Below, one piece after another: positions 1-64,000 of a stretch of DNA of 64,000 nt. The position numbers and the translations under genes were made by a program. The stretch is from Eubacteriales bacterium (GTDB taxonomy: Bacteria > Bacillota > Clostridia > Oscillospirales > CAG-272). A model generated the notes under the pieces. The model saw nothing but the letters and a program-made list of their open reading frames with translations. It had not been told where the DNA came from and searched no databases. Positions within the stretch are counted from its first letter, which is position 1; each line of letters opens with the position of its first letter. The stretch spans positions 33,476 through 97,475 of the forward strand of contig JAZQXT010000047.1 of NCBI GenBank assembly GCA_045633005.1, written 5' to 3'.

Positions 1-597
1 GCCCTCGCCGCGATATATATCGCCGTTGCACGAAAAATTCTCGGTGGTGGGCGCGTGACCAACTATCATAGTAGCATCGGCAACTGCGCACACGTCGGCA
101 TCCTCGGCGCAGAAATCGTCCCAATCGTAGTCCTCAAGCTCCTTGTCAGCCTCATAACCCTTTATTCCCGAATGGACGAGAACGTAGTCCTTGCCGCCGA
201 CGTGCAGAGTTTCGTAGGGTGCCATATCCGCAAGGTAGTCGATAACGCCCTCGCGCATATCCTCGTCAAGCTCGCGGAAGCCGTCAAGCGTGCGCTGACC
301 GCCCATCGCGACCCATTTTTGCATCTTTGCGATAAAATCCGCATCGGGCGTTTTGCCCTCCTTGAGCATTTCAGAAAAGCCCTCAAGCATTTCGGCGGCG
401 AGCTTATCGTGCTCGCCCGCAACGGGCCAGACGTTCTCGCGCATACTGAGGTCGCACACAAGCTCGATGGGGTCGTCACCTATGTCGACGATGTCACCAA
501 GAACGAACATAACGTCATTCTTTGAAAAATTTATTTCCTTCAAAAGTGCGGTAAAATCGGCGTAACAGCCGTGAATATTTGAAACAACGTAGGTCAT
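1..597 (-). CDS. Metallophosphoesterase (Ser/Thr phosphatase family), runs off window edge
   Basis: Own translation from ATG at 597 with GGAGGAG RBS: MTYVVSNIHGC...VLGDIVD...AGEHD...LVHSG...IVGHAPT; calcineurin-like motifs; not in ORF track because it is truncated. Confidence 0.85.
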   Translation of the reverse strand, partial: MTYVVSNIHGCYADFTALLKEINFSKNDVMFVLGDIVDIGDDPIELVCDLSMRENVWPVAGEHDKLAAEMLEGFSEMLKEGKTPDADFIAKMQKWVAMGGQRTLDGFRELDEDMREGVIDYLADMAPYETLHVGGKDYVLVHSGIKGYEADKELEDYDWDDFCAEDADVCAVADATMIVGHAPTTENFSCNGDIYRGEG

Positions 598-612
598 TTT
601 ATCTCCTCCAAA

Positions 613-1377
613 TTATATAGCGGTAAAGGGTGAATAATCAAGTATTTCCACCGTAACGCCCGCGTCGGCGGTGCGCACGATGTCGGCAAGCCTTTGGCAA
701 ACGGGATTTTCGGTGTGGTAGTGCCCCGCCTCGATAAGCGCGATGCCCTGCCCCTCGGCGTAGCCCCAAGCGTGATGCTTGAACTCGCCTCCGATCAAAA
801 CGTCCGCGCCGAGCGCGGCGGCGGGAGCGATAAAATCCGTGGTTGCGCCGCCCGCAACTGCAACGCGGCGAACCCTTTTGTCGGGGGAATTTGAATATTT
901 TACGCTCTTCGTTTTAAGCACTTGCGAGGTGCGCTCGGCAAGCTCAAAAAGGCTCACCACCTCGTCGAGCGTGCCTATTCTGCCGAGGTCTGTAACCTCC
1001 TCGTCGCCAAACGGTACGACATCTCGAACGCCGAGAAGCTCACCGAGTATATCGTTTACCCCGCCCTCGGCTGTATCAAGGCGCAGATGGAACGAAAACG
1101 CGGCAACGCCCGCGCTGTTAAGCTCGCCGAGCCATTTTGCGGGCGGCGTTCCCTCCACCGCCTCGCCGTATATGAGCGGATGGTGGGTGAGCAGTACGTC
1201 AAAGCCGCCGCTTATCGCCCTTTCCACCGCGGCGCGGTAGGGGTCAAGCGCGACGAGCACGCGCCCCACCTTGCGGTCGGGGTGCGGCATAGCCTGCGCT
1301 CCGTCGGTGTCTATCTCCTCGGAATAGCGTGGCGGAAGTATCTTTTCTATATATTCGTAAAGCTGTTTGACAGTCAT
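613..1377 (-). CDS. Nif3-like dinuclear metal centre protein
   Basis: LLTHHPLIY, HLRLD..GGVND, GEFKHH, AGHYHTE motifs; next to trmK. Confidence 0.9.
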   Translation of the reverse strand: MTVKQLYEYIEKILPPRYSEEIDTDGAQAMPHPDRKVGRVLVALDPYRAAVERAISGGFDVLLTHHPLIYGEAVEGTPPAKWLGELNSAGVAAFSFHLRLDTAEGGVNDILGELLGVRDVVPFGDEEVTDLGRIGTLDEVVSLFELAERTSQVLKTKSVKYSNSPDKRVRRVAVAGGATTDFIAPAAALGADVLIGGEFKHHAWGYAEGQGIALIEAGHYHTENPVCQRLADIVRTADAGVTVEILDYSPFTAI

Positions 1378-2075
1378 ATTTTCTCCTTTACGGCGGCAAG
1401 AATGTCAGCCGCCAGCTTTCTTTCGGGCGTAGCGTCGCGATTTGCACTTTCAAGCCCGCGCGCACGGGTCAGAAGCACCTCGGCGGCGAAGGCGGCGTGC
1501 TTTCGCAGTTTCTCTCCTCCGCGTGCGATATTGTGCCGTCCGAGTATCAGCTCGACCTCGCTGTACTCCTCGCGCACCCCCGTATATTCGGCGGCAATTA
1601 TTTGGTATATCCTACCGTCGCCAAGCTTTTCGTCCTCGGCAAGAGCCTCGTCGATTATTGAAAATCCGCCCTCGGTAAGACCGCGGCGAAGCTCGGCGGC
1701 GCGTGTCATCGGCTGCATTATGAGCCGCACTCCCGTGCGCCTTGCAAGTGGTGACGCATCCACGATGCGCCATATAAGCTCGCCGCCCATTCCGAGAACG
1801 TACACGTCCTCGGGCGAGTATTCTTCAAGCCCCGAAAGTCCGTCGGTGCGCACGGCGGCGATCTTGTCGCCAAGACCCGCGCCCGATATATTTATCCTCG
1901 CGCGAGTTATCGGTCCTTCGTTTATGTCCGAGGCAACGCCGCGCGGCGCAATTCCCTCTCCAACGAGATATATGGGAAGGCTTGCGTGGTCCGTGCCAAC
2001 GTCGGCAAAGGCTTTGCCGCGGCGCGCAAATGACGCGGCGGCGGCAAGGCGCGAGTCAAGCTGTATTTTTTTCAT
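1374..2075 (-). CDS. trmK: tRNA (adenine22-N1)-methyltransferase
   Basis: ADVGTDHASLP, SDINEGP, GMGGELI, LIMQPMT motifs. Confidence 0.9.
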   Translation of the reverse strand: MKKIQLDSRLAAAASFARRGKAFADVGTDHASLPIYLVGEGIAPRGVASDINEGPITRARINISGAGLGDKIAAVRTDGLSGLEEYSPEDVYVLGMGGELIWRIVDASPLARRTGVRLIMQPMTRAAELRRGLTEGGFSIIDEALAEDEKLGDGRIYQIIAAEYTGVREEYSEVELILGRHNIARGGEKLRKHAAFAAEVLLTRARGLESANRDATPERKLAADILAAVKEKI

Positions 2076-2132
2076 ATTATTTTCCCGTAATTTGTTTTTG
2101 GGGTGCTGCTACGCAACACCCCATGATATCAA

Positions 2133-2336
2133 TTATGCTTTTGCGGCGAAATAATCGTTGATAGCCTTTACAAGCTCGTCAGCGTTGGTGCCGTGAACGG
2201 CGCAAGCCTGCTCGATGGTCTCTCCGCGTGCGGCGGGACAGCCGAGGCAGTGCATTCCGATAGCAAAAAAGAACTGCGCGGTATCGACGTCAAAATCAAG
2301 AACGTCGCCGATAATGCTTTCCTTAGTAACTTTCAT
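2133..2336 (-). CDS. DUF1858-domain protein
   Basis: MKVTKESIIGDV...GMHCLGCP..RGETIEQACAVHG; start reassigned to ATG 2336 behind AGGAGG. Confidence 0.85.
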   Translation of the reverse strand: MKVTKESIIGDVLDFDVDTAQFFFAIGMHCLGCPAARGETIEQACAVHGTNADELVKAINDYFAAKA

Positions 2337-2370
2337 AATTAAATCCTCCTTTAGTATAGCGTATATAATA

Positions 2371-2399
2371 ATTATACCCTTATCCCCCGTATTTGTCAA
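2371..2399 (-). promoter_or_regulatory. Consensus sigma-A promoter with CsoR-like operator in the spacer
   Basis: TTGACA-17nt-TATAAT overlapped by ATACGGGGGATAAGGGTAT. Confidence 0.65.
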
Positions 2400-2523
2400 G
2401 GAAAAGCGTAAAGTTAAGATTTATTTTATAAAATTTGTATTTTCCTCTTGCCAAAGCGTTGAATAATATGTTATACTATAATGTAAAATAATTTCGTATT
2501 GCCCTTTGGGGCGGGAGGTTCTT

Positions 2524-3633
2524 TTGATAGTTGCACTTGAAGAAGCAAAATATAAATTAACGAATATGCGGCCTGTGCTTAAGGAGCTTGGGGATGCGCT
2601 CCGCGTAAGTGAGCTTGCCGCCACCGCAGAGGAGCTTGAAAAGCAAACGCTTGAGCCTGATTTCTGGTCGGATCAGGAAAATTCCACGAAGGTCCTGCAA
2701 ACCATAAAGCAAGCCAAGGACACCGTAGCGGACTACAACGCGCTTGTCGATCGCCTTGAGGACGCTATCGCGCTTGCGGAGCTTGCCATCGAGGAAAACG
2801 ACGAAAGCTGTGTTCCCGAGGTCGAGGCTGAGCTTGAGGAAATAATAGCCGCCGAGGAGAAAAAGAGAATATCAATTCTCCTGTCGGGCGAGTACGACCG
2901 CAACAACGCGATCATATCCTTCCACCCCGGTGCGGGCGGCACGGAGGCGCAGGATTGGGCGCTTATGCTCTACCGCATGATCACGCGTTGGGCGGAAAAG
3001 AACGGCTTTAAGGTCAAGCTGACCGATTGGCTTGACGGTGAGGAAGCGGGAATCAAGAGCGCAACCATAATGGTCGAGGGCGTAAACGCTTACGGATATC
3101 TCAAGAGTGAGAACGGCGTTCATCGCCTCGTCCGCGTTTCCCCCTACGATTCCGCAGGTCGCCGCCACACCTCCTTTGCCTCTATTGAGGTAATGCCCGA
3201 GTTTGACAAGCTTGACGAGATAGTTATCCGCGACGAAGACTACGACTTTATCGCATTCCACTCCAGCGGTGCGGGCGGTCAGAACGTCAACAAGGTCTCC
3301 TCCGCAGTTCGCCTTATCCACAAGGCAACGGGAATAGTCGTTACCTGCCAGACGGAGCGCTCCCAGCTTCAAAACAAGGAGACCGCGATGAAGATGCTCA
3401 AATCCAAGCTTATGGAGATAAAGATACGCGAGCGTCTTGACACCATCGAGGAGATTCAGGGCAACAAGACGAATATCGAGTGGGGTGCGCAGATACGCTC
3501 TTACGTATTTATGCCCTACACGCTCGTAAAGGACAACAGAACGTCCTTTGAAACGGGTAATATAGCCGCCGTTATGAACGGAGAGATCGACGGATTTATC
3601 AATGCGTATCTGAAGCACATTTCAAAGCAGTAA
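2524..3633 (+). CDS. prfB: Peptide chain release factor 2 (no programmed frameshift)
   Basis: GAGGTEAQDWA, SPY(D), SGAGGQNVNK, WGAQIRSY motifs; probable TTG start at 2524 after GGAGG. Confidence 0.95.
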   Translation: MIVALEEAKYKLTNMRPVLKELGDALRVSELAATAEELEKQTLEPDFWSDQENSTKVLQTIKQAKDTVADYNALVDRLEDAIALAELAIEENDESCVPEVEAELEEIIAAEEKKRISILLSGEYDRNNAIISFHPGAGGTEAQDWALMLYRMITRWAEKNGFKVKLTDWLDGEEAGIKSATIMVEGVNAYGYLKSENGVHRLVRVSPYDSAGRRHTSFASIEVMPEFDKLDEIVIRDEDYDFIAFHSSGAGGQNVNKVSSAVRLIHKATGIVVTCQTERSQLQNKETAMKMLKSKLMEIKIRERLDTIEEIQGNKTNIEWGAQIRSYVFMPYTLVKDNRTSFETGNIAAVMNGEIDGFINAYLKHISKQ

Positions 3634-3656
3634 ACGCTTTGAAGAAAGGAAAAGTT

Positions 3657-4088
3657 ATGGAAAACAAAGGAAATAAATTCGGCAAATTGCTTCTTTCGCT
3701 TACAGCTTGCACGGCTTTCGTCGGAGCTATCGTTGCCGCAGGTAAAGTGATTTTCTCCAAGCGCAAGGACAAAGACGTTCAAAGCAGTAGCGATGAAAGC
3801 GGCACGAACACGCTCGTCGCCATTTGCGTACTGCTCGTGGGTGTCGGAACTCTTATCGCGGGCATCGCCGTAGCGCTTCGCTCCATCCGTAAGGTCAGGG
3901 GCGGATACATCATCGACCTGTTTGACAGGGATGAATACGACGTTATCTCGCCCGAGGAGGAGGATAACTTCGAGGAGCTTATACGCAGTGAGCTTCGCCC
4001 CAGCGGTGACGACGATTGCGCCGCGCCCAAGCTTCGCGACGATATAGTTCCCGTTGACGAGGACGCGACTGAGGACAACTACAACTGA
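3657..4088 (+). CDS. Hypothetical membrane protein
   Basis: Two hydrophobic segments and acidic C-terminus; AAGGA RBS before ATG 3657. Confidence 0.7.
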   Translation: MENKGNKFGKLLLSLTACTAFVGAIVAAGKVIFSKRKDKDVQSSSDESGTNTLVAICVLLVGVGTLIAGIAVALRSIRKVRGGYIIDLFDRDEYDVISPEEEDNFEELIRSELRPSGDDDCAAPKLRDDIVPVDEDATEDNYN

Positions 4089-4105
4089 TATTAATATTGA
4101 ATAGC

Positions 4106-4133
4106 AAAAGCGGCGGAATTTTCCGCCGCTTTT
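4106..4133. terminator. Intrinsic terminator hairpin
   Basis: AAAAGCGGCGGAA-TT-TTCCGCCGCTTTT between convergent genes. Confidence 0.75.
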
Positions 4134-4145
4134 CTCATTAAAGAA

Positions 4146-4171
4146 CGGCACACTCCCGAGGGAGTGCGCCG
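4146..4171 (-). terminator. Terminator of the phage-like operon
   Basis: CGGCGCACTCCC-TC-GGGAGTGTGCCG followed by TTCTTT on the minus strand, just after the stop at 4185. Confidence 0.65.
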
Positions 4172-4184
4172 CGTAAAGCGTCCT

Positions 4185-5435
4185 TTAATAAGGATATTTA
4201 TTTACTATGCCGTGAAGCTGTGCGGGGATCTCCGTTCCGATGATGCAAATAGCGTCGCACCATCTGTGAAAGAGCTTTTCGTAAAGCGATGCGTCATCGT
4301 CAAGGATGAGCATTGCCGCCGTATAATTCACAGCCGCGCTGACAAAACGGTCGCAAAGAGGAAATTCGCTGTCAAGCGATATTTCCATAACGTCGTAGGG
4401 CGGCTGGTCGGGAAGCCCGTACGCTTTGCGGTAGAGCTGATCAAGCCTTGAAGCCTCGCTAACGAGCGCGGCAAAAATGTAGGGGGCGCGCTCGGTATAG
4501 TCCTCCATTATGGAATCCATATACGCCTTTTTTGCCGCCTCGCTCCTTTCGGGGAAAAGCTCCACGCCCGAGGTCTCGGTTATCTTTACGGTCGATATCT
4601 CCGCCTCGACGCCGCTTTCGGCGCTCGTATCGCTTTCATTCGAGGACGACGTGGTCGTACTGCGCTCACTCTCGCCCGCCGTGCTTGCCGTCTTTTCCAG
4701 CGTGTTGGTTTTGGTGCTTTCGCCAGACGAAACCGTATCCTTGGTGTGGGCAGAGGTCTCTTCACTCTCATCGTGAGTCTCTATGCTCTCACTATTTGTA
4801 TCCGTGAAGTTTTCCGTAACGGTAACCAGCCTGTCATCCGTTTTTTCAACGTCCGCCTCGGAAGTGCCCGTCGTATTAATAGTTGCGCTTACGTCCTCGG
4901 CAATAGTGGTAATAAGCCTTTCGGTAGTAGCGGTAACGTTTTCCGCCGAGGTAGGGATCTCGCTTATGTAAAGCTCGTCGGTATTTTCCGCATCCTTGCC
5001 TCGCGTTTCCGTGGTTTTCTCGCTCGTTTTACCGGTTTTCGATTCCTCAATTGTGGTTTTATCGGTGCTGGAGCTGGTATGCGAGCGTGTATCGTTCTCC
5101 GTGTCGCTCTTTGTTCCGTCTGCCGTTGAGCTGCGAGTTTTCTCGCCGCTGACGTTTTCCGTAGAGCTTGTCGTCGAGCTTACGTTGTTCGTCGAGCTTT
5201 CGTTATTGCTCTCGCTCGTCGTTTCGTTAGCGGTAACCGTCTCGTTTTCGGAGCCGCTTATGCTCTGCGTTTTGGTTTCATTGCGGGTTTCCGTCTTGGT
5301 CTCGGTGACTTTCGTGGTCTTTGCCGCAAGACTCGCCGCCGCCGTCGTCGCCCTGACCATAGAATCGGTATCGGCGGCTATCTTGGCTCTGATGACCAGA
5401 CTTACGGCTCTGTCGAATATTCGGCTGACTAACAT
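4185..5435 (-). CDS. Putative head-completion/adaptor protein with ~250-aa Ser/Thr/Glu-rich insert
   Basis: Directly downstream of the capsid gene, GGGAGG RBS; helical-looking termini around a T/S/E-rich region. Confidence 0.55.
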   Translation of the reverse strand: MLVSRIFDRAVSLVIRAKIAADTDSMVRATTAAASLAAKTTKVTETKTETRNETKTQSISGSENETVTANETTSESNNESSTNNVSSTTSSTENVSGEKTRSSTADGTKSDTENDTRSHTSSSTDKTTIEESKTGKTSEKTTETRGKDAENTDELYISEIPTSAENVTATTERLITTIAEDVSATINTTGTSEADVEKTDDRLVTVTENFTDTNSESIETHDESEETSAHTKDTVSSGESTKTNTLEKTASTAGESERSTTTSSSNESDTSAESGVEAEISTVKITETSGVELFPERSEAAKKAYMDSIMEDYTERAPYIFAALVSEASRLDQLYRKAYGLPDQPPYDVMEISLDSEFPLCDRFVSAAVNYTAAMLILDDDASLYEKLFHRWCDAICIIGTEIPAQLHGIVNKYPY

Positions 5436-5452
5436 CTATTCCTCCCGAATAA

Positions 5453-6271
5453 TCAGTTTATGGTGAGGTCGAGAAGTACCATCTCGGAGGGGTAAATTAC
5501 CTTTGCGCCGTAGAGGTGCAGACCCTTGACGGCATCCGCAAATCGCTTTTCGGGGCGGTACGCATCCACTTCGCTGAGCTGCTCGGCAAAGGCGATGGCA
5601 CGCTTGGTGCGTGCAAGGCACTTGTGTGCGCCGTCCGCTACGGCGACGTTGTTGGAAACGTAGATCTTACAGCCCGCAACGTTGCCGATACAACCCGTTT
5701 CAAGGGTGCTGTCGCTGTTGCTGATAGCGATCTTGGACTTGAGGATGAGCGCCGCAACTGCGGGGGAGACCTCGACAACGATATCGGCGGGATCGCTTAC
5801 GTTATTCTGAAGGAGCTTTGTACGAGCATCGATGATGTGCTCGATGATGTTATCAACGGTAGCCGCCTGCTCGGTAATAACGGAGCCAGCCTCGCCAAAG
5901 AGCGAGAAAACGTACTTATCCGCCTCGTTAGCGAGTGCGGACGCGGCGACCTTCATAGCGCCCGTCATAAGCTTGGGGGAGGACTGAACTCTGTCGATGT
6001 CGTCGATCTGGAAGTTGAACGCCTTCGCCTGATCGATAACGAGAGTCTTGGAAAAATCGGTAAGCTCCTCTGCAAGAAGCTCGAAATCCGTGTTTTTGTT
6101 GTAATCGAAAACCGTAACGTCGGTAAGTCCGCAGATCTTTACTCTGTCGCCCTTGCCCTTGATCTCGCCCTCGAAATCGCGGTTGCAGTTTGCTACCGCT
6201 ACGTACTGATTGTCAAGTGCGGTGAGAAGATTTTCGCTCCATACGGTAGAGATAAAATTAGTAATTGCCAT
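5453..6271 (-). CDS. Phage major capsid protein (P22 coat-like, HK97 fold)
   Basis: MAITNFISTVWSENLL, NRDFEGEI..KGDRVKI, LVIDQAKAFNFQIDDID, FADAVKGLHLYGAKV; follows scaffold. Confidence 0.85.
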   Translation of the reverse strand: MAITNFISTVWSENLLTALDNQYVAVANCNRDFEGEIKGKGDRVKICGLTDVTVFDYNKNTDFELLAEELTDFSKTLVIDQAKAFNFQIDDIDRVQSSPKLMTGAMKVAASALANEADKYVFSLFGEAGSVITEQAATVDNIIEHIIDARTKLLQNNVSDPADIVVEVSPAVAALILKSKIAISNSDSTLETGCIGNVAGCKIYVSNNVAVADGAHKCLARTKRAIAFAEQLSEVDAYRPEKRFADAVKGLHLYGAKVIYPSEMVLLDLTIN

Positions 6272-6309
6272 TGTTTTTTTCCTTTCTTTTTGTGGGCTTT
6301 GCCCTTTTT

Positions 6310-6834
6310 TTATTTCCAGCGGCGCATAGATTCCATAATGCGCCCGTAGTTTTCGCGCACCTCACGGCGCGACATTCCCCTGACCTCGTCAGGAGTGAAA
6401 AGACCGTCGTCGACGGTGCTTATTTTGCCGACCGAGGTTTTCTCAGCCGACCTTCTTGCCGCCTCTGCACGCTTTGCCCTGACCTCGCGCCGACGCATTT
6501 CAAGCGCGTAAGCGGCGGCAGGCGGCACGCCCTGCCTTACTGCCTCGTTGAAGCTGTCGGGCATGGAGCTGAGCTGTGCCGACGGATAAAGGTCCATAAG
6601 CTCTGCGTACCCCTCGGCAAATCTCTCTGCCTCGGCGCGAAGCCTTTCGACCTCACAGCGAAGTGCTTTAAGCTCCTCCATCTCGGCGCTGAAATCACTT
6701 GTCACCGCTTCCTCATCGGGTGCGGCTTCTTGTGCTACCTCTTCCTCGACCTCTTCGATTTCAAACGGAATTTCTTCGATCTCCTCGGTGGACTCTTCGG
6801 TGAGCACAAGCTCCTCTACTATCTCATCAAGCAT
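6310..6834 (-). CDS. Putative capsid scaffolding protein
   Basis: Acidic N-terminus, coiled coil, C-terminal FTPDEVRGMS..EVRENY..IMESMRRW; between portal and capsid; start 6834 with AGGAGG overlapping the portal stop. Confidence 0.7.
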   Translation of the reverse strand: MLDEIVEELVLTEESTEEIEEIPFEIEEVEEEVAQEAAPDEEAVTSDFSAEMEELKALRCEVERLRAEAERFAEGYAELMDLYPSAQLSSMPDSFNEAVRQGVPPAAAYALEMRRREVRAKRAEAARRSAEKTSVGKISTVDDGLFTPDEVRGMSRREVRENYGRIMESMRRWK

Positions 6835-8374
6835 CTTCGCCCTCCTTTTCTCTTGCCGCAAGCAAGCCGTATCTGTCGGGCACAAGCCCGTCGGGGAGAC
6901 GTTCAAGATACTCGCGAAGGGAAATATGCCCCTCTTTCAAAAGATTGTCGAGTATTGTCTGCGTTCCCGACACCGAGAAGCGCGAGGAATCCGAAACGTC
7001 GATCTTCGCGTGGAGCATTGCACCGCGAAGCAGATCCGTTCTTATTTTTTCAGCTCCGTTTTTCGTGTGCAAAAGGCTGCCGTCAAGGCAATAGCCGCAG
7101 GTCATATCCGCCCAGATGTTCGCCATCTGCTCAAGGCAGATATTAAGCTCGGAACGCACGCGCTCAAGTGCCTGCATCGAGCTTTCGCGAAGCGCAAGAA
7201 TTGCACTCGTGTTGTTGGGGTCAACGTTTCCGAGCGCCGCCTCCGTCGCGCCCGCAAGGTCCTTGGTCATAGTGACCGCCTTTTCGATAAGCTCAAGATA
7301 TCCGTCCTCAAGCGCGCCCGTACCCACGACCTGCACCGCATCGGAAATGTTACCGCCGCCAACTGCGGCGATCGCCTCGCCGACCTGATTTGTCCATTCG
7401 GGGATCCTCGTGCGGTCGTAGATGACCTTTGAAAACGCCGTATCCGTCATATGCTTCATCACCATTGCAAACGCGCGGTTGATGTATTTCTGATTTGCTA
7501 TCATTCCGCTTACCGCGGAATTGCCGTGGAAGCAATTTTTTGCACTGCTCCACGAAAATTTTGCAAGCGGATAAAGCTTGCACGGCGTTACGCTGCGGCG
7601 GATAACGCAGTTTTTGGTGGATTTTTCAAACACCACGAAGCCGTTTTCCTTCCAGAACTTGATAAGGTAGGTAACGGGCGCGTCCTCCGGCTCGTAGTCG
7701 TATTCAACGGCGGCGAAATCGCCCGCCATCGAGTCCACGGCATCCTCGCGAGTATCGGGGGTGATCTTCATCACGCTCTCTCGCGACGCGCCGTTGGCAA
7801 GAGCCTCGGCGCGAAGATCTGCAAGACGTGCCTTGCCCGAAATAATAACGTGCGACTGCGACTGAATATCGGGGTTATTTACGTCAGCGGGAAAGACGTT
7901 TACGTTGTCTATCGCACCCGTAAATATTTCACCGCGCCACACGCCGCACCCGTCCGCATCGGCATCCCAGCCGCAGTACACGATACCGTCACCCGTGAGC
8001 GCCGCATCGGTCAAAAGACGGTAGACAAGGGCTTGGAGCTTGTCGCGCTCCCACCTGTACGCCGCGTTTTCGGTAAGCATCCTTACGCCGTCGGCTATTG
8101 CCGCCGCCTCGGATGCAGACTCGGAAAACGGTAGATTTTCATCGGTATACGTTATCCTTATGTCCCCGACGGCGGCGGTGGAAATAAGGTTGTCGGTTAT
8201 GCGGCGAATAACGTTGAATACGGGACGGGGAAGGTCGCCGCTGCCACCCCGCCATTGATCTCCGCGATAAAACCTTTCGTTTTCGCGAACGGTTTCGTAA
8301 AGACCGATCTTTTGCTTATATTTACGGCCCGCCTCATACTGACGCCAAGCCTTTGATAAGCTGTTCTTGTTCAT
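6827..8374 (-). CDS. Phage portal protein (P22-like)
   Basis: NERFYRGDQW, RPVFNVIRR, DAALTGDG, NTSAILAL motifs; follows terminase. Confidence 0.8.
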   Translation of the reverse strand: MNKNSLSKAWRQYEAGRKYKQKIGLYETVRENERFYRGDQWRGGSGDLPRPVFNVIRRITDNLISTAAVGDIRITYTDENLPFSESASEAAAIADGVRMLTENAAYRWERDKLQALVYRLLTDAALTGDGIVYCGWDADADGCGVWRGEIFTGAIDNVNVFPADVNNPDIQSQSHVIISGKARLADLRAEALANGASRESVMKITPDTREDAVDSMAGDFAAVEYDYEPEDAPVTYLIKFWKENGFVVFEKSTKNCVIRRSVTPCKLYPLAKFSWSSAKNCFHGNSAVSGMIANQKYINRAFAMVMKHMTDTAFSKVIYDRTRIPEWTNQVGEAIAAVGGGNISDAVQVVGTGALEDGYLELIEKAVTMTKDLAGATEAALGNVDPNNTSAILALRESSMQALERVRSELNICLEQMANIWADMTCGYCLDGSLLHTKNGAEKIRTDLLRGAMLHAKIDVSDSSRFSVSGTQTILDNLLKEGHISLREYLERLPDGLVPDRYGLLAAREKEGEDA

Positions 8375-8435
8375 TTTTCACCTTCTGTTTTCAGATTTTT
8401 TGCGAAGGACTACTGCACAGACGAAGTTTGTCGGT

Positions 8436-9758
8436 TTAGCCGAAAATGTAGTCCTCCGCAGAGCTTTTTCCAAAGCGGAAGCCGCGCGCATTTTGCAGAT
8501 CGTCGGGCGGCTGAGCGCGACTCATAAGCGCATAGCGCACAGCTTCGGGAGAATGCGTAAAGCGGTGCGGCTCACCCGCCGCGTCCTCGGGGCGATTTTT
8601 GTCGAAAAGAAGCGCAGGTATCGAGCTTATCAGCTCCTTGCAATCGCGGCTTATATGAAGCCTCACCTCGCCCTTCTCGTTCTCGGCAAGGTATTCCCTG
8701 AAAAGCCGCCAGCCCGCCACGCGTCTGTCGTCCGCGGGGCGCATAGGTGGCATACCGTATGTGTTTTGCATCACCTCAAAACCGCTTTTGCCCGTATCCT
8801 GCCGTCTGTTCCAAAGGTCGGGCGAGGCTACGGCGTATTCCACGTTCTCGCCTCGGCAAAGCTCGCTTACCGCCCTTGCCGCCTCGGACAGCGTAAGCCC
8901 CGAGCGGCAATACTCGCGCTTTATCCAAACACAGCCGTCTCGGTCAAATCCGCAGATATACGCCGCAAGCATGTCAAAGCCGTAGTCAAACGCCGCTATC
9001 GTTATCGGCGTCCGTGGGATAACGTTTGGCTCGCACACGTGGCGTTCCTCGTCAAATTCCGAGAAGAACTGACCTTCGAAAACGTCCCATTTGCCGTAGA
9101 GCCACGCATCGCGCAGTCGCGGCGGTAGGCTCTCAAGCCGTGAGACGTATTCGGGGTCGGCGGCGGTCAGACTTGCGTTGTCAAAAACCGTCGCGGGAAT
9201 AAAGGCGTAGTCCTCGGCGCGCTCGCCTGCTCGGTAGTCGCGGTCGATAAAGAGCCGCTTTACCCAGCCGTGCCCGATGCCGCCGGGATTGCAGGTAAGA
9301 TACATCCTTCGCGGCATATCCGTCGCTCCGCGAAGGCAAGCCTTAAAGATGGAAAACTGATATTCGCTAAGCTGAGTCGCCTCGTCGATAGCGATAACGT
9401 CGTATTCCTGACCTTGATAGCGCAGAGTATCGCGCTCCGAGGAGCAATAACCGAGGAAGAGCTTACTGCCGTTTTGAAAGAGGACGCATTTGTCGCGCTC
9501 GGAGTAGCTTACCGCATCGCCAAGCTCGGCAAGAAGCCTGTAGAGGTGATTGGAGCGAAGCTCGGGCAAGCTTCGGCGCACTAAAAGCGCCTTAAGCCCG
9601 CCGTAGCGCAAGCACATAAGCACCACCTTGCGCCTGAGCGCCCACGACTTTCCGCCGCCGCGCGCTCCGCCGTACGCCGTAAATTTTGCACGCGAGGCAA
9701 AAAACTCCCTTTGCCTTTCGGCAGGTACACCGCTTACTCTTATTTCCGCCTCTGCCAT
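8436..9758 (-). CDS. terL: Phage terminase large subunit
   Basis: Walker A YGGARGGGKS, Walker B IAIDEATQ, TCNPGGIGHGWVK, nuclease FDYG. Confidence 0.93.
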   Translation of the reverse strand: MAEAEIRVSGVPAERQREFFASRAKFTAYGGARGGGKSWALRRKVVLMCLRYGGLKALLVRRSLPELRSNHLYRLLAELGDAVSYSERDKCVLFQNGSKLFLGYCSSERDTLRYQGQEYDVIAIDEATQLSEYQFSIFKACLRGATDMPRRMYLTCNPGGIGHGWVKRLFIDRDYRAGERAEDYAFIPATVFDNASLTAADPEYVSRLESLPPRLRDAWLYGKWDVFEGQFFSEFDEERHVCEPNVIPRTPITIAAFDYGFDMLAAYICGFDRDGCVWIKREYCRSGLTLSEAARAVSELCRGENVEYAVASPDLWNRRQDTGKSGFEVMQNTYGMPPMRPADDRRVAGWRLFREYLAENEKGEVRLHISRDCKELISSIPALLFDKNRPEDAAGEPHRFTHSPEAVRYALMSRAQPPDDLQNARGFRFGKSSAEDYIFG

Positions 9759-10136
9759 TTACTCGCCGTCGGCATACGGGTCGTGTTCAAAAACGAGCCG
9801 CACACCCGCCGCCTCCTCCTCCCTTTCGGGCGCTCGCTCGCCTACGTAGCCAAGCCTTTGCTTCAAGTAGACCGACAGCACCGAGGAGGACATTTTTGAG
9901 TTTATCGCCTCATCCTCAAGAGCCGCGCATATCTCGCCGTAAAGCGACGGACGGCTCTCCCGAAGGCTTGCTATATCGCTCATGCTTCCGCCGAAATATC
10001 GGCAAAAGCCCGCAAGATTAGGAATTCTTTCCTTTTCCGCGCAATAGTCGATATACGAGGCAAAAAGGTGTGACAGCTCGTCCTTTTCTATGCTTTCGGC
10101 AAGGAGATTTTTTTCTTTTTGGTTTGCCGTGTTCAT
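9759..10136 (-). CDS. terS: Terminase small subunit (P22 gp3-like DNA-packaging protein)
   Basis: IPNLAGFCRYFG and VYLKQRLGY signatures; stop abuts terL start; start codon uncertain. Confidence 0.7.
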   Translation of the reverse strand: MNTANQKEKNLLAESIEKDELSHLFASYIDYCAEKERIPNLAGFCRYFGGSMSDIASLRESRPSLYGEICAALEDEAINSKMSSSVLSVYLKQRLGYVGERAPEREEEAAGVRLVFEHDPYADGE

Positions 10137-10316
10137 CCTTTTTTCAGTCGTGCCGATCCTCTCTTTCCCGTCTGTGCAATGGAATTTTATCGCGCTTCGG
10201 GGTCTCAAAGGCTGTAGAGTGTCGCCCACAGTCTCAAAAGCTCATAAAAAAACGGCAAAGCTATTGAAAAAACGCGTATAATCGGATATAATTTATAAAA
10301 ACGAAGGAGGTCGGAT

Positions 10317-10979
10317 ATGAAAAAGAACGCCCGTATAATACTTTCAGCTCGGCGCGTCGCTCCGCTTGACGAGGATGCGACGAGCGCGGCGCTTTCCCGT
10401 ATCGCCCTTCTTTTCGGAGAGGATTACGCCGCTTCCTTAAATAAAAAAAATCCCCGTGCGAGAAACGACTCGCTTGCGGGGGCGTTATTGCTTGCCGATA
10501 TGGCAGAGGTGCTCGGAGTTGGTGGCAAAATACTCCGTAACGACTGCGAAAAGCCGTATTTTGAGAACGGCGGCGCGTATTTTTCCATCTCGCACGACGG
10601 CGGCTTTGCCGTTTGCGCCCTATCCATCGAATGCGAGGTTGGCGTTGACCTGACTCGGCTTCCGCACAGGCTTGACGCGGACACGCGCCGCAGGCTTGCC
10701 GCGCGTTGCTTCACGCCCGACGAGGCGAAAAGCGTAGCCGACACGGACGGCGAGGAGCTTTTCGCCCGTCTGTGGGCAAGGCGCGAGGCTGTCGGAAAGC
10801 TTGAAGGCAGGGGCGTAACGCCGTTTTTCGGCAAGCCGATACCCGTAGATAGATATGCCTTTGATGAATTTTATATTTGCGACGGCGAAAAATGCGGACT
10901 TATCGCGCTATGCCGTACGCAAGCGGACGGCGTAGAGCTTCTCCCCCTTGACGAGGGCGTGCGTATAGAGCGAAAATAA
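10317..10979 (+). CDS. 4'-phosphopantetheinyl transferase (Sfp-type)
   Basis: EKPYF, FSISHDG, VGVDL, WARREAVGK motifs. Confidence 0.85.
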   Translation: MKKNARIILSARRVAPLDEDATSAALSRIALLFGEDYAASLNKKNPRARNDSLAGALLLADMAEVLGVGGKILRNDCEKPYFENGGAYFSISHDGGFAVCALSIECEVGVDLTRLPHRLDADTRRRLAARCFTPDEAKSVADTDGEELFARLWARREAVGKLEGRGVTPFFGKPIPVDRYAFDEFYICDGEKCGLIALCRTQADGVELLPLDEGVRIERK

Positions 10980-11054
10980 CGCACGGCAGTATTGACTTTT
11001 TTCGACGTTTGTTGTAAAATATAAGATAAGATATTATGCTCTTTTGGAGGAAAA

Positions 11055-11945
11055 ATGGCAAAGGGTACTGTTACCAAAAAGGTAATCGTTTCAAATATAT
11101 TAAAAGCGCTTACGGCGCTGCTTATAACCGCGCTCATCCTCTGTAGCGCCGCACTTGCCGCTATATTCGTCGTTGCAAGAGGTCCGTCGGGAGATGCGTC
11201 GGTGCGCCTTGCGGCAACTCTTGCCGAATCAGGCTCGGTCTGGGGTCCGATCTTTTACACGCACGGTGAGCTTGATGCGGCTGTAAAATACTCCGCGCCC
11301 GACCTTGCGTCGGCAAAGCTTCAAGCATCTGATACGCAGTACGTCCCCTCGCTTACCGAAATATCGGGCGAGGATTGGGACGGATATATTATAAAAGGAA
11401 TATCCCCGAAAAATCTAAAAGCCACGGCGGCATCGGGCGTTGCCGCAAACGCGACCTTCTCCTTCGGCGTTGAGCCTATGATAGACGCTTATTATACCGA
11501 CGGCGTTCTGAATTACGTTGGAAACGAGGATAGCATCTTCTGTCTTTGCGCCATTAACAGCGAGGGCGTTCTTTTGGCTGGCGGGGCTGATATTTACACC
11601 GCTGTAAATTCCGATCTTCTCTGGGCGATCGAAGCCGACAGAGTTCTTGTTTCGGGCGGCGAGCCCTTGACTGATCTCGGCGGTGGATACGGTTGCCGTG
11701 CCGCCATCGGACAAGCCGCCGACGGAAGTATTATCGTAATTTTTGCCGAGGGCGACGGAATATATCCCTCGGGAATCACCTACGACGAGCTTGCCGCGCT
11801 GATGTTCGAAGCAGGCGCGCTCACCGCCGCCGCGATAGATACCGACGGCAGTTTTATATACGGCGGTGACCGTCTTGCAGGTAAGGCGGCGCGCGACGGT
11901 CTTGTAATATGGTCATTTTCGGAAGGAGGTGCGGTAAATGAATAA
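11055..11945 (+). CDS. Phosphodiester glycosidase (NAGPA/DUF2233)-like protein
   Basis: N-terminal TM; RAAIGQAADGSII, GITYDELAALM, AIDTDGS. Confidence 0.6.
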   Translation: MAKGTVTKKVIVSNILKALTALLITALILCSAALAAIFVVARGPSGDASVRLAATLAESGSVWGPIFYTHGELDAAVKYSAPDLASAKLQASDTQYVPSLTEISGEDWDGYIIKGISPKNLKATAASGVAANATFSFGVEPMIDAYYTDGVLNYVGNEDSIFCLCAINSEGVLLAGGADIYTAVNSDLLWAIEADRVLVSGGEPLTDLGGGYGCRAAIGQAADGSIIVIFAEGDGIYPSGITYDELAALMFEAGALTAAAIDTDGSFIYGGDRLAGKAARDGLVIWSFSEGGAVNE

Positions 11946-13857
11946 CTCTCCCGAAGAAAAAAACATCCCCGAAGTATCCGAGCAGACGGTGAGCGAGGAT
12001 ATCGAAAAGATAAAGGAGCTTAAAAACCGCGCAAAGACGGCGGAGTCGGATAGCGCAAAAGCACCGAAAACCACCGCATTCGTCGATCCGTACGACCCCA
12101 AGCACTCAAGGGAGCGCAGACGTCACCCCAAGCGTCACACCTTCCTTGTGGCGATGATAATTTACGTTTCGATAGCGTTCCTCATTATCGGAACCGCCGT
12201 GTGCATCGGTTGGAAATACGCCCCGTTAGCATACGAAGCATCCCCTGACAGATTTGTTGAATCCCTTACCTCGACCACCACGGAAGACGGTTGGAGACAG
12301 CATTTGCGCATACAGCTTCCAAAGACGTATCCCGAATACGAGGACGCGTCAAAGCTCGCCTACGAGGTGCTTTCCCCCGCGTTTAACGTGGGCAAGGTCA
12401 CCTATATTAGATACGCCGCACGCGACGGTGCGCCCGTATACGAGCTTTTCTCGGACGGCAAATCCTTTGCTACGATGACGCTGAACGACGTTTCCGAGGG
12501 GGCGCTAAGTCTACCCGTTTGGGAGATAGGCGTTATTGATTTTCACATCTCTTTCTTTGAGGATATCGGCTTCCGCCACGTCAGCGTGACCGTCCCCGAC
12601 GGTGCCGTGCTTACCGTAAACGGCGTTGATGGCGCAACGGGCAAAAAAGCCGAGGCTGTAAAGTACCCCGAAATTTCCCCCGCCGAGGCGCAAAGCGACG
12701 TTGCCCCCTGCACGAAGTACAGCTTTGACGACCTTTACTATCAGCCCGAAATATCCGCCACACTCGGCGGCGCATCCCTTGAATGCGTAAAGCTTGGCGA
12801 GGACGAGTATTATTTCAAATACCCCGAAAACGCCACGCACAGCCTGACGGTAACCGCCCCCGAGGGAATGACGGTGCTTGTAGGAGATGCCGTCGTAAAT
12901 GAATCTTGGGCATCCAAATCGCAGATAGAGGGCGAGCTTGGTGAGCTTGATGACGGCGGAAGCGGAACGCTTCCGATACTCAACGTATGGACGGTAGACG
13001 GTCTGTTTTCCACCCCCACCGTGCGCGGCGAGGTCTACGGCAACGCAGTTCCCCTAAAGACTCAAACCGAGACCGACTACGTTTTCACCGTGCCCGCCGA
13101 ATGTAAATACACCATAACGCTGATACTCCCCACGGGTGCAGAGGCTACCGTAAACGGCAAGCCCCTTGATACCGCAACCAAGATCGAGGGCGGAGCAAGC
13201 GCCGAGGAGCTTGGAAGCGGTATGACGTATCTTGGCAAATTCGGCGTTACCGAGCTTTCAGCTGTTCCCGAGGCAGTTCCCGCGTTTGACAAATACGTTA
13301 TCAGCGGATATCTTGCCCTACCGAAGATCACGGCAAAGCTTGGCGGTGTCGAGCTTGCTGAAGCGGGTGTCAGGGTCGAGGAATACGACGTGCTTTGGGA
13401 ATTTGACTACCCCGTGGGCGACACGCCCGCAAAGGAGCGCGTGGATGCGGCGAAGAATTTTGCTAACGAATACGTCGAGTACGTCTGCGACGGCGGTGCT
13501 TGGACTCACCCCGAAAACTCAAAGGCGTTCAATGAAAATTATGACGCTCTGCTTGCCGCTATGGTAGAGGGCACGGCGGGATATATCGGCATTATGCAGT
13601 CCTACGGCGTAGTTTATAAGCTACCGCCAAGCGTTTCCTTTAACGTAGACAGCCTTACGGTGTCCGACGCTATATCCTACACCCCCGCTTGCATCAGCAC
13701 GCGCCTTGACTACAAGCTGACGCGCACGGTAAGCGCCGACGGCGCACCCGCAAGCGAAAGCCTTGAGGGCAGCATTATGGTCCTTCAGGTGCTTTATCAA
13801 AACGAGTGGCGCGTATGGAGCTTTTTCCTTGACGGCGGGATCGCCGAGCTTATATAA
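11938..13857 (+). CDS. Membrane-anchored hypothetical protein with repeated beta modules
   Basis: One TM; repeats VTVPDGAVLTVNG / VTAPEGMTVLVG / LILPTGAEATVNG. Confidence 0.7.
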   Translation: MNNSPEEKNIPEVSEQTVSEDIEKIKELKNRAKTAESDSAKAPKTTAFVDPYDPKHSRERRRHPKRHTFLVAMIIYVSIAFLIIGTAVCIGWKYAPLAYEASPDRFVESLTSTTTEDGWRQHLRIQLPKTYPEYEDASKLAYEVLSPAFNVGKVTYIRYAARDGAPVYELFSDGKSFATMTLNDVSEGALSLPVWEIGVIDFHISFFEDIGFRHVSVTVPDGAVLTVNGVDGATGKKAEAVKYPEISPAEAQSDVAPCTKYSFDDLYYQPEISATLGGASLECVKLGEDEYYFKYPENATHSLTVTAPEGMTVLVGDAVVNESWASKSQIEGELGELDDGGSGTLPILNVWTVDGLFSTPTVRGEVYGNAVPLKTQTETDYVFTVPAECKYTITLILPTGAEATVNGKPLDTATKIEGGASAEELGSGMTYLGKFGVTELSAVPEAVPAFDKYVISGYLALPKITAKLGGVELAEAGVRVEEYDVLWEFDYPVGDTPAKERVDAAKNFANEYVEYVCDGGAWTHPENSKAFNENYDALLAAMVEGTAGYIGIMQSYGVVYKLPPSVSFNVDSLTVSDAISYTPACISTRLDYKLTRTVSADGAPASESLEGSIMVLQVLYQNEWRVWSFFLDGGIAELI

Positions 13858-13894
13858 ACGAAAAATCCACTCGAAACGAGTGGATTTTTCGTTT
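13856..13894. terminator. Bidirectional terminator
   Basis: AAACGAAAAATCCACTCG-AAA-CGAGTGGATTTTTCGTTT between convergent genes. Confidence 0.85.
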
Positions 13895-14825
13895 ATTCTC
13901 CAACGCCCATCATTGCCATAAGGCGCTTATTGAATTCGTCGGCGGTGTTGTATCCCATCTTCTTTTGACGGTTATTCATAGCCGCGATCTCAAGGATAAT
14001 AGCAAGGTTTCGTCCCGCGTGGACGGGTATGGTAAGGCTTGGCAGGCTGATACCGAGTATCTCCACGCGCTCGTCGTCAAGACCTAATCTGTCGTACATC
14101 TTGCCCTGCTCCCAAGGCTCGAGGTTTACAACAAGGTCTATTTTTTCCGACATTTTTACCGAACCCATACCGAAAAGTCGGCGCACGTCAACTATACCGA
14201 TACCGCGAAGCTCAACGTAGTGGCGTATTATGTCGGGGGCAGTACCGACAACGGATTTTGCCGAAACGCGCTTTATCTCCACCGCGTCGTCCGCGATAAG
14301 TCGGTGTCCGCGCTTAACAAGCTCTATTGCCGTTTCGCTCTTACCTATTCCGCTGTCGCCGAGGAGCAATATTCCCTCGCCGTATACCTCGACTAAAACT
14401 CCGTGCTGTGTGAGTCTCGGTGCAAGATGAATATTTAAAGACGCGATAAGCGCCGCCATAATAGCCGAGGTAGCATCCGCCGTTCCAAGAAGCGGAACTC
14501 CAAACTCCTCACATTTTTCAACTATCTCGTCAAAGGGCTTATGCCCCGCCGTCATCAGAACGGCAACGGGACGCTTCGACAGAAACTCAGAAATGCTCAC
14601 CTTGCGCGCCGCATCGTCAAGGCGGGAAAGATATCTGTACTCCGCGTTTCCGATGAGCTTTATTCTGTCGGTCTTAAAATACTCGAAAAATCCCGCAAGG
14701 GCAAGACCGGGACGGTCTATCTCGTTACTCGTTACCATTATGTTCTCCGCCGAATCGGGAAGGTATATAACGTTCAGGGAAAACTCCTCTATCAGCTTTG
14801 CAAGCGAAATACTGTATTTATCCAC
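13893..14825 (-). CDS. hprK: HPr kinase/phosphorylase
   Basis: HGVLVEVYGEGILLLGDSGIGKSETAIELVKRGHRLIADD; ELRGIGI. Confidence 0.97.
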   Translation of the reverse strand: MDKYSISLAKLIEEFSLNVIYLPDSAENIMVTSNEIDRPGLALAGFFEYFKTDRIKLIGNAEYRYLSRLDDAARKVSISEFLSKRPVAVLMTAGHKPFDEIVEKCEEFGVPLLGTADATSAIMAALIASLNIHLAPRLTQHGVLVEVYGEGILLLGDSGIGKSETAIELVKRGHRLIADDAVEIKRVSAKSVVGTAPDIIRHYVELRGIGIVDVRRLFGMGSVKMSEKIDLVVNLEPWEQGKMYDRLGLDDERVEILGISLPSLTIPVHAGRNLAIILEIAAMNNRQKKMGYNTADEFNKRLMAMMGVGE

Positions 14826-15028
14826 TTTTTTACATCCTTTAGGTTTTTATATGAATAGTATATCACACCAACGGCGGAAAGTGAATAGGAATTTTGATTT
14901 TTTATTTGCATAGCGGACAAAAAATCGAAAAAAGTCCGTTCTATTCACACAAAAGTCATATTTTTTTGCTATTATATAAGATAGATTATTATGCACACAT
15001 ATATTTTACATAATCTCGGAGGACTCTT

Positions 15029-16069
15029 ATGAATAAAATACGCCGCGCGTGGCGATACGCCGCTTTGCTTTTGGCTCTTGCCATTACCCTTCCCGCTCTC
15101 CTTTCCTGCGCTCTGACTCCCATCGAGCCGACCGAGGCGGAGCTTGCCGTTGTTGGAAAGATAGGCAACTACGACGTTCATTACGACGAGCTCCGTTTTC
15201 TTACGATAAACTTCAAAGCGGAGCTTGAGAAAAAATACGGCGAGGGTATATGGAACGCCCCCGAGACCGCCGCAAAATACAAGGACGAGCTTAAAAAGCT
15301 GGTGTACGACAGCATCCTGAGCGACTATTACGCCGTACTGGCTCTCGCTGACGATTACTACGTCGGCGGCTCAAGCGCGATGCTGAACGAGGATGAGATA
15401 CTTGACGCCGTTCAAAAGGACGTTGAGGCTACCGCAGAGGAGCAAGGCGGCAACGGAAAATATAAGACTTGGCTTTCGGACAACGCATTTTCCGACCGAC
15501 TCTACCGCTTCTATCTCGCCTCCGACTATTGCGCCAAGGAGCTTTTCTTCATTCTTGTCAGCGACCTCGGCATCATTCCCGACGATGATAAGTCGATAAC
15601 GGAATATATGCACTCGGACAAATTCATTCGCACGAACCACGTCTACATATCCGACACGAGCGAAGAAGGTCTTGCCCTTGCCGAAAAGCTCAGAGCAGAG
15701 CTTGCCGCATCCGACGATCCTGCGACCGACATTATACTGATGAAGGGCAAGCACTGCGATGATTGGACAATGACCACCACGCACGGAAAATACTTTGCAA
15801 GATACTCCTCCGACCTGCCCGAAGAATACGAGCTTGCCGCGTTTGAGCTTGACGAGGGTGAGGTCAGCGAGGTCGTTACGACCGACAATGGATATTACGT
15901 TATCCTTCGCCTTGAGGTAGAGGATGCGTATCTTAATGCAAAATTTGATGATTTCAAGGACGACATTCTCGGTTCAGAGTTCAACAAGATACTCAACGAG
16001 TATATGGAAAAGATGGAATTCATCCCCAACGAATACGGCGCAAGCCTTGACCTTGTGGCTATAAGCTGA
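15029..16069 (+). CDS. PrsA/parvulin-like peptidyl-prolyl isomerase lipoprotein
   Basis: Lipobox LLSC; EYELAAFELDEGEVSEVVTTDNGYYVI. Confidence 0.75.
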   Translation: MNKIRRAWRYAALLLALAITLPALLSCALTPIEPTEAELAVVGKIGNYDVHYDELRFLTINFKAELEKKYGEGIWNAPETAAKYKDELKKLVYDSILSDYYAVLALADDYYVGGSSAMLNEDEILDAVQKDVEATAEEQGGNGKYKTWLSDNAFSDRLYRFYLASDYCAKELFFILVSDLGIIPDDDKSITEYMHSDKFIRTNHVYISDTSEEGLALAEKLRAELAASDDPATDIILMKGKHCDDWTMTTTHGKYFARYSSDLPEEYELAAFELDEGEVSEVVTTDNGYYVILRLEVEDAYLNAKFDDFKDDILGSEFNKILNEYMEKMEFIPNEYGASLDLVAIS

Positions 16070-17076
16070 TGGCTACGATCAGTACAGGCAGACGCCGCGC
16101 ATACAGACATAGGCACAAAAAGCCTATGAACGGGTGGGCAAAATACGTTATCGGCGTCACCGTAGCGGCGCTTTTGATATTTGTTTTCGCCGTAGCTCTC
16201 GGTTCAAAGCTCGGCGAGATCGCAGATAACACCGACGTCACTACCGTGCCATCTACGACTGCGCCCACAACCGCCCCCAAGATGCCCGTAATTCTCGCAA
16301 AAGCACACTCGCTTGCCGCTCCGAGCGACGATACTACCGAAGCTCCTGAAACGACACTCCCCTCGGATGACACGACCGCAAACGACGAGACTACCGCACC
16401 GTCCGAGCCCGCTATATCCTATAACGCGATATCCGTGCTTCTGCGCTCCTTTGCCGAGGACGGCGCGGCGCTCCTTCATTATTCATCGCCGCTTACGTTA
16501 AAATACAGCCTTGCAAGCGACTCGGCGCTCGACCTTGAAAAAGCCCTTTCCGTGTTTGCCGAAGACGACTACGTCAGCGGTGTTTTTGCCCTCTCCTTCC
16601 CTTCCGCCTCTTCCACCGAGAAGAATCTTTCAAGGGAATACGAGCTTGCGCTACTTTGCGAGATAGCCTCGCACGGAATCGACGAGATAGTGCTTCTCGG
16701 CTTTTCCTCGACTCCCGACGGACTTGCCGAGGCGAACGCCTTCATCCTTGAGCTTCTCTCGCGCGAGGATGCCGCATCTCTTGCCGTGGGTATCGCACTC
16801 GACCACGAGCTTCTTGAATCCGACGATGCCAAGACCGTCCTTCGCGAGTCGGGAATAAGTAAGGCGTTTTTGGCGCTCGACCTTTACAGCATTCACGTTC
16901 CCGAGCTTATGAGCGCGGAGGATTTTATCCAGAACAAGATCGACAAGTGCGCCGACACGCTTTCAACCTACAACCTGCGCCTGCTTTTAGGATGCGGAAA
17001 GTCTCCCGACCTTGAAAGTCAGGTTCGACTTGCGCTGAAAAACAACATATACAATATCCAAGAGGTTGGGAAATAA
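16069..17076 (+). CDS. Membrane-anchored hypothetical protein with Thr/Pro linker
   Basis: TM helix, T/P-rich linker, C-terminal alpha/beta domain (GIDEIVL). Confidence 0.65.
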   Translation: MATISTGRRRAYRHRHKKPMNGWAKYVIGVTVAALLIFVFAVALGSKLGEIADNTDVTTVPSTTAPTTAPKMPVILAKAHSLAAPSDDTTEAPETTLPSDDTTANDETTAPSEPAISYNAISVLLRSFAEDGAALLHYSSPLTLKYSLASDSALDLEKALSVFAEDDYVSGVFALSFPSASSTEKNLSREYELALLCEIASHGIDEIVLLGFSSTPDGLAEANAFILELLSREDAASLAVGIALDHELLESDDAKTVLRESGISKAFLALDLYSIHVPELMSAEDFIQNKIDKCADTLSTYNLRLLLGCGKSPDLESQVRLALKNNIYNIQEVGK

Positions 17077-17107
17077 AAGACGAATAATTTTCGCCACAGG
17101 CACAAGT

Positions 17108-17150
17108 AAAGTAAAAGCCGATATGGAAAATCCATATCGGCTTTTACTTT
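17108..17150. terminator. Bidirectional terminator
   Basis: AAAGTAAAAGCCGATATGGA-AAA-TCCATATCGGCTTTTACTTT. Confidence 0.85.
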
Positions 17151-18142
17151 TACGCCCAGCTCATAGTGCGGGGCTTATCCTCCACCATAACCAGAGGCGC
17201 AAGGAAGGCAACAGCCTTCTTGAGTCCCTCGTCAATGGTCATTATGCTGTCCTCGTGCTCGATAGAGAGCGCTCCATCGTAGCCGCACAGACGAAGGTTG
17301 GAAATGATATCGCGCCAATATGCGGCGTCGTTACCGAATCCAACTGCGCGGAATACCCACGATCTGCCAAGCTCGTCGCTGTAATGCTTGGTGTCAAGCA
17401 CACCGTTCTTTGCGGTGTTGTACTTGTCGATCTTGGTATCCTTCGCGTGGAAGTGATATATCGCACCCTTCAGCTCGCGGATAGCGGCAACGGGGTCGAT
17501 TCCCTGCCAGATAAGGTGGGAGGGGTCAAGGTTTGCACCGAGAACGTTACCGACCTTCTCGCCCGCGATCTTCGATACTGCGGCGCGGAGCTTGAGAACG
17601 GTTTCAGGATTATATACGCAGAATCCGGGGTGCATCTCAAACGCGATATGCTCAACACCGTGGGAAAGTGCAAATTCAGCGGTCTTTACCCAGTACGGAA
17701 TAAGCTTTTCGTTCCATTGCCAATCAAGAATAGCAAGGAAATCCTCAGGCCAGGGGCAAGTTACCCAGTTAGGATACTTCGAGCCCTCGGAGTCACCGGG
17801 GCAGCCCGAGAAGCCGACGATGGTCTTGACGCCGAGCTTTTCTGCAAGCAGAACGGCGTTCTTGAAGTCCTCGTCGTATGCGGCAGCAGTAGCCGCATCG
17901 GGATGGAGGGGGTTGCCGTGGCAAGCCAAAGCAATGATCTCGATACCGTATTTTGCAAAGGTAGCCTTGAATTCATCAAGAGCTGCGGGGTCTGCAAGGA
18001 GAGCGGCGGGGTTGCAATGCGCCTTACCGGGATATCCGCCCGCGCCTACCTCAACTGCCTTTATACCGAGTCCGCTGAGAGTGGACAAAGACTCGTCAAG
18101 CGTTTTGGCGGCGTAAAGATTTTCAAGTACTGCAAGTTTCAT
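17150..18142 (-). CDS. Sugar phosphate isomerase/epimerase (xylose isomerase-like TIM barrel)
   Basis: EMHPG, DPSHL, HFHAKD, LSIEHED metal ligands. Confidence 0.9.
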   Translation of the reverse strand: MKLAVLENLYAAKTLDESLSTLSGLGIKAVEVGAGGYPGKAHCNPAALLADPAALDEFKATFAKYGIEIIALACHGNPLHPDAATAAAYDEDFKNAVLLAEKLGVKTIVGFSGCPGDSEGSKYPNWVTCPWPEDFLAILDWQWNEKLIPYWVKTAEFALSHGVEHIAFEMHPGFCVYNPETVLKLRAAVSKIAGEKVGNVLGANLDPSHLIWQGIDPVAAIRELKGAIYHFHAKDTKIDKYNTAKNGVLDTKHYSDELGRSWVFRAVGFGNDAAYWRDIISNLRLCGYDGALSIEHEDSIMTIDEGLKKAVAFLAPLVMVEDKPRTMSWA

Positions 18143-18157
18143 TTTGCACCTCGGAAA

Positions 18158-19249
18158 TTAGAATCTGTAGATCTCGCCCGTTGCGGCAGAGGTGTAGATA
18201 CCCTCAAGGATTCTCGTAATAGTGTAAGCCTGCTCGGGAGTTACGAAGGGCTCGGTATCGTTGAGAATAGCCTCGATAAAGAGTCTTGCCTCGCGGTCTG
18301 CGGGAGTCTCGCCTGCCTTACCGTCGTTATAAGCCGCGCTGTCAGCGGTGAGCTTAGGAACGAAGCGGTACTGTGCGCCGTGGCTTACGCCGTTGATGCG
18401 AACGCCGTCGTTCATATCAGCGCCTGCCTTAGTTCCGCAGAATGCGGTAATAGCTTCCTTGGTGTCAAGCATATTGATAGCCCAAGAGGACTCAAGAACG
18501 ATGGTAGCGCCGTTCTCCATAACTACGAAGCCAAATGCGCTGTCCTCAACGGTGAACTTGCTTCTGTCCCAAGGACCCCAAGCGTTGCCCTGATCAGCGT
18601 CTGCGAGGTTGTTGAGCTTGTGGTAAGCAGTACCTACGCAATACTTGGGCTTGTAGTTGTTAAGGATCCAAAGGGTAAGGTCGAGAGCGTGAGTACCGAT
18701 GTCGATGAGAGGACCGCCGCCCTGCTCCTCCTCGTTAAGGAATACGCCCCAAGTGGGAACCATTCTGCGGCGGAGAGCAGTTGCCTTAGCGTAGTAGATG
18801 TCACCGAAAACGCCGTCCTCTGCCTGAGACTTGAGCCAGAGAGAGTCGGGGCGGTGACGGTTCTGATAACCGATAGAGAGCTTCTTGCCCGTTGCCTTTG
18901 CGGCGTCAAGCATCTTTTTAGCCTCGGCGGAGTTGATAGCCATGGGCTTTTCGCACATAACGTGCTTGCCTGCGTTGAGCGCGTCAACGGTGATAAAGCT
19001 GTGGGAGCGGTTGGGGGTAAGAACGTAAACGACGTCAACGTCCTTGTCCTCGATAACCTTGTGGTAGTCGGTGGTTATATATTCATCGCCCTTACCGAAT
19101 TTAGCGCGAGCCTTGACAGCGCGCTCCTCAACGATATCGCAGAAAGCGATGATCTTAAGATTTTTCTGCTTTACGAGAGCGGGAAGGTGCTTGTTGTTGG
19201 CGATGCCGCCGCATCCGACGATAGCGGCGCGAAGAATAGTGTTGTTCAT
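18158..19249 (-). CDS. Gfo/Idh/MocA family oxidoreductase
   Basis: GCGGIA, HVMCEKPMA, GGGPLIDIGTHALD. Confidence 0.93.
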   Translation of the reverse strand: MNNTILRAAIVGCGGIANNKHLPALVKQKNLKIIAFCDIVEERAVKARAKFGKGDEYITTDYHKVIEDKDVDVVYVLTPNRSHSFITVDALNAGKHVMCEKPMAINSAEAKKMLDAAKATGKKLSIGYQNRHRPDSLWLKSQAEDGVFGDIYYAKATALRRRMVPTWGVFLNEEEQGGGPLIDIGTHALDLTLWILNNYKPKYCVGTAYHKLNNLADADQGNAWGPWDRSKFTVEDSAFGFVVMENGATIVLESSWAINMLDTKEAITAFCGTKAGADMNDGVRINGVSHGAQYRFVPKLTADSAAYNDGKAGETPADREARLFIEAILNDTEPFVTPEQAYTITRILEGIYTSAATGEIYRF

Positions 19250-19416
19250 AGTCCTTTTTCTCCTTTATGTATAGGAAATTACGGGGTTACCCCATTTATA
19301 TTATGATATCATATCTCACTTACAAAATCAATAGTTATCTTGCTAAAAATCAGACATTTTTTGTTACAAACTACCATTTTATTGCCATTTTGGGCATTTG
19401 AGCGGAAAACTCTTGC

Positions 19417-19791
19417 TCAATACCGCTCGTTATACCTGAGCTTGCGCCACAGAGCGCGCGCCTCACGCAGACGGCGGTAGAGCGTCCGCTCGTCGCAGTG
19501 AAGCTCGCCCGCAACGCAAATGACGCGATATGTAAGCTCGTTTGGCATAAGCTTCATTTCGGGCGCGAAGAAATACACCCTGCGCGCCGCCTCCGCCGTA
19601 TCGCACTTGCCCGCGGCTTCAAGAAAGCGCAAGGTCTCCCACACGGCAAAAAGGTCAAGGACTACGCCCTCCGAGCCCGCCCTTTTTACGCGCCGCAAAA
19701 GCGAGAGCGGCTCTTTTTCCTTATCGAGTCCGAGCCGCGCGAATCTCCTGAACGCGCGTATCTCCTCCTCTTTTCTTCTGTCTACCGACAT
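19417..19791 (-). CDS. RinA/ArpU-like transcriptional regulator (C-terminal HTH)
   Basis: 124 aa; VAGELHCDERTLYRRLREA sigma-region-4-like HTH; GGAGGTG RBS. Confidence 0.6.
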   Translation of the reverse strand: MSVDRRKEEEIRAFRRFARLGLDKEKEPLSLLRRVKRAGSEGVVLDLFAVWETLRFLEAAGKCDTAEAARRVYFFAPEMKLMPNELTYRVICVAGELHCDERTLYRRLREARALWRKLRYNERY

Positions 19792-19806
19792 TTTCACCTC
19801 CAAAAC

Positions 19807-19851
19807 AGAACATTTGTTCTATATTATAGCATAAAAAAAGAAGCTTGTCAA
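19807..19851 (-). promoter_or_regulatory. Sigma-A promoter with LexA (SOS) box over the predicted TSS
   Basis: TTGACA(19851-19846)-17nt-TATAAT(19828-19823), then AGAAC-AAAT-GTTCT (19820-19807) matching GAAC-N4-GTTC. Confidence 0.85.
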
Positions 19852-19934
19852 TATAAAAAGTAAAAACAAAAATCAAGCAAAGAAAAAACACGATCCACCT
19901 CCCTCTCCCCGCGCTCTCCCCATAAATCAACGTT

Positions 19935-19959
19935 GCCCCCGACCGAAACGGTCGGGGGC
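19935..19959 (-). terminator. Terminator hairpin
   Basis: GCCCCCGACCG-AAA-CGGTCGGGGGC after the LRR gene. Confidence 0.7.
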
Positions 19960-19967
19960 GAAATTGA

Positions 19968-22112
19968 TTATTGATTTTGTTCGGGTTCTGCGGGTTTAGC
20001 GCTGATGTGGGTAAGGTATCCGGGCTTGCCGTCCTTACCGTCAACTATAGCATATTCTTTATCGGTTTTGGTGGAATCAAATGTCGTATTGTTGCCACCC
20101 ACCAAGCTATTGCATCTGGCAAACATTTCTCTGGACGAATTTTCGTAATTTGTTCCAATGTTGGTTTCTGGGATATTCGACATATCCCAATTATCGCCTA
20201 CATAGATCTTGGTCAATTTACAAGGGCGAGTTGTTACGTTAGTATCCTGCGCAAACATCCTTAGCGCCAGCAACACGTTTCTCGTATCAAACGACGAAAG
20301 ATCCAATTCTTTCAGGCTGGAGCATCTGTAAAACATTTCATACATAGTGTTGACATTGCTCGTATCCCAAGTGTTCAGACCTATGATCTCCTCAAGCAAA
20401 CCGCAGTTTTCAAACACCTGCGCCATATTAACTACCTTTTGGGTGTTAAAGCTGGAAAGGTCGATTGTTTTAAGAACAGTACAATCATTAAACATACCGT
20501 CAATGTTCTCAAGGCTCGCGGTGTTCCAACCGTCAAAATTTATTTTTTCTAACCTGTAACAATCGGCAAACATATGGTACATAGTAGTAACCTTGTCTAC
20601 CTCAAGTCCGCTAAGATCCAGTTCTTTCAGATAACCGCATCCGTAGAACATAGACTGCATATTGGTAAGGCTGAGAGTTTCCCAATTGCTAACGTTAATA
20701 GATAGCAAGCCTTGGTCGCCTTTGTTGGCTTTTGCAGCAGAAATAAAGCTTTGAAAAGTGGTGACCTTACGAACATCCCAATTGTCAACTGCCAACGTGG
20801 TAAGTCCCCTGCATATGCTGAACGTTCGTTCCATGTCCGTTACGTTTCCAACGTTCCAAGAACCAACAGCAAGCTCTGTAAGACTACAGCAATTATAAAA
20901 CGTACGGTTCATAGTATTAACGTTACTAACGTCCCATTCCGATACATCCAGATCAACGAGCGCTGAACAGTTATTGAACATACTCGCCATCGTTTCCGTG
21001 CGGCTCAACTTCAAATTAGTTGTACCAACCTTTTTCAAAGCAGTCATATTCATAAACAGCTCGTTGCTGTTCTTAGGCGTATATATCGCACTGTCAGCAA
21101 GGACGTAGATATCGTAGTTTGCGGCGTTGTCGGCATTGGGAAGATAGTAAGTATAAACTACCGCATCCTGCTCGACGCTCGTGAGAGTGCCCGCGTAGCC
21201 TTCGACCTTGTCAGCGTAGTCTTTGTTAAAACCAAACGTTATGTTTGCCACCTTGTCGGTGATAAGAGCATCGGCATTTCCATTAAGATTATGAAGCGCA
21301 GTTTTCAAGTCAATACCAACCACAAGCGTGAGGTTTGCGAAGGGGAAATCACTACCAAATCCCTCATCAAGCGCAGTTTCGGGATCTTTAAAGCCCGTGG
21401 ACTGGATAGCCTGAGTCCTTACAAGAACCTTATAATCGTTTCCAAAAGCATCTACCTCTTCGTTGGTAGCGTAGGAATCAAGCGCGATCTGCGAAAGGCT
21501 TATTTCCGTAACAGCTTCAGGCACTAACTCTATCTGATAGGTAGCCTTTGCGATAAAATACGTTTCGCCGTTGATTTCGGCAAGGCGCGGCTCCCACTCC
21601 CATTTCCACTGTTTTTCATCGTCATTCAGATTTATGTGTATCTTATCTTGGAACTCGTTAAAATCCGTATAGCTTCCCGCCTCAAACGCGAAGAAAACTC
21701 GGACGTATGCACCGTAGTCGCCGTTATTTCTTACGAAAACCATCTTATCAACTTCGTTGTTGATCTTCGCAGGGTCCCAAATGGGAGAGGTATAACCCGC
21801 CTTGATAGCATTTCCTTCGTTATCGTGGTCCCACTTAACGTGAGCGTTATCCTGCTCGCTAAAGGAGTAGTCAAACTCGCCATTGATGACTGCGGGAATC
21901 AGGGGCTTGTAATCCTCAAAATTCTTAACTATCTTATCAGCATCCTTCTGCTCGGTATCCACACGCTCATACTCCAGCAGCTCAATATCGACCTTGCCAA
22001 CGGTCATTATGTTTTCAGCTGACGCATCATCCTTAAGATACGCGATAGTGCCGAGGACGGATGCTACTGCAATCAGCGCAAGCGCTAAAACCCATGCTAA
22101 TATTTTTTTCAT
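19968..22112 (-). CDS. BspA/DUF285-type LRR surface protein with SipW-class signal peptide (copy 1)
   Basis: GTIAYLKD signal; repeated WDVSNVNTM..MF-type LRR units. Confidence 0.85.
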   Translation of the reverse strand: MKKILAWVLALALIAVASVLGTIAYLKDDASAENIMTVGKVDIELLEYERVDTEQKDADKIVKNFEDYKPLIPAVINGEFDYSFSEQDNAHVKWDHDNEGNAIKAGYTSPIWDPAKINNEVDKMVFVRNNGDYGAYVRVFFAFEAGSYTDFNEFQDKIHINLNDDEKQWKWEWEPRLAEINGETYFIAKATYQIELVPEAVTEISLSQIALDSYATNEEVDAFGNDYKVLVRTQAIQSTGFKDPETALDEGFGSDFPFANLTLVVGIDLKTALHNLNGNADALITDKVANITFGFNKDYADKVEGYAGTLTSVEQDAVVYTYYLPNADNAANYDIYVLADSAIYTPKNSNELFMNMTALKKVGTTNLKLSRTETMASMFNNCSALVDLDVSEWDVSNVNTMNRTFYNCCSLTELAVGSWNVGNVTDMERTFSICRGLTTLAVDNWDVRKVTTFQSFISAAKANKGDQGLLSINVSNWETLSLTNMQSMFYGCGYLKELDLSGLEVDKVTTMYHMFADCYRLEKINFDGWNTASLENIDGMFNDCTVLKTIDLSSFNTQKVVNMAQVFENCGLLEEIIGLNTWDTSNVNTMYEMFYRCSSLKELDLSSFDTRNVLLALRMFAQDTNVTTRPCKLTKIYVGDNWDMSNIPETNIGTNYENSSREMFARCNSLVGGNNTTFDSTKTDKEYAIVDGKDGKPGYLTHISAKPAEPEQNQ

Positions 22113-22160
22113 AACTTTTTCCTTTGGTTCATTTTATATTAAGCGATAAATATTTCTTCA

Positions 22161-22183
22161 CCCCCGACCGTTTCGGTCGGGGG
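22161..22183 (-). terminator. Terminator hairpin between the LRR paralogs
   Basis: CCCCCGACCG-TTT-CGGTCGGGGG, same stem as 19935-19959. Confidence 0.65.
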
Positions 22184-22192
22184 CAAAAATGA

Positions 22193-24388
22193 TTATTGAT
22201 TCTGATTCTGTTCGGGGTCTGCGGTTTTAGCGCTGATGTGGGTAAAGTATCCGGGCACGGCGGGGGTGTCGCCGATAGCGGGCACGTCGATGCGGGCGTA
22301 TTCTTTATTGGTCTTTTCGGAATCAAATACCGTACCTGCGCCACCTACCAAGCTGGTGCAATTAGTAAATAAACCAGTTGAATCTCCGGGAGGGATACCC
22401 TTCCAACCGTCGCCGACGTAAACGGTCTTGAGGTTCGGGCACTTATAGAATGCATAATTCGTAGCATGCACCTGTTCGGAGTTCATTCCGCTCAGGTTGA
22501 CCTCCACCAAGTTCGTACAATTGGTAAACATATACGCCAAGGATACGGTTTTACCGGGGGCGGGATTAAAGCCGCGCAGATCAAGCTTTGTCAAGTTTAC
22601 GCAGCCCGAGAACATTCCAAAAAATGCTTTAGCCGCGGATTGAGATATATCATATGCGCTTGAGGTAACCCACTTGGAGAAGTCAAGATTAGCTATTTTC
22701 ATTTCATAAACATTATCTACGCCCGCATACGCATCGTATCCTGCAAGGAAACGCTCAAACGTCTCAACCTTGCGCACGTCCCAATTGCTTATATCCAAAT
22801 ATTCAAGTTCCAAGCAACCACCGAACATCGTTTTCATATTGGTTACGTTGCTCGTATCCCACTTGGAAACATCCAAATTGTTAATAACGTAGTCGTTTGC
22901 GAACATTCCATACATATCGGTGACGGCGGAGGTGTTCCAGTTCGAAACGTCTACTGTCTCCAGCGCATAGCAGTTACTAAAGGTCATGCGAAGATTTTGA
23001 ACGTTACTGATGTTCCACTTGCTTACGTCCAAATTATTTATCGCATTACACTTGTTGAAGGTTCTGTAAAGCAAAGTAACCTTACTAACGTCCCAGTTTG
23101 TAAGATTCAAGGTCTTAAGGCAATTGCAATCCTCAAACGTTTGCTGCAAGTTTGTTACATTGGAAGTATCCCAATTTGTAGTATCCATAGCCTGCATACG
23201 GTAGCACCTATAGAACATACGGTACATATTGGTAGTCTTGCTTACGTCCAAGTTTTCTGTATTAACGTTGATCAGCCAATCCATAGTCGCAAAAAGGTTG
23301 CTACTGTCAGCAGGGGTATAAATAGGACCGTCGGCGAGGACGTAAAGGTCGTACATCGGTACTTCCTTTACTACGTTACCGTCCGCATCCGTTTCCGTTC
23401 TGATGTCGGGGACGTAGTAGGTCTTGACCTGCGACTCCTGATCAACGTTGGTGTGCACGCCCTCGTAGCCATTAACGATAGAGAGATAGTCCTTGTTTTT
23501 GCCAAATGTTACGCTATCGACCGAGGAGGTTATCTTGGTTCCATTAGCATCGCCGTTCAGATAATGCAGCGCGGTATAAAGGTTTACACCTTCAATGTAA
23601 ATGTTGTCAAACGGGAAATCTTCGCCAAAGCCTTCGCTCAAAGCCTCGTCGGGAGTCTTGAAGCCCGCGGACTGAATGCCCTGCGCGTTTACGAAGACCT
23701 CGTAGGTATCGCCAAATGCCGCCACCTGTTCGTTGGTTGCAGTGGAATCAAGCGCGATCTGCGAAAGAGTTATATCGGTAAAGTCGCCGGGCAACAGCTC
23801 TTTTTTATAAGTAGCATTTGCGATGAAATACTTTCCGCCTTGGGAATTGGTGGCAAGAACCTTCTCCCATTCCCACTCCCAATCACCTGTTTCGTTCAGG
23901 TTCAGGTGGATCATTTTACGGAATTCATCAAAATCGGTGAACGCGCCCGCCTCAAACGCAAAATAGATGCGAACGTACGCGCCGTAATCGCCCTTATTTT
24001 TAAGGAAGACCATCTTATCAACTTCGTTGTTGATCTTCGCAGGGTCCCAGATGGGCGAGGTATAGCCGTCATCGTCGTTCTGCTGCTGCCACTTAACGGC
24101 ATCCTGCGTCCAATCGACGTAAGTATCGCCGGGAGTGTAATCAAAGCCTTTTTCGATAACGGCGGGGAGCAAGGGCTTGTTATCGTGGAACTCCTGCACC
24201 TTTGCATCCGCGTCCTTAGTCTCGGTATCGATACGCTCGTACTCGAGCAGTTCGATGTCAACGTTACCGATGGTCATAACGTTAGTCTCGGAGTCCGTGT
24301 CCGTAAGGTACGCGATAGTTGCGGCAATGGAAATGAGAATGGTAAGAACCACAGCAACAACACCAAGAAGTATCTTTCTCTTTTTCAT
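22193..24388 (-). CDS. BspA/DUF285-type LRR surface protein with SipW-class signal peptide (copy 2)
   Basis: MKKRKILLG...ATIAYLTDTD; WDTSNVTNM repeats; start reassigned to 24388. Confidence 0.85.
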   Translation of the reverse strand: MKKRKILLGVVAVVLTILISIAATIAYLTDTDSETNVMTIGNVDIELLEYERIDTETKDADAKVQEFHDNKPLLPAVIEKGFDYTPGDTYVDWTQDAVKWQQQNDDDGYTSPIWDPAKINNEVDKMVFLKNKGDYGAYVRIYFAFEAGAFTDFDEFRKMIHLNLNETGDWEWEWEKVLATNSQGGKYFIANATYKKELLPGDFTDITLSQIALDSTATNEQVAAFGDTYEVFVNAQGIQSAGFKTPDEALSEGFGEDFPFDNIYIEGVNLYTALHYLNGDANGTKITSSVDSVTFGKNKDYLSIVNGYEGVHTNVDQESQVKTYYVPDIRTETDADGNVVKEVPMYDLYVLADGPIYTPADSSNLFATMDWLINVNTENLDVSKTTNMYRMFYRCYRMQAMDTTNWDTSNVTNLQQTFEDCNCLKTLNLTNWDVSKVTLLYRTFNKCNAINNLDVSKWNISNVQNLRMTFSNCYALETVDVSNWNTSAVTDMYGMFANDYVINNLDVSKWDTSNVTNMKTMFGGCLELEYLDISNWDVRKVETFERFLAGYDAYAGVDNVYEMKIANLDFSKWVTSSAYDISQSAAKAFFGMFSGCVNLTKLDLRGFNPAPGKTVSLAYMFTNCTNLVEVNLSGMNSEQVHATNYAFYKCPNLKTVYVGDGWKGIPPGDSTGLFTNCTSLVGGAGTVFDSEKTNKEYARIDVPAIGDTPAVPGYFTHISAKTADPEQNQNQ

Positions 24389-24438
24389 GATCTTATTCCT
24401 TTCAGAATATTTATAGCGGTTTATCCAATGCGATAAAA

Positions 24439-24664
24439 ACATAATTCGCATTATGTTGCACAGGATACACCTATACAGATAAATTTTAACATGTAAATTC
24501 TAAAAAGTCAACAGTTCTTCATAAAAAACGGCACAAAAACAACACCAATGATACCGATTTTTTCATTGGCTTTGTTTTTGCGCCCTTTTTTGGCAGATAT
24601 TAGTAGAGTCGTTGGCTATGTAGAAAATAATCTTTCCCTAAATGCAACATAATGCGAATTATGT
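24439..24664. promoter_or_regulatory. Invertible promoter segment bounded by 22-bp inverted repeats
   Basis: ACATAATTCGCATTATGTTGCA (24439-24460) and its exact reverse complement (24643-24664); internal TTGACT-17-TAAAAT promoter faces the LRR gene. Confidence 0.85.
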
Positions 24665-24723
24665 GATATTTAATGTCGGTGTTTTTAGCATCGGCTTTTT
24701 TTATAGCGGCGCTATGCGCAAGG

Positions 24724-25563
24724 TCAAACTATCAAGCGCATATTTTCCATCTTACGCTTGTGCTCCTCGCCCGTTGTGACTATATATATCCGCGTGGTGT
24801 TGATGTTGCTGTGACCGAGAATGTCCGCGAGCTTGGCGATGTCCTTTTCGATTCCGTAAAACGTCCGCGCGAAAAGGTGGCGCAGATTATGCGGAAACAC
24901 CTTAGCGGGCGAAACGTGCGCATCTGCGCACAAACGCTTCATCTCGCGCCAGATGCTGCATCGCTCCATCGGCTTCCCTGCTTTTGTTAGGAACACGCAG
25001 CCCGTCGCAATTCTGTTTCTTTTGGCATAATTTAATAGTTTTTTCTGCAATCCCCGAACGATAAAGACCGTTCGGGTCTTATTTTTGCAGGACACCACCG
25101 TCTCGCCCTTGCGCACGGCTTCTACCGTGATAAACCGCAATTCACTAACGCGGATACCCGTGCCGCATATCGTTTGCAGTATCAGATTTAATCTCTCGTT
25201 TCCCTTTTGCTTTGCGGCGTTGACCAAGCGAAAATATTCGTCTTTAGTCAATTCGCGCTCCTCTGAGCAGAACGCCTTTCTTTGAATTTTAAACTGCTTG
25301 ATGCAAAGCTCACCCCACCCTAAAAAGCGAAAGAAAGCATTTAGTGCCGCTATCATTGAGTTTGCGCTTGACAGCTCATATTTTTCGGCAAGATATGCCT
25401 TGAACTCTATAGCAAGCGTTTTGCTGATTTCTCTTACGCTTGCAAATTCGCGGAGGAACCGCACGTCACGAATATACTTTTGTATTGTATTTTCGCTTTT
25501 TTCCTCAAATCGAAGGTAATTTTCAAATTCTTCAACAGCTGAATCGGTAATTATTTTTTTCAC
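24724..25563 (-). CDS. Tyrosine recombinase (putative invertase)
   Basis: TGIRVSEL, K(NK)TR, FPHNLRHLFA, LGHSNINTTRIY catalytic residues. Confidence 0.92.
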   Translation of the reverse strand: MKKIITDSAVEEFENYLRFEEKSENTIQKYIRDVRFLREFASVREISKTLAIEFKAYLAEKYELSSANSMIAALNAFFRFLGWGELCIKQFKIQRKAFCSEERELTKDEYFRLVNAAKQKGNERLNLILQTICGTGIRVSELRFITVEAVRKGETVVSCKNKTRTVFIVRGLQKKLLNYAKRNRIATGCVFLTKAGKPMERCSIWREMKRLCADAHVSPAKVFPHNLRHLFARTFYGIEKDIAKLADILGHSNINTTRIYIVTTGEEHKRKMENMRLIV

Positions 25564-25852
25564 AACAAACTCCTTGCCTGAGGTTTAATATGATAATTTA
25601 GTATTCCCAAGTAAATAAAGAAAAACATCTGCTTAAAATTACAGATGCTAAAAAATAAACCGTATTTTCTTTAAATGTGAGTTATATTCGCCACAAGCCA
25701 CGCCAACGGTCCCACTCTTTAAATAACGTATTAAAGCGCTATATATTTGCGTTTATTATATCAGTTTTTTCAAACTCCGTCAATTATTCCCCCTATCACA
25801 TTTATGGAATCTTTAGTAGTCACCACAGGCATTTAGCTTATGGTGACTACTT

Positions 25853-26046
25853 CTTTACCCCGCCCTTCGCGCGCGTGTTACGGTAGGAACGAACGGGCTT
25901 GAGGCTATCGTTTTCGCCATTTGCTCCATCGCGTCACAGCGGACGGCTTCCGCACGCGAGATCGGGGCGGTCGCGGTCGGCTCGAATATGCGTCTGCAAT
26001 ACGGCTCGTCAAAGCTTTGCATGGCGATATATTCTCTGTTGCCTAT
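25853..26046 (-). repeat. 194-bp direct repeat: 3' fragment of the xis-like gene at 44648-45169
   Basis: Near-identical to 44646-44839 (only a few substitutions). Confidence 0.9.
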
Positions 26047-26073
26047 ATACCCAAACTTCGCATACGCCCATCA

Positions 26074-26610
26074 TTACTCCTCGCTCTCGCCCCCGCTCTC
26101 TTGGGTTACCGCGTCGGTTTTTGCGCTTTTTACGAGAGGAAGTGCGCGCTTTGTCCTGAACATATCGAACGCGATGACTCCCGCGCAGGCAAGAGCGAGA
26201 ACAGCCGCCACGACGTGATATTTGGGATGCCCCGTTTGGAAATACGTTTTCATAGCGTCTGCGGCAACGTCGATAAACGAAACCGCCTCGTTGGCATATA
26301 TCCTCGACGCCAAGACTGTGACGAAGAAATTCGTGCTCATGAGGACGATCATATAAAGCACTACGCACGCCGCCGCTGACGCAATTTTCGCCCAAATGCG
26401 GCAAAGTTTGGATTGTACGAAGACAAAAACACTCAACGCAAGAAGCGCATCACACGCGAATGAAGCGTATTCAAAATCCGCGGAAATCAACTGTTCTCCT
26501 CGGCCGCCGTGACAGATGAGCACTATAAGCAAAGCCTTTATGCAAACGGATAATGCCGCAAAAATGCTTATCGTAACGGCTTTAAATTTAAAATCAAATT
26601 TAATTTTCAT
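26074..26610 (-). CDS. Hypothetical integral membrane protein
   Basis: Four hydrophobic segments; AAGGAG RBS. Confidence 0.65.
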   Translation of the reverse strand: MKIKFDFKFKAVTISIFAALSVCIKALLIVLICHGGRGEQLISADFEYASFACDALLALSVFVFVQSKLCRIWAKIASAAACVVLYMIVLMSTNFFVTVLASRIYANEAVSFIDVAADAMKTYFQTGHPKYHVVAAVLALACAGVIAFDMFRTKRALPLVKSAKTDAVTQESGGESEE

Positions 26611-26623
26611 GTTTTCTCCTTAT

Positions 26624-27217
26624 TCATAAATTAGAATGAATATTAAAAACGTCTTTGCCCAGTATTTCGTTGATTCTTTGGGATACATACTTCATCTTTT
26701 CCTCAATCACAGAGAATGTGGGGATTTCAATAAATCTTGGATGTTTTTTCCATACCAGTTTGGTTTTTTCTGCAAGAATAATCGCCTCATCTGAATCTTC
26801 AAGTCTTTGTATATCTCCGTTTTCTTTTGAAAAAAATTCAGGGCTGGTTTTTAAAAAAATAACAGCTTCGTAATGAGTGATCGTGGCTAGTGTTAAATGC
26901 TCATCGAACATTTCAAGCTCGGTTGCTGAAAGATAGGCAAACACATCGTGTTTTCCACGGTCGCATATCACAACCTCGACATCTTCGTCTGCGCAGGCTT
27001 CTGCCTCCGCATCTAGTTGAAGGCGATAAATCATTTTTTGGAAGTGCACTCGATCATTTTTCGCGTCAGGGTGCGCTTTTAAAATAAATGAAGCCGCTTC
27101 ATCGATGAAGCGAATTTTTCCCGCGAACTCAGGAGAAACGTTATTTTGTAGAAAGCGAAGCGTCTGCGTTTTGCCAGAACACGGCCCGCCGGCGATAACT
27201 ATTATTTTAGCAGACAT
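26624..27217 (-). CDS. P-loop nucleotide kinase-like ATPase (AAA_28/NadR-like)
   Basis: GGPCSGKT Walker A, DEAAS, ICDRG. Confidence 0.8.
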   Translation of the reverse strand: MSAKIIVIAGGPCSGKTQTLRFLQNNVSPEFAGKIRFIDEAASFILKAHPDAKNDRVHFQKMIYRLQLDAEAEACADEDVEVVICDRGKHDVFAYLSATELEMFDEHLTLATITHYEAVIFLKTSPEFFSKENGDIQRLEDSDEAIILAEKTKLVWKKHPRFIEIPTFSVIEEKMKYVSQRINEILGKDVFNIHSNL

Positions 27218-27369
27218 GATTTCAACCTCATTAGTTTTCTTAGTCGCAGGAGCTTACAAGTAAGCCCCTGCGGTCTTTTATTAAGACAACTCCGAACTTA
27301 TAGATGTTTTCATATACAGAAATTCACCAAGCCATTATTGCATTAATAAAGAAAATTACTGTATGATAA

Positions 27370-28701
27370 TTATTTTGCCACAATATATCCGGACGGATTT
27401 CTCAACGAAACAAAACGGCTATATGTCATTTTCTGAAGCACACAATCTTTGCCGGAATTATAAACACCATTATTATCATAGTTGCACTCTGTGAAATACA
27501 CATATTGAGGAGTGCCATATCTGTCATATGTAACGTGCTCAATGAACATTACGTGTCCGTATCTTCCGGAAGTATTTACTGCTATTGATTTTGCTACTAT
27601 CTTTGATGCGCCGTATATAACTCTCACTCGTGAATCACTTGAATTAGCAGAAAGCCAATACTTTGCGTGATATGCGGTATTCAGCTTAATACCTGTGATT
27701 TCGTAGAAGCGACCGTAGGAGTACCACGTGCACTGACCACTATAGCCCCCGCGGTATGATATATTCCCCGAGCCATACCATTTAGTATAGCCGGAACTAT
27801 TTTTTATGGATGCAATTGTTTTTCCAACTTTAGCGTCCCAATTATTGCAATTCACGCACTTAACTTTTATCGTCGCTGTTTTTCCGCTCGTGGTCTTGGC
27901 GGTGATAATAGCAGAACCGTTAGAAACCGCGGTTATAACTCCAGAGGAGGATACTGTTGCGACATTGGTATCGCTGGAGGTGTATTTTACGTTATCTGTA
28001 GAATTTGCAGGGGAAAGGGTGGCTTTTAATGTTCTGGTGCTACCGCTTCCACTCATAGTAACCGTGGAGAAATTTCTGTAGTTAAGGGAGATAGATTTTG
28101 CAGGAATGGAAGCTGTTTCGTAGCAATATTTGTTATAATCCGATACGGAGCACCAAGCTATCCTCCAGCCACCGTTTCCACGCGGAGCCATGATTTGTGC
28201 TTTAGTCGAACTCTTCGAGAGAAGAAAAACGGGGTCATTTTTATCTACCCAATAGTTTCGGTTGGGCGAAGAATTGCTGCGGAGGGAGAGATAGAATTTT
28301 CCTCTCGCGGTAGTGCAAACGTGCGACGTACCGGTAGAGCTTATGATATCACTAAGTTTGATGTAGGCGTTTACCCTTCTGTATGAGCCCGGATAGGAAA
28401 CATAGGCATACATGGTCCCTTTGCTGTTCTTGCCGACAGAGAAGACGTATATCTCATCAGACGAATTGTCAATATACGCCCCATTTTGATGGCCGTTCAC
28501 GGTACCTCTGGTGGTGAGTTCTTTGTTCGTATAAGGTATCGTAATTCCGGACGAGCTCAGCGTGTACGTTCTTGCGGGTGCCGCGCTAGACAGCTGATTA
28601 TAAGCATTTGATACAGTACGTGCGGATGCGGGAAGAATTGCTGCGGTAAATATGCCCGTTACAAAAACAACGGTAAGAAGAACAGAAAGAAGTTTTTTCA
28701 T
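27370..28701 (-). CDS. Secreted Ig-like (Big_2) + CHAP domain cell-wall hydrolase
   Basis: Signal peptide; YTSSDTNVATVSSSGVITAV; GQCTWY, YGHVMFIE, FTECN. Confidence 0.85.
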   Translation of the reverse strand: MKKLLSVLLTVVFVTGIFTAAILPASARTVSNAYNQLSSAAPARTYTLSSSGITIPYTNKELTTRGTVNGHQNGAYIDNSSDEIYVFSVGKNSKGTMYAYVSYPGSYRRVNAYIKLSDIISSTGTSHVCTTARGKFYLSLRSNSSPNRNYWVDKNDPVFLLSKSSTKAQIMAPRGNGGWRIAWCSVSDYNKYCYETASIPAKSISLNYRNFSTVTMSGSGSTRTLKATLSPANSTDNVKYTSSDTNVATVSSSGVITAVSNGSAIITAKTTSGKTATIKVKCVNCNNWDAKVGKTIASIKNSSGYTKWYGSGNISYRGGYSGQCTWYSYGRFYEITGIKLNTAYHAKYWLSANSSDSRVRVIYGASKIVAKSIAVNTSGRYGHVMFIEHVTYDRYGTPQYVYFTECNYDNNGVYNSGKDCVLQKMTYSRFVSLRNPSGYIVAK

Positions 28702-28702
28702 T

Positions 28703-28831
28703 ATACCCTCCTCGGTATTTGTTTGATTTTTGAAAGTTTTTTGTATACTGATCATCTTTATACGTTATCAAGGGGGATGAGTCTGCATAGTTTGTTAACC
28801 GTCCTTTCTTTTGATTTTTTTAAATTGCCAT
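28703..28831 (-). repeat. Duplicated intergenic block A (partner 40182-40308)
   Basis: High identity, including RBS GAGGAGGGT. Confidence 0.85.
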
Positions 28832-28997
28832 TTTCTCCTCACTCCCGATATCTTCGGGGGAATGGAATAGACAATTCTTATTTGCGGGTTAATCGAGCGA
28901 AGCGAGAAAACTTTAGATGCATAATACAGCCAAACTTCGTTTGATCAAGCGAAAAAAACATAGTATAGATGAGGCACGTGAGTCTTTTTAAGCGACA

Positions 28998-29294
28998 TTA
29001 TGACGCAATAGCCAAATTGGTGCGAGGAGCAGCTCCCTTGATAACACCCCACGGAAGCACATCGGGATATTGAATGGAGTCAAGGATAAAGAAGAACCCG
29101 CCGTCGGGAAATTCATTAACAGCTGTTACGTAGAGCTTACTTCCAACGGGAGCCATCGTCTTACAGAAACCTGTGATTTGTTGGCCATCGCATGCTTCCG
29201 CAACAATATAACAACCTTTCTTTGAGGAACGAACCACCTCTGCAGGTAAACTGTCAAAATTCGAAACGTCATGTGAAAAGAATTTTATGTACAT
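28998..29294 (-). CDS. Hypothetical protein
   Basis: AAGGAG RBS; first codons MYIKFFSHD repeated near 40888, where the copy is truncated. Confidence 0.6.
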   Translation of the reverse strand: MYIKFFSHDVSNFDSLPAEVVRSSKKGCYIVAEACDGQQITGFCKTMAPVGSKLYVTAVNEFPDGGFFFILDSIQYPDVLPWGVIKGAAPRTNLAIAS

Positions 29295-29497
29295 GGTTTT
29301 ATCTCCTTTTTTGTTTGTATCAATAGTCTACGCCAATTTTACTAACTACACAATAGGGATCCGAGGTGAGAAGTAGTTAGTAAGACACGTTTTTTTCGCT
29401 GGCTATCAAAATAATCGCACAACTACTACTTGCTTACGTATGGCAATACCACCTCACAAGCAAATAATCACTTACTTATTTATCGATTTTCAAAAAG
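29268..29497 (-). repeat. Duplicated block B (partner 40863-41089) containing an 11-bp inverted repeat
   Basis: High identity; TTACTAACTAC...GTAGTTAGTAA in both copies. Confidence 0.85.
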
Positions 29498-29738
29498 TTC
29501 ATGGGACTAATGATTAAGATAGCTTTTTTCATAATCGTGACCCCTTTCGTTTTATCTGTTTTCATTATATCCTTTAGCACTTCGGTTCCGTAAATTTCGT
29601 TTTACAAGACCTGATTGATGTGTTCGTTGCTGTACATTTATTATAGTCAGTTGCCGTTGGCACTTGTAAAATGAGGTTTACCATGAAAGAGGGACCGTTC
29701 ATAAACCGAACGGTCCCCCTAGTGAAGGTGTTATTCAA

Positions 29739-31025
29739 TTATTGATGATAGGACAGTTCCCATACATCAGCGTATGTGCCCAACGGATCGTCGGACAGAA
29801 TACACATCAATACAAAACACTCATAAGGATTTTGCACATATAGCTTCCCGAGAAAACATTTTTCAAGAATTGTATTCATTGATTCATGGAATTTCAAAAA
29901 TCTCGCTTTGGATTCGGGATATTCATAAAGTTTCTGTGAAAACACAAAAAAGTTAAGGGTAATCAAATCAAAGCGAGTAACTTCCGCATTGCCGGACAAA
30001 ATGTCTCCGATGCGTTGACGACTGAACCGTTTTCCTGCAAACTGATCATTCAATCTAGAAGCTTTGCTTGGAGTTAAGTTCCCGTGTCTATCAGTGGGAA
30101 TTGCGGCACAGATAATATGTTCTATATCGCTTTCTGTAATATCCTCTCGACAGAAAACCTTCCTCTTTGAGCGAAATTGTTCAATTCGTTTTTGCTTTTC
30201 AGAATCATATAAGCGGTCGTTATACGAAAGCTTGTGGATATATTCTTGAACAGCATTTTCATATTCTTCCGCCTCATAATCATTATACATTTTTGCAATC
30301 GAATCTCTTGCTTCATCATATAATTCATCAAAGCATTGCCTCGCTGTTAGGCTCATTGCGGACATCTTTTCGTTTGCCTTTAATTTTGCCAAATGGGCTA
30401 TAAGTGCAGCGTCGTCATGAATAGAGTGCATTGAATTCCTCACGCCTATTGTTTGCTCGCAATAAATACGTCCCATATCAAGCGAATTAGGTGGAGTATC
30501 ATTGTAAATCCGCCATAATTGTTCAAATTTAAGGTAGTTGTAATGCTTGTGATAGCAGTACCAACATATCACTTCGAACGGATTCTTGGGGTTGATTTCC
30601 TGTTCGCGAAGAGCTTTGGTCAGAAACATATTTACATCGTCAACGCTCATATTGAGGCCGAAGCCCAACAAGAATACCACATTCCGCTTTACCGTTTGCT
30701 GCGTGAGCCAGTTCTTTGATAGCGCGCTCAATTTGGCGGTCGTGGTAGTGAACGACGCAGGGGTATGATTATCCGAAAACGCACTGCGGATAATCAGTTG
30801 ATACTCTTTAATCGGTATCTCAGCAAAAGAATCTGTTAATCCGGCTTTCTGATAGATGTATCGTTTCAGATAATCCCCAAATGATATAACTTTCAGTCTA
30901 TGTTTGAGGGAGTTGTATATCAAATGTGCATCTTTTTCAAGAAATTGCGTATCATCAACAGCATCATACAAAGACTCCCAGGCAGCATCGGTAAAATCCA
31001 AATCTCTTATGTCATAGCCTTCCAT
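29739..31025 (-). CDS. Hypothetical protein, possibly an HTH regulator of the kinase module
   Basis: Last gene of the operon; KNWL...VKRNVVFLLGFGLNMSVDDVNMFL and SRQRIGDILSG..VTRFDLI resemble XRE-like HTH segments. Confidence 0.6.
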   Translation of the reverse strand: MEGYDIRDLDFTDAAWESLYDAVDDTQFLEKDAHLIYNSLKHRLKVISFGDYLKRYIYQKAGLTDSFAEIPIKEYQLIIRSAFSDNHTPASFTTTTAKLSALSKNWLTQQTVKRNVVFLLGFGLNMSVDDVNMFLTKALREQEINPKNPFEVICWYCYHKHYNYLKFEQLWRIYNDTPPNSLDMGRIYCEQTIGVRNSMHSIHDDAALIAHLAKLKANEKMSAMSLTARQCFDELYDEARDSIAKMYNDYEAEEYENAVQEYIHKLSYNDRLYDSEKQKRIEQFRSKRKVFCREDITESDIEHIICAAIPTDRHGNLTPSKASRLNDQFAGKRFSRQRIGDILSGNAEVTRFDLITLNFFVFSQKLYEYPESKARFLKFHESMNTILEKCFLGKLYVQNPYECFVLMCILSDDPLGTYADVWELSYHQ

Positions 31026-31026
31026 A

Positions 31027-33363
31027 TCACGACTTTTCCTTTCCGATCTTGGACAAAACGATTCTGGCAAGGACTAAGAAAACACCAGTGTAAAAGACCA
31101 AGATACCCCACGATGTGAGCAAGTGCGAAGATGTAAAGTCGAAGAAAGATTCTGCTTCATGGGGAAGCATAACGCCTTCCTGCTGTAACTTCAACGGCAG
31201 ATCATTCAGATTTGCGGTCGTGCCGTAGCCTTCCATGCTCCAACGGCAAACAGCTACCCAAGAAATGATCTCTGTTGCCCCGCTCAGTTTGAAAATCAAG
31301 CCAGAGAAAAGAATCTGAGGCATCAACAGAATAGGTGCTACTGTCATGGCTCTGTCTGCATTGGTAAATAGCGAGGATACGAACAAGCCCATAGCGGTAG
31401 AAGATACCGCTGTAATAAATGTCGTAATCAAAAGTTCAAGGAACGGGTGCGTGATAATGCCTTCCTCTGGCAGACCTACCATTACGCTGAATACACCGGT
31501 AATCATCGCACTCTGAATCAGACATAAGATGCCAAGTACGATAATTTTTGAGGACACATACGCACTGAGCGACAATCCGGTCATATATTCTCGCTTCATG
31601 ATAGTGCGTTCCTTGCAGATTTCCTGGATGGCATTTAACATACCCACCCAGAACGCGGAACACGAAAGCGCAAACAAAAGGCTTTTTGTCATTTCGTATT
31701 GTTCAAACTGTTTTCCATCTGCGACAAAAGAAATCAGCACAGCAAGTAAAGGGGCTTGCACTAAAAGCAGCAACAGGCGTTGCCTGTCGTTGGCTACCAA
31801 TTTCAAATAGCGAGCACTCAAAACACGAAGCTGCTTAAATCGGCTTTCCTTGGATTTGCCGGAAACAGCAGAAGTTTGACGCACTTTACCTACAGACACT
31901 CTGGATTTCTCAAACTTTGCGCTCCACTGTTTTGCCTGCTCGGTTATCATATTATATACGTCAACGATGTCGGAAACGCCGAAGAACGCCAGCGCTTCAT
32001 CATATGAGCCGAAGAAGCAAAGGTTGCCGCCTTTACCCATGAATACTATCTTATCACACATCTTTAGTTGGAGCGTACTGTGGGTAACAAGGATAACCGT
32101 TTTGCCGCCATCCGCCATACTTCGTAGCGACTGCATCAAGTTGCGCTCGGTTCCGGGGTCCAAACCGGAAGCAGGTTCGTCAAGGAACAGCAGATTAGGG
32201 TCAGACAGCAACTCAACAGCGATACTGGCTCGTTTTCTTTGACCGCCGCTGAGCGATTTGATAAGGCTGTCACGTTTTTCGGGCAACTCAACCATATCGA
32301 TAGCTCTTGTAATAGCCGCTTCTCGCTCTGCCGCTGTTGTGTCCTTTGGAAGACGTAGCTTTGCGGTGTACAACAGCATATCGTGCAAGGTTAGATTATC
32401 GTATACGATGTCCGACTGAGGCACATAGCCAACCAATTTTTTTAGAGAATCAAAGTTTTGATACAGATTCACACCGTTAATAAAAACCTCACCCTGTGTG
32501 GGTGGCAAATAACCACACATACAATTCAGAATAGTGGATTTGCCCGCACCGGAGCCGCCAATAATGGCAATCAGTTCGCCCGGCTTGATATTAAGGTTCA
32601 CATGATTGCTTGTGATAAAGGATTTCTTGCCTTTACCACGCTTGATTACAATATCAGCCGCATCCACAGAAATACCGCTTTTATAGCAACAATAGGAGAG
32701 GGTTGCCGACGTAAAGATCAGCTTTGAGTTGGTGATAGCAATGACATCTTTTTCGTGAAGCTTTTCTTTGCCGAAAACACGTTTGTTATTGATGATTACA
32801 CCGTTGGTGCTATCATTGTCAACTATGTACCATCCATTGTTTTCGTAAACGATTTTGGCATGGCACTTGGAAACCGAAACATGGGGAAGCGTAATATCGC
32901 AGCTTTGCTCTCGACCAACGCTCAACTCCCGCTTCCCGGCAAGCGGCATTGTGTGCCACTTGTTATCCGAGTCAGCAGAAGAAAACACGAACAGTACACC
33001 TTCGGAAACGGTTTCCACGCCATCATCAATACGAATGAAGTCACCGTCACTGATAGTTCGGGAAACGATCGACGCATTATTATAGATCAGACCGTTTGTG
33101 CTGCCGGTATCTTTGTACGCAGCCTTGTCCTCAATAACCCATGAATCGCCTTTATAGACGAATCTACCGTGCTCAGAGGAAACAAGGTGAGATGTGAGTA
33201 CAATATCGTTTTTCGGGTCACGCCCGAAGTATATGAAATTTTTGCCGAACTCACTGAGTCGGATTGTGCGCGGCGCAATACTACCATCAAAGATTGTCAC
33301 CAATGAACTTGCAACTTGGTTTATACCACCAACAAATCGTGTGGTTTTATCAAAATCTTGCAT
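31027..33363 (-). CDS. FHA-FHA-ABC transporter (ATPase + ABC2 permease), Rv1747-like architecture
   Basis: Two FHA domains (GR..VS..H..STNG), GGSGAGKST, LSGGQRKR, FLDEP, multi-TM C-terminus. Confidence 0.92.
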   Translation of the reverse strand: MQDFDKTTRFVGGINQVASSLVTIFDGSIAPRTIRLSEFGKNFIYFGRDPKNDIVLTSHLVSSEHGRFVYKGDSWVIEDKAAYKDTGSTNGLIYNNASIVSRTISDGDFIRIDDGVETVSEGVLFVFSSADSDNKWHTMPLAGKRELSVGREQSCDITLPHVSVSKCHAKIVYENNGWYIVDNDSTNGVIINNKRVFGKEKLHEKDVIAITNSKLIFTSATLSYCCYKSGISVDAADIVIKRGKGKKSFITSNHVNLNIKPGELIAIIGGSGAGKSTILNCMCGYLPPTQGEVFINGVNLYQNFDSLKKLVGYVPQSDIVYDNLTLHDMLLYTAKLRLPKDTTAAEREAAITRAIDMVELPEKRDSLIKSLSGGQRKRASIAVELLSDPNLLFLDEPASGLDPGTERNLMQSLRSMADGGKTVILVTHSTLQLKMCDKIVFMGKGGNLCFFGSYDEALAFFGVSDIVDVYNMITEQAKQWSAKFEKSRVSVGKVRQTSAVSGKSKESRFKQLRVLSARYLKLVANDRQRLLLLLVQAPLLAVLISFVADGKQFEQYEMTKSLLFALSCSAFWVGMLNAIQEICKERTIMKREYMTGLSLSAYVSSKIIVLGILCLIQSAMITGVFSVMVGLPEEGIITHPFLELLITTFITAVSSTAMGLFVSSLFTNADRAMTVAPILLMPQILFSGLIFKLSGATEIISWVAVCRWSMEGYGTTANLNDLPLKLQQEGVMLPHEAESFFDFTSSHLLTSWGILVFYTGVFLVLARIVLSKIGKEKS

Positions 33364-33380
33364 ATAATCACCTCACTTAA

Positions 33381-34601
33381 TCACATCATTGCCTCGCTTA
33401 TAGCACCCGCAATTAATCTACCAATCTTAAACGGAGCCACAAACAAGCCTATCACTGCAGACAGAATGAATTTTATGAAGAAGTAGATTAACCACCCCAT
33501 CCACGACATCCATATAAACATTGCCGGCTGAATACTGTTAAGAGCTTGCCAGCCAAAAATCGCGCAAGCTACAATAACGATCAGAGCGATCTCACCCTGC
33601 GATGACCAAAGAGCGAGAGTTATGCCCCAAATAATAATGGCTATTACGAAAGAAAGAATATAATATCCTATATCAGATGCTAAAAAACTACGCAATCCTC
33701 CGCCGCTTGATGTTGCCGATGAACTGCTATTTTGATATGTATTTTGAGAATTATTATCATATTGCATATCTTGTTGAATAGGCTCATTGTTTACAGGTTC
33801 ATCATTAAAGTCCGACTCATATGATTCATGCTCATTCACAATAGGGAGCACGTCTTGAGTAAAGCGAGAAGGAGTTTCTTCATGAACTGTACTCGCAATG
33901 TTATCCGCAAAATTTTCCTCAATGCTGTTGTTGATTGCAGAATCATCCTGAACCATCGGTTTTGAATCCGTTACAGAGTTTGATTTCAATCTGTTGATAT
34001 AAAGTGCGGTAGAAGTGAATACCAATCTAACGTCATTACAAGCTATGACATCTTTTTCATGAAGAACGACACGACCGGAAGCGGCTTTCTTATTTATGTA
34101 GAGGTTAGCGTTCTGCACATTAAGATAGAACAGATCGCCGGACCGTTCGATAGATGCATCGGTATCAGGAGAAATGCAGCATAGGTTGTATTCCGAATTC
34201 CATTCGCCTGACGAAATAGCTTCCCATTTGTCTGAATATTGGTCATTGGCAAAAATAATCAATACACCATCGGGAACGGTTTCAATACCATCATCGATAC
34301 GAATGAAATCGTCCTTGTCCACTTTAACTTCGGTAATTTCGTTGTCGTGATAGATAATTCCATTTGTGCTTCCGAGATCGGTAACACACCATTGTTCGTC
34401 TGAATAGAACAGTTTACCATGGCTTCTGGAAGCAAGGCGTGATGTTAATGTTATGTCATTATTTGTATCACGCCCAAATGTTATTTCTGATTTTCCTAAA
34501 GAGGTCAAATTGACCTCTTTAGGATGAGAATTGGAATCGAATATGTAGATGCGAGCCATAATGTTTGTTGAATATGGTTTCACGGTAGAAGCATACTCCA
34601 T
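33381..34601 (-). CDS. FHA-domain membrane protein
   Basis: FGRD..ASRSHG..GSTNG; C-terminal TM helices; N-terminus paralogous to that of the ABC protein. Confidence 0.85.
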   Translation of the reverse strand: MEYASTVKPYSTNIMARIYIFDSNSHPKEVNLTSLGKSEITFGRDTNNDITLTSRLASRSHGKLFYSDEQWCVTDLGSTNGIIYHDNEITEVKVDKDDFIRIDDGIETVPDGVLIIFANDQYSDKWEAISSGEWNSEYNLCCISPDTDASIERSGDLFYLNVQNANLYINKKAASGRVVLHEKDVIACNDVRLVFTSTALYINRLKSNSVTDSKPMVQDDSAINNSIEENFADNIASTVHEETPSRFTQDVLPIVNEHESYESDFNDEPVNNEPIQQDMQYDNNSQNTYQNSSSSATSSGGGLRSFLASDIGYYILSFVIAIIIWGITLALWSSQGEIALIVIVACAIFGWQALNSIQPAMFIWMSWMGWLIYFFIKFILSAVIGLFVAPFKIGRLIAGAISEAMM

Positions 34602-34615
34602 TATTTTTATATCCT

Positions 34616-37342
34616 TTATTGCACGTTTTCCAGCAGAACATCAGAAATCATCGTACAACTCCAACCATCCATAGTGACCTCAAATCTCAAGTAATTTACA
34701 TCTTCTAAATCGATACTTCCTGTATTGAATTTTACGGTTTTTTGTGTAATGATTGGAGAAGTATATACTAAATTATCATCGGTATATATTTTTATTTGTG
34801 CTTTCCCTTCTTTCCCAAATTCAATATATGGTGAAATATCAAATACCAAAGATGAATATTTTTTTGCTATAAAATACTCTGCTGAATGGCTATTAGGTTT
34901 TTGATGTACAGCTGACCAAGTCCCACTATGAAATACTGTATAGTTCTGAACTGAGGAATAATTATTGCCTAAAATGTCTTCTGGATAATTATTATGCCAT
35001 TCAATATTTCCGTTCAGGCAATCAAACTGAGATAATGATGTATATTTTTTATCGATTTTTGACACGAAGTTAGGTATAGAATCAAGCATTACATTCGACA
35101 TCAATAAACACCCCCAGCCACTATTTTCAACCGTTATTGTTATGTATTCTGCATCACTAACATCGATTCCAACAACCGATACTATCCCAGATTTTTGTGT
35201 AATATAGGGAGATGTGTATCTCAATACACCATTGACGAATATCTGAACATAAGCAAAGCCTTCGTTATTCATCTCAACATATGGTGACAGTTGAAAAGAT
35301 ATGGTAGAAAACTTTTTTGATAATGTGTATTCTACAGAATGACTATTGGGTTTCTGATGCACAGCTGACCAAGTCCCACTATGTAAAATCACAAAATTTT
35401 CAACATTCGAATAATCATTACCTAACGGATCGGAAGGTGAACCTTCATTCCACGGAAATTTCCCATTTATAGGTGTTAGTGAACTCAATAAAATGGTTTT
35501 ATATTTATCAACTTCATTTTTTAGAGCTTTAATAACAGCATTATTGGGGATTTCTTTAGAAGCTGTTTCCAATAACTGTTTCGCAGCTGTTATATTCTGT
35601 TCAGCCAAGTATGCGTCAACCTGTGCAGAAACACTCTTTGCATAAGCATCTTCATATGTCTTTGCTGCAGCGGTAAGAGCACTGTCAGCTCCAACAGATT
35701 TCAACGCTTGATTAACGGTTTGGAGTGCAGCAAGATGGTCGCCGGCATCAGATAGGGATTTTGCGGTTGCAAGTGCCGTTTCTTTGATTTGTTCGTTTTG
35801 AGCTTTGGTATACTCATCAAGCTTATTCTTCAATTCAGTAGAATTGGGATAAGTAGCAAGTCCTGCTTGCACCTTAGCAAGCGCGCTTTTATAATCTTTC
35901 TGCGCTGCCAAGGCATCTGCCTCACTGATTATGGATGCAATTGCCTCATTGTTAAGTTTTTCGGTGTACTCATCTTCCTTATTCTTCAATTCAGTAGAAT
36001 CGGGATAAGTGGCGAGTCCCGCTTGTACCTTAGCAATCGCGCTTTTATAATCCTTCTGCGCCGCCAAGGCATCCGCCTGGCTAATGATATAAGCTATCTC
36101 TTCTTCAATTGATTTATAAGTTTCGGCTTTTTCGGTCGTTGTATCACCAGAATGTTTTCCGCTTTCACCATCTTCTTTATCATCAAACAAATTTGGAACA
36201 ACAAAAATACCGACACTAACAAGAAGTAAAAGTGCCAATACCACGGCAATCAAGGCAGCTATTTTTTTCTTTTTCTTAGGTTTAGCACCAAATGTATTAA
36301 CTTCGGGAGGATTCTTGCGGTCAGAGGTATTGGTGGCTTGGCGGACAGGGGTAGTTTTATCATAGTCAGACGGTACCCTGCGAACAGGAATAGTTCCGTC
36401 CAAGTTGCTTGCAGCCACCAAATACGTACCGTTAGCAACACTCATCAATGCCTGCTTCATTTCCGTAGCAGAAGAAAAACGCCTACCGGGATCATAAGCA
36501 CAGGCACGAAGAATGAGGTCTGCCATAGCCGGAGATGCTTCGCACGGTGCAGGCAGTTCTTCACCACGGATTCTGCGGTCTACAGCGTTTCTTCTTTCGT
36601 TAGGGTTGAGAAGCTGTTTTTCGGTATCCAAGAACGGTAGGCGATTACCGTTCAACAGACGGTACAGAACGATACCGAGTGAGTAAGTGTCAACACGGGC
36701 ATCATATTCACTGCTGGTAGCAACTTCGGGAGCCATATAGTTGAACGTACCTTTTTGAGAAAGCCCGCCTGTCATATTCTCCATTTTACGGGCAATACCG
36801 AAATCTCCCAACTTGAAATAGCCAAAATCATTAATAAAGATATTTTCCGGTTTAATATCTCTGTGAATTATATTGCGCTTTCCACAAATTTCAAGAGCGG
36901 TACATATATCACAGCCAAGCTTGATAACTTCTTCTTCAGTCAGCTTCTTGTCGCAGATGTAGGTGTTAAAGGGCGTAAGCAGTTCCATTCGGATATAAAT
37001 ATCCCAACCGATCTCATCGGTCTTTTCAACGACCTTGTAATCTTCCACGCTTACAATATTCTGGACGCCTTTCAAGGACTCCATTAACTGAATTTCGCTG
37101 ATGAAATCATTGACAATGCCCTGGAGATAGGTTCTGGTGGCGTTCATATCCAGACCTTCGGAACGCAAAGAATCAACTTCGGAAGGATCGGCAGGAATGG
37201 AAATCACCTTAATTGCCGCATAGCTTTCCACGTTATGGTCTCTGCGTACAGCCTTATAAACCACACCGAAGGAACCTTTTCCAAGAGGCTTTCCTTCGAT
37301 TTGCCATTCGGGCCATATTTGTTTCAAAACTTCAACTGACAT
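34616..37342 (-). CDS. Transmembrane Hanks-type Ser/Thr kinase with TPR-like repeats and two NPCBM-like domains
   Basis: GKGSFGVV, HRDIKPEN, DFG, YMAPE; TM; duplicated ectodomain modules. Confidence 0.93.
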   Translation of the reverse strand: MSVEVLKQIWPEWQIEGKPLGKGSFGVVYKAVRRDHNVESYAAIKVISIPADPSEVDSLRSEGLDMNATRTYLQGIVNDFISEIQLMESLKGVQNIVSVEDYKVVEKTDEIGWDIYIRMELLTPFNTYICDKKLTEEEVIKLGCDICTALEICGKRNIIHRDIKPENIFINDFGYFKLGDFGIARKMENMTGGLSQKGTFNYMAPEVATSSEYDARVDTYSLGIVLYRLLNGNRLPFLDTEKQLLNPNERRNAVDRRIRGEELPAPCEASPAMADLILRACAYDPGRRFSSATEMKQALMSVANGTYLVAASNLDGTIPVRRVPSDYDKTTPVRQATNTSDRKNPPEVNTFGAKPKKKKKIAALIAVVLALLLLVSVGIFVVPNLFDDKEDGESGKHSGDTTTEKAETYKSIEEEIAYIISQADALAAQKDYKSAIAKVQAGLATYPDSTELKNKEDEYTEKLNNEAIASIISEADALAAQKDYKSALAKVQAGLATYPNSTELKNKLDEYTKAQNEQIKETALATAKSLSDAGDHLAALQTVNQALKSVGADSALTAAAKTYEDAYAKSVSAQVDAYLAEQNITAAKQLLETASKEIPNNAVIKALKNEVDKYKTILLSSLTPINGKFPWNEGSPSDPLGNDYSNVENFVILHSGTWSAVHQKPNSHSVEYTLSKKFSTISFQLSPYVEMNNEGFAYVQIFVNGVLRYTSPYITQKSGIVSVVGIDVSDAEYITITVENSGWGCLLMSNVMLDSIPNFVSKIDKKYTSLSQFDCLNGNIEWHNNYPEDILGNNYSSVQNYTVFHSGTWSAVHQKPNSHSAEYFIAKKYSSLVFDISPYIEFGKEGKAQIKIYTDDNLVYTSPIITQKTVKFNTGSIDLEDVNYLRFEVTMDGWSCTMISDVLLENVQ

Positions 37343-37344
37343 AT

Positions 37345-38136
37345 TTATACCTCTTTTCTTTTAGTGTGACGCTTCCGTTTGAAAAAACACCCGGATTTGC
37401 GTTCGATTTTACATAGAATGATTGTGGTGTTGTCTTTACCCCCATTAGCAAGGGCTTTATCAAGGAGTTGTGTTATAGCTTCCTCAATAGGTTTTGAAAC
37501 AAGCACTTCGGTTATTTCACCAACAGAAACCATATCGGTCAAGCCATCCGAACATATTAGATAGACATCGCCATCGTTGTATGCTCCCCGCGCAAGGTAC
37601 GGGTCTATTACTAATTCATCGGGGGGGATCCCAAGATTTTGTGAAAGCGGTGGTTTCACTCCAAACGCAGAAACAGCAACATGATCTTTAGATATTTGTT
37701 CTAACATACCATCACATAATCGAAAAATTTTACTGTCTCCAATATTACACAAGACAACTTCCTTTTCTGCAAAGACAAGCATTGCTGCGGTTGTTCCCAT
37801 AGCCGACACTTCATGCAGTGTTGCATAATCGCATATTTCAGCATTTGCTTTATGACAGAACCGAGTTAAATCTGCGGCGGCTTCTTTTCCAATTTCTATT
37901 GTAGAGGCGGTTTTAGATGCGATATATGATGCGATTTCACCACATTCTTCGCCGCCCATACCGTCAAAGATTCCAAATACCGATATATCTCTGGATGTTT
38001 TTGTACCGCATAGTGGGAACTCAATAGGTATATCGCCCATATCCATGTAACGTCTGTCGCAAATAAAATTATCTTGGTTGATGCTTCGGACATTACCTAT
38101 ATGACTAATACAAGCAAAATGGATATCGTAGTTCAT
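37345..38136 (-). CDS. PP2C-family protein phosphatase
   Basis: RSINQDN, FDGMGG, MGTT, NIGDS, CSDGL, GGKDNTT. Confidence 0.95.
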   Translation of the reverse strand: MNYDIHFACISHIGNVRSINQDNFICDRRYMDMGDIPIEFPLCGTKTSRDISVFGIFDGMGGEECGEIASYIASKTASTIEIGKEAAADLTRFCHKANAEICDYATLHEVSAMGTTAAMLVFAEKEVVLCNIGDSKIFRLCDGMLEQISKDHVAVSAFGVKPPLSQNLGIPPDELVIDPYLARGAYNDGDVYLICSDGLTDMVSVGEITEVLVSKPIEEAITQLLDKALANGGKDNTTIILCKIERKSGCFFKRKRHTKRKEV

Positions 38137-38159
38137 AACATCCTCCTTCCTTGTGCTTA

Positions 38160-38202
38160 ATTATAAAGACCAACATTGATGAACTGTAAAACGAATTTTA
38201 CA
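38160..38202 (-). promoter_or_regulatory. Promoter with palindromic operator and 19-bp spacer
   Basis: TGTAAAATTCGTTTTACA overlapping the -35, TATAAT 19 bp downstream; same geometry at 29640-29682. Confidence 0.6.
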
Positions 38203-38570
38203 ATTACATCAGTTAGATACATTGGACAATAACATAATCGACATTATGTTGCTAGTAGATCTTTTAAAACGCTATTTGTTTTTTAATTATACCATAAAAA
38301 CACAGAAACTACAATAAGTTTTGCCATATTTCATCAGGTTTCAATGAACACAAAAATAAATTAACACGACCGAAGAAGCCTTTTCACTCTTGTTTTTCAA
38401 ATAAGCGCGAAAAGGCTTTCTTGTTATGCCAAGATTCAGTTGCTATGTAACAATATTTGTAAACTCAGATGAGGCTACCACAGTCCCGAACAAGATCAAC
38501 AATGTCTTCAATATTCTTTATCAGAAAAGCCGTAACTTTTCATTTCTGATTTTAGCGTTTCAATATCAGT

Positions 38571-38837
38571 TTACAGCTCATCCGAAGGTTTCTTGTCATC
38601 CAAAAGGATGTCTTTAATCATAACATCAAGATTCCTGCCCATGCAGGACATACATGCCTCTTGAAGTTTTTTTGCCTTTTCCTCGGTATCGCAACCGAAC
38701 TTCATCAAAAAATCAACGAAAAACGATGACATACCAAAACAAAATTCTTGAATTGCCGATACAACATTTTCTCTTTCTTCGTCCGTAATTTCGAGTTTGA
38801 TATTTTCACATTCATTTGTATCCAAAGTAAACTTCAT
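38571..38837 (-). CDS. Hypothetical protein
   Basis: AAGGAG RBS, 88 aa. Confidence 0.55.
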   Translation of the reverse strand: MKFTLDTNECENIKLEITDEERENVVSAIQEFCFGMSSFFVDFLMKFGCDTEEKAKKLQEACMSCMGRNLDVMIKDILLDDKKPSDEL

Positions 38838-38994
38838 AATCTTATCTCCTTCATATAATTTATTTCATAAATACAACCAAATATTTCAAAATATATGTTC
38901 ATCAATGTGATTTTTTATTCGAGTCTTAACAACTGCTTTCATACTTGAATTCACCGTTATGTGAATTATTCAATATCAAATCACCAACATCCTC

Positions 38995-39250
38995 ACCAAT
39001 CCGAAACTCCCTTTTGATATGTACGTGTAGGTTAGCATGATTCTCTCCTCTTTTCTTTGGTACAGCAATTTGTTTGTCAATGCATTCTTTCAACTCGGTT
39101 ACGTGCGAAATAATGCCGACAAGGCGGTTGCCTTCGGTAAGGTTTTGAAGGGCTCTCATTGCCTGATTGAGGGATTCATAATCAAGAGAACCCTTGCCTT
39201 CGTCAACGAACATTGCATCAAGCTTAACGCCACCGGCGAACTTTCCACCG
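38995..39250 (-). pseudogene. SbcC C-terminal fragment joined to the 5' end of an alcohol dehydrogenase gene
   Basis: KLDAMFVDEGKGSLD...LVGIISHV.EL...IDKQI; then RBS + MLTYTYISKG matching 54635-54699. Confidence 0.75.
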
Positions 39251-39386
39251 CTCTGTTTTTATCCTCCAGTAGCAAGAGTGCCGCAAGAAAGCAGACGCGT
39301 TTGGGGCATGTCTGCTTTTGTGGATTTCGCCAGAAATATCGACACTAAAAATTAGTGCGTATTCGCTTCTTCAGGCCTTTTATGTG

Positions 39387-39575
39387 TTATTCCTTGAAAG
39401 AAAGACAACCCTGTCTTTCACGAGGATAATAATAGGATCTGTACCAACTGCAGTACTGCCTGCCGTTGCTATCCTTGTCGCGAGGATTCCAATAAATACA
39501 ACCATCTGCACAGTTGTGTCCACAGAATTTTCCGCAAGGGATCTTGATTTCACTTTCTTTTTTCTTGGTGTTCAT
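39387..39575 (-). CDS. Small Cys-rich protein (62 aa, 6 Cys)
   Basis: AAGGAG RBS; PCGKFCGHNCADGCIYW...YCSW...GCLSF. Confidence 0.7.
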   Translation of the reverse strand: MNTKKKESEIKIPCGKFCGHNCADGCIYWNPRDKDSNGRQYCSWYRSYYYPRERQGCLSFKE

Positions 39576-39588
39576 CTTTAATGCTCCT

Positions 39589-40041
39589 TTAAATAATTTT
39601 GATTTTATCTTCAAGAATGTGAACAGCATCTTCTTGTTTGATTGCTTTAAAAGATACCAACGCCACATTCGGAAGAACGATTGGAAAATACAAAGTTTTT
39701 ATGCTCGCGGGCATTGCCTGAAAGATTACTTTTATATACTCAATATCATCTCCAGACAATTTAGGTTGATTTGGGGGATGAGAGTGAAACATTCCGGCGA
39801 ACTCAATCCCTTTTTCTTCAATTTCACAAATTTTTGCATTTAGAAAATCAACATTAGGAATGTAAATCGCTCTCTTCCTTTGAGGCAAACTGTTATCGTA
39901 AAAACAAGAGCAAACGACTTCATTTTTTATGCCGATAATTCCACCGGTTTCTGGTGGAGCTAGCGGACAATTGATTATTTTTTCATATACATCTGTCAAA
40001 ATTTTCATCATTAGCTTCTTTTCATTATAATTAAATAACAT
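39589..40041 (-). CDS. JAB/MPN (Mov34) metallopeptidase
   Basis: PETGGIIG and GMFHSHP....LSGDD JAMM motif. Confidence 0.88.
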   Translation of the reverse strand: MLFNYNEKKLMMKILTDVYEKIINCPLAPPETGGIIGIKNEVVCSCFYDNSLPQRKRAIYIPNVDFLNAKICEIEEKGIEFAGMFHSHPPNQPKLSGDDIEYIKVIFQAMPASIKTLYFPIVLPNVALVSFKAIKQEDAVHILEDKIKII

Positions 40042-40296
40042 TAACTCCTAAGGCTGTTACTTTGGCTGCATCTAAGGCGCGCGAACACGAATTAGAATCA
40101 TCATCTTCTCTCCTTATCTTTCATGTGGATGCTCTGCGATCCATGCATATATTATACATTAATAAAGCGTAGCAATTCCGCATACCCTCCTCGGTATTGG
40201 TTTGATTTTTGAAAGTTTTTTGTATACTGATCATCTTGATACGTTATCAAGGGGATGAGTCTGCATGTTTGTTCACTGTCCTTTCTTTTGAATTTT

Positions 40297-40674
40297 TTAA
40301 ATTGCCATCTCGCAGAAGGTAAAATCGCCAAGCGCAGCTCTTGCGTACTTCTCCGAAAAGTAGCGAAGATATTTTTTATTATTCTCTTTTTTTGAAATAT
40401 ATTCAATCAGATAGATTTCAAATCCGCTATCTTTGGGGACTACAGAATAGACAATTCTTATTTGCTGGTTATTTATTCCTCTTCCCTTATAAACAAAAAG
40501 CTCATTATTGACACGATCATATATCACGGAGTCGAGATTGAAAAGCCTGTTCATATCTTTAACATCAAGAGTGGAGAGCTTTTCGTTTAACTTTAAAATG
40601 TTTTTTAGTAAAGACATTTTCATAGCACTATCTGCCTTCTTATACTGACATTTACTGTTTATAAATACTTTCAT
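40297..40674 (-). CDS. Hypothetical protein, possible RelE/ParE fold
   Basis: Basic 125-aa protein, LFVYKGR..QIRIVYSV; AAGGAG RBS. Confidence 0.5.
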   Translation of the reverse strand: MKVFINSKCQYKKADSAMKMSLLKNILKLNEKLSTLDVKDMNRLFNLDSVIYDRVNNELFVYKGRGINNQQIRIVYSVVPKDSGFEIYLIEYISKKENNKKYLRYFSEKYARAALGDFTFCEMAI

Positions 40675-41158
40675 TTTTGCCTTCTCCTTTTCATCGTGGC
40701 ATCTCTCGTGCCTATGTATATATTGTATATCAACCAAAGCAGCGTTTGCAATTTTAAAGCAAAATGGAAAAATTAGGTAAAAATATCAAACCTAATTTTT
40801 TACACAGCATTGCGAATCAAACCATTGCATCAATCACTCCACACGCCAGCGCTTCGTTCGCTGTCATGTGAAAAGAATTTTATGTACATGGTTTTATCTC
40901 CTTTTTTGTTTGTATCAATAGTCTACGCCAATTTTACTAACTACACAATAGGGATCCAAGGGAGAAGTAGTTAGTAAGCCGCATTTTTCGCTGTCTATCA
41001 AAATAATCGCACAACTACTACTTGCTTATGTATAGCAATACCACCTCACAAGCAAATAATCACTTACTTATTTATCGATTTTCAAAAAGCACACGTCGTA
41101 TTAGTTACAATATAAAAAGGCACCCGTTTGGGTGCCTAAGCAATTATTGATTCGTGGC

Positions 41159-43870
41159 TTATGATAATTGTCTCGGATTACTAACAAAAGACTGATAACC
41201 TTTGGGGAATCTGTCGTATTTCAAAAAAACGGTATTTGTATAGTTTTCCTCACATTCGTTATAAGTACATTGGGAGATATAGTATGACAAGAGGCGTCGC
41301 TGAAACCAATAATATCTGCTGTTTCGGCTTTCCTTTTCCATCCAACCACGATATTCCTTAATATAATCAATGTTCAAAGCAGAGTCGTTTTGGCTTGGCA
41401 AGGCAACTGTAACATCAAATTCAAAGGTGTTAAAAAAACGAAACGATCCGCAAATCATGGTCATCTCATTTATTCTCGACGGATAATATGGATTTTGCCT
41501 CTTTTGAAAGAAGTCGGCATAAAAAACCACTTTCAAAAGATGATTTAAAACGCTTTCCTTTTCTTCGTTTTTCTTTCCAAGAACCTCCTCCACAATAAAC
41601 GTGTCAGCATTACATTCTAAAGCCGGACAGCAAATATTGGATAAAGCATACAACCACAATTGCATTCCGTAGAGCTTTTTAACTGCATCGTCCCCCGAGG
41701 ACTGAATGCTAAAAGTAGTCTCATTAAAATTACATATTTCCTTGTCGTACGCTTTCCTTAGACACGATTTGGTTTTTTCATAATTTTCAGTAACCCAACT
41801 CTCGTACTGCGCACGTGAGGTCAAATCAAAAAACTCAAGGCTATCAATTGAGTCAAGTTTGCCTTGACAGAAGGTTTGATAGAAATAGAACTCCGGCTGT
41901 TGCTTAAACGTATAGTTTTCATCTCCCTCAAGAGTGATTTCCAACGCTTTCCGGAATTGCTCCTGAGGATACTTTTTAAAGAAAGCATTTTTCCTCATCA
42001 TTTCTCGCAACAGTGAAGCTTGTGCAGGGTAGAGTTGGCGACTACATGAAGCAGTAAATGCTGATTTCGTATTTTGATAGGTAAACAAATCGGGGTTTGT
42101 AGCCATTAAATAACACAATATATGGGCAGCAAGCTCTTGCTCAAAGCGACCGTTGTTTTTTACCTCGTAATTTTTAGCTCTTTCGATAAGCTCTATTATG
42201 AGTTTTTCTCTAAAATGTATACTCGCATGTGTTAATAATGATAATGCAAACAGAGAGGGCTCTGCCAACCTAAAATCCAAGTGGTCCATCAAATTATCCG
42301 GCTTTGAAAAATAAAACATCTGATCGATCGCAGCGCCTACTATATTAGTTTTTCCGGCCGTTTGATTTTCCTTGGATTCGCAAATGAACCTTTCTTCAAG
42401 AAAATAAGCCGTAAAAAAGCCATCCAAATATATGCGAACATATTTTTGCGAAAAGCGATATTTCCCATCTGAATGGTTTTCGATCAAGCCGTTATTAATA
42501 GCCTCCTTTAGCATATTTTCCTCTGCGTTTTCCATGCAACCATCACTTGAATAAGAATATGAAAACACGTGGTTTCCCTCGCGAGCGCTATTCGCCAATC
42601 GCCCAAGAAAGCATTGCATATCCAAAACAGAGTATTCTTTGTATTTTGTTTTATTTTTAAAAACTATTTGATTCAATGCGTTGTTTGCAAAGGATGCACA
42701 AGCTTCAAACAAAGGGGAAAACGTAATATCAAAGTCTATTTCGGTGCAACTATGAGACTTTATCGTGATGGAAGAAATTGTCTTTAAAATATCTATAGCA
42801 TCTTTGTTTTGCCTTCCGTCGTCTCCTCTGAAAAAATAATTAAATTCTTCAGGCTTGGCTTTGGAAAACAATTTGGATTCCAGCCGACGGGAATATTCTT
42901 TTTTCTTGCTATTGTAACTAGCAAAAAACTCTCTTCTTTTTTCTTTATTTGTATTTGTGGTAATATTCCATCCTTGCTGTTGCAGTTCTTCGATCGATAG
43001 AGTTGAATCTATATGACACCTCGGGGAATCCAGACATCCCAAAATTTCAGCCGCCAATTCTTCAATTTTTTTGGCGATATGAGCCTCATCCATTCCTTTT
43101 AATTGCTCCAAATATGCGCACACATCCCCACTTGTTAAATTGTAACAATTAAGAATGGAGAGATTTCTGCCAAGTACAATAGATATATATATTAATAAAT
43201 ATCCTAACTCCTGCGGCTTTTTTTCAAAAATCTTCTTGATTAATTTTGTATACGATACTTGATTACAATAAAAAGCCGTTCCGCTTGTTCCACCGTGAAG
43301 ATAAATCGTGCCATACTTAAATCTGAATGCAGGGCAAAACTTCAGATCACTCGTCTCCACTTGCGCGAGTCTTTTTCCTCCGAGCGTATAATGTTTAAGC
43401 AGTAGATTGGGCTTGGGTCTATCGGACATTTCCGTCAGCAAATTTTTTTCAATTATTTTTTTGAAATCAAAATCAATTACGCAAACTTTCTTGCTACCGC
43501 ACAGTCCTAGTGCGGACATGCTTAAAATATCCTCCACATCTAAAAGAGAGACTATCAAAGGCGATAGCGTTTTTTTGTGTGGGACTGTTTTTTTGGGGGA
43601 ATCAATAATATCATCTTTTTCAATTTCTATAATACGATTCTTTTTTCCTTGGAGGGGTGTAGAATTATCATCATTTTTACAAATTATTTTATATTTTTGG
43701 GTATTGGGATTAAAACCTATAATCACTCCTTCATAGTTTTTCCTTTTGTTATACCTGAATTGAATCGAGCTTCCAAACTCATAATCAAGTCCGTATTCCT
43801 TGGTTAAATCAGAGCAAATCGATTGCTCCAAATCTTTTGGTTCTTCAAATTCTAATTTAGATCGAGTCAT
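41159..43870 (-). CDS. Large AT-rich hypothetical protein with a STAND-like winged-helix motif
   Basis: ~900 aa; FLGRLA...NGLIE..DGKYRFSQKYVRIYLDGFFTAY; no clear Walker A. Confidence 0.65.
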   Translation of the reverse strand: MTRSKLEFEEPKDLEQSICSDLTKEYGLDYEFGSSIQFRYNKRKNYEGVIIGFNPNTQKYKIICKNDDNSTPLQGKKNRIIEIEKDDIIDSPKKTVPHKKTLSPLIVSLLDVEDILSMSALGLCGSKKVCVIDFDFKKIIEKNLLTEMSDRPKPNLLLKHYTLGGKRLAQVETSDLKFCPAFRFKYGTIYLHGGTSGTAFYCNQVSYTKLIKKIFEKKPQELGYLLIYISIVLGRNLSILNCYNLTSGDVCAYLEQLKGMDEAHIAKKIEELAAEILGCLDSPRCHIDSTLSIEELQQQGWNITTNTNKEKRREFFASYNSKKKEYSRRLESKLFSKAKPEEFNYFFRGDDGRQNKDAIDILKTISSITIKSHSCTEIDFDITFSPLFEACASFANNALNQIVFKNKTKYKEYSVLDMQCFLGRLANSAREGNHVFSYSYSSDGCMENAEENMLKEAINNGLIENHSDGKYRFSQKYVRIYLDGFFTAYFLEERFICESKENQTAGKTNIVGAAIDQMFYFSKPDNLMDHLDFRLAEPSLFALSLLTHASIHFREKLIIELIERAKNYEVKNNGRFEQELAAHILCYLMATNPDLFTYQNTKSAFTASCSRQLYPAQASLLREMMRKNAFFKKYPQEQFRKALEITLEGDENYTFKQQPEFYFYQTFCQGKLDSIDSLEFFDLTSRAQYESWVTENYEKTKSCLRKAYDKEICNFNETTFSIQSSGDDAVKKLYGMQLWLYALSNICCPALECNADTFIVEEVLGKKNEEKESVLNHLLKVVFYADFFQKRQNPYYPSRINEMTMICGSFRFFNTFEFDVTVALPSQNDSALNIDYIKEYRGWMEKESRNSRYYWFQRRLLSYYISQCTYNECEENYTNTVFLKYDRFPKGYQSFVSNPRQLS

Positions 43871-44221
43871 ATCCTTCTCCCTAAAAAATCGCAAGCTTGC
43901 TATATTTTATCATCAACTTTTCAGCAAATTGATAATTAGTGAATTGCTTAAAGTCTTTTTTACATCACTTATCTATTTGCTTACTAATATTTGCTCCTTC
44001 GCGCGGGCATATAGGCAATATACACAAAAATTATACCATAATCATGTGAATAAATCAATATAATAATTATCACATAATTAATATATATTTTTTCAAGGTT
44101 GTTTTGCAAAATATTGTACGTCATGTTGAATCAAATGAAAAAGCTGATGAAGGTTTTTGCGCCCTCATCAGCTTACTTTATTAGTTGTTATCAACAATAT
44201 GGCTTTCAACGCAGATTATCA

Positions 44222-44488
44222 TTAATCCTCAAGGGATTCAAGCATTAACCGTGCTCCGAGGCGGAAGGCATATTCGAACAGTGCCTCGTCCGAGAGGCTT
44301 ACGTACTCGTTCCAGCAATCGTTGAATTTTTCAAATATCGCCTTTTGTTCATCCGTCATCGTTTTTTGCAGATCATCGCTGTGTCTGCCGATGTACTCTA
44401 ACAGTTGCTTCATCTCGGGCGTGTTCTGTCTGCCATCCTCTGGCGGCATAACGTTCCCTCGCCACAGCTCTTTTATCATATTTTTCAT
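44222..44488 (-). CDS. DUF6809-like small protein
   Basis: IKELWRGNVMP...LFEYAFRLGARLMLE. Confidence 0.7.
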   Translation of the reverse strand: MKNMIKELWRGNVMPPEDGRQNTPEMKQLLEYIGRHSDDLQKTMTDEQKAIFEKFNDCWNEYVSLSDEALFEYAFRLGARLMLESLED

Positions 44489-44647
44489 AAGTTGCACCTC
44501 CTATAGCACAACACAATACCACAGAAGATAGAGAAAGTCCAGCTTTTTTGTGAAAATTGATCCACCTTTTTCACGGCTCTACTATTTGCTTACTGCAACG
44601 CAAATACTAATTATCCGCCAAGGGCTTTGCCCTTGGCGGATATTGCT

Positions 44648-45169
44648 TTACCCTGCCCTTCGCGCGCGTGTTACGGTAGGAACAAACGGGCTTGAGGCTA
44701 TCGTTTTCGCCATTTGCTCCATCGCGTCACAGCGGACGGCTTCCGCGCGCGAGATTGGGGCGGTCGCGGTCGGCTCGAATATGCGTCTGCAATACGGCTC
44801 GTCAAAGCTTTGCATGGCGATATATTCTCTGTTGCCTATGCGAATGCACGGGATCCTGCCGTCCTTCACCGCGCTTCTTATGAGTTTTTCTCCGATGCCC
44901 ATCGCGGGGCGGCTTCCCTTCAGCTCTGCCGCCGCCCCTCTGATGGTGCGGATATGTGGAATGCCGCCATTCCCTTCAAAGCCGAGAAGGCGGTTGAGTG
45001 TAGGCGCGAGCGCCTCCGCATCGGCGACCAGACGGTTACCATGGTAGGTATGCAGAAGCTGCTTTGCTTCTGCCAAAGCCGTAAGAAATGACGCTCCGAC
45101 GGCTGATGAAGGATCAAGCGTTTTTATTTCTGCGATAATACTCGGGATCGTTTTTATTCTCAACCGCAC
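44648..45169 (-). CDS. Excisionase-like tandem HTH DNA-binding protein
   Basis: Two repeats (IKTIPSII.EIK..DP / IRTIRGAA.ELK..RP), IPCIRIGNR; overlaps the integrase stop. Confidence 0.7.
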   Translation of the reverse strand: MRLRIKTIPSIIAEIKTLDPSSAVGASFLTALAEAKQLLHTYHGNRLVADAEALAPTLNRLLGFEGNGGIPHIRTIRGAAAELKGSRPAMGIGEKLIRSAVKDGRIPCIRIGNREYIAMQSFDEPYCRRIFEPTATAPISRAEAVRCDAMEQMAKTIASSPFVPTVTRARRAG

Positions 45170-46386
45170 TCCTCCCTTTCTTTATTCGTTACGATATCGG
45201 CAATCAGCTCGGCGGCGCGGCGTTTGGACGTATCGTAGGGAGTGAGATATTGTTCCGTGGTGCGGATGCTCTCGTGCCCGAACACCGCCTTGACCGTTTC
45301 AAGATCCGCGCCGTTCTCCACGAGGAGCGAGCCGCAGGTGTGGCGAAGTCCGTGGAGCTTGAGGTGACGCAATCCTCGGCGCTTTTCATAATCGCTGCAC
45401 ATTTCCGTGGGAGCATAGAGGCTTATCATATCTCCGAGCTCATTCGTAAACACAAATCCCTGCTCACGCCATCTTGCCCCCGCCGCACTTCTCTGCTCGT
45501 TCTGCTCCGCTTGCCATTCCAGCATTGCCATCTTGTATATATGCGAAAAATATACGGTGCGAATGCTGTTCTGCGACTTCGGAGCTTTGAGCGCTTGAGG
45601 CTTGCCCTTCTCCTTGTACGCGCTCTTGTTTACGGAGAGGGTGCAATTCTTAAAATCAATATCCTCCCACTTGAGCGCAACCACCTCACCGCGCCTGAGT
45701 CCCATGAGAAGCGCGGTCATAAGGAGTGCGCGTGTTCTCGGCGGCTCGTCCGACAGCCCTTCCATGAACGCCGCCGCTTCATCACGGTCGTATGCCCTGA
45801 CGGGTTCTTTTTTAATTTTCGGATACCGCACGGCTCCCATGCGTAGCTTGTTTTCTTCAACGAAGCCCATACGGTGCGCCTCGGTCATCAGAGAGGAAAA
45901 AACCGTGGCGTAACGCTTAACGGTCGATGCCGCGAGCGGCTTGACGTTACTCTTATCCGCACGCGCTTCGGGCGTGGTGAGGTAATCTATCAACGCCTGC
46001 TGATGCCTTGCCGTTATATCGGTCAAGCGTATTTTGCCGAAGGACGGGACTATAATATCCTCAATAACGGAGCGATAAAACGTCAGCGTGTTGGGGGAGA
46101 GATGTCCCTTTACGCTTTTGAAATAATGCTCTGCGGCAAAGGTGCCTACCGTCATTCCAAAGGGATCGACGGTATTTTCACCGCGCTTGCCGTGAACGTA
46201 TAGCCCGTTATGCACCGATGCCTCGAACAGCTTTGCAAATTCTTTGACTCCGCGCTGTGTTTCGCGTTCGGTAAAATCCTTCGGAGGCTTGTAGGTTGCT
46301 GATATAAGCTCCTGCTTGCCGTCCTTGCATCCATTGGATACTCTGACGCAATACGTGCCGTTCTTACGGCGATAGTATGATGCCAT
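45160..46386 (-). CDS. int: Tyrosine integrase (Tn916/ICEBs1-like)
   Basis: N-terminal arm-binding domain; GLRRGEVVALKW, HGLRHT, FGHESIRTTEQY. Confidence 0.93.
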   Translation of the reverse strand: MASYYRRKNGTYCVRVSNGCKDGKQELISATYKPPKDFTERETQRGVKEFAKLFEASVHNGLYVHGKRGENTVDPFGMTVGTFAAEHYFKSVKGHLSPNTLTFYRSVIEDIIVPSFGKIRLTDITARHQQALIDYLTTPEARADKSNVKPLAASTVKRYATVFSSLMTEAHRMGFVEENKLRMGAVRYPKIKKEPVRAYDRDEAAAFMEGLSDEPPRTRALLMTALLMGLRRGEVVALKWEDIDFKNCTLSVNKSAYKEKGKPQALKAPKSQNSIRTVYFSHIYKMAMLEWQAEQNEQRSAAGARWREQGFVFTNELGDMISLYAPTEMCSDYEKRRGLRHLKLHGLRHTCGSLLVENGADLETVKAVFGHESIRTTEQYLTPYDTSKRRAAELIADIVTNKEREECG

Positions 46387-46457
46387 TTTTTACACCTCCG
46401 TCATTAGATTAGCTCATCACGGTGGCTATTTCCACCGCCTGATGCTTTATGATAGCG

Positions 46458-47867
46458 TTACATTTTAATGCCAAAGCTTTCTTCCTCGTATTCATCCTCC
46501 GTCTGCTCGTCGCCATCGTCCGAGTCTTGGCTGATACCAAGCACGATACCGATAGCCGTACCGACAGCCGCACCAAGCGCGGAGCCCGTGTTGCGTGCTT
46601 CTCTCCGTTTCTTTTCCTCCTCGGATTCATCGCCGCTCTCAATTATACTTGCTATATCCCCAAGCCCACGCGCGCCCATAAAAGCAATACCAATATCATC
46701 GGCGCCGCCGTGAGTATGAGGCGAATGAACCATATCGCTTCGTCCCGAATGATCCTTCTGTTTATAACTCTTGAAGCTCTCTCGCTCGCGTTCCCAACCT
46801 GTTCGCTCGCTTCTTTTGCTATCTTCTTTATTTGCTCCTCTGCCGTCCGTGTCTGCTCCTGCGCCGCCTTTGCCATCGCCTCGGCGTACTTGCTCGCCTC
46901 CGCCTGCAAGCTCGCTCTTTGAGCCGTTAACTCGGCGCTCAGCGCTTCCAGACGCCTCACCATAGCCAGCAGATCGTTCCAGTCCCGCTCGCTCATCTGA
47001 ACCATTGTATTTCCCACATTCGGCTCGTGTTCGATAAGCGAGGAAGGGATATTCCTCGCCTTGAGCTTGTCCATATAGCTCTGCCCTGATCCTGAACTCA
47101 TGCTCCATATTCTCCTTTTGATATTTTTCTTCGTGCAATTTTATATCCCGCACTCGCTTTTCCGTACCGTCCTCAGCCTTCAGAATATAAGTAATATATT
47201 TTCTCTCGGGTGTCCACATCACGTCATAGCCGAGCTTTTTCATCTCGCGCAGGAACTCGCCCTTGCTTTTACAGCGCTTCATGCAATGGTCGATCGCTAC
47301 GCATAGCTGTATCTTCCAGCTGTTGCCGTTCACGGCGGCTCGGTATTCCTTGGGACTCGGGCGGAACGATTTATTTCGCGGATCGTATTTTTCAAGCACG
47401 TCAAGTCCGTGCGCCCGACAGATCTTATCGCTCAGCTCACGAAGGTCGCCAAGGAAAAATTTATTGTTGTGCAACTTCATTCCGCTTTCAAGCTCGTATG
47501 AGCATACGACCAGATGGTTGTGGATATGCTCTCTGTCTATATGAGTGGCTATCAGCACCTCACGGTTTCCAAATCCACAGGCAAGCTCCATACCTATCTC
47601 GTGTGCTTCCTTCGGCGTGATGTCCTCTCCGACCTTGAATGATTGCACGTAATGATAGAAGCGGACACCGTCGGGCTCGTGTCCGAACACCCTTTGCGTT
47701 GCAAGGAATGATTCGTTTGCCATTTCGGGAACACAATTGTAACCCGACACGTACGCAAGCCGCTCGTCCTCGTCAACCGTTTTCGACGGTTGCACACAGT
47801 AATCTATCACGCCCTTCTGCGCGCTCGGCGTTTGCTTCTTCTCGGGGATACATTCAACGATTGCCAT
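46458..47867 (-). CDS. MOBP-type relaxase
   Basis: IDYC, YHYVQSF, ATHIDREHIHNH (HUH) motifs; start reassigned to 47867. Confidence 0.9.
   Translation of the reverse strand: MAIVECIPEKKQTPSAQKGVIDYCVQPSKTVDEDERLAYVSGYNCVPEMANESFLATQRVFGHEPDGVRFYHYVQSFKVGEDITPKEAHEIGMELACGFGNREVLIATHIDREHIHNHLVVCSYELESGMKLHNNKFFLGDLRELSDKICRAHGLDVLEKYDPRNKSFRPSPKEYRAAVNGNSWKIQLCVAIDHCMKRCKSKGEFLREMKKLGYDVMWTPERKYITYILKAEDGTEKRVRDIKLHEEKYQKENMEHEFRIRAELYGQAQGEEYPFLAYRTRAECGKYNGSDERAGLERSAGYGEASGSAERRVNGSKSELAGGGEQVRRGDGKGGAGADTDGRGANKEDSKRSERTGWERERESFKSYKQKDHSGRSDMVHSPHTHGGADDIGIAFMGARGLGDIASIIESGDESEEEKKRREARNTGSALGAAVGTAIGIVLGISQDSDDGDEQTEDEYEEESFGIKM
46652..47101 (-). CDS. Overprinted MobB/MbeB-like coiled-coil + TM protein within the relaxase gene
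   Basis: Alternate frame, GGAG RBS, coiled coil and C-terminal TM helix. Confidence 0.6.
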   Translation of the reverse strand: MSSGSGQSYMDKLKARNIPSSLIEHEPNVGNTMVQMSERDWNDLLAMVRRLEALSAELTAQRASLQAEASKYAEAMAKAAQEQTRTAEEQIKKIAKEASEQVGNASERASRVINRRIIRDEAIWFIRLILTAAPMILVLLLWARVGLGI

Positions 47868-48171
47868 TGTTATTACTCCCAAGAACGAGAAGTATTTTTC
47901 TGTACACCGTCAGAAGCTCCGCAAGGTCTATCACCGTCGTTCTGCCCTGATGAGCAAGGCGTGTAAGCTGATTAAGATTGTTTCCTTGATAGCGAAGCTC
48001 CGAGTTCAGCTCGCGCAGATCGCTGTTGACAACGATCTCACCGTTCAAGCACATATCCATAACGAACTGCCGCATCGACGGTGCTACCGCCTCGTACATT
48101 CGTTCCTGTATAGCATATTTTTCTTCGGGCGTTACCCGAACCGTAATCGTTTCCGTTTGCGTTCTTCCCAA
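47854..48171 (-). CDS. mobC: MobC relaxosome accessory protein
   Basis: RHH N-terminus; LRYQGNNLNQLTR. Confidence 0.88.
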   Translation of the reverse strand: MGRTQTETITVRVTPEEKYAIQERMYEAVAPSMRQFVMDMCLNGEIVVNSDLRELNSELRYQGNNLNQLTRLAHQGRTTVIDLAELLTVYRKILLVLGSNNNGNR

Positions 48172-48253
48172 TAAATCACCTTCTCCTTCTTTTACGTTCC
48201 TTTACAAAGCAAAGTGGGTTTGGGCTTCTGCCCGATATAATGCGCTATGGCAT

Positions 48254-48293
48254 CACCGCCGACGGCGGTGGACGTCCTTGCGCTATGCTTGCC
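48254..48293. other. Putative oriT
   Basis: Inverted repeat CACCGCCG-A-CGGCGGTG and nic-like TATGCTTGCC upstream of mobC. Confidence 0.55.
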
Positions 48294-48417
48294 CCAGACG
48301 CAAAGCGTCAGGGAGTGGAAGAAAAACAAAATCACGCCCTTCTCCCGTGTCGGCGTGTCGGCAGCTTTGAGCGCGAGAGCCGCTACAGACGCTACCGACG
48401 CACCGACGCAAAATGCT

Positions 48418-49491
48418 TTACGCATCCGCGCTTTCTTCCCCGCTATGAACGCGCACTATCTTGATTTTCTTTCCCTCGTGCGTTCTGTAAAATGAGCATT
48501 CGTACCCAAGAGAACAGAACTGCGCGTGTCCGCACAACAGCTTTTTTGAGAGCACCGCAGGGGAGATATCAACACCGCTATGCTCCTTCAAGAGATCGGC
48601 AAGCTCTGTTGCGCTTCCGCAAAACTCGTCCGTGCCGCTCTGAATAAAATAATCGCTCACCTGATTTACCGTGGGATCGATCAATTTTACAAGCTCGGGA
48701 TTTTCATCACGCAAAACCCAAGTGCAGCTCTCCTGTGAGAACACGAGAGGTATCTCCAAGGTTTTGATATCTCTGCCCGTGCAGAACAGCGTTGCCGCAT
48801 TTTCGGTTCGCTTATCCCTTTGCAATATGAAGGTGCTGTCTACCGCACCCGAGATTCCCGTTGAGCCTGTTAGTGTATTCACGGGATCGCTTGCTCCCTG
48901 CTTTCTCAAATGGTGAACGAGAATAATAGCAACACGGTGCTTGGATGCAAGAGCCTTGAGAGTGCCAAGCTCCTTATAGTCGTTGGAATATAGATTGGCG
49001 GCACTTCCGACGTCCGATCTTATCTTCTGAAAGGTATCTACGATGATCAGCTTCGTATTTCGGTTTTCCTCCATGAATTTATCTATGTCCTCACAAAAAC
49101 CGTCAGCGAGAGTTTTGCACTCGACCGCACAATGAAGGTTTGGACTTCCCTCGTCCGTGATATCGAGAAGCCTTCGCTGCAATCTCTCGTAGCTGTCCTC
49201 CAAGGCAAGATACAGAACCGTCCCCTGCTTGCTTTCATAATTCCATATAGGCGCGCCCTTCGCAACCATAAGACCAAGCCAAAGCATCAGCCACGACTTT
49301 CCTATCTTCGCCGCGCCTCCGATAATATGAAGCCCCTGCGGTATCAGCTCGGACACAACGAACGGCGCAGTTTCAAGCGGTGTGTTCACCAAGGTTTCAG
49401 CGTCCATCGTTTCCAGCCCCGTAAGACCAAGAGCCGAAAGCATTTGTCTGCGGAAGTTTTCATCAAAGCTAAACTCTTTTTCTTCGTTCAA
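48418..49491 (-). CDS. AAA_25/RepA-type helicase-like ATPase
   Basis: GAAKIGKSW, YLALED, IVDTFQ, LVHHLRK, GSTGISGAVD; probable TTG start after GGAGGTG. Confidence 0.88.
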   Translation of the reverse strand: MNEEKEFSFDENFRRQMLSALGLTGLETMDAETLVNTPLETAPFVVSELIPQGLHIIGGAAKIGKSWLMLWLGLMVAKGAPIWNYESKQGTVLYLALEDSYERLQRRLLDITDEGSPNLHCAVECKTLADGFCEDIDKFMEENRNTKLIIVDTFQKIRSDVGSAANLYSNDYKELGTLKALASKHRVAIILVHHLRKQGASDPVNTLTGSTGISGAVDSTFILQRDKRTENAATLFCTGRDIKTLEIPLVFSQESCTWVLRDENPELVKLIDPTVNQVSDYFIQSGTDEFCGSATELADLLKEHSGVDISPAVLSKKLLCGHAQFCSLGYECSFYRTHEGKKIKIVRVHSGEESADA

Positions 49492-49843
49492 TAAGGCACC
49501 TCCGTTATTTTGTTTCAATGATTTTAGTCCTCGTCCGCGCACGACTCGGACCCCTTTTTGTCGACAGCAAAATTCTACCACAGCACTTGACAAAAATCAA
49601 TAGATAATGTATACTGTCTCTATCGTTATCTATTTTGTTATCTATTTTACTTGAATTTACATTTTGTTCACAAGTGGATTTTGCAAGGCGGAGCAAGGGA
49701 TTTCGGCACGTTTGCATGCCGTGATGCAAATTTTTTCAACCGTAAAAGCAGAAAAAATATTTTTACCCGAGCAAGAGTTATACATACAAATAAAAGTTTT
49801 TTATAATTTTTTCAACTTTTTTATTTATTAAGGAGTGTTTGTT

Positions 49844-51184
49844 ATGGCGAAAAAGCGGAAAAACATTTTCGAGATCACCGCATACTATTCGGGCAACACC
49901 TGCATAATAGATGAAAAGCACAGCTACAAGAGCTGCGAGATCCTCTGCAAGCTCTTCAATTATAACGCCGATAAAATTTCCGAGGTGCAAAGGGATCTGA
50001 AGCGTCTGCTCCAACTGCTCTTATTTAAGTTGGATGATAACTACGACGCTTGGAAAAATTATGATTCCAACGTATATAAAACACAAGCTCACTTGAATTG
50101 GGTTAAAGATCTGCTTCTCAAAATGCCGCTGTATAAGCACATAACGCATCTTGAGGATTTTGATTATCAGGATCTGATCAATTGCTTGAACCGCCATACC
50201 ATTATGTTCGATCGTCACTATAACGATATGTGTTTGCTCGCTTCGGAAAGAGACGAGGAAGAAAAGAAACTCGAGTACGACGCAAACTCAGAATACGAAG
50301 AAGATCTTGATGACTATGAGGATGATGCTGATGATGACGGAGAAGACTTCGATGATCTAAGCGATCACTATTCATTTTATGAAGCCCCAAGATATGAGAG
50401 CCGAGACCTCGGCTTCAACGACAGCCTCGTTCTCGAAGACAACTCCGAGCGTGACAGAGATCTGCGCTACTTCCGCCCCGAGTGGAAGTACTGCGAGCGA
50501 GAGCTGGAAGATCATTTGGGAGCAGAGCTGTTAAATCGTGATCTGCGCGATCTGATCGAACCATACGTTGACCTTCTTGACACTCTCGTATTTTTAAAGG
50601 ACACATACGGAAGATTTCTTGACAACTTCATACACTCCAAGGGCAGATATCTCACCGAGGACGAGATTGCAATTCTTTATGAAAAATATACCTCGGAGCA
50701 GAGCGACAGAAAAATCATCCATTCGCACAGCACGATGTCACTCGTATGTAAGACCGTCAAGCTCGGCAACAAGTCGGTATGGTGCGACGTGTATACCTTT
50801 GACAGCCTTTCTTCTTTCCTCTACTTTGATTTCTTCCGCGGGCTTCGCGTGGGATACATCCCGAAGCGTTGCGAGCATTGCGGCAAGTTCTTTCTTCTGA
50901 CCGCGGGACGCTATTACGATTTCTGCGAGCGCGTTGTTAAGGGCACGAACGGTAAGACCTGCCGTGATATCGGCGCACACAAGAAGTACGAGGAGAAGTG
51001 CAAGAGCGATCCCGTGTGGCTTGCCTACAACCGTGCGTACAAGGCGCACTACGCAAGGCTTCTTAAAAAGAAAATGACCAAATCAGAATTTCTGACTTGG
51101 TCGACGTGGGCGGCAGACTACCGCGACGCTGCCCTTTGCGGCAAGGTGCGCATCGAGGAGTATGAGAAGAAGATAAAGGAATAA
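49844..51184 (+). CDS. DUF6076-like protein with C-terminal Zn finger
   Basis: PKRCEHCGKFF...FCER...TCRDIGA; AYNRAYKAHYAR. Confidence 0.75.
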   Translation: MAKKRKNIFEITAYYSGNTCIIDEKHSYKSCEILCKLFNYNADKISEVQRDLKRLLQLLLFKLDDNYDAWKNYDSNVYKTQAHLNWVKDLLLKMPLYKHITHLEDFDYQDLINCLNRHTIMFDRHYNDMCLLASERDEEEKKLEYDANSEYEEDLDDYEDDADDDGEDFDDLSDHYSFYEAPRYESRDLGFNDSLVLEDNSERDRDLRYFRPEWKYCERELEDHLGAELLNRDLRDLIEPYVDLLDTLVFLKDTYGRFLDNFIHSKGRYLTEDEIAILYEKYTSEQSDRKIIHSHSTMSLVCKTVKLGNKSVWCDVYTFDSLSSFLYFDFFRGLRVGYIPKRCEHCGKFFLLTAGRYYDFCERVVKGTNGKTCRDIGAHKKYEEKCKSDPVWLAYNRAYKAHYARLLKKKMTKSEFLTWSTWAADYRDAALCGKVRIEEYEKKIKE

Positions 51185-51294
51185 AAATGGAATTTTGTGA
51201 TTCCAATATTTTCAAAGCAAAATTTGTATAAAGCAGTTGACAAGGTAGCATAATTGTGATACAATAATACTACCAAGATAAGGAGGTTTTGATA

Positions 51295-51591
51295 ATGACT
51301 AATGCTATTTCTATAAGACCGTCAAAGGATATACGCACAAATTACGCGCAAATTTCTGCCCTGACGAGAAGCAATCCTGTTGCGATTACGGTTAACGGCA
51401 AAGAAGATACTGTTCTTCTCAGTCATGAGGATTTTCAAGATCAGCAAAATTATATCGCAGAGCTTGAAGCAAAGCTCGCCGTATATGCACACTTGGCGCA
51501 AGCAATGGATGATGTTAAGCTCGGCAGAGTTCAAGATGCTGACGAAGCGTATGACGATATCATTGCGGAATTGGAGAACCTCGACTTATGA
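51295..51591 (+). CDS. Phd/YefM antitoxin
   Basis: IRPSKDIRTNY..NPVAITVNGKEDTVLLS; overlaps the toxin start. Confidence 0.88.
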   Translation: MTNAISIRPSKDIRTNYAQISALTRSNPVAITVNGKEDTVLLSHEDFQDQQNYIAELEAKLAVYAHLAQAMDDVKLGRVQDADEAYDDIIAELENLDL

Positions 51592-51917
51592 GTTTTAAGG
51601 TTAAGTTCGCCGATACTGCCAAAGAAGATCTTCGCAACATTGCCACATATATCGCCGAGCAATCCAAGGACAAAAAAATTGCTATCAACTTCGTTAACGA
51701 ATTGAGAGAAAAAACAAAGATTCTTGAGACCTTCCCCGAGTGTGGCACGATTCCCGATGATAGAATTATGAAAAACTCGAACTACCGTTTTTTAGTTCAT
51801 AAGGAATACCTGATCTTCTATCACTATATTTCGAAAGATAACACATCTTATATTCTTTCAATTTTTAACGCGAAACGCGACTATTCCCGAGTCATGAGGA
51901 AGTTCATCAAAAAATAA
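51588..51917 (+). CDS. RelE/ParE toxin
   Basis: FADTAKEDLRNIATYIA, LETFPECG, YRFLVHKEYLIFY. Confidence 0.88.
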   Translation: MSFKVKFADTAKEDLRNIATYIAEQSKDKKIAINFVNELREKTKILETFPECGTIPDDRIMKNSNYRFLVHKEYLIFYHYISKDNTSYILSIFNAKRDYSRVMRKFIKK

Positions 51918-52173
51918 AACTCTCTCATTTTTCAAAAAAGCACTTGACAAATGACCGCTTCAGAGTTAAGATAAAAGTATCGAAGCCCCGATTTTTGCTT
52001 ATTGCGTAGGAATTCAGTGCATAGTTTTGGTGCATAGTGGGTATCATTCTGCACTAAAAGTACATTGAAGGGGTAACACGAAAACTGCCCAAAAGGCGTA
52101 AAAAAGCGTAAATACGGTACGATATCCCTAAATAAGGAACGATAACGGCTAAAATCCCTTGTGCAAAGGCCCA

Positions 52174-52218
52174 TTGGGGTGGTAGAGGCCGCACGTTCAA
52201 GTCGTGTCACTCAGACCA
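52174..52218 (+). other. 3' half of tRNA-Pro(GGG), att site remnant
   Basis: TTGGGGTGGTAGAGGCCGCACGTTCAAGTCGTGTCACTCAGACCA: anticodon loop, T-arm, CCA; no 5' half upstream; terminator hairpin follows. Confidence 0.8.
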
Positions 52219-52377
52219 AATAAAGCCGTTTGGCATTTGCCAGACGGCTTTATTTAGTTTTAGTCAAAATGGCGCAGGACGTCTACGTTTCGCAGAGCAT
52301 CTGCGAAACGTATTATTTGCGCGCTACCGCCCAAATAAGCGGTTTTTAGCCCTTTTTGCGCGCAAATTTACGTTCCT

Positions 52378-52397
52378 AAGTCGTGTCACTCAGACCA
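52378..52397 (+). repeat. Second att core copy (20 bp)
   Basis: AAGTCGTGTCACTCAGACCA, identical to 52199-52218. Confidence 0.9.
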
Positions 52398-52478
52398 TAT
52401 CGAGTGTTCATAACTGATGTTAGGAACACTCGATATTTTTTATTCATTCTAAAAGCATTACAAAAGGAGGCTGTTTTT

Positions 52479-52751
52479 ATGGAATGCCCTCACTGCGGAT
52501 CAAAAAACATACATATACAAACGATTCGGAAGGATAAAGAATCCCGCAACGCACTCATCCTATTTATAGTTTTATTGTTAATTATTCTCACAGTATTCGT
52601 CAATGGAAATTCTTGGTTAGAAAGCGTGTTCGTGGGAGGCATAATAGCAATCCCCTTGTTCGCAATATTAAAACTCATTTTAGCAATTATTCCCGCAGGC
52701 AAGGAAACCGTCATAGTTTGTTTCGACTGCGGTAAAAAATCAAGATTTTGA
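52479..52751 (+). CDS. Small two-TM protein with split Zn ribbon
   Basis: MECPHCGS...two TM...CFDCGK; AAGGAGG RBS. Confidence 0.75.
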   Translation: MECPHCGSKNIHIQTIRKDKESRNALILFIVLLLIILTVFVNGNSWLESVFVGGIIAIPLFAILKLILAIIPAGKETVIVCFDCGKKSRF

Positions 52752-53010
52752 TTATAAAATCCCAATAGCTCATCAAATCTGAGGTTCAACCGGACCTCAG
52801 ATTTTTATTTTATTTTCTCTCGTTTTCTCGCAAATGCTCGTTTTTTCAGAAAATAACAAATGGACTTGCTCGCCCCAAATTTAAGGGTGAACAAGCCCAT
52901 TTTTCGCCTTTGACCACATTTTTGACCACTTAGGGAGATTTTGACTACATTTTTTATTTATTTTGGCATATTCTTACGCGTTTGTTTCTGCCGTCGAATT
53001 GGAATTTGTT

Positions 53011-53604
53011 TTATTGTTTTCTGCTTACGATAATATATGCGTTATCGGTTTCAATTACATCCACAACCGACATTTCGGTTTCACCGATAATTGATACTGT
53101 GTTGTCGATGTTGTCAGGATATACCTTGATTTTGCGAGTTCCCATATCAATATATTCGTTTTGGTTTTTATCAATGGATAAGCAAAAGATACCGTTATCA
53201 TTCAACAATTTATCGACTTTAGTAATAACAGTTACTTTATTCTTAAAGTGCATCATTGTGAGGGATGAATATATAACATCGAATGTTTCGTCAAATTCGT
53301 GACTATTAAAATCGCTGCATATGAAAGAAATATTGCTGTATTCTTTTAGGTTATCTTTTGCTCTCTCAATAGTTTGGGGAGAAATATCAATCCCTGTCAT
53401 CTTTAAGCAGCGTGGAGCAACCTTGACGGCAATTCTTCCTGTGCCTATACCGATTTCCAAAACTGATTTATCTTTGGAAAGCTCCAACGCTTCCAAAAAC
53501 GGCACTCCATCCCATTTGCTCATATATTCTTGCAAAATGGGGGGATCACGGAAGGGATCGTTTTGTTCTTCTATCAACAAATCATAATGATCGATTACAT
53601 CCAT
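53011..53604 (-). CDS. Class I SAM-dependent methyltransferase
   Basis: VLEIGIGTGR, GIDIS, FDVIYS. Confidence 0.88.
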   Translation of the reverse strand: MDVIDHYDLLIEEQNDPFRDPPILQEYMSKWDGVPFLEALELSKDKSVLEIGIGTGRIAVKVAPRCLKMTGIDISPQTIERAKDNLKEYSNISFICSDFNSHEFDETFDVIYSSLTMMHFKNKVTVITKVDKLLNDNGIFCLSIDKNQNEYIDMGTRKIKVYPDNIDNTVSIIGETEMSVVDVIETDNAYIIVSRKQ

Positions 53605-53637
53605 AGCAACTACCTCCGTCAAATTCTTATTTATCTA

Positions 53638-54678
53638 TTAGATATTACACTCCACCGCAACCTTGATAACTCCGTCGCGTTTGTTTTCAAACAGCTCGTA
53701 CGCATCGGCGATATTTGAAAGCTGGTAGGTATGCGTGATGAGCGGCTCGGTATCGAGCTTGCCCTCGGCGATGAGGGCGAGGGTTTCCTCGCAATCGCAA
53801 CCGTCAACGCCGCCGGTCTTGAAGGTCAGATTCTTGCCGTACATATCGGGCAGAGGCAGAGTCTGCGCCTTGTCGTAAAGCGCCACCACCGTGACGATCG
53901 CATTCGGGCGCGCGCACTGCCACGCAAGCTCGAAGGTGTTCTCTGCTCCTGCCACCTCAAGCACCACGTCCGCGCCGCCGTGATCGCTGTTCTTGCGAAC
54001 GAAATCAAGGCATTTTTCGGGCGTGTCCGTCAGCACATCGGGGTAGTGGTCATTCACAAACTTGATACGATTTTCGTCCTTCTCGCACACGATGATGCGC
54101 TTGGGTGCTTTGAGCATCACGCACAGAAGCGTACAGATTCCCGTGGGGCCTGCTCCGATGATGAGAACCGTATCGTCCTCTGTGATCTCGGATATCTTCG
54201 CCGCCCAATAACCCGTAGCGAGAACATCGCCCACGAGCAGGGCTTGTCTGTCGGTTACGGCATCGGGGATCTTGTTCAGCCCCTGATCCGCAAACGGCAC
54301 GCGAACGTACTCTGCCTGACCGCCGTCAATGCGGCAACCAAGAGCCCAACCGCCATTCTTGTCGGTGCAGTTGTTGACAAATCCCTTTTTGCAGAAGAAG
54401 CACTCGCCGCAGAAGGTCTCCACGTTGACCGTAACTCTGTCGCCCGCCTTTACGTGCGTGACAGCCGAGCCGACTTCTTCAACGATTCCGACCATCTCGT
54501 GCCCGACCGTGATTCCTTCCACCGCTCTCGGCACGCTGCCGTGCTTGATATGCAGATCACTCGAACAGATGCTCGCAAGCGTGACCTTAACGATAGCATC
54601 CCTCTCGTGCTGTATTGTCGGCTTGGGCTTCTCAACCAAACCGAATTTTCCTTTTGATATATACGTGTAGGTTAGCAT
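53638..54678 (-). CDS. Zn-dependent alcohol dehydrogenase
   Basis: ICSSDLH, GHEMVG, CGECFFC..NC, GAGPTG. Confidence 0.93.
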   Translation of the reverse strand: MLTYTYISKGKFGLVEKPKPTIQHERDAIVKVTLASICSSDLHIKHGSVPRAVEGITVGHEMVGIVEEVGSAVTHVKAGDRVTVNVETFCGECFFCKKGFVNNCTDKNGGWALGCRIDGGQAEYVRVPFADQGLNKIPDAVTDRQALLVGDVLATGYWAAKISEITEDDTVLIIGAGPTGICTLLCVMLKAPKRIIVCEKDENRIKFVNDHYPDVLTDTPEKCLDFVRKNSDHGGADVVLEVAGAENTFELAWQCARPNAIVTVVALYDKAQTLPLPDMYGKNLTFKTGGVDGCDCEETLALIAEGKLDTEPLITHTYQLSNIADAYELFENKRDGVIKVAVECNI

Positions 54679-54714
54679 GATCCTCTCCCCTTTTCTTTGC
54701 CTAATGCGGTGCAG

Positions 54715-55104
54715 TTATTGAGGTTTTACGGTTTCGCCCTTCCAATCAAGGATGCCGCCGAACTCGACGATGTTCGTGTAACCAAGCTTCACAAGCTTCT
54801 CGGATGCCTCTTTACTGCGTCGACCGCTGCGGCAGTACACCATAATGAGCTGATCCTTGTCGGGCAGTTCGGGGATCTCCTCCGCACCGATGGTTTCGTT
54901 AGGCACGTTGATGGCATTCGGAATATGCCCTGCGGCGAACTCGTCGGGGCGGCGCACGTCGAGAATGACGTAGCCCGTTTCCTGCGCCATCATAGCGACC
55001 GCATCGTCCATGCTTATCTGTCGGTAGGTGTTTGCTTGATTGCCCGCGCCCGCACAGCCCGTAAACATCAGAGCGGACAAGAATATCGGTATTAATTTTT
55101 TCAT
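54715..55104 (-). CDS. Rhodanese-like lipoprotein
   Basis: Lipobox FTGC; LDVR..EF..GHIPNA, YCRSGRRS. Confidence 0.9.
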   Translation of the reverse strand: MKKLIPIFLSALMFTGCAGAGNQANTYRQISMDDAVAMMAQETGYVILDVRRPDEFAAGHIPNAINVPNETIGAEEIPELPDKDQLIMVYCRSGRRSKEASEKLVKLGYTNIVEFGGILDWKGETVKPQ

Positions 55105-55270
55105 AATCTATCTCCTTTTTGTACCGTCGCACGGTATTTATCACATAAACATTATACCACAAAACGCGATTTCCTTCAATAAAATTCTGCAAACAAGGCG
55201 GCAGATTGCTCTGCCGCCCTTTTCTTTGCCTGCAGCGGTGCAGACGTTGATACTTGGCTTAATGAGTATT

Positions 55271-56074
55271 TCATTGAGAATATTTCCCGCGCAGATCAAA
55301 TGCGTGATTCATCGGACCCGACTCTGCACCGAGATCAAGCATTGCTCCAAGCGCGCCCGATATGTAGTCCTTCGCTCTTTCAATGGAAGCTTCAAGGTCA
55401 TATCCTTTTGCAAGATTGGACGCAATCGCGGACGAGAGCGTACAGCCCGTGCCGTGTGTGTTGGGATTATCGATACGCTTACCGCTGAACCATTTGTATC
55501 TTCCGTTTGAATACAGAAGGTCGTTTGCATCGCTCACGCTGTGACCGCCTTTCAGAAGCACGGCACAGCCGTGAGCATCGCCGATGAGCTTTGCCACGCG
55601 CTCCATATCCTCTTTGCCTTGAATGCTCTCTCCCGAAAGAACCTCGGCTTCGGGAATGTTCGGCGTTACAAGTGTGGCAAGCGGAAGGAGCTTTTGCCTC
55701 AATACCGTAACCGCATTGCTTTTCATAAGTTCAGAACCGCTTGTCGCAACCATAACGGGATCGACAACTATGTTTTCTGCTTTGTAATAGGCAAGTCGGT
55801 CGGCAATTACCTCGATCAGTTCTGCCGAGGACACCATACCGATCTTCACAGCATCGGGACGGATATCCTCAAACACCGCGTCGATCTGATCCTTCAAAAA
55901 TTCGGGAGAGGACTCCATAATTGATCTTACGCCGGTCGTGTTCTGTGCCGTGAGTGCGGTTATCGCACTCATGGCATAAACACCGTTCATTGTCATCGTC
56001 TTAATATCTGCCCCGATACCGGCGCCTCCGCTGCAATCGCTTCCTGCAATGGTCAATGCTGTTTTCATTTTCAT
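55271..56074 (-). CDS. thiD: Hydroxymethylpyrimidine/phosphomethylpyrimidine kinase
   Basis: TIAGSDCSGGAGIGAD, DPVMVATSG, THGTGCTLSSA. Confidence 0.95.
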   Translation of the reverse strand: MKMKTALTIAGSDCSGGAGIGADIKTMTMNGVYAMSAITALTAQNTTGVRSIMESSPEFLKDQIDAVFEDIRPDAVKIGMVSSAELIEVIADRLAYYKAENIVVDPVMVATSGSELMKSNAVTVLRQKLLPLATLVTPNIPEAEVLSGESIQGKEDMERVAKLIGDAHGCAVLLKGGHSVSDANDLLYSNGRYKWFSGKRIDNPNTHGTGCTLSSAIASNLAKGYDLEASIERAKDYISGALGAMLDLGAESGPMNHAFDLRGKYSQ

Positions 56075-56186
56075 AAAAATACTCCTTTCATTTTCAGCAT
56101 CGTTTTGTATAGCGGCATAAGGTGGTGCCCCCGATCTGCCGCTTTTTATCTTAAAATTCGCCTTGATCGGTTTTATTCGCCCTTTA

Positions 56187-56822
56187 TCATATAATTCCGA
56201 GTTCCTTTGCCCTTGCCTTGAGCCCTGCCGTTGCCGTTTTCGGACTTTCGGCTTTCATGATAGCGGAAACCACGCAGATACCCGCGATGGGAATTCCTGC
56301 GAGAATGTCGATATTGTTTTTGTTCAGACCTCCGATGGCATTCACGGGAATCGGCACAGCCTTGCAAATGTCAGCCAAGGTTTCGGTGGAAGTGAGAACG
56401 GTTTTTACCTTTGTCGTGGTTGGATAGATCGCGCCGACGCCGAGGTAGTCCGCACCGCCCTCGTATGCTTCAAGCGCCCAAGGAACGGTCTTTGCGGTCG
56501 CTCCGATAATGAAGTCGTCGCCGAGGATTCTGCGTGCAGTCGCAATAGGCATATCCTCTTTTCCGAGGTGAACACCCTCTGCTCCTACGGCAAGGGCTAC
56601 ATCTATACGGTCGTCAATGATCAGCGGAACACCGTATTTTTTCGTCAGCTCGTGAACCTTTTCGGCAAGCTCGATATACTCCATTGTGGATTTGTTCTTC
56701 TCACGGAGTTGCAAGATCGTCGCACCGCCTGCGAGCGCTTCTTCCACACGGCGAAGAAATTCTGCTTCCTCAAAGCCCGTGGAATCGGTTATAAAATAAA
56801 GTGTTGTATCAAATTTTTTCAT
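56187..56822 (-). CDS. thiE: Thiamine phosphate synthase
   Basis: QLREK, IIDDRIDVA, GVHLG, NAIGG. Confidence 0.95.
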   Translation of the reverse strand: MKKFDTTLYFITDSTGFEEAEFLRRVEEALAGGATILQLREKNKSTMEYIELAEKVHELTKKYGVPLIIDDRIDVALAVGAEGVHLGKEDMPIATARRILGDDFIIGATAKTVPWALEAYEGGADYLGVGAIYPTTTKVKTVLTSTETLADICKAVPIPVNAIGGLNKNNIDILAGIPIAGICVVSAIMKAESPKTATAGLKARAKELGII

Positions 56823-56831
56823 ATTTGCTCC

Positions 56832-58085
56832 TTACACATACAGATAATCGTTCAGCACGGGCTGAAGTCCTTCGCCCTCGATATCACGATACATCCGCTC
56901 AAGACTGCGGTTATCGTCAATTTCAAACTGCTCGTCGCCCTGAACCTCGTCGCTCTCTTTTCCGCTGTATTTGCTTTCGTGGTCGCCGATGCCCGTAGAA
57001 ACACCTGCCGAAACCTTGGTAGCGGCGATCTTCACGATGCCGTTGCGGAACTCCGCGCTCTCACGGGAAGACACGGTGATACCGACGAACGGAAGGAAGA
57101 TACGGTATGCGCAAATGATCTGACAAAGCTGTTTTTCGTGAACGTCAAGGGGATTTATCTTGTCATTGTTGATTATAGGGCGAAGTCGGGGACAGGACAG
57201 CGACATCTCGGCGTGAGGATACTTTCTCTGCAAATAGTAGACGTGCAATGCACTTGCCAAAGCATCCTTGCGGAAATCCGAAAGTCCGAGCAACGCCGAG
57301 AATGCCACACCTCGCATACCGCCGCGCAAGGCTCGCTCCTGCGCGTCAAAGCGGTAGGGCCACACGCGCTTGTGTCCGAGAAGATGAAGCTGTTCGTATC
57401 TATCGGTATCATAGGTTTCTTGGAATACGGTCACGTAGTCCGCTCCGCATTCGTGAAGATACTTGTACTCATCGGTATTGACGGGATAGATCTCAAGACC
57501 GACCATTCGGAAATACCTTCTCGCCAGCTTGCAGGCTTCGCCGATGTATTCGACGTTGCTCTGCGCACGGCTCTCGCCCGTAAGAATCAGAATTTCTTCC
57601 ATTCCGCTGTCGGCGATGACCTTCATTTCCTTTTCGATCTGCTCCATAGAGAGCTTCATACGGTTGATGTGGTTGTAGCAATTAAAGCCGCAATATACGC
57701 AATAGTTCTCGCAATAGTTTGCGATATAAATGGGCGTGAACAGATAGACGGTGTTTCCGAAATGCTTACTCGTTTCAAATCTTGCACGCTCTGCCATCTG
57801 TTCGAGAAACGGCTCGGCGGCGGGTGATAAAAGCGCCTTGAAGTCCTCAATCGAACAGTTGGTATGCTCCAACGCGGATCTTACATCTCTTGCCGTGTAT
57901 TTGCCGTAATCGTAAGAGTTCATCTGCGACATTACTTTGGAACACACGTCCGACTCGATGATCTCCATGTCGGGCAGATATTCCATATGACTCTTACGGC
58001 TCGCGGGATCGTTTTCGATGCGGTGTTTTTTTGCAAGTGCTTCGGGCGACAGATGCTCCGAGTCTACAAAGAATTGATTTTCCAT
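56832..58085 (-). CDS. thiH: 2-iminoacetate synthase (radical SAM)
   Basis: CENYCVYCGF, FQETY, SSRES, GDEQFEIDD. Confidence 0.95.
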   Translation of the reverse strand: MENQFFVDSEHLSPEALAKKHRIENDPASRKSHMEYLPDMEIIESDVCSKVMSQMNSYDYGKYTARDVRSALEHTNCSIEDFKALLSPAAEPFLEQMAERARFETSKHFGNTVYLFTPIYIANYCENYCVYCGFNCYNHINRMKLSMEQIEKEMKVIADSGMEEILILTGESRAQSNVEYIGEACKLARRYFRMVGLEIYPVNTDEYKYLHECGADYVTVFQETYDTDRYEQLHLLGHKRVWPYRFDAQERALRGGMRGVAFSALLGLSDFRKDALASALHVYYLQRKYPHAEMSLSCPRLRPIINNDKINPLDVHEKQLCQIICAYRIFLPFVGITVSSRESAEFRNGIVKIAATKVSAGVSTGIGDHESKYSGKESDEVQGDEQFEIDDNRSLERMYRDIEGEGLQPVLNDYLYV

Positions 58086-58095
58086 ATTGCGCTCC

Positions 58096-58866
58096 TTAAT
58101 CACGAAGGAAGCCCGTCAAGGGATCGGATGCGGATGCGCCGCGGGTCAGCACTCTGCCAAGTCCCGAAAGATATGCCTTACGCCCCGCTTCGATCGCCTG
58201 CTTGAACGCCGCCGCCATCATAGGAAGATCGCCCGCGGTTGCAAGCGCGGTGTTTGCCATAATTGCCGCCGCACCCATTTCCATTGTCTCGCAAGCCTGA
58301 GAAGGTCTGCCGATGCCCGCATCAACGATGATGGGAAGATCTATTTCGTCTATGAGAATTTGAATGAATTCCTTTGTAGCAAGTCCTTTGTTTGAGCCGA
58401 TGGGAGAAGCCAAGGGCATAACACTTGCCGCGCCTGCGTTTACGAGGTCACGCGCGGTGTTCAGATCGGGGTACATATACGGCATTACCACAAATCCCTC
58501 GTTTGCGAGAATTTCGGTCGCCTTGACGGTTTCCGCGTTGTCGGGAAGCAGATATTTTGAATCGCGCATAATTTCGATCTTTACGAAGTTACCGCATCCA
58601 AGCTCACGGGCAAGGCGTGCGATACGGACTGCTTCCTCGGCGTTTCTCGCGCCCGATGTATTGGGAAGAAGCGTGATTCCTTCGGGTATGTAGTCGAGAA
58701 TGTTTTCGTGTTCTTTGGTGTTGGCACGGCGTACCGCAAGCGTGATAATTTCCGCGCCTGCATCCTTGATTGCCGCTTCAATGAGCTTCATCGAATATTT
58801 GCCCGAGCCGAGAATGAAACGGGAGTTAAATTCGTGACCGCCGATAATAAGTTTGTCGTTGTTCAT
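58096..58866 (-). CDS. thiG: Thiazole synthase
   Basis: [29 protein letters not shown]. Confidence 0.95.
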
Positions 58867-58879
58867 TTCTTTTTCCTCT

Positions 58880-59515
58880 TTATACTTCAAATTGTTTTGC
58901 TATTATTCGCAGTACCGCGTGCGCCTGATGTGCGGCGCAAAGCATAACGCGGGACGATACAAGTCCGATCCCTTCTGCAACTTCGCTTTCTTCGTCTCCG
59001 CACAGATAGAATTTGCTCGTTACTTTTCTTGTTTTGATGCGGTTGGCTTCATTCAGCCCCGCCATACCCGAAGCCGCTACGAGGTACTTATCTCGCATTC
59101 GGGTTAGAACGATCTCCGCAAGCATTGCCTTATATTCCACGCCGTCAAACGCTTCGCAGATGATATCCGCGCCTTTCAAAAGTGTTATTGCATTATCTTC
59201 CGTGATACGCTCCGTATGTACTTCAAGCGAAATATACGGCGCTATTTCTTTAAGATTCTCCGCAAGCGCTTCGGTCTTATACATACCGATCTGATCAGCC
59301 TTATACTGCTGACGGTGAAGATTTGTTATATCCACACGGTCAAAATCGATCAGTATCAGTTTTCCGACACCCGCTCTTGCGAGAGCTATGGCGATATTTG
59401 AGCCAAGACCGCCAAGACCGCATACGGCAACGGTTGCCGCCGCAAACGCCTCGTGCAATTCTTCGCCGTGGCGCTCTTCCAAGGCGTTATTCCATTCTTC
59501 TTTTGTAGGGATCAC
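58880..59515 (-). CDS. thiF: Sulfur carrier protein adenylyltransferase
   Basis: [21 protein letters not shown]. Confidence 0.92.
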
Positions 59516-59710
59516 TCAACCACCTCCCACAAAGCTGACGATCTCTATGCTGTCGCCGTCATGAAGCACGGCTTCACCATACTGTGCCTTGGGAACAATA
59601 TCTCCGTTGCGCTCGACAGCGATCCGCTTCACATCGTAGTTCGTTGCCGCAAGATATTCGGCAATGGTCTTGCCCGCAATATCCTTTGGTTCTCCGTTCA
59701 CCTTTACCAT
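59516..59710 (-). CDS. thiS: Sulfur carrier protein
   Basis: MVKVNGE...IEIVSFVGGG with C-terminal GG. Confidence 0.95.
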   Translation of the reverse strand: MVKVNGEPKDIAGKTIAEYLAATNYDVKRIAVERNGDIVPKAQYGEAVLHDGDSIEIVSFVGGG

Positions 59711-59802
59711 TTCGCACCTCCACAAAAAATTGCAACAAAAAAGGAGCTACCGATTCGGTAACTCCAAAAATTCTTCTGTTCCTCCCAATATTCTCGTATC
59801 AG

Positions 59803-59890
59803 GCATCCCTACGTTGGCATTATCCAAATCAGGTTCTCGGTCGAAGGTCACACCTTCCTCTCAGCCTGTATACAAGCTCCCGTTTGTTCA
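59803..59890 (-). ncRNA. TPP riboswitch with downstream attenuator hairpin (~59737-59766)
   Basis: GGGAGC...GGCTGAGAG...GACC...ACCTGAT TTGGATAATGCCAA CGTAGGGA upstream of thiS. Confidence 0.93.
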
Positions 59891-60101
59891 GTTGTGAGTA
59901 CATTATACACCCACTTGCAGAAAAAAACAAGTATATTTCACGAATTTTATCAGTTTTTTCCATTTGACTTCATCTGCATTTCAAATATAAGCCATGCACG
60001 GGATGGCTGGGCGTTTTTTCCACCCATCACAAGCATCTTCGGCGGATTCATAAACATAAACAGCCGATGAGATTTCTTTCGATTTCTCATCGGCTGTTTC
60101 G

Positions 60102-61427
60102 TTATTCAACTTTCAATATATTGATCTTCTCTTTCCTGAGCAAGAACGCATACGCGACGAGCGATACGATGCTGTCAAATGCGTTTCCGATACCGAACAG
60201 CAAGGCAATACCCGTAAGTGTGGGAGTCCACGCGTTCACCAAGTAAAGAACAAACGCGATGCCGTAATAGATCGTATTCGTTACGACCGATTCAAACAGC
60301 ATATAATTCGTCTTGCCAAGTCCGTAAAAGGTAGAATCAAATACGTTCTGAACGGCGTACAGCACGTAGAAGCCAACAAGAAGCAGTACCAAGCCGAACA
60401 GCTTATCCGCGTCGGTAAAGCCGAGCACGTGAGTCATAAACGGCTTCCAAGCGGGAATCGAGACAAACCACAAAATCGAAATAATTGCCGTGATTCCAAA
60501 ATAGCCAAGCGAGTTTTTGCGGATATTCTCTTTGTCGGTCGATACCTCTTGCTTGATCAGCTCGCCGAGCTGAAGCACGGGGAGAAGCAACCAACCCCAA
60601 ATGAAATTATTTGCAACCCAATACGTACCTTGTTCACCGACAACGTTGACCATCCGCGCGATCATCACCATATACGCAACGTTGCGCACGAGCGATTCCG
60701 CGCCCGAAATACCGCCGACCTTGATAAATTCCTTCGTCCAAGCAAAGCTGAGCTTTGTCTTTCCGAACACCTTGATTCCTTCCTTTGAGAGAAGCACGAG
60801 CGATACTACAAGCAACAGCGCGTTGACAATGATGTTGGAATATCCGATTCCGTTCACGCCGAGATTTGCCGAAATGGGCAAGGCGGAAACGAGGAATGTG
60901 TCGGATGCAAGACACAGCGCAAGTCTTGCACCCGTGAGGGCGTAAAGGTATTTGCTCTTGTTGACGGTAACGAGCGCCACGAGAGCGAACTGCGTGAGAA
61001 TCGAGAAAACGTTTGCGATGCTCTCAATTCGTATGTAGCTTGCGGACGCTTCAATGATATTTGTGTCGGTTGCCATAAGCGCAAGCAACGGCTCTGCAAA
61101 GACGATCACCACGGCGGAAAGAACGGCATACACGCCAAGCGAGATCAGCATGCCCGTCCGCACGCGGTTTGAAAATTCGCATTTGTCCTCTTTGACTTTA
61201 CCCACGAAATAGAAAAGCGGCAAAATGATCGCCTCGTTCATGATCTCATAAAGCAGATTCACCCACGAGAGCTGACCTGCGATTGAGAAGGAATACTCTC
61301 CGGGCAACTGTCCAAGGAAGAACACGCGCACGGTCGTGTAGATCGTCGGTGCAAGTCCGAGAACGAGGAGCGCCGCAAAGAGCTTGTAGTTTATTCGGCT
61401 GAGTGACAGTTTGAGTTTGGAAAACAT
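60102..61427 (-). CDS. MATE family efflux transporter
   Basis: About 12 TM segments, two-repeat organisation, LGVNGIGYS. Confidence 0.75.
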   Translation of the reverse strand: MFSKLKLSLSRINYKLFAALLVLGLAPTIYTTVRVFFLGQLPGEYSFSIAGQLSWVNLLYEIMNEAIILPLFYFVGKVKEDKCEFSNRVRTGMLISLGVYAVLSAVVIVFAEPLLALMATDTNIIEASASYIRIESIANVFSILTQFALVALVTVNKSKYLYALTGARLALCLASDTFLVSALPISANLGVNGIGYSNIIVNALLLVVSLVLLSKEGIKVFGKTKLSFAWTKEFIKVGGISGAESLVRNVAYMVMIARMVNVVGEQGTYWVANNFIWGWLLLPVLQLGELIKQEVSTDKENIRKNSLGYFGITAIISILWFVSIPAWKPFMTHVLGFTDADKLFGLVLLLVGFYVLYAVQNVFDSTFYGLGKTNYMLFESVVTNTIYYGIAFVLYLVNAWTPTLTGIALLFGIGNAFDSIVSLVAYAFLLRKEKINILKVE

Positions 61428-61430
61428 ATC

Positions 61431-61751
61431 TCACGAATTCCTTTCTTTGACGATTTTGTATCCGTTTTGTACGCCCTTTGTTTTCTTGGCATGACAGCGA
61501 ATTTCGTTGACCTTCCAATGTGGGAAACTATCCGCTTTTTCTTCGTTGGTCAGATAATGGCAAAGCACAATGTTCGGCTTTACATCCTTGCCACCGTCAG
61601 CAATAGGTCGGATATGATCGATTGTTGGTTGGTATGCGCTATGAGGGTTTCCGCAAGCTGATTTCAACATCAGCCTACCGGCATAATCATACGCTTCTTC
61701 CCTTGTTCCGTAAATTTCATTCCAAAGATCTTTGATTGAATACTTAGACAT
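61431..61751 (-). CDS. Small HNH endonuclease
   Basis: TIDHIRPIADGG...NIVLCHYLTNEEKAD; AAGGAG RBS. Confidence 0.85.
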   Translation of the reverse strand: MSKYSIKDLWNEIYGTREEAYDYAGRLMLKSACGNPHSAYQPTIDHIRPIADGGKDVKPNIVLCHYLTNEEKADSFPHWKVNEIRCHAKKTKGVQNGYKIVKERNS

Positions 61752-62034
61752 TATTTTTTCTCCTTTAATGAAAAGTTTAATAGTTGAACCTCAGTACTAA
61801 CAGCATGAGGTGACAGAAGAAAAAATAAACCTCCTTTGTGACAGATTGTATACGGACAAAAGAAAAAGCATCCGCACGCACGCGCAGACGCCAAAAAAGA
61901 TGACAATTATCCCATCAGCTGACGAGTCTGCGACCAAAAGTACGAAACCGTCGGAGGTTACCGCAAGTCTGTCAGGTTTGCGGTAATTCTCCCAATTGCC
62001 GAAGCAATCGCTCAAGTCACTATTCACTTGCACT

Positions 62035-62063
62035 TATTATATCATATTTTTCTCTACTCGTCA
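62035..62063 (-). promoter_or_regulatory. Sigma-A promoter ~280 nt upstream of the HNH gene
   Basis: TTGACG-17nt-TATAAT. Confidence 0.7.
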
Positions 62064-62235
62064 ATCGCCTTTTTCTTTGTTTATTGCTCCCAATTATTTG
62101 GGGAGCGGAAAGAGTTTTTATGCCCAAGCGCCACTACTGTATATTCGAACTAATTAGTTTCGATTGGTTTAGAAAAATGTTTTTTCAAACAAAAAGCCAG
62201 CAGAAATCAATCTGTTCTACTGGCCTTTAATTTTA

Positions 62236-63144
62236 TTAGTTCAACTCGTAATTATTGTCATTATGATTGGATTGAGCAACATCAAAAGAATCTCGTATAT
62301 TGTTATCACCCCAGAATTTTGAAGTATAAAATGCATTTGAAAAATCCAAGGCATGTTGTGAGGACAACTCATCTTTATAAGTTATGTAACAGGCAGATAA
62401 TGATTTATCGCTAATTTGATCGTAAAACAATCGAGAATGGCAACAATTAATAAATAACATATCTATACTTTTATTGCTTTGTAAAAATACTCTTTCAACC
62501 GTTGTAGGCTTCGCATTTGCTCCCTGAAAACATATATATCCGTTTTGAGTACCATGACCAGCTATGTGAACATAATCGAATTTATATTTTGTAATATACG
62601 TTTTAAACACCTCTAAAGTACATCCCAGCAGTGGAACTACATAATACATTGATTCCTTGGATATGTCATAAATTCTATGTATCTCTTCGTTCACAAATAT
62701 CCGATCATTTAAATCTGTTGTTCCTGCAACTAAAACCAATTTACTTCCACGTCTATCTCTTTCTTCCAATGTCATATTTAAATATTCCACTATTTTTGTG
62801 TATGTGACTGAAGCATACTCAAAATTTATAAATGATAATAATGTTTTCTTGCTTTTAATTATGCCATTGCGATCATTTTCTCTTTCGTTAGATATCAAGC
62901 CGCGCAAATTTGATGCTAAAGACGCAACGGGAGATACCAGCAAAGAATCTCTTTCTCTAACAAGTTTTATTTGTAAATCATTAATTTCTTTTACAACGTT
63001 TGTTTCTTTTAAGTATGAAATTGTTTGTTTGGGATTGTCTATGTTATTAATGGTTAATACATTATCCAGCATATGAAAAATACTTATAAATTTTTCATAG
63101 AAAGGAATCCCTCTCACAAGGGTATCATAATTATCAAAAAGCAT
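62236..63144 (-). CDS. CHAT/caspase-like peptidase domain protein
   Basis: VHIAGHG and LFINCCHS His/Cys dyad motifs; very AT-rich. Confidence 0.75.
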   Translation of the reverse strand: MLFDNYDTLVRGIPFYEKFISIFHMLDNVLTINNIDNPKQTISYLKETNVVKEINDLQIKLVRERDSLLVSPVASLASNLRGLISNERENDRNGIIKSKKTLLSFINFEYASVTYTKIVEYLNMTLEERDRRGSKLVLVAGTTDLNDRIFVNEEIHRIYDISKESMYYVVPLLGCTLEVFKTYITKYKFDYVHIAGHGTQNGYICFQGANAKPTTVERVFLQSNKSIDMLFINCCHSRLFYDQISDKSLSACYITYKDELSSQHALDFSNAFYTSKFWGDNNIRDSFDVAQSNHNDNNYELN

Positions 63145-63349
63145 TTTCTTCTCCTATTTCTTATACATTTACTTCATATAGCCATAATAGCATTATACCA
63201 CAAAAAACAACATTTTTCAACCAAAAGGCCAAAATTGGATTTTCGCTTTTAACACTTGACAAAGTTCTTTTTCTAAGTTACAATACGACACCGGCGGAAG
63301 AAGAAAAGCCCTTGAGGTGGGAGTTTGATTCCCTGCTCTCAAAGGCTTT

Positions 63350-63547
63350 CGACCACATGGCTTGACCACGAGGTTTCGGTTATTTATGACCACATATTTC
63401 GGTCGGTTGCTTTCGAGCTGACCACATTCGTTTTTCTCTGTCGGTTTTCTTCTTGCGGCTGCTACCACCGTCCTGATGATTTGACCGATTTTTGGGTGAC
63501 CACTTGTGCTTTTTTGAGGCGCGAGTTTTGACCACATTCTTGACCAT
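63350..63547 (+). repeat. Cluster of TGACCAC direct repeats (integrase arm-type sites)
   Basis: Exact copies at 63363, 63387, 63419, 63497, 63529 plus variants; same motif at 52911, 52923 and a variant at 52942. Confidence 0.7.
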
Positions 63548-63662
63548 AGTGCGGAGTGGACTACATGGAAACAGTAGCAAACGAGAGCACGAAATTGCAT
63601 TTTTTCCGTAGTGGAAAGGCTTAAAAAAACACGAAATAACCGAAAAAAATTCTATTTGCCGT

Positions 63663-63705
63663 TTGGGTGGTAGAGGACGCGAGTTCAAGCCTTGCTGTTA
63701 CGATA
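63663..63705 (+). other. Degenerate tRNA-Pro 3' fragment (att remnant) followed by terminator
   Basis: TTGGGTGGTAGAGGACGCGAGTTCAAGC resembles 52174-52201; hairpin at 63705-63739. Confidence 0.65.
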
Positions 63706-63928
63706 AAAAGGCTTTGAGAGCAATTCTCAAAGCCTTTTTAACCTTAGCGACTGTTTTTAATTGACTTCAAGCACATCGACAATACCAAGAGGCAAAGCGC
63801 GGGATGGGTGGGCAAAACGACCAGCCATCCCGCTCAATTATTCATCGTCCGCAATCGGCATCAAGAAGATTTCTGCCATAAGGTACGCGCCTAACTATGG
63901 TGTTTAGAAGTTTGATAACAACTTTTTA

Positions 63929-64000
63929 TTATATATCGTCATCTTCGCCAATAAACCCCATATCAACTTGTTCCTTGAGCATTGACTTTAGATACTTTAC
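63929..64000 (-). CDS. 3' end of a gene entering from beyond the window
   Basis: Open frame ...KSMLKEQVDMGFIGEDDDI*. Confidence 0.4.
   Translation of the reverse strand, partial: VKYLKSMLKEQVDMGFIGEDDDI

Follow-up and report, generated by a model that had tools for sequence, protein, structure and literature searches.

The head and packaging operon found in the 64-kb window (the whole stretch of DNA analysed) probably derives from a short-tailed phage that became domesticated and whose remaining functions are encoded elsewhere in the genome. It likely directs the formation of DNA-filled particles resembling a gene transfer agent (GTA), probably released by lysis after DNA damage. This reading draws on the intactness of the genes, their co-descent with the host, the selection acting on them, the co-distributed loci on another contig of this genome (C7), LexA boxes, and TGAGAC promoter repeats. 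The operon is vertically inherited with its host and under purifying selection, and is not a decaying prophage. The lineage itself is derived, having lost a nozzle-like gene, lengthened its adaptor, and placed a near-copy of the lysis promoter before gyrB.

Head and packaging operon

Six minus-strand open reading frames without stops span positions 4185–10136 (Table 1), confirming the six intact genes recognized in the initial annotation. Family matches support the names given to the large terminase (TerL), portal, and major capsid protein, whereas the small-terminase (TerS)-like gene is named from position only and the scaffold-like gene from position and an acidic helical make-up, as neither had a match in family searches; the adaptor is named from non-significant fold matches. 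The Walker A and B motifs, motif III, and the nuclease acidic residues of TerL are intact and the motifs are kept in 25/25 aligned genomes; TerL is the sole terminase found in the assembly, which is 84% complete. The capsid protein had no match to the N4-gp56 family at NCBIfam E-values up to 0.1, in a library that presumably includes that model. Its nearest solved relative is Che8 gp6 (273 aa; PDB 8E16, E 1e-34), which forms a T=9 capsid, and the nearest cultured phages have genomes of 36–52 kb; the small head suggested earlier from the length of the capsid protein therefore does not follow from that length.

Table 1. Features of the head and packaging operon and its associated loci (positions in the window, except for contig C7).
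Feature	Position	Strand	Details
Terminator-like hairpin, operon end	4145..4172	-	12-bp stem, 8 G-C pairs, T-rich tail
Head–tail adaptor-like gene	4185..5435	-	416 aa; 130-aa helical core split by insertion
Thr/Ser/Glu-rich insertion in adaptor	4566..5330	-	about residues 36–290
Major capsid, HK97-fold, P22-coat/Che8 type	5453..6271	-	272 aa; phrog_267 2e-49, PF25209
Scaffold-like gene	6310..6834	-	174 aa
P22-like portal	6827..8374	-	515 aa; PF16510 1e-11, phrog_156
terL–portal junction, site of missing nozzle-like gene	8375..8435	.	61 bp
Large terminase (terL)	8436..9758	-	440 aa; phrog_979 3e-45, phrog_2, PF03237, PF04466
Small-terminase-like (terS) gene	9759..10136	-	125 aa
Late promoter, predicted activator-dependent	10184..10236	-	TGAGAC at 10231–10236 and 10202–10207; TAAAAT -10 at 10184–10189
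Fibre-like/holin/amidase (lysis) operon	C7:5347-8025		two holin-like proteins and an amidase

The operon ends in a terminator-like hairpin, as first described; this is the best of 14 terminator-like sites, a total not above that of shuffled sequences (12.2). Gaps of 96 and 180 bp separate the operon from its flanks, matching the ~100–180 bp first given, and a 143-aa membrane open reading frame (3657–4088) lies between prfB and the operon. The observation that base composition follows the housekeeping flanks also held: GC is 0.546 in the operon, compared with 0.537 and 0.527 in the flanks and 0.41 in the AT-rich island at 20–44 kb. Operon GC3 (0.63–0.67) is similar to that of prfB, and the genes are single-copy with host-like composition. 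No tRNA genes were found in the window. Of 56 direct-repeat families, the 20 largest include no att-like pair flanking the operon. Metatranscriptome contigs from four runs in two studies match the operon (X20 spans all six genes; X17 pieces match at 95–99%), but they are not counted as evidence of expression because they are contigs only, cover the flanking genes too, and may stem from DNA carry-over.

Inheritance and selection

Among 38 genomes of the genus, 29 carry the operon, whereas all seven genomes of the sister clade lack it; the capsid gene was found in 27/36 genus relatives and the adaptor in 28/37 (13/14 among genomes at least 90% complete). Seven genomes lacking the head genes, the activator, and the fibre-like gene constitute a single gyrB clade (support 0.996). 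In FastTree phylogenies of 27 genomes, the operon and rpoB protein trees have 18 of 24 splits in common and zero conflict at support of at least 0.95; against the rpoB nucleotide tree (27 genomes), 17 of 24 splits are common, with one supported conflict and a Mantel r of 0.97. The activator tree scored 0.95 against the host and 0.96 against the head genes (25 genomes). The genes flanking the operon differ across the genus, which is a point against the reading favoured here. Tree congruence and a distribution that follows host clades uphold the vertical inheritance and domestication proposed at the outset.

Among the six pairs of the clade that lacks the nozzle-like gene, dN/dS is 0.01–0.08 for the three genes with family matches (terL 0.05–0.08, portal 0.05–0.06, capsid 0.01–0.05), 0.10–0.18 for the terS-like gene, and 0.16–0.25 for the scaffold-like gene. 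Core genes gave 0.03–0.17 in eight pairs of relatives with seven genes, and the constraint on terminase and portal equals that in these relatives. Values for the activator, repressor, holins, amidase, and fibre-like gene were 0.02–0.29. The terS-like gene is present in 27/29 loci examined and the scaffold-like gene in 29/29; no pseudogenes occur among head-operon genes in the 29 loci read, in line with the absence of visible decay first reported.

The lack of pseudogenes, the strong purifying selection, the congruent trees, the host-like GC3, the lack of an att-like pair or tRNA, and an identity to cultured phages of at most 43.5% all speak against a cryptic prophage remnant or capsid-forming satellite, decaying or still mobile. 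We regard this reading as disfavoured and highly improbable, even though all parts are phage-derived, nozzle and repressor genes have been lost in some lineages, and an integrase gene lies directly downstream of the operon terminator (L033:10316-11140) in G014, one of four clade genomes. Replication, integration, and excision genes were found neither within the operon itself nor in the C7:3000-18000 region or the contiguous cassettes (assembly 84% complete).

Nozzle loss and the extended adaptor

At the terL–portal junction most relatives encode a seventh gene, a nozzle-like protein of 575–600 aa; the junction seen here is identical in three other genomes. A profile (A1) detected this gene in 24/38 genus genomes, equal to 24 of the 29 operon carriers, but not in carriers G000, G007, G014, G024, and G011, which include the present genome; four of these five genomes are 92–94% complete. 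Relocation of the gene was considered and rejected: neither tblastn with 30 homologues nor the profile recovered it in G000 (best E 0.016, a 61-residue stretch), and profile searches of five genomes of the genus and of five further genomes were empty, although the same profile detects it in 24 genomes of the genus. Distant nozzle-like proteins match phrog_3287 and, weakly, head-closure protein Hc3, and the profile had one match among solved structures (26fb_K, ‘structural protein’, 9e-6), which we do not regard as decisive. No ejection or needle protein was identified either, which leaves particle sealing and DNA delivery unexplained, and the loss of the nozzle makes delivery less certain here than in seven-gene relatives.

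The initial annotation described the sixth gene as adaptor-like. This applies to its 130-aa core, which is 33–48% identical to relatives of 129–147 aa; the description needs refining for an insertion of about 285 aa, about 40% of which is Thr and Ser. A short relative was modelled at pLDDT 84, with Sf6 gp7 and other tail adaptors as top fold matches, all non-significant. In the adaptor fold search, the top nine rows are phage portal, tail, or adaptor chains (best E 0.94, none significant), and the model of the long adaptor likewise returned only adaptor matches, all non-significant. ESM Atlas scores reached 0.87 (mark 0.9), with SU10_adaptor (0.84) as the nearest named family, which we treat as a lead.

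We hypothesize from its sequence pattern that the insertion is a long β-hairpin. It shows zero indels across six full-length sequences at 66–78% identity, has a single central Pro, and is conserved in mirror symmetry (r 0.74); a period-2 pattern is evident in its first arm (side-chain volume test p 0.07) and not in its second. A second nozzle-less lineage has lengthened its adaptor in parallel. A four-copy model of residues 36–285 scored 0.00 and is counted neither for nor against the hairpin.

The nozzle-less state gives some weight to a different outcome for the same damage-induced system, which we consider possible but clearly the less probable: the particles would deliver no DNA. Instead, a suicidal minority would release DNA-filled or leaky heads that act as decoys, as adhesive particles, or as a source of extracellular DNA, and the insertion would be a brush, disordered and possibly glycosylated. 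Beyond the genome-wide lack of the nozzle-like gene, this is consistent with the AlphaFold2 monomer, in which the Thr- and Ser-rich insertion has a pLDDT of about 30 and no secondary structure, and with its dN/dS (0.12–0.28), above that of the adaptor core. FpGTA of Faecalibacterium has itself not been shown to deliver DNA in the parts of its report drawn on here (PMC12946183). Set against this outcome, a disordered linker would not usually show such exact length and mirror-symmetric conservation, the fibre-like and LRR genes have been kept, and terminase and portal remain as constrained as in seven-gene relatives. DNA delivery is nonetheless the weakest step of the GTA-like reading that we favour.

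Regulatory and lysis loci

The initial annotation likened the operon to GTAs split across loci and called for a search for orphan lysis and tail clusters; this search succeeded on contig C7, which carries a cassette of a cI-like repressor and a late activator with LexA boxes, and a fibre-like/holin/amidase operon. The reported lack of repressor and lysis genes hence applies to the operon and not to the genome. The 144-aa activator matches phrog_248 and phrog_36 and has a C-terminal HTH-like region, and the repressor combines HTH and Peptidase_S24 domains. In the lysis operon, the amidase matches phrog_435 (1e-34), one small open reading frame a holin family (3e-5), and the fibre-like gene, which we take to be BppU-like by resemblance, weakly matches tail-fibre PHROGs.

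All 29 head carriers are among the 31/38 genus genomes that encode the activator, but a divergent cI-like repressor adjoins it in only 15/30 loci. The activator lies about 6.6 kb from the operon in G023 and 2 kb downstream of it in L237, and L226, L228, and L233 unite the repressor, a Zn-finger open reading frame, seven structural genes, holins, amidase, and the fibre-like gene in a single cassette; in one relative the head, repressor, and lysis genes share one 11-kb cassette. Cellular cassettes form one clade (1.00) separate from large phage contigs, in a tree that leaves out five duplicate loci and loci without near-full terL or portal; adaptor lengths in this comparison cover part of the rows. 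We infer from co-distribution, co-phylogeny, and a promoter motif common to the loci that GTA functions are spread over several co-regulated loci.

The proposed control logic of repressor, sigma-like activator, late operon, and SOS induction is like that described for PBSX (PMC8347963), and would also suit a killing particle of the PBSX kind, for which the packaging of host DNA is incidental. We hold this to be very unlikely, given that no tail tube, sheath, or tape-measure genes occur in the operon or contiguous cassette, nor were any seen in genome regions matched by 4539 open reading frames from related phage and cassette loci (judged by eye, part annotated).

The predicted late promoter of the head operon has no sigma-70 -35 box. 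At least two GAGAC motifs within 150 bp upstream of terS occur in 22/27 genus loci, compared with 0.45% of 2000 random windows. A TGAGAC-repeat promoter is common to the head and lysis operons; that of the lysis operon is without the proximal repeat of the head promoter, but has a palindrome (TGACAG-N4-CTGTCA) missing from the latter. In a genome scan trained on promoters of relatives, four sites scored above the null maximum (22.1). A cluster of DnaA boxes located between gyrB and gyrA ranked first, followed by the head promoter (28.5), the lysis promoter (28.2), and the gyrB promoter. A strict tandem TGAGAC pattern had zero matches in five genomes, and this search is uninformative because two of them are carriers. 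LexA-type boxes precede lexA itself and occur twice at the activator cassette, with a strict box in 20/30 activator loci; the pattern is not enriched genome-wide (24 matches versus 95 for the reversed control).

With gyrB and the DnaA-box cluster as two of the four top sites, the motif might instead be recognized by a host regulator of the chromosome or stationary phase that binds both the repeats and the palindrome, the capsid operon having been wired into a host regulon with gyrB and the origin. This is improbable in view of the 20 palindromes in the genus, of which 15 precede fibre-like or holin genes, three gyrB, and two unrelated sigma-like genes; none occurs in the seven element-free genomes. 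Moreover, the gyrB site is present in 5/5 clade genomes and 0/22 others, and in L190, a 24.7-kb viral contig, the terminase genes are preceded by these repeats. In this clade gyrB appears, from these sites, to be under the same control as the particle genes.

Proposed mechanism and significance

In the GTA-like system that we favour, RecA would stimulate the cleavage of both LexA and the cI-like S24 repressor and so free the activator. The activator may then bind the 10-bp-spaced TGAGAC repeats, by analogy with Ltr proteins upstream of terS, and turn on both operons, for head and lysis; gyrB would probably also respond in this clade. Scaffold, portal, and capsid proteins would form a prohead that the terminase fills by headfuls with host DNA, as expected of an element without its own replicon. 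The adaptor ring would close the portal, its long insertion possibly replacing the lost nozzle, and the producer would be lysed by the two holin-like proteins and the amidase. A more elaborate version, which we consider rather doubtful, is that in this rumen lineage a domesticated podovirus discarded its nozzle for an adaptor-borne, 24-stranded β-barrel delivery tube (a phi29-like collar by convergence, begun independently in the second lineage), and that its late activator captured the gyrase promoter and DnaA-box region, so that induction amplifies and relaxes the chromosome for packaging. If so, the particle would represent a new tail architecture among GTAs, and the element would control the host replication origin.

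The predicted switch comprises a named activator with its predicted binding repeats, LexA boxes, and the lysis operon, and is thus concrete enough for induction to be imposed and examined by experiment. Nozzle loss and the gain of an adaptor extension have occurred more than once, which shows a domesticated virion whose structure is still evolving, and the gyrB and DnaA-box sites suggest that a phage regulator is taking over host chromosome functions. Should the particles transfer DNA, genes could move by this route among uncultured Clostridia of the ruminant gut.

Comparison with known systems

FpGTA of Faecalibacterium prausnitzii, a GTA-like particle characterized by EM, proteomics, and 9-kb packaged DNA, overturns the initial statement that no characterized GTA was known in Clostridia; GTA-like packaging is reported there as common in gut Clostridia, with genes assigned for Faecalibacterium only, and the parts of that report drawn on here describe no regulator (PMC12946183). 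As described there, FpGTA resembles the present system in its Clostridia host, its podovirus type, its lack of replication genes, and an operon I with TerS-like, TerL, portal, scaffold, and capsid genes; its operon II (BppU-like fibre, holin, and endolysin) has its counterpart in the lysis operon on C7. FpGTA operon I, with ten open reading frames in 10.5 kb, encodes a tail nozzle and a capsid of the N4-gp56 family, unlike the six genes in 6 kb here, which include a P22-coat/Che8-type capsid and no nozzle; this comparison draws on the description of FpGTA.

In Gram-positive phages, late activators of the Ltr type (ArpU, RinA, LtrA-C) bind repeats located ahead of terS (PMC3753634). In the account drawn on, they are likewise small, with a C-terminal HTH-like region, and their direct repeats are placed as in the 22/27 loci here; they stand under cI control, to which the divergent cI-like gene at 15/30 activator loci here may correspond. 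Their genes lie directly upstream of the repeats and terS, whereas the activator here is on another contig and has LexA boxes, and further copies of the repeats stand at lysis genes and at gyrB. PBSX of Bacillus subtilis is described as chromosomal and SOS-induced, with a repressor and sigma-like activator, and as packaging host DNA (PMC8347963). As described it is one 33-kb locus, unlike the split, podovirus-type system here, which is without long-tail genes. PBSX particles have a long killing tail.

The lower collar gp11 of phi29 forms a 24-strand tube from 12 copies of two antiparallel strands (PMC6542822). In gp11, as in the adaptor here, a long central insertion separates helical N- and C-terminal parts; no sequence or fold match between the two was found, and the hairpin hypothesized here from sequence pattern is unstructured in AlphaFold2. 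The nearest cultured phages are Bacillus phages Page, Pony, and Palmer for the portal (27–28%) and Che8, D6E, and phiCP39-O for the capsid (40–43.5%); these are full phages, in contrast to the operon here, which lacks replication and integration genes. Capsid-forming phage satellites are defined by an integrase, att sites, and a replication module, none of which was found at the operon. GTA particles characteristically carry random pieces of host DNA, too short for their own gene set, into recipient cells; the present system may do likewise, with delivery the less certain step. On the sequence evidence, the present system shares with GTAs its host-encoded genes, vertical inheritance, purifying selection, lack of its own replication, integration, and excision genes, and split loci, and it may represent a second, differently built GTA candidate in gut Clostridia beside FpGTA.

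Gene content and inheritance of the head operon

The head operon of the window and the loci on contig C7 of the same genome (G000) are a real, domesticated, three-locus system resembling a gene transfer agent (GTA), which probably functions in the damage-induced making of DNA-filled particles, with lysis. The initial annotation described six intact genes closed by a terminator and with host-like base composition, and both observations stand: the six minus-strand ORFs are each uninterrupted, a hairpin follows them (see table), and GC and GC3 are like those of the flanks and unlike the AT-rich island. TerL, a P22-like portal and the major capsid protein were identified by PHROG and Pfam matches, with the names terS and scaffold assigned by position. 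For the sixth, adaptor-like protein, a short relative was modelled confidently (pLDDT 84), and its nine best Foldseek matches were phage portal/tail or adaptor chains (e.g., Sf6 gp7), none of them significant. The G000 genome (1.87 Mb, 84% complete) has a single terminase. Sequencing runs containing the stretch are gut metagenomes, bovine or from other animals, and the records of close relatives are MAGs labelled Clostridia or Eubacteriales. Two repeat-bearing surface-like proteins (714 and 752 aa) are encoded in tandem where the AT-rich island begins.

Features of the head operon, the associated loci and neighboring observations
Feature	Location	Content
Head operon	window 10136 to 4185, minus	terS, terL, portal, scaffold, capsid, adaptor
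Hairpin terminator	window 4145-4172	downstream end of operon
Lysis operon	C7:5347-8025	fibre-like (189 aa), leucine-rich-repeat (LRR) protein, 71-aa ORF, two holin-like, Amidase_3/SPOR endolysin
Repressor/activator cassette	C7:9971-11523	HTH-S24 repressor divergent from Cys-rich ORF and 144-aa activator
Membrane-like ORF	L266:11591-11776	61 aa
gyrB promoter site	C40:803	
Site between gyrB and gyrA	C78:1284	
DnaA-box cluster	L327:1191-1500 (G000:C78)	
ORF with LexA-type box	window 19417-19819, minus; box 19808-19819	123 aa
ORF with LexA-type box	G000:C55:29850, minus	
Tandem surface-like proteins	window 19968-24451	
Integrase gene and 690-aa ORF	L033:10316-13733 (G014)	

The capsid gene was found in 27 of 36 genus relatives and the adaptor gene in 28 of 37, including 13 of the 14 genomes that are at least 90% complete. 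No head was found in nine genus genomes; in seven of these, which make up a single clade of a gyrB tree (27 genomes, support 0.996), the activator and the fibre-like gene are missing as well, and the remaining two (74% and 82% complete) do have both genes. The operon and rpoB protein trees have 18 of 24 splits in common with no well-supported conflict; one such conflict arose with the rpoB nucleotide tree, and the Mantel r was 0.97. Pairwise dN/dS (Nei–Gojobori, own script) for terL, portal and capsid was 0.01–0.08 across all six pairings within the four-genome clade of the window, close to that of rpoB (0.04–0.08) and lower than that of the adjacent sfp (0.21–0.35), and terminase motifs are kept in 25 of 25 aligned genomes. 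The head is not patchily distributed, and its genes are not evolving neutrally; pseudogenisation in relatives, the third contrary sign named by the initial annotation, was likewise not found, and the congruence of gene and species trees that it proposed to check was recovered.

The best IMG/VR matches (60–64%) are eight contigs of 5–10 kb with the cassette's genes, one of which is at zero distance from a MAG locus. The contigs included in the tree group with cellular cassettes in one clade (1.00), separate from large phage contigs. Identity to the nearest cultured phages is at most 43.5% (capsid) and 28% (portal). Head genes are single-copy except in G034, where one contig (C15; loci L041 and L052) has capsid and adaptor genes twice in opposite orientations, the second truncated by the contig end, reflecting either real duplication or misassembly. 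In G014 alone, the prfB-side ORF is separated from the operon by an integrase gene and an ORF of 690 aa.

Lysis and regulatory loci elsewhere in the genome

A search of G000 with 4539 ORFs taken from related phage and cassette loci bore out the expectation of orphan tail or lysis clusters elsewhere in the genome, recovering the fibre-like/holin/amidase operon on contig C7, where an ABC-F gene separates it from the repressor/activator cassette. The activator matches phrog_248 and phrog_36, is encoded in 31 of the 38 genus genomes (all 29 head carriers among them), and has a tree that tracks both host (r 0.95) and head (r 0.96). The fibre-like gene gave 22 strong and 4 weak matches among the 38 genomes. 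All lysis and repressor/activator genes on C7 are under purifying selection, with the LRR and 71-aa genes the least constrained (dN/dS 0.24–0.52). Most genus loci also have a near-invariant membrane-like ORF after the activator (dN/dS 0–0.08), and at loci L295 and L296 (genomes G013 and G017) the activator match runs across stop codons close to the alignment end, indicating either shorter C-termini or early decay.

An unsplit cassette of ~11 kb with host genes on either side occurs at three loci (L226, L228, and L233) and comprises the repressor, Cys-rich ORF, terS, terL, portal, scaffold, capsid, adaptor, nozzle-like, holin, amidase and fibre-like genes; no activator homologue was detected in these three cassettes.

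Regulation

TGAGAC repeats at ~10-bp steps lie 5′ of terS, followed by a −10 box with no −35; at least two repeats are upstream of terS in 22 of 27 loci, vs. 0.45% of random windows. Late promoters activated by Ltr proteins are arranged in the same way (PMC3753634). With a promoter model trained on relatives' promoters (null maximum 22.1, from three 0.9-Mb simulations), four genomic sites exceeded the null maximum. Two of these are the head (28.5) and lysis (28.2) promoters; the highest score (31.1) falls on a cluster of DnaA boxes in the gyrB–gyrA interval and the lowest of the four (25.9) on the gyrB promoter. The gyrB promoter is close to a copy of the lysis promoter, down to a TGACAG-N4-CTGTCA palindrome that occurs only twice in the G000 genome, and this gyrB site is present in 5 of 5 clade genomes and 0 of 22 others. 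Genus-wide, 15 of 20 palindrome sites precede fibre-like/holin genes, three precede gyrB, and two precede unrelated sigma-like genes, with none in the seven element-free genomes. gyrB appears to have been captured by the system's regulation. In another genus clade (L304, L308, L311, and L318), the fibre-like gene is only ~145 aa and is followed by an M23-type peptidase, and two holin-like genes are at a separate locus bearing the same palindrome.

The DnaA-box cluster has TGAGAC repeats on both sides in G000, G007, G014, G024, and G033 (5 of 5 clade genomes) and is likely a replication origin in an unusual position; no such cluster follows gyrB in 10 other genomes checked.

A LexA-type box precedes lexA itself and two more are at the activator cassette, at C7:10711 and C7:11083, one overlapping the activator start codon. 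Of 30 activator loci, 20 carry a box of this type and the remaining 10 retain the repressor; the pattern shows no genome-wide enrichment. We infer from these sequence patterns that the activator would bind the repeats and that the system would be inducible. Perfect LexA-type boxes also precede two other ORFs: one in the window, 9 kb from the operon, with weak PHROG matches (excisionase, E 0.14), possibly an SOS-controlled phage-derived gene, and one on contig C55 that by eye (first 60 residues) resembles a tyrosine recombinase. The literature searched, which mostly excluded subscription journals, yielded no account of a regulon for this head-operon family or of a GTA activator at gyrase.

Nozzle loss and adaptor extension

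Most relatives have a seventh gene (575–600 aa) between terL and portal, labelled nozzle-like from weak PHROG matches of distant members. Of 29 carriers, 24 have it; the exceptions, in which it was not found, are the window's clade and G011. Wider scans gave 62 full loci, 10 of them lacking the gene; three of these 10 belong to the window's clade and two others stop near the adaptor. The losses are independent of one another on the tree. Four Flemingiibacterium-labelled loci (L257, L258, L259, and L262) have all seven genes in shuffled order (terS, terL, capsid, adaptor, nozzle, portal, scaffold).

The window's adaptor has ~285 additional residues following the first helix, and ~66 similar residues occupy the same position in another clade without the nozzle-like gene (L218, L220, L221, and L227); no insertion was found in three further nozzle-less lineages (G011, L222, and L207) or in any nozzle-bearing locus read. 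The long insertion has zero indels across six sequences, a single proline at its centre, conservation that is symmetric and, in one of its arms, a period-2 pattern; these features recall the 156-residue hairpin that in phi29 gp11 builds a 24-strand tube (PMC6542822). By its pattern, the insertion could hypothetically form a tube, which would be roughly 30 nm long when scaled from phi29 gp11, a reading kept at that level because AlphaFold2 left the insertion unstructured at low confidence.

Comparison with known systems

The system is not the first GTA of Clostridia, and its interest rests mainly on a regulon that is open to testing, on recurrent loss of the nozzle accompanied by lengthening of the adaptor, and on what looks like capture of gyrB. 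The initial annotation's view that no GTA had been characterised in this group is superseded by FpGTA, whose proteins have the accessions RCH50844-RCH50852 and which has two operons and a podovirus-like particle of ~40 nm with ~9 kb packaged, delivery not being demonstrated in that report (PMC12946183). For the window's system, a non-delivering version of the damage-induced particle system is the main rival reading, and a rather improbable one. The window's system is similar to FpGTA in layout but is not classed with it because its capsid is of another family and it lacks a nozzle (PMC12946183). Nor is the small head proposed from the 272-aa capsid length sustained, as the 273-aa capsid protein of Che8 can assemble a T=9 shell (bioRxiv 2022.09.09.507160). 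Among unvalidated mouse-gut Clostridia candidates, one that combines an activator and terminases with a capsid, a holin and an endolysin may, by its description, be related to the window's system, and the Coprocola and QXXE01 candidates of the same work may be members of its family (bioRxiv 2026.07.08.737213). Control of the system is similar to that of PBSX, although PBSX is a single 33-kb locus (PMC8347963).

Follow-up and report, generated by a model that had tools for sequence, protein, structure and literature searches.

The neck adaptor encoded by the last gene of a six-gene, phage-like head cluster in a gut clostridial genome carries a 287-residue insert in the loop between its first two helices, and this insert accompanies the absence of a nozzle gene that most relatives possess. 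Within the genus, the nozzle gene occurs in 24 of the 25 genomes with a short adaptor and in none of the four with a long one. This contrast, together with a second insert-bearing genus that has no nozzle orthologue, is the new observation here. The reading we favor, as probable though well short of certain, is that the insert folds as a long β-hairpin and that twelve such hairpins close into a DNA tube of about 30 nm. The adaptor is then likely a one-gene substitute for a short phage tail.

The cluster and its last gene

The stretch of DNA analyzed (the window; 64,000 nucleotides) is part of an 84%-complete genome whose relatives have records titled Clostridia or Eubacteriales and come from animal guts; most matching sequencing runs are gut metagenomes of cattle or other animals. 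The cluster runs along the minus strand from 10229 to 4185 and is bordered by two housekeeping genes, prfB and a gene for a phosphopantetheinyl transferase, one at each end. It opens with a probable terminase small subunit (9759–10229), assigned by its position and its conservation in 20 of 21 loci and free of any family match, followed by the terminase large subunit (8436–9758; 440 aa; PF03237, PF04466, PHROG 979). Beyond a gap of 61 bp (8375–8435), where most relatives have a nozzle gene of 570–610 aa, come a P22-like portal (6827–8374; 515 aa; PF16510 at E 1e-11, PHROG 156), a probable scaffold protein (6310–6834; assigned on the same grounds, being likewise conserved in 20 of 21 loci, with PHROG 1660 at E 0.03 only), the major capsid protein (5453–6271; 272 aa; PHROG 267 at E 2e-49, PF25209) and finally the adaptor (4185–5435; 416 aa). 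A terminator-like hairpin with a 12-bp stem and a T run, called by consensus match only, lies directly 3′ of the adaptor gene on the same strand (4145–4172). All six genes are single copy in the assembly and their frames are intact. Metatranscriptome contigs of low depth, from four runs in two studies, overlap portions of the cluster and of the adaptor gene within it, with DNA carry-over a possible source. The insert is not an assembly artifact: contigs from all four DNA runs, from four studies, span it gap-free, although one of these runs may be the source sample.

Short orthologues of the adaptor are about 130 aa long, and alignment with them places the insert between helix 1 and helix 2. 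Residues 1–39 (5319–5435, minus strand) align with the start of the short form and make up an apparently lengthened helix 1, which spans residues 2–39 in a low-confidence model. Residues 291–416 (4185–4565, minus strand) supply helices 2–4 and the C-terminal arm, and are 36–57% identical to short orthologues in the genus. The insert, originally put at about 250 residues, adds 287 relative to the short form (R316 aligns with R29), because both flanking helices also appear lengthened in the same low-confidence model. A model of the short orthologue built from 45 sequences (pLDDT 87.8) consists of four helices and a tail. When this model was used in a wide structure search (VIA), the top 20 matches were all phage neck or tail entries; the best reached Z 11.5 (rmsd 3.2, 110 residues aligned), a moderate value for a helical bundle, and the P22 gp4 and Sf6 gp7 complexes scored Z 8.6 and 8.2. 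Foldseek returned weak matches, at E above 0.001, mostly to podoviral adaptors. The suggestion in the preliminary description that the termini belong to a head–tail adaptor is thereby upheld, the core being homologous to short orthologues whose model matches podoviral adaptors. By homology to this modelled protein, the long-form core is a predicted P22 gp4-type adaptor.

With P22 gp4, Sf6 gp7 and T7 gp11 the protein shares a four-helix body, a C-terminal arm, a P22-like portal, and a nozzle in most relatives. It differs from them in having no nozzle of its own and in the site of its insert, since the fiber- or collar-docking insertions described for this fold lie between helices 2 and 3 (PMC10925440, PMC13730344). 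In Sf6, the C-terminal arm contacts the portal, and residues 16–36 shift upon assembly (PMC9728967). Judged from helix topology, and with the C-terminal arm as the portal-binding end, the helix 1–helix 2 loop would point away from the portal, toward the nozzle side.

Searches with the long form itself recovered little. Pfam, PHROG, and NCBIfam hold no family for the 416-aa adaptor; neither this protein nor the insert profile matched a PDB sequence at E 10, and the short-form profile gave one match, by chance. No match to the adaptor was found among phage records by tblastn with the low-complexity filter on, nor among the viral contigs searched, and a metagenome scan yielded a single locus whose contig ends inside the gene. 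Searches of open-access papers furnished no description of an adaptor insert of this kind.

Nozzle genes and inserts among relatives

The gene that most relatives carry between terL and portal has weak matches to head-closure Hc3 families and to PHROG 8040/578, and on these weak profile matches it is a putative gp10-like nozzle. For scale, the nozzle of phage Pa223 contributes about 8.5 nm (10.1101/2025.06.11.659172). The adaptor is present in 29 of the 38 genomes of the target genus, mostly in the form of about 130 aa and in four as the 416-aa form. These four genomes are 84–94% complete, and in the long-form loci terL adjoins portal with no nozzle gene between them.

A wider sample of the family (401 genomes) contains the adaptor in 106, of which 17 have no nozzle match. 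These 17 comprise two long forms, all seven adaptor-bearing genomes sampled from the second insert-bearing genus (g39), the sole genome of a further genus (G510), and seven short forms, five of the latter from genomes only 63–85% complete. Nozzle absence falls into six clades on a 94-tip tree, two with inserts and four with short adaptors and no insert. The chance that both insert stems should also be nozzle-loss stems is roughly 0.004, under a uniform loss rate, with in-locus absence counted and six duplicate loci removed beforehand. That four of the six clades, and seven of the 17 genomes, have short adaptors indicates that the nozzle can be lost without replacement. The association thus runs in one direction: large inserts imply no nozzle, but nozzle absence does not imply an insert. 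The insert had also been offered as the reason why tail genes are missing altogether, and this broader claim falls: several clusters have neither nozzle nor insert, and short-adaptor relatives likewise lack fiber-like genes by the query used. The narrower claim, that the insert accompanies a missing nozzle gene, is supported in both lineages.

Six loci (L041, L080, L093, L136, L151, L193) combine a short adaptor with no nozzle in the locus, and so present six-gene heads without visible closure. One genome (G034) has a second copy of capsid and adaptor (L039:9308-9697, L040:1562-2787) about 12 kb from its main cluster and at a contig end, either real or an artifact. Two small T-rich inserts occur at the same loop: one of 15–20 aa in a genome that keeps its nozzle (G727; L091:253-687), and one of about 40 residues in G510 (L089:4573-5073), on a cut contig without a nozzle match.

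In g39, an adaptor of 192–196 aa is found in 20 of 23 genomes. Its 66 extra residues sit at the helix 1–helix 2 loop, and are laid out as a longer helix 1, 25 residues, a proline (in 16 of the 20), another 25 residues, and a longer helix 2. Columns 5–100 of the g39 alignment are gap-free across the 20 sequences at 36% insert identity. A full-length nozzle match is absent from all 23 genomes; two of them have weak partial matches (E 8e-6 and 1e-4) inside longer proteins. On the packaging-gene tree each genus holds together, and the long forms fall within theirs, among members that have a nozzle; one clade of long forms plus g39 is rejected (AU p 6e-52, 23 rows). The adaptor core tree, from which 11 of 128 rows with gappy cores were dropped first, agrees with the packaging genes, but tested by itself the core is compatible with a single origin (AU p 0.30). 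Proteins of 344–2000 aa searched with the g39 alignment gave no match, in an insensitive search that missed the known 416-aa forms. The 301–303-aa adaptors of family f22 were considered as a third case and rejected, for their insert separates helix 2 from helix 3, is poor in S/T by comparison, and coexists with a nozzle. Their loci (L066:8576-9487, L067, L068, L069) have the inserted domain, the nozzle, and a different capsid protein.

Architecture of the insert and the structure it may build

The preliminary description divided the insert into two proline-free arms of nearly equal length around a turn-like segment, and residue counts agree. The N-terminal arm (residues 40–157; 4965–5318, minus strand), the predicted outgoing strand, and the C-terminal arm (residues 173–290; 4566–4919, minus strand), the predicted returning strand, are each 118 aa long with zero proline. 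The central tip (residues 156–174; 4914–4970, minus strand) contains the motif quoted at that time, including P161, the sole proline within residues 40–290. The arms are dominated by T, S, and E (26, 18, and 14% in the first, followed by K and N at 8% each; 23, 17, and 15% in the second, followed by A and D at 7% each), and of 1347 long ORFs kept from the genome this one has the most S/T-rich 80-mer (0.50). Their equal length follows in part from where the arm limits were originally set. The g39 proline at the insert center and the mirrored conservation of the long form described below lend independent support to the symmetry, which holds in both insert lineages, at 117 + 117 residues in the long form and 25 + 25 in g39.

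Constraint on the insert is considerable. All seven full-length long forms are 416 aa long and free of indels, with inserts as little as 59% identical to that of the target, and an N-truncated relative (P0009; 49% identity over the alignment) preserves the same 112 residues between the tip and base anchors. Insert dN is 0.12–0.37 against dS of 0.93–2.30 in the four of six pairs that are unsaturated; with dN well below dS, insert and core alike are under purifying selection. The tip is nearly invariant (dN 0–0.14). Conservation is high at base and tip and low in both distal halves, where dN climbs to 0.79, and is mirrored about i + j = 327–329 (r 0.78, without a computed null; a two-anchor gradient would give part of it). 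Charge pairing across the arms peaks at i + j = 321 (p 0.026, 500 column shuffles), a few residues from the conservation mirror. One further long-form fragment (P0008) has a last stretch of about 35 residues unlike all other long forms, and is possibly an assembly chimera or a recombinant.

The arms also alternate. In the N-terminal arm, S, T, and N fill 79% of the even-numbered positions but 26% of the odd-numbered ones, a bias matched by none of 20000 shuffles (residue-class test p < 0.0002). The C-terminal arm has a weaker two-residue periodicity: S/T/N alone gives p 0.36, and the residue-class test gives p 0.009, 0.002, and 0.0002 in the target and two homologues. Both g39 arms are periodic as well (p 0.0001 and 0.02), while the register between them gives no significant signal (p 0.20) and mutual information has no peak. 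The genome has 34 S/T-rich segments, and the insert is the only one that is proline-free and has parity at p 0.001. Since the strands of phi29 gp11, tested likewise, fall short of significance (p 0.22 and 0.15), periodicity is to be read as a sign of extended strands and not of this type of tube.

On the reading we favor, the two arms would pair into one hairpin, and the adaptor ring would be a 12-mer. Twelve hairpins could then close into a barrel-shaped DNA tube below the portal, about 30 nm long in the target and 6.5 nm in g39. Such a tube would take over the job of the nozzle, extending and holding the DNA channel, and the conserved tip may be the site of tube closure or of contact with a partner, none of which was found. 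The original idea that one gene supplies both adaptor and tube is in this way carried halfway: the adaptor termini, the symmetric arms, and the absence of a nozzle all speak for it, and the tube itself is seen in no structure.

The nearest architectural parallel is phi29 gp11, of which twelve copies build a 24-strand barrel of 180 Å from 156 residues, at about 70 residues per strand (PMC6542822). Like gp11, and like the stems of P68 and Andhra, the target would combine in one protein a helical collar and two long polar arms around a tip. Its arms are longer (about 117 residues, compared with about 70), and its helical part is distributed differently, with flanks of 39 and 126 residues of P22 gp4 type where gp11 has about 96 N-terminal and 32 C-terminal residues. 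The surrounding genes differ too: the cluster has a two-subunit terminase and a P22-like portal, no phi29-type connector or packaging ATPase, and no tail knob was found. The tube lengths given above assume the barrel fold and phi29's rise per residue, at which the 35–40 nm first proposed shrinks to a more likely value near 30 nm. A second parallel is the N4-like phage DEV (gp83–gp75), in which a 12-fold gp75 tube of about 330 Å sits directly under an adaptor of the same type, without a hexameric (12:6) hub between them (PMC10925440). DEV encodes this tube in a gene of its own and plugs it with a trimeric fiber, whereas here it would be part of the adaptor's own chain; the two lengths are similar, and the PDB sequence searches, which bear on gp75 as well, were empty.

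Composition invites another reading, in which an acidic stalk or brush, extended and either unfolded or glycosylated, would hang from the adaptor ring as neck shield or spacer, and the insert would form no tube. The insert is 57% T/S/E and has few hydrophobic residues and a net charge of −30 per chain. Its distal halves evolve fast, and alternating S/T is known also from serine-rich repeat adhesins. An AlphaFold2 monomer of the long form (8 sequences) depicts the insert as coil at pLDDT under 35; as the core is poorly modelled too (mean pLDDT 36), this model is uninformative either way. The arms are symmetric and do not vary in length: there are zero indels among seven long and 20 medium forms. 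The other S/T-rich stalks of this genome are proline-rich repeats of PETT type, and unlike them the insert has no tandem repeat and no proline in its arms. Unfolded-looking inserts elsewhere in the adaptor family (L090, L145/L146) are G/S- or P/E-rich and length-variable. The insert's central tip is conserved in both lineages. A proline-rich or length-variable stalk, the alternative named in the preliminary description, therefore fits poorly with a fixed length, a single proline, and no repeats. A serine-rich or mucin-like stalk fares no better, given the fixed length, the lack of repeats, and an N-terminus that is adaptor helix 1 by homology. We consider a stalk unlikely, though the most serious competitor to the tube.

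The hairpins might also form without enclosing DNA, projecting instead as fibers or as a skirt that binds the cell surface or part of a helper-phage tail. All evidence for hairpins counts equally here, the direction of the loop is itself deduced from topology, and no fiber gene was found. In one pair of genomes (G000 and G014; window 4750–5150 against L033), distal dN reaches 0.72 and 0.49 against a core dN of 0.02 and dS of 0.26. This divergence suggests recombination or diversifying selection on the outer half, and distal halves that diverge together over a near-identical core would befit exposed, host-facing parts. A lone two-stranded ribbon of 117 residues with almost no hydrophobics would, however, hardly be stable without neighbors, known fiber-docking insertions occupy a different loop of this fold, as noted above, and the tie to nozzle loss points to the axis. 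Fibers or a skirt are accordingly improbable, and a closed tube remains our preferred structure.

Origin of the insert and its GTA-like setting

If the insert does build a tube, it could have been captured from a phi29-like lower-collar gene, which would make the protein a true chimera. The composition of phi29 gp11 residues 103–258 is similar (T 17, D 13, N 12, S 12, and K 10%), the tip looks like the S-[DE]-x-P with which lower-collar loops begin, and the lower-collar profile PHROG 5472 touches only this ORF, in its N-terminal arm, in two of five genomes (E 6.3 and 8.4), a result that composition can explain. Profile–profile comparison of the insert with lower collars gave probabilities of only 0.1% and 0.5%, from an alignment of 11 sequences that left out two unannotated phage loci. 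PHROG 3225 matched in none of the five genomes, the low complexity of the insert limiting the sensitivity of homology searches; the insert profile had no PDB match and found just four matches among 1.84 billion proteins, all in its own family. Insert and core are alike in GC and GC3. No internal repeats that could have served as its source occur in DNA or protein. The extra residues found at this one loop in different genomes form a graded series (15–20, about 40, 66, and 287), which suggests growth in place. Capture is thus very doubtful. The kinship with phi29 gp11 and P68-type lower collars proposed at the outset gives way to a P22 gp4-type relationship, and with no homology to gp11 detected the likeness is probably convergent.

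A bolder reading, tentative and in our estimate somewhat less than an even bet, is that a phi29-style β-barrel tail evolved anew at least twice, without descent from phi29, in domesticated GTA-like particles of gut Clostridia, through growth of one loop of an ordinary P22-type adaptor (about 15, 40, 66, and 287 residues) during nozzle loss. How short phage tails and the phi29 tube arose is poorly understood, according to PMC11476376. Were the loop-growth reading true, there would be a six-gene particle with a tail whose length is set by that of the hairpin, and a living series of how a tail tube arises from nothing. A known adaptor fold would have become adaptor plus tube by simple S/T-rich loop extension, twice, with intermediates at hand, which points to a minimal, length-tunable protein nanotube. 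The 195-aa form is small enough for 12-mer prediction or cryo-EM, making the question directly testable.

The cluster as a whole may produce GTA-like particles. It combines head and packaging genes with a housekeeping context, has no integrase or replication genes, and is conserved across the clade, as the adaptor counts for genus (29/38) and family (106/401) attest. An integrated satellite or prophage was rejected, there being no integrase beside the cluster and conservation extending across genera. The closest counterpart is FpGTA of Faecalibacterium, a chromosomal element that comprises TerS, TerL, portal, scaffold, capsid, an Sf6-like adaptor (7sp4), and a P22-like nozzle (8eap), has no replication genes, and yields particles of about 40 nm carrying about 9 kb of host DNA (PMC12946183). 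Both occur in gut Clostridia and are alike in gene content, context, spread, and neck type. They differ in that FpGTA I numbers ten genes, a nozzle among them, some strains adding a second operon for fibers and lysis, and in that its capsid is named as N4-gp56 family, for which the target capsid has no NCBIfam match. The tube reading, if it holds, would also point to a GTA-like cluster, mostly of seven genes, that is widespread among Clostridia of animal guts.

Profiles from relatives detected no plug, fiber, ejection, or holin genes in the 84%-complete target genome, and amidases only elsewhere, the best one beside recG. A fiber-like profile matched none of the 38 genomes of the genus, short-adaptor relatives included, in a search run without a positive control. 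These missing genes and the repeated loss of the nozzle might be taken to mean that the cluster is degenerating or has ceased to make particles, with the insert tolerated junk in a partnerless protein, but six intact single-copy frames, dN well below dS in insert and core, and lengths fixed over deep divergence make this the least probable reading of all. In more distant clusters, the nozzle gene is followed by genes for holins, an amidase, a glycine-rich fiber-like protein, and a coiled-coil protein. Six such fuller clusters (L155:10988-14831, L157, L162, L164, L178, L180) are good candidates for working GTAs.

Elsewhere in the window, a 128-aa orphan (19417–19803, minus strand) without a Pfam or NCBIfam match recurs in 21 of the 38 genomes of the genus; by eye it resembles phage late activators, and we take it to be a candidate regulator of the cluster. 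A region of lower GC (19968–44000; 0.36–0.46) contains a DUF285/BspA repeat protein with a similar-looking neighbor, a 911-aa orphan, and a 908-aa Ser/Thr kinase with TPR and NPCBM domains. Further along (45160–47882, minus strand), a tyrosine integrase and a MobA/VirD2-like relaxase probably belong to a mobilizable element unrelated to the cluster.

Follow-up and report, generated by a model that had tools for sequence, protein, structure and literature searches.

The window (the whole stretch of DNA that was analysed, 64,000 nucleotides from an Eubacteriales bacterium) contains a gene that probably encodes a small, basic DNA-binding protein of a phage family, resembling region 4 of sigma-70 factors, which is likely repressed by LexA and made after DNA damage. 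We give this reading, in which the target of the protein is left unassigned, a probability of about 0.6. Repression by LexA and synthesis upon damage are likely because the gene has a strong promoter in which a LexA-type box, strictly conserved, overlies the start site.

The regulator gene, its promoter and its predicted LexA operator

The gene, hereafter REG, is listed in Table 1 together with the other features discussed. The first-pass annotation had described a perfect TTGACA-17-TATAAT promoter followed, 2 bp downstream, by AGAAC-AAAT-GTTCT, and both are read directly in the sequence. The promoter agrees with the consensus at 12 of 12 positions, and its -10 element is TG-extended. The predicted operator begins 2 bp past the -10 element and therefore lies over the expected transcription start.

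Conservation of the box, which the same annotation had named as a check on SOS control, was determined at four syntenic loci (in G000, which is the genome of the window, and in G201, G202 and G203). The operator AGAACAAATGTTCT is identical at all four loci (14/14 bases), and so are the ATTGACA of the -35 region and the block GGAGGTGAAAATG around the ribosome binding site, while the -10 element reads TATAAT at three loci and TACAAT at the remaining one. Among these loci the identity of the encoded protein goes down to 57–60%, with dS values of 0.59–1.07, and the sequence 5' of the -35 element is mostly unalignable. When all homologous places were considered, an exact GAAC-N4-GTTC was present at most 130 nt 5' of the start in 7 out of 26, belonging to 6 of 24 genomes (G000, G010, where it occurs twice, G181, G025, G124 and G028). 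In G010, G181, G025 and G124, corresponding to five homologues in four genomes, the box is located between the -35 and -10 elements. Six orphan copies (G199, G137, G055, G023, G179 and G113) have a strong promoter with a box that is degenerate or absent.

The word alone is unremarkable. In fact, exact GAAC-N4-GTTC occurs 2 times in the window (0.9 expected) and 18 times in the 1.87-Mb genome (about 28 expected), with no enrichment, and it is because of its placement in the promoter and its conservation that the box at REG stands above chance. The genome contains a real lexA gene (G000 C3; 206.7 bits as compared to a curated cut-off of 110.95), which has its own box, AGAACAATTGTTTG, 58 nt upstream. 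No LexA box was found at recA and uvrB of G000 at up to 2 mismatches; therefore, either the SOS regulon is atypical or the motif is only partly known. Since the box is invariant at dS of about 1 in spite of the diverged protein, recurs at distant orphan copies and resembles that of a true lexA, REG is likely under SOS control, and to this extent the comparison of sequences supports what the annotation had proposed. Contigs from RNA libraries (2 runs of one study) cover positions 19656–19895 and 19727–19889, although strand, start and induction are unreadable in them and DNA carry-over is possible.

REG is preceded by two genes for DUF285/BspA-LRR surface proteins and followed by those for a Gfo/Idh/MocA oxidoreductase and a xylose-isomerase-like TIM-barrel protein; as previously annotated, no phage genes adjoin it. 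The GC-rich hairpin on the upstream side would likely shield the REG promoter from upstream transcription, and the DUF285b gene has its own promoter (TTGACT-17-TAAAAT). The description of REG as monocistronic did not hold, in that no convincing terminator was found 3' of the gene, where the sequence offers nothing beyond a 6-bp hairpin (19295–19281). The oxidoreductase gene has its own promoter-like site, and it was ruled out as a REG-dependent gene because congeners that lack REG share this site.

Table 1. Features of the window considered in this analysis
Feature	Position	Strand	Remarks
Head/packaging module	4185..10136	minus	candidate regulated operon
416-aa protein gene	4185-5435	minus	head module
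Major capsid protein gene	5453-6271	minus	head module
Portal gene	6827-8374	minus	head module
TerL gene	8436-9758	minus	head module
terS-like gene	9759-10136	minus	head module
Head-module promoter region	10184..10239	minus	candidate target; two TTTGAGAC repeats (10239-10231 and 10209-10202), 12 nt, then TAAAAT (10189-10184)
Regulator CDS (REG)	19417-19791	minus	ATG at 19791; 124 aa
Ribosome binding site GGAGG	19797..19801	minus	5 nt 5' of ATG
Predicted LexA operator AGAACAAATGTTCT	19807..19820	minus	begins after 'at'
Sigma-70-type promoter of REG	19823..19851	minus	TTGACA 19851-19846, 17-nt spacer, TATAAT 19828-19823
GC-rich hairpin	19933..19961	plus in the scan	on the minus strand, likely to terminate the upstream DUF285 gene

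Protein family, fold and probable phage origin of the regulator

The predicted protein has a pI of 9.75 and six helices in its structural model (pLDDT 94.9), in which residues from about 41 to 124 resemble sigma-70 region 4. Its family comprised 254 cluster representatives at E ≤ 1e-3 in a profile search, and a pI higher than 8.4 was calculated for 23 of 26 family homologues. The phage family phrog_31049, whose function is not known, was matched by 56 out of 91 family members, with a best E of 3.5e-24; the window protein itself gave no PHROG match at E ≤ 0.01. The family of REG has no name and overlaps phrog_31049.

Sequence models of known regulators gave little. REG did not match the RinA (TIGR01636) and ArpU (TIGR01637) models at E ≤ 10. 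RinA was matched by a single family member of 91 (E 0.0059), and ArpU by nothing in the whole G000 genome at E ≤ 1e-6 and by only 3 weak hits across 201 genomes. No Pfam family matched REG at E ≤ 10, hence neither Sigma70_r4 nor DUF1492; the 25 Pfam families listed for the 91 family members do not include DUF1492, and Sigma70_r4_2 was matched by 3 of these members (E 0.0013 at best). The NCBIfam scan of the protein returned nothing usable, sequence searches of the PDB with profiles A1 and A2 returned only E values of about 1, and all neighbours of REG in the ESM Atlas are labelled 'hypothetical protein'. A tblastn search of 50,697 isolate phage records with REG and a prophage homologue found no match, and a search for related loci with profile A1 yielded 3 loci.

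In the comparison of structures, the best match of the model was 2h27_D, that is region 4 of SigmaE on -35 DNA (Z 7.7, rmsd 2.3 Å over 69 residues), and nearly all matches at Z ≥ 5 were sigma region 4, with the caveat that Z values below 8 are middling for helical models; with Foldseek, all hits in the PDB had E above 1, and none reached E ≤ 1e-3. On this basis the C-terminal helices of the model have the fold of sigma-70 region 4, in agreement with the C-terminal HTH that had been annotated in the 124-aa product.

In phages, the family occupies a constant place. In 6 prophage loci and in 18 of 18 IMG/VR contigs, the phage copies lie after VRR-NUC/SSB genes and just before HNH/terS/TerL. At many of these loci, not all, a word of the (GTC)AGTAGTG type is found right after the stop codon of the phage copy and is followed, at a distance of about 16 nt, by a -10-like hexamer, and in four viral contigs this word is the tandem TTGAGAGTAGTGG. 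The putative recognition helix, DERTxYR, is kept across the family, in orphan and phage copies alike. A clade of 20 (support 87/99) unites the orphan copies apart from the prophage copies, its sub-clades tracking genera, and dN/dS among the four syntenic orthologues is 0.10–0.37, indicating purifying selection on the chromosomal gene. In view of this separation between chromosomal and prophage copies, domestication of a phage regulator is the most likely origin of REG, which we do not regard as debris.

These features recall the Ltr super-family of phage late activators, described as comprising RinA, ArpU, LtrA/Sigma70_r4, LtrB/DUF1492 and LtrC (Quiles-Puchalt et al., 2013, PMC3753634; see also Ferrer et al., 2011, PMC3152322). 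According to the former account, Ltr proteins are small (about 130 aa) and basic (pI > 8), bind a region of DNA repeats upstream of terS and activate the late operon. REG agrees with them in size and charge and in a C-terminal DNA-binding part that resembles sigma region 4, and its phage relatives do so in that they end the early cluster just before terS and are directly followed by a promoter that contains a repeated or conserved word. It differs from them because it matches no sequence model of the five Ltr families, its family overlapping phrog_31049 instead, because the window copy is outside a phage and 9.3 kb from terS, and because it has its own LexA operator, whereas Ltr genes run under a phage cI repressor; moreover, its DNA binding and activation are only predicted. 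Since the phage copies always sit between replication genes and HNH/terS/TerL, the window gene is best named an orphan Ltr-like regulator and is not a member of RinA/ArpU. The label 'RinA/ArpU-like' given to it earlier therefore stands as an analogy (of size, basic character, resemblance to sigma region 4 and phage position before HNH/terS/TerL) and falls as a statement of membership.

Candidate targets of the regulator

Tentatively, the best single candidate target in G000 is the head/packaging module, whose promoter has no -35 element and two conserved TTTGAGAC repeats. No sigma-70 promoter was found on the module strand, and the repeats and the -10 element are invariant among the REG-bearing G000, G201 and G203. 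In the window, terS is separated from REG by 9.3 kb and eight non-phage genes; for the three genomes in which regulator and module share a contig (G000, G201 and G203), the distance comes to about 13 kb. Tandem TTGAGAC pairs in G000 are limited to four sites (the module promoter, the spacer between gyrB and gyrA, and two places in coding sequence), and no regulon was revealed in this way.

In the mechanism that we propose, LexA would bind the box at the REG promoter, RecA-stimulated self-cleavage of LexA would free this near-consensus promoter, and REG would work in the manner of Ltr activators, recruiting RNA polymerase once bound to a repeat or to an element close to the -35 position. If this is extended to the module, the removal of LexA upon damage would allow REG to bind the TTTGAGAC repeats and switch the head genes on, so that REG would be the host-wired master activator of a GTA-like particle. 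This full circuit is possible, although less likely than not. It is consistent with the position of the phage relatives before terS, with the module being the only terS-led operon found in G000 (1 TerL match) and being kept in all four syntenic REG-bearing genomes, and with the architecture of the module promoter, which in lacking a -35 element and having two invariant repeats and a -10 element is of the kind described for Ltr activators (PMC3753634). In addition, the module itself has a LexA box in 26 of 86 related loci (30 boxes as compared to 1 and 3 for control words) and in 0 of 14 loci in genomes with the orphan regulator. The mutual exclusivity of orphan regulator and module box gives P = 0.004 over the 86 loci and, in the closest 30, 0/13 vs. 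2/17 (hypergeometric P = 0.31); we did not accept it as evidence in its own right, given that the loci are related and that clade structure explains most of it.

Several observations weigh against the circuit. Co-occurrence, the absence of which would, according to the first-pass annotation, refute the link between REG and the module, is at base rate, so that the link fails this check, with the module TerL in 16 of 24 genomes that have the regulator and in 109 of 177 that do not. Two congeners, G060 and G141 (98% complete), contain the module with the same TGAGACT repeats and no regulator; in the five module-bearing genomes tested, REG was absent at E ≤ 10 from four, and G141 gave one fragment at E 0.43 with an internal stop. 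In other genera REG and the module lie on different contigs and are never adjacent, and only 5 of 14 genomes with both the orphan and the module have an exact box at the regulator. The repeats end 11–12 nt before the -10 element in module promoters, as compared to about 16 nt for the word beside phage copies, and they differ by lineage whereas the recognition helix is constant in the family. They could also be, instead, the recognition (pac) site of TerS. As to another LexA-controlled relay that might exist in the regulator-less congeners, GAACRWWWGTTC is not found in G060 and occurs twice in G141, both times beside the module and once before a lipid-kinase-like gene.

A target outside the module must also be weighed. 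REG might act in trans on phages or satellites, as an SOS-timed helper, as a defence through premature expression or in the service of an unbinned prophage, and this we consider unlikely. The family is mostly phage-borne, orphan and phage copies having the same recognition helix, and REG and its DUF285 neighbours are hypervariable with respect to the flanks (dS 0.6–1.1 vs. 0.26–0.39; protein identity 57–96% vs. 96–99%), which is the pattern expected under conflict with phages; furthermore, the other LexA-box candidates of G000 precede mobile-element-like genes, and G000 is a MAG that is 84% complete, so that the real target could lie in a prophage that was not binned. Against this, the search of G000 with the family returned a single match, the gene itself, and hence no prophage with a family member; no defence genes adjoin REG, and no precedent was found in the literature cited here. 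The phage-type word AGTAGT[GA]-N15-17-TAnnnT gave 6 scattered sites in G000, none of which precedes phage genes (of the two that are intergenic, one precedes an XRE gene and the other no clear gene), and the search for targets with this word was rejected as uninformative.

Quite improbable is a local role, in which REG would control adjoining envelope or sugar genes, here the DUF285 genes and the Gfo/xylose-isomerase-like pair and elsewhere a pair with an MBOAT acyltransferase. In favour of such a role, in 7 of 25 related loci REG is immediately followed, in the same direction, by an MBOAT acyltransferase gene and its conserved partner, and in 3 loci it precedes a YpsA/SLOG gene; the lack of a clear terminator between REG and the oxidoreductase gene also fits. 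It is at odds with neighbours that vary from genus to genus, with the promoter-like site that the oxidoreductase gene keeps in regulator-less congeners, and with the promoter of DUF285b and the terminator-like hairpin that separates the DUF285 genes from REG. That REG is a decaying prophage remnant devoid of present function, and its LexA box a relic, is very improbable. Its phage derivation, the absence of phage neighbours and a patchy distribution (24 of 201 genomes) would suit a remnant, but the frame of REG is intact and under the constraint given above, operator and ribosome binding site are invariant and the promoter nearly so across loci with dS of about 1, and the orphan clade tracks genera.

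Relation to known systems

Our preferred reading, that is a phage-derived, Ltr-like protein placed under LexA, touches on several known systems. To our knowledge, Ltr-type late activators have been described only in phages, where phage repressors control them. If the reading is true, a chromosomal and vertically kept copy under host LexA would show how parts of phage regulation are rewired by bacteria into their SOS response.

Operon I of the SaPI phage satellites is a packaging operon repressed by LexA (Ubeda et al., 2007, as cited in PMC3152322). Host LexA is there wired to phage-derived packaging genes, as it appears to be in those related loci where the head module has a box; in the window, on the contrary, the box is on a separate regulator and not on the packaging operon, and functions of a helper phage or an island are lacking. 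In lineages whose head operon has no such box, a LexA-boxed Ltr-like gene is found, judging from the motif. Taken together with the boxed modules, it provides a falsifiable model of how particle production might be controlled.

Gene transfer agents offer a second term of comparison. Production of RcGTA is activated by GafA and needs LexA, as reported in PMC9638019. The likeness with REG consists of a host-encoded sigma-like activator, an SOS input and a domesticated phage particle, the link between activator and module being hypothetical in our case. According to the same source, GafA is larger, has two domains and acts through the omega subunit of RNA polymerase, with no sequence relation to REG, and the effect of LexA on RcGTA is indirect, via CckA. 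In gut Clostridia, GTA-like particles were recently demonstrated with FpGTA of Faecalibacterium, whose operon is reported to encode TerS, TerL, portal, scaffold and capsid (Borodovich et al., 2026, PMC12946183). The head module of the window is also a terS/TerL/portal/capsid operon, a likeness of gene content alone. In a word search, the main text of that paper contained none of 'LexA', 'activator', 'regulator' and 'promoter', and it therefore offers no regulator for comparison.

It is doubtful, though conceivable, that damage triggers particle production through a two-step relay from LexA to an Ltr-like protein and that REG is the missing switch of a gene transfer agent of gut Clostridia. In most of the family, LexA would then sit directly on the promoter of a domesticated podovirus-like head operon, while in this lineage the operator would have moved onto a captured phage late activator. 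This activator, sigma-region-4-like and of the phrog_31049 type, would read the TTTGAGAC repeats, which would substitute for a -35 element.

Sigma-like factors that respond to damage are found in other Firmicutes. Xpf of Bacillus subtilis is the damage-inducible one of the defective phage PBSX, and UviA of Clostridium perfringens is the UV-inducible one of a bacteriocin. In both cases damage leads, as proposed here, to a small sigma-like positive factor and from this to a phage-derived or killing module. Xpf and UviA, the latter assigned to the TcdR group of sigma factors (PMC10467148), are nevertheless full sigma-type proteins with a region 2, whereas REG is predicted to consist of a region-4-like domain preceded by two N-terminal helices.

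The regulator gene and its putative LexA-type operator

The regulator gene is followed downstream by genes for a Gfo/Idh/MocA oxidoreductase and a xylose-isomerase-like TIM-barrel protein, and no phage gene adjoins it. The first-pass annotation had described the gene, its promoter, the position of the box (a LexA-type GAAC-N4-GTTC palindrome) and the absence of phage neighbours, all of which proved accurate against the sequence. It had also called the gene monocistronic, which is not supported, since the only hairpin 3' of it is a weak one of 6 bp.

Features of the regulator locus and of the head module in the window
Feature	Position	Strand	Remark
Regulator ORF, 124 codons	19417-19791	-	ATG start at 19791
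RBS GGAGG	19801-19797	-	ahead of regulator ATG
-35 TTGACA	19851-19846	-	17-nt spacer to -10
-10 TATAAT, TG-extended	19828-19823	-	sigma-70 promoter match 12/12
LexA-type word AGAACAAATGTTCT	19820-19807	-	two bases after -10 of regulator promoter
GC-rich hairpin, 13 bp	19933-19961		ends upstream DUF285/BspA-type surface-protein gene
terS-like	9759-10136	-	head module
TerL	8436-9758	-	head module
Portal	6827-8374	-	head module
Major capsid protein	5453-6271	-	head module
416-aa protein	4185-5435	-	head module
Two TTTGAGAC repeats	10239-10231 and 10209-10202	-	upstream of terS
TAAAAT	10189-10184	-	downstream of TTTGAGAC repeats, before terS

The window contains two exact GAAC-N4-GTTC words as compared to 0.9 expected, and the 1.87-Mb genome (G000) contains 18 as compared to about 28 expected from base composition. 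The box by itself does not exceed chance, and the case for LexA control rests on conservation. A synteny scan with one genome per species gave three loci that share the order DUF285 - regulator - oxidoreductase - TIM barrel, with flanking proteins 96-99% identical and regulators 96, 72 and 60% identical. The dS of the regulator at these loci (0.59-1.07) exceeds the value for the adjacent oxidoreductase (0.26-0.39) two- to threefold. When the four upstream regions were aligned, all 14 bases of the operator were invariant, together with ATTGACA, the block from RBS to ATG and all -10 bases but one; 5' of the -35 the regions are mostly unalignable. The proposed box held up in this comparison and recurs in part of the family. 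A regulator homologue occurs in 24 of 201 genomes sampled from this taxonomic family, at 26 places, and an exact box lies within 130 nt of the start at seven of these places (G000, G010 twice, G181, G025, G124 and G028). In G010, G181, G025 and G124 it stands between TTGACA and TATAAT, overlapping the latter. Six orphan homologues (chromosomal copies with no phage neighbours) retain the strong promoter, with the box degenerate or absent.

G000 encodes a true lexA (206.7 bits, cut-off 110.95), preceded by AGAACAATTGTTTG; no box was found at its recA and uvrB, allowing two mismatches. Because the operator is conserved and the genome contains a true, boxed lexA, the regulator promoter is likely repressed by LexA. 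The other good LexA-box candidates of this genome lie outside the window: one on contig C7 (10711, locus L057), with the gene of an XRE-HTH/S24 self-cleaving repressor on one side and a small Zn-ribbon-like gene on the other, and one on contig C55 (29850, L058), before an integrase fragment that itself adjoins a Rep gene (REP_ORF2-G2P) of the small ssDNA-element type.

Family, fold and descent of the regulator protein

Scans of the regulator protein against Pfam and NCBIfam gave no meaningful match, and PHROGs gave a chance-level match only. A word-indexed search retrieved six close relatives, and a profile run against 1.84 billion cluster representatives retrieved 254 sequences at E <= 1e-3, of which 71 reached E <= 1e-10; almost all have 75-175 aa. 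When 91 aligned members were analyzed, 56 matched phrog_31049, a phage family without known function, three touched Sigma70_r4_2 (best E 0.0013) and just one touched RinA (E 0.006). The protein is basic (pI 9.75), and its AlphaFold model, obtained from the family alignment, has six helices (pLDDT 94.9). Foldseek of this model against the PDB gave no significant match. The top ranks of an exhaustive structural alignment were almost exclusively sigma-factor region 4, the best being SigmaE region 4 on -35 DNA (Z 7.7, rmsd 2.3 Å, 69 residues), followed by region 4 of SigH, AlgU, WhiG, SigL, SigF and SigA; the best viral match was an uncharacterised Siphoviridae protein (43% identity). Since Z values of this size are moderate for helical models, we read the modelled protein as region-4-like, short of proof of homology. 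The earlier label 'RinA/ArpU-like' is apt by analogy only: the family searches speak against membership, and the analogy lies in the region-4-like fold and in the phage copies ahead of terS.

The 25 places outside G000 that have a homologue were inspected over about 7 kb to either side, and 137 neighbouring genes, called crudely as the longest non-overlapping frames, were scanned against Pfam. Six places (G116, G083, G097 twice, G035 and G122) have a prophage setting, where SSB/VRR-NUC-type early genes precede the regulator homologue and HNH, terS, TerL, portal and ClpP protease genes follow it immediately. At seven places an MBOAT acyltransferase and a conserved partner lie directly downstream, at three a YpsA/SLOG gene lies downstream, and the remaining contexts are mixed. 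In IMG/VR, searched with the phage-group alignment, the homologue occupied the early/late boundary in 18/18 contigs, with terS and/or TerL 0.1-2.5 kb downstream. Many phage copies, not all, carry a conserved word directly after the stop (GTCAGTAGTG, GCGAGTAGTG or GTCATTAGTAG, with tandem TTGAGAGTAGTGG in four contigs). It precedes a TATACT-like -10 by about 16 nt and so has the position of a -35 element.

A maximum likelihood tree of 29 homologues (midpoint root) split them into two groups with support 87/99. One comprises all prophage copies and those of G028, G050 and G049; the second, of 20 chromosomal copies, has sub-clades that track genera. Because the chromosomal copies group apart, with sub-clades by genus, the regulator of the window is most likely part of a domesticated branch passed on mainly by vertical descent.

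A comparison with L069-L071 shows a hypervariable island made up of the regulator and the two DUF285/BspA-LRR genes (window 19417-24451), whose proteins are 36-52% and 57-96% identical, within flanks that are 96-99% identical on the sequenced side. This joint fast divergence fits a recombining variable island, as would befit a regulator that works where phage and host meet. In several genera (L027, L028, L034, L037 and L040) the regulator has a small HPr-like gene (PF00381) divergently upstream of it; in G141, a congener, this gene stands divergently upstream of the module terS (L067, 7066-7302); like the xylose-isomerase-like gene, it is a loose neighbourhood common to regulator and module.

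The head module and its promoter region

TerL of the head module has homologues in 125/201 family genomes (E <= 1e-60), mostly in single copy. No sigma-70-like promoter was found on the strand of the module. The invariant blocks upstream of terS among G000 and the syntenic genomes G201 and G203 are both TTTGAGAC repeats and TAAAAT; other genera have at the same position two to five tandem 7-mers, which are lineage-specific (TGGCAC, TGACACT, TGGTAC, TTGGCAG, TTGCGAC, ATTCATG). The period of such direct repeats is about 10-11 bp in L076-L104 and 29 bp in the window. Repeats followed by a -10 suggest the architecture of an activator-dependent late promoter, and the repeats may serve as activator sites or, just as well, as the site (pac) that TerS recognises. 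Outside the window, the gyrB-gyrA spacer (C78, about 1252, minus strand) has a second tandem, TTGAGACT-A-TTGAGACT, among many DnaA-box-like TGTGGAAAA/TTTTCCACA words; should the repeats prove to be a pac signal, this copy would mark a start of packaging close to a region resembling an origin.

LexA-type boxes were counted upstream of TerL at 86 module loci, namely the 30 best and the next 56 by E-value among the matches listed. These 118,436 bases contain 30 exact boxes (about 1.8 expected), as compared to 1 and 3 occurrences of two control words of the same composition. At least one exact box is present at 26/86 loci, and many of the boxes lie beside or across a TTGACA-N17-TGGTATAAT promoter; at 3 of the 26 the sole box lies in a coding N-K-C-S context, in the small Cys-rich gene preceding terS. 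Because of this excess over the control words, the module of many relatives is predicted to be wired directly to LexA, like SaPI operon I (PMC3152322). The Cys-rich ORF before terS of distant modules (L127-L176) has 74-99 aa and a CxxC...C pattern, with EHMFDF conserved in one group. Some of these ORFs contain GAACAAATGTTC, encoding N-K-C-S and always found after a codon ending in CG, which looks like a dual constraint, coding and operator.

Possible roles of the regulator

The most likely reading, to which we give a probability of about 0.6, is that the regulator is a domesticated activator of region-4 type, similar to the Ltr proteins (phage late activators placed just ahead of terS): LexA would keep it off, and DNA damage would turn it on. 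That this activator acts on the head module, 9.3 kb away, a link which the first-pass annotation had offered as hypothetical, seems unlikely. TerL is found in 16/24 regulator-bearing genomes and in 109/177 genomes without regulator (201 family genomes), that is, with no enrichment; the capsid protein, which evolves faster, gave 15/24 vs. 51/177, a contrast that mainly reflects relatedness. In both congeners, G060 and G141 (98% complete), a module with TGAGACT repeats adjoins the same oxidoreductase/TIM-barrel pair and the regulator is missing (G060 gave no match at E <= 10, and the sole match in G141, at E 0.43, is a fragment interrupted by a stop codon). Three further module-bearing genomes have no regulator at E <= 10, and in other genera regulator and module lie on separate contigs. 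The spacing to the -10 also differs, the module repeats ending 11-12 nt away and the word of the phage copies about 16 nt. What favours the module as target is that it is itself boxed in relatives, and the distribution of these boxes: 0/14 module loci where the genome has a chromosomal orphan regulator, 24/70 where it lacks the regulator and 2/2 where it has a prophage-type copy. The hypergeometric chance of 0/14 is 0.004 for these 86 loci from related genomes. Since the genomes are related, and the closest 30 loci give 0/13 vs. 2/17 (P = 0.31), this exclusivity is a lead, below support. Against a relay through the regulator, only 5/14 genomes with both orphan regulator and module show an exact box ahead of the former, and many genomes have neither box nor regulator.

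Alternatively, the regulator might work in trans, with phages or an unbinned prophage as its targets (the G000 MAG is 84% complete), or it might control local envelope genes. It might also be decaying; the gene is under purifying selection, relaxed with respect to its neighbours (dN/dS 0.10-0.37 vs. 0.03-0.06).

Circuits leading from DNA damage through a sigma-like positive factor to a phage-derived module are already known; Ltr proteins and SaPI operon I are examples, and Xpf of PBSX is a further one. GafA with the LexA input to RcGTA (PMC9638019) is of the same type. What is new here is that three things come together: the family is unnamed, the copy is a chromosomal orphan, and the activator gene itself carries a LexA-type operator of the host. 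No paper describing a LexA-boxed orphan Ltr gene was found in open-access text, and a word search of the main text of the FpGTA paper (PMC12946183) returned no 'LexA', 'activator', 'regulator' or 'promoter'.

Elsewhere in the window, positions 45160-51184 encode a tyrosine integrase, a MobA/VirD2 relaxase, an AAA_25/DnaB-like protein and a DUF6076 protein, and are probably an integrative mobilisable element.

Follow-up and report, generated by a model that had tools for sequence, protein, structure and literature searches.

An invertible segment with a predicted promoter, beside a tyrosine recombinase gene, likely switches two secreted repeat-protein genes in a member of the Clostridia

The locus described here lies in a window of 64,000 nt, the whole stretch of DNA that was analysed and to which all coordinates refer, on contig C47 of the 99-contig genome G000 of a Eubacteriales bacterium. 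Two perfect 22-bp inverted repeats, one proximal to a surface-protein gene (24439-24460) and one proximal to a recombinase gene (24643-24664), enclose a segment of 182 bp (24461-24642), exactly as the first-pass annotation of this DNA had located them. The repeats stand out by their length of 22 bp: when the window was resampled 60 times with matched composition, perfect inverted repeats within 1 kb reached maxima of 12-17 bp. The sites are indeed palindromic, but the fixed 7-4-7 form given for them at first (ACATAAT-N4-ATTATGT) was not borne out, as the conserved form is ACATAA-N6-TTATGT. In the gene-proximal site the 6-bp spacer is TTCGCA and the core is accompanied by an inner TGCA; the recombinase-proximal site is inverted and has the identical spacer. 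The outer arm of the left site deviates from the family consensus. An Rfam search of 19800-26100 returned no match near a gathering score.

Within the segment, the minus strand carries an extended -10, Sigma-70-type promoter-like motif (TTGACT-17-TG.TAAAAT, 24511-24483), which is 26 nt from the site core and faces the gene starting at 24388, as had been annotated. Three motifs of the same kind were found against 3.4 ± 2.0 expected, so that the motif of this predicted promoter, taken alone, is at chance level. Behind it, a long hairpin with A-run and T-run ends, previously claimed at about 24523-24590, was found at 24523-24591 with a z of about -7 on either strand; it is likely to act as a block to read-through. 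Outside the right site, the plus strand has a terminator-like hairpin with a T-run (24675-24703) that is conserved in genome G007, with a folding z of -1.7 that is not significant.

The intact tyrosine recombinase gene of the initial description is present on the minus strand (25563-24724), with its 3' end 59 bp from the right repeat. Its 279-aa product, the candidate invertase, is the only close member in the genome, has Phage_integrase and N-terminal SAM-like domains, and keeps the residues R138, K162, H225, R228, H251 and Y260, which we take to be catalytic under the R-K-H-R-H-Y scheme. Its nearest solved structure is the XerC-like recombinase 4a8e. Identity as a chromosomal dif/Xer system was rejected, as the protein falls under all Xer cut-offs (112.5 of 329.6 bits for XerD, 111 of 335.15 for XerC, 52.4 of 267 for XerS, and 138 of 220 for archaeal XerA). 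Compared with a lone terminus dif, the 6-bp centre is present, but the genome has five exact-core sites, two of them as an inverted pair. Two models named 'tyrosine-type DNA invertase' match the recombinase weakly (26.9 and 20.4 bits against cut-offs of 221 and 222). Upstream of the gene, a predicted promoter (TTGACG-17-TATAAT, 25783-25755, minus strand) and a terminator-like leader hairpin (25649-25624) are both kept at the related locus L039. Lying between this promoter and the GTG start, the leader hairpin could keep recombinase levels low.

The first gene behind the switch (22193-24388, minus strand) encodes a secreted 731-aa protein with a SipW-type signal, a beta-sandwich domain, and DUF285/PARCEL and BspA-type LRR (LRR_5) repeats. 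Its 714-aa paralogue, which also has DUF285/PARCEL and LRR_5 repeats, follows 80 nt downstream (19968-22112, minus strand) and is likely co-transcribed with it. The start at 24388 is an ATG with a ribosome-binding sequence and agrees with the starts of the paralogues; the ORF tool instead places it at an ATG at 24451, within the repeat. A SipW-type signal is recognized in the first protein, which scores 24.7 bits with the SipW-cognate signal model TIGR04088 (cut-off 19), while the second just misses it at 18.3. The SipW-type peptidase model TIGR02228 has two matches above its cut-off on other contigs of the genome and none on the contig of the window. The N-terminal domain is modelled confidently (pLDDT 91) as beta-rich, and fold searches with it gave weak pilin- and Ig-like matches (best Z 7.1, rmsd 4.7, 141 aligned) and the archaeal bundling pilin 7ueg at E 3.4e-3; TasA is absent from the fold-search matches listed, which excludes nothing. 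The adhesin and SipW-type structure named at first are thus putative roles, suggested by the signal model and the repeat domains.

Paralogues of these proteins gave 15 matches in the genome, corresponding to about 14 genes on five contigs. Because only two of the 15 matches lie behind the switch, it cannot turn off the whole surface-protein family, and the control of LRR surface proteins first attributed to it holds for two genes and not for the family. One paralogous repeat-protein gene (L154, G000:C26:14613-15340) is broken by stops. The same GC-rich hairpin stands after each of the two repeat-protein genes (19936-19960 and 22161-22184) and after many paralogues in relatives, and is possibly a processing or stability element.

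As assembled, the segment is in the ON orientation. Its inverted form was found in contigs of the sequencing runs X5 and X3 and in the assembly of G007. The runs were compared as contigs, with a best share of words of 0.43 in any run, and represent near-identical strains. In X5, a 58-nt contig corresponds to the predicted OFF junction, in which the 8-nt flank of the recombinase side is followed by the site and by 28 nt from the promoter-bearing end of the segment, with 50 nt free of differences. X3 contains both reciprocal OFF flanks as loose ends, as well as an opposite-strand joint between 24461 and 24643 in a more diverged contig (13 differences). The ON form of the switch is spanned in full in X7 (4 differences), and its left junction is spanned in X4. 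No run had ON and OFF junctions together among the listed pieces, and no joint was seen in X1 and X2 (apparently one data set) or in X9. A loose end at 24664 in X4 resembles the gene-side flank of a further site on contig C67; it may stem from a run contig that matches the repeat only and was not counted as evidence. The G007 assembly shares the spacer, the flank on the recombinase side and the inner segment, which is turned round there (score 153 in flipped orientation versus 39), and the switch of G024 is in the ON orientation. Two further pairs of loci differ in the same way: L018 and L021 are identical at 242 of 243 positions inside the segment, and L075 and L141 are 98% identical, each pair being in opposite orientations relative to their recombinases.

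These junctions bear on the reading that the family inverts while the copy in the window is largely frozen ON, or has no phenotypic relevance since the paralogous clusters are constitutive. The degenerate outer arm of the left site, the three likely single-site relics in the genome and the 13 of 15 paralogue matches outside the switch would all fit such a state. However, the OFF junctions occur in near-identical sequence (0-1 differences), the recombinase is intact and the two spacers are identical, and we regard a frozen copy as highly improbable.

The same arrangement is widespread. When species genomes were scanned for pairs of cores separated by 186-216 bp, at least 120 loci emerged, and the 80 named records among the listed pair loci are mostly from Clostridia. 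The two spacers are reverse complements of each other in 118 of the 120 listed pairs and direct in none, and 69 distinct 6-bp spacers occur among them. A recombinase homologue lies tail-on to the site at 106 of the 120, within 150 bp in 103 cases; among the 14 pairs that lack a nearby homologue, five have at least 600 bp of flank on both sides. The site arms reach a symmetric consensus of about 10 bp. A protein-first search, whose loci may overlap with those of the pair scan and were not pooled with them, found the recombinase homologue in 16 of 41 related genomes, kin not being independent. Of the 25 homologue loci besides that of the window, 12 have two or more sites downstream (with matching spacers in 11), two have one and 11 have none; in eight of these 11 the sequence stops no more than about 200 nt past the match, and three have 428-1500 nt downstream with no site. 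Two loci, neither a close copy of the switch in the window, came from a metagenome pattern scan, and one with matching spacers and a recombinase from viral contigs. Three-site switches were noted in two relatives (L006, and L014, which is the same as L159), and a two-site switch of 517 bp (L155) in another.

A motif-based call of orientation for 106 loci and the window (107 in all) gave 78 OFF, 21 ON including the window, and eight unclear. Of the 99 family promoters called, 95 end no more than 58 nt from a site, and the other four calls are weak. The hairpin is frequent and not universal (30 of 95 loci beat all shuffles, and 27 of 95 have a z below -3), and it has no strand preference across the family (54 of 99). 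Downstream of 73 recombinase-bearing loci with long flanks, 62 first ORFs were found, 60 of which were scanned together with one more. They match SLH, cohesin, dockerin, collagen, LRR, VWA, capsule and NusG-like proteins among others, and many have no match or are not surface proteins.

The core of the sites, CATAA-N6-TTATG with a 6-bp centre, is that of the inner part of dif sites, as given in the accessible part of PMC2731167. This likeness would fit inversion by a Xer-type recombinase of the host, or dif-like sites that serve mainly for the integration and excision of a mobile module, and so would the surroundings of the switch. The recombinase shares 95% identity with its counterpart at L039, whose gene comes after an integrase and whose switch has another spacer and stands before another gene, and it is 78-85% identical to those of G007 and G024; the place of the module on the chromosome differs among G000, G007 and G024. 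Next to the recombinase gene in the window, a 206-bp sequence (25841-26046) is a direct repeat of 44634-44839, where it forms the 3' end of a gene that follows an integrase, and the two copies enclose an 18.8-kb low-GC island that extends from the recombinase to a nearby integrase/relaxase element. In contrast to dif, the window family has close inverted pairs, variable spacers and symmetric arms, as for one enzyme; none of the 120 listed pairs is direct, 106 have the recombinase family tail-on, and the enzyme scores far under the XerC, XerD and XerS cut-offs. On balance, we find the host Xer or mobile-module explanation quite improbable.

Several other features of this neighbourhood were recorded. 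The integrase, relaxase and AAA_25 genes at 44634-49593 likely belong to an integrative mobilizable element. Two pieces of the island (28703-29497 and 40182-41089) are duplicates, 93-99% identical and about 11.5 kb apart, and at 39589-43894, also in the island, lie a JAB-domain gene and the genes of a 146-aa and a 911-aa protein with no Pfam matches, possibly defence-related as a guess. In G007, a stretch just upstream of the recombinase (L151:7934-8007) is a 92% copy of G000:C67:39234-39308, just downstream of the C67 cluster, which hints at a past transposition of the switch module.

A scan of the genome for more copies of the repeat found three further exact cores, none of them paired. One, with the spacer TCGACA, lies in the window at 38232-38249, preceded by a hairpin and, at a distance of about 36 nt, by a promoter-like motif, in a leader that extends to about 38450 before a run of PP2C, Ser-Thr kinase, FHA and FHA-ABC genes. 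The three other matches to this PP2C operon among 401 genomes have neither a full switch nor the single site before it. The other two cores are each 26 nt behind the same type of promoter, before paralogous clusters of SipW-type repeat proteins: that at C67:49876 (L149) is identical to the site in the window over 22 bp, spacer included, and that at C81:6219 (L150) differs by one spacer base. A one-mismatch core at 62570 (C47:96045), apparently within a coding region, is probably a chance occurrence.

That single copies stand in the leader regions of three further promoters, in two cases again at 26 nt, first prompted the idea that a transcription factor uses the palindromes as operators, the pair in the switch forming a repression loop. 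Spacer identity in 118 of 120 pairs, linkage to a recombinase and inverted junctions would all be needless for operators, and the idea, to which we give almost no credence, was dropped on these grounds. Most likely, the single sites are former switches locked ON after loss of the partner site. Downstream of a 258-aa gene, the three genomes differ at one address: in G007 a full switch stands there together with the recombinase and an extra gene, in G000 (C81) the promoter with one site, and in G024 (C59) the promoter with a remnant of a hairpin arm and no site. At C24 of G007, a site remnant matching 12 of 18 positions (counted by eye) stands at the same 26-nt position. The hairpin arm at G024:C59 was reached by 0 of 200 shuffles against the switches of G007 and G024 and was not significant against that of the window; it is the only significant case among the suspected hairpin remnants upstream of single-site or site-less promoters. 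Decayed hairpins suspected by eye upstream of the C67 and C81 promoters did not rise above shuffles.

With all 22 bp, spacer included, in common with the sites of the switch, the site on C67 could be used by the one recombinase of the window. It is conceivable, if unlikely, that the single sites are live and that the C67 site and the switch recombine over a long range, swapping the clusters that stand behind a switchable and a fixed promoter as a dispersed, genome-scale shufflon. If true, such exchange would be a means of surface-protein variation. Contig overlaps yielded no order for C47, C67 and C81, and a suspected join of C81, C76 and C47 was not supported.

Spacer covariation, linkage to the recombinase and inverted junctions in near-identical strains support the central proposal of the first-pass annotation, in which an invertible promoter stands in its ON state and is served by a tyrosine recombinase of its own. 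We consider it very probable that the 182-bp segment inverts, that the adjoining recombinase likely flips it, and that the flip likely switches the two secreted repeat-protein genes on and off; it is gene linkage that points to this enzyme as the probable catalyst. Tyrosine recombinases bind symmetric arms at two sites and exchange strands across a shared 6-bp spacer, and facing spacers lead to inversion. In the window, the enzyme would bind the symmetric arms of both dif-like sites and exchange strands across their shared asymmetric spacer, and inversion is the expected outcome because the spacers of the two sites face each other. In the ON state, transcription from the promoter would cross the left site and enter the two surface-protein genes, which start at 24388 and 22112. 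In the OFF state, it would face the 3' end of the recombinase gene, with a transcript that presumably stops at the terminator at 24675-24703, and the long hairpin at 24523-24591 would prevent read-through into the surface-protein genes. A convergent OFF transcript or a terminator carried by the switch could also bias its state. In fimS, the terminator affects fimE mRNA (accessible text of PMC9993118). The excess of OFF calls in the family fits such a bias but may also stem from selection.

Transcription could alternatively come from outside the segment, for example from the recombinase promoter, with the hairpin as an orientation-dependent terminator. The hairpin is strong and has T-runs, there is a good promoter-like motif ahead of the recombinase gene that is directed towards the segment, and cwpV of C. 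difficile provides the precedent (PMC2784873, in its accessible part). Yet a near-consensus promoter-like motif lies inside the segment at a distance from one site that is conserved throughout the family, the same promoter type stands ahead of paralogous clusters that have no recombinase, and the family hairpins fold about equally on both strands, so we hold external transcription to be exceedingly improbable and retain the inverting promoter as the preferred model.

Among characterized systems, the comparison with fimS drawn at the outset is apt, and that with cwpV is not. In fimS (FimB/FimE), according to the accessible text of PMC9993118, the invertible segment adjoins a tyrosine recombinase gene, carries a promoter and a terminator, and controls surface genes; the switch in the window has the same layout, with a predicted promoter and a likely terminator. 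In contrast, fimS is 314 bp long, has repeats of 9 bp and depends on IHF, whereas the switch in the window has dif-like sites with a free 6-bp spacer, and its 279-aa enzyme carries a SAM-like domain at the N terminus and matches the two invertase models weakly. With cwpV/RecV it shares an inversion of about 200 bp upstream of a surface-protein gene, a Firmicute host and a tyrosine recombinase. However, the cwpV segment has no promoter in the account accessible in PMC2784873, where termination is proposed, whereas the segment in the window has a promoter-like motif inside, in a conserved position. RecV is a master enzyme for several sites, of which only Cdi7 has a recombinase beside it (PMC5903667, accessible part).

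The closest parallel is with inverton group 139 and invertase group 35 of the hCom2 study (Jin et al. 2025, PMC11892184). In the portion of that paper available, 32 of 33 cases are from Clostridia, the adjoining tyrosine recombinase is not driven by the switch, and two examples span 254 and 256 bp, sizes that fall within those of the family described here. Sharing the Clostridia host, an adjoining undriven tyrosine recombinase and a span of about 250 bp, the switch in the window probably belongs to these groups. Neither the build of the sites nor SipW-type cargo nor relics with one site are described for them in the available portion, and the accessible text of PMC11602134 has no matching motif. 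A literature search, outside which most subscription papers fell, found no description of ACATAA-N6-TTATGT as an inversion site.

The switch in the window is a further case of a known and widespread kind with a textbook mechanism, and adds one well-evidenced member to a large and barely characterized family of promoter switches in Clostridia. The free 6-bp spacer, with 69 variants, would let several switches use one enzyme without cross-recombining, and its combination with symmetric dif-like arms may be useful as a compact invertase toolkit. In close relatives, the same promoter also occurs with one site or with none, which suggests a route by which phase-variable promoters proceed to fixation.
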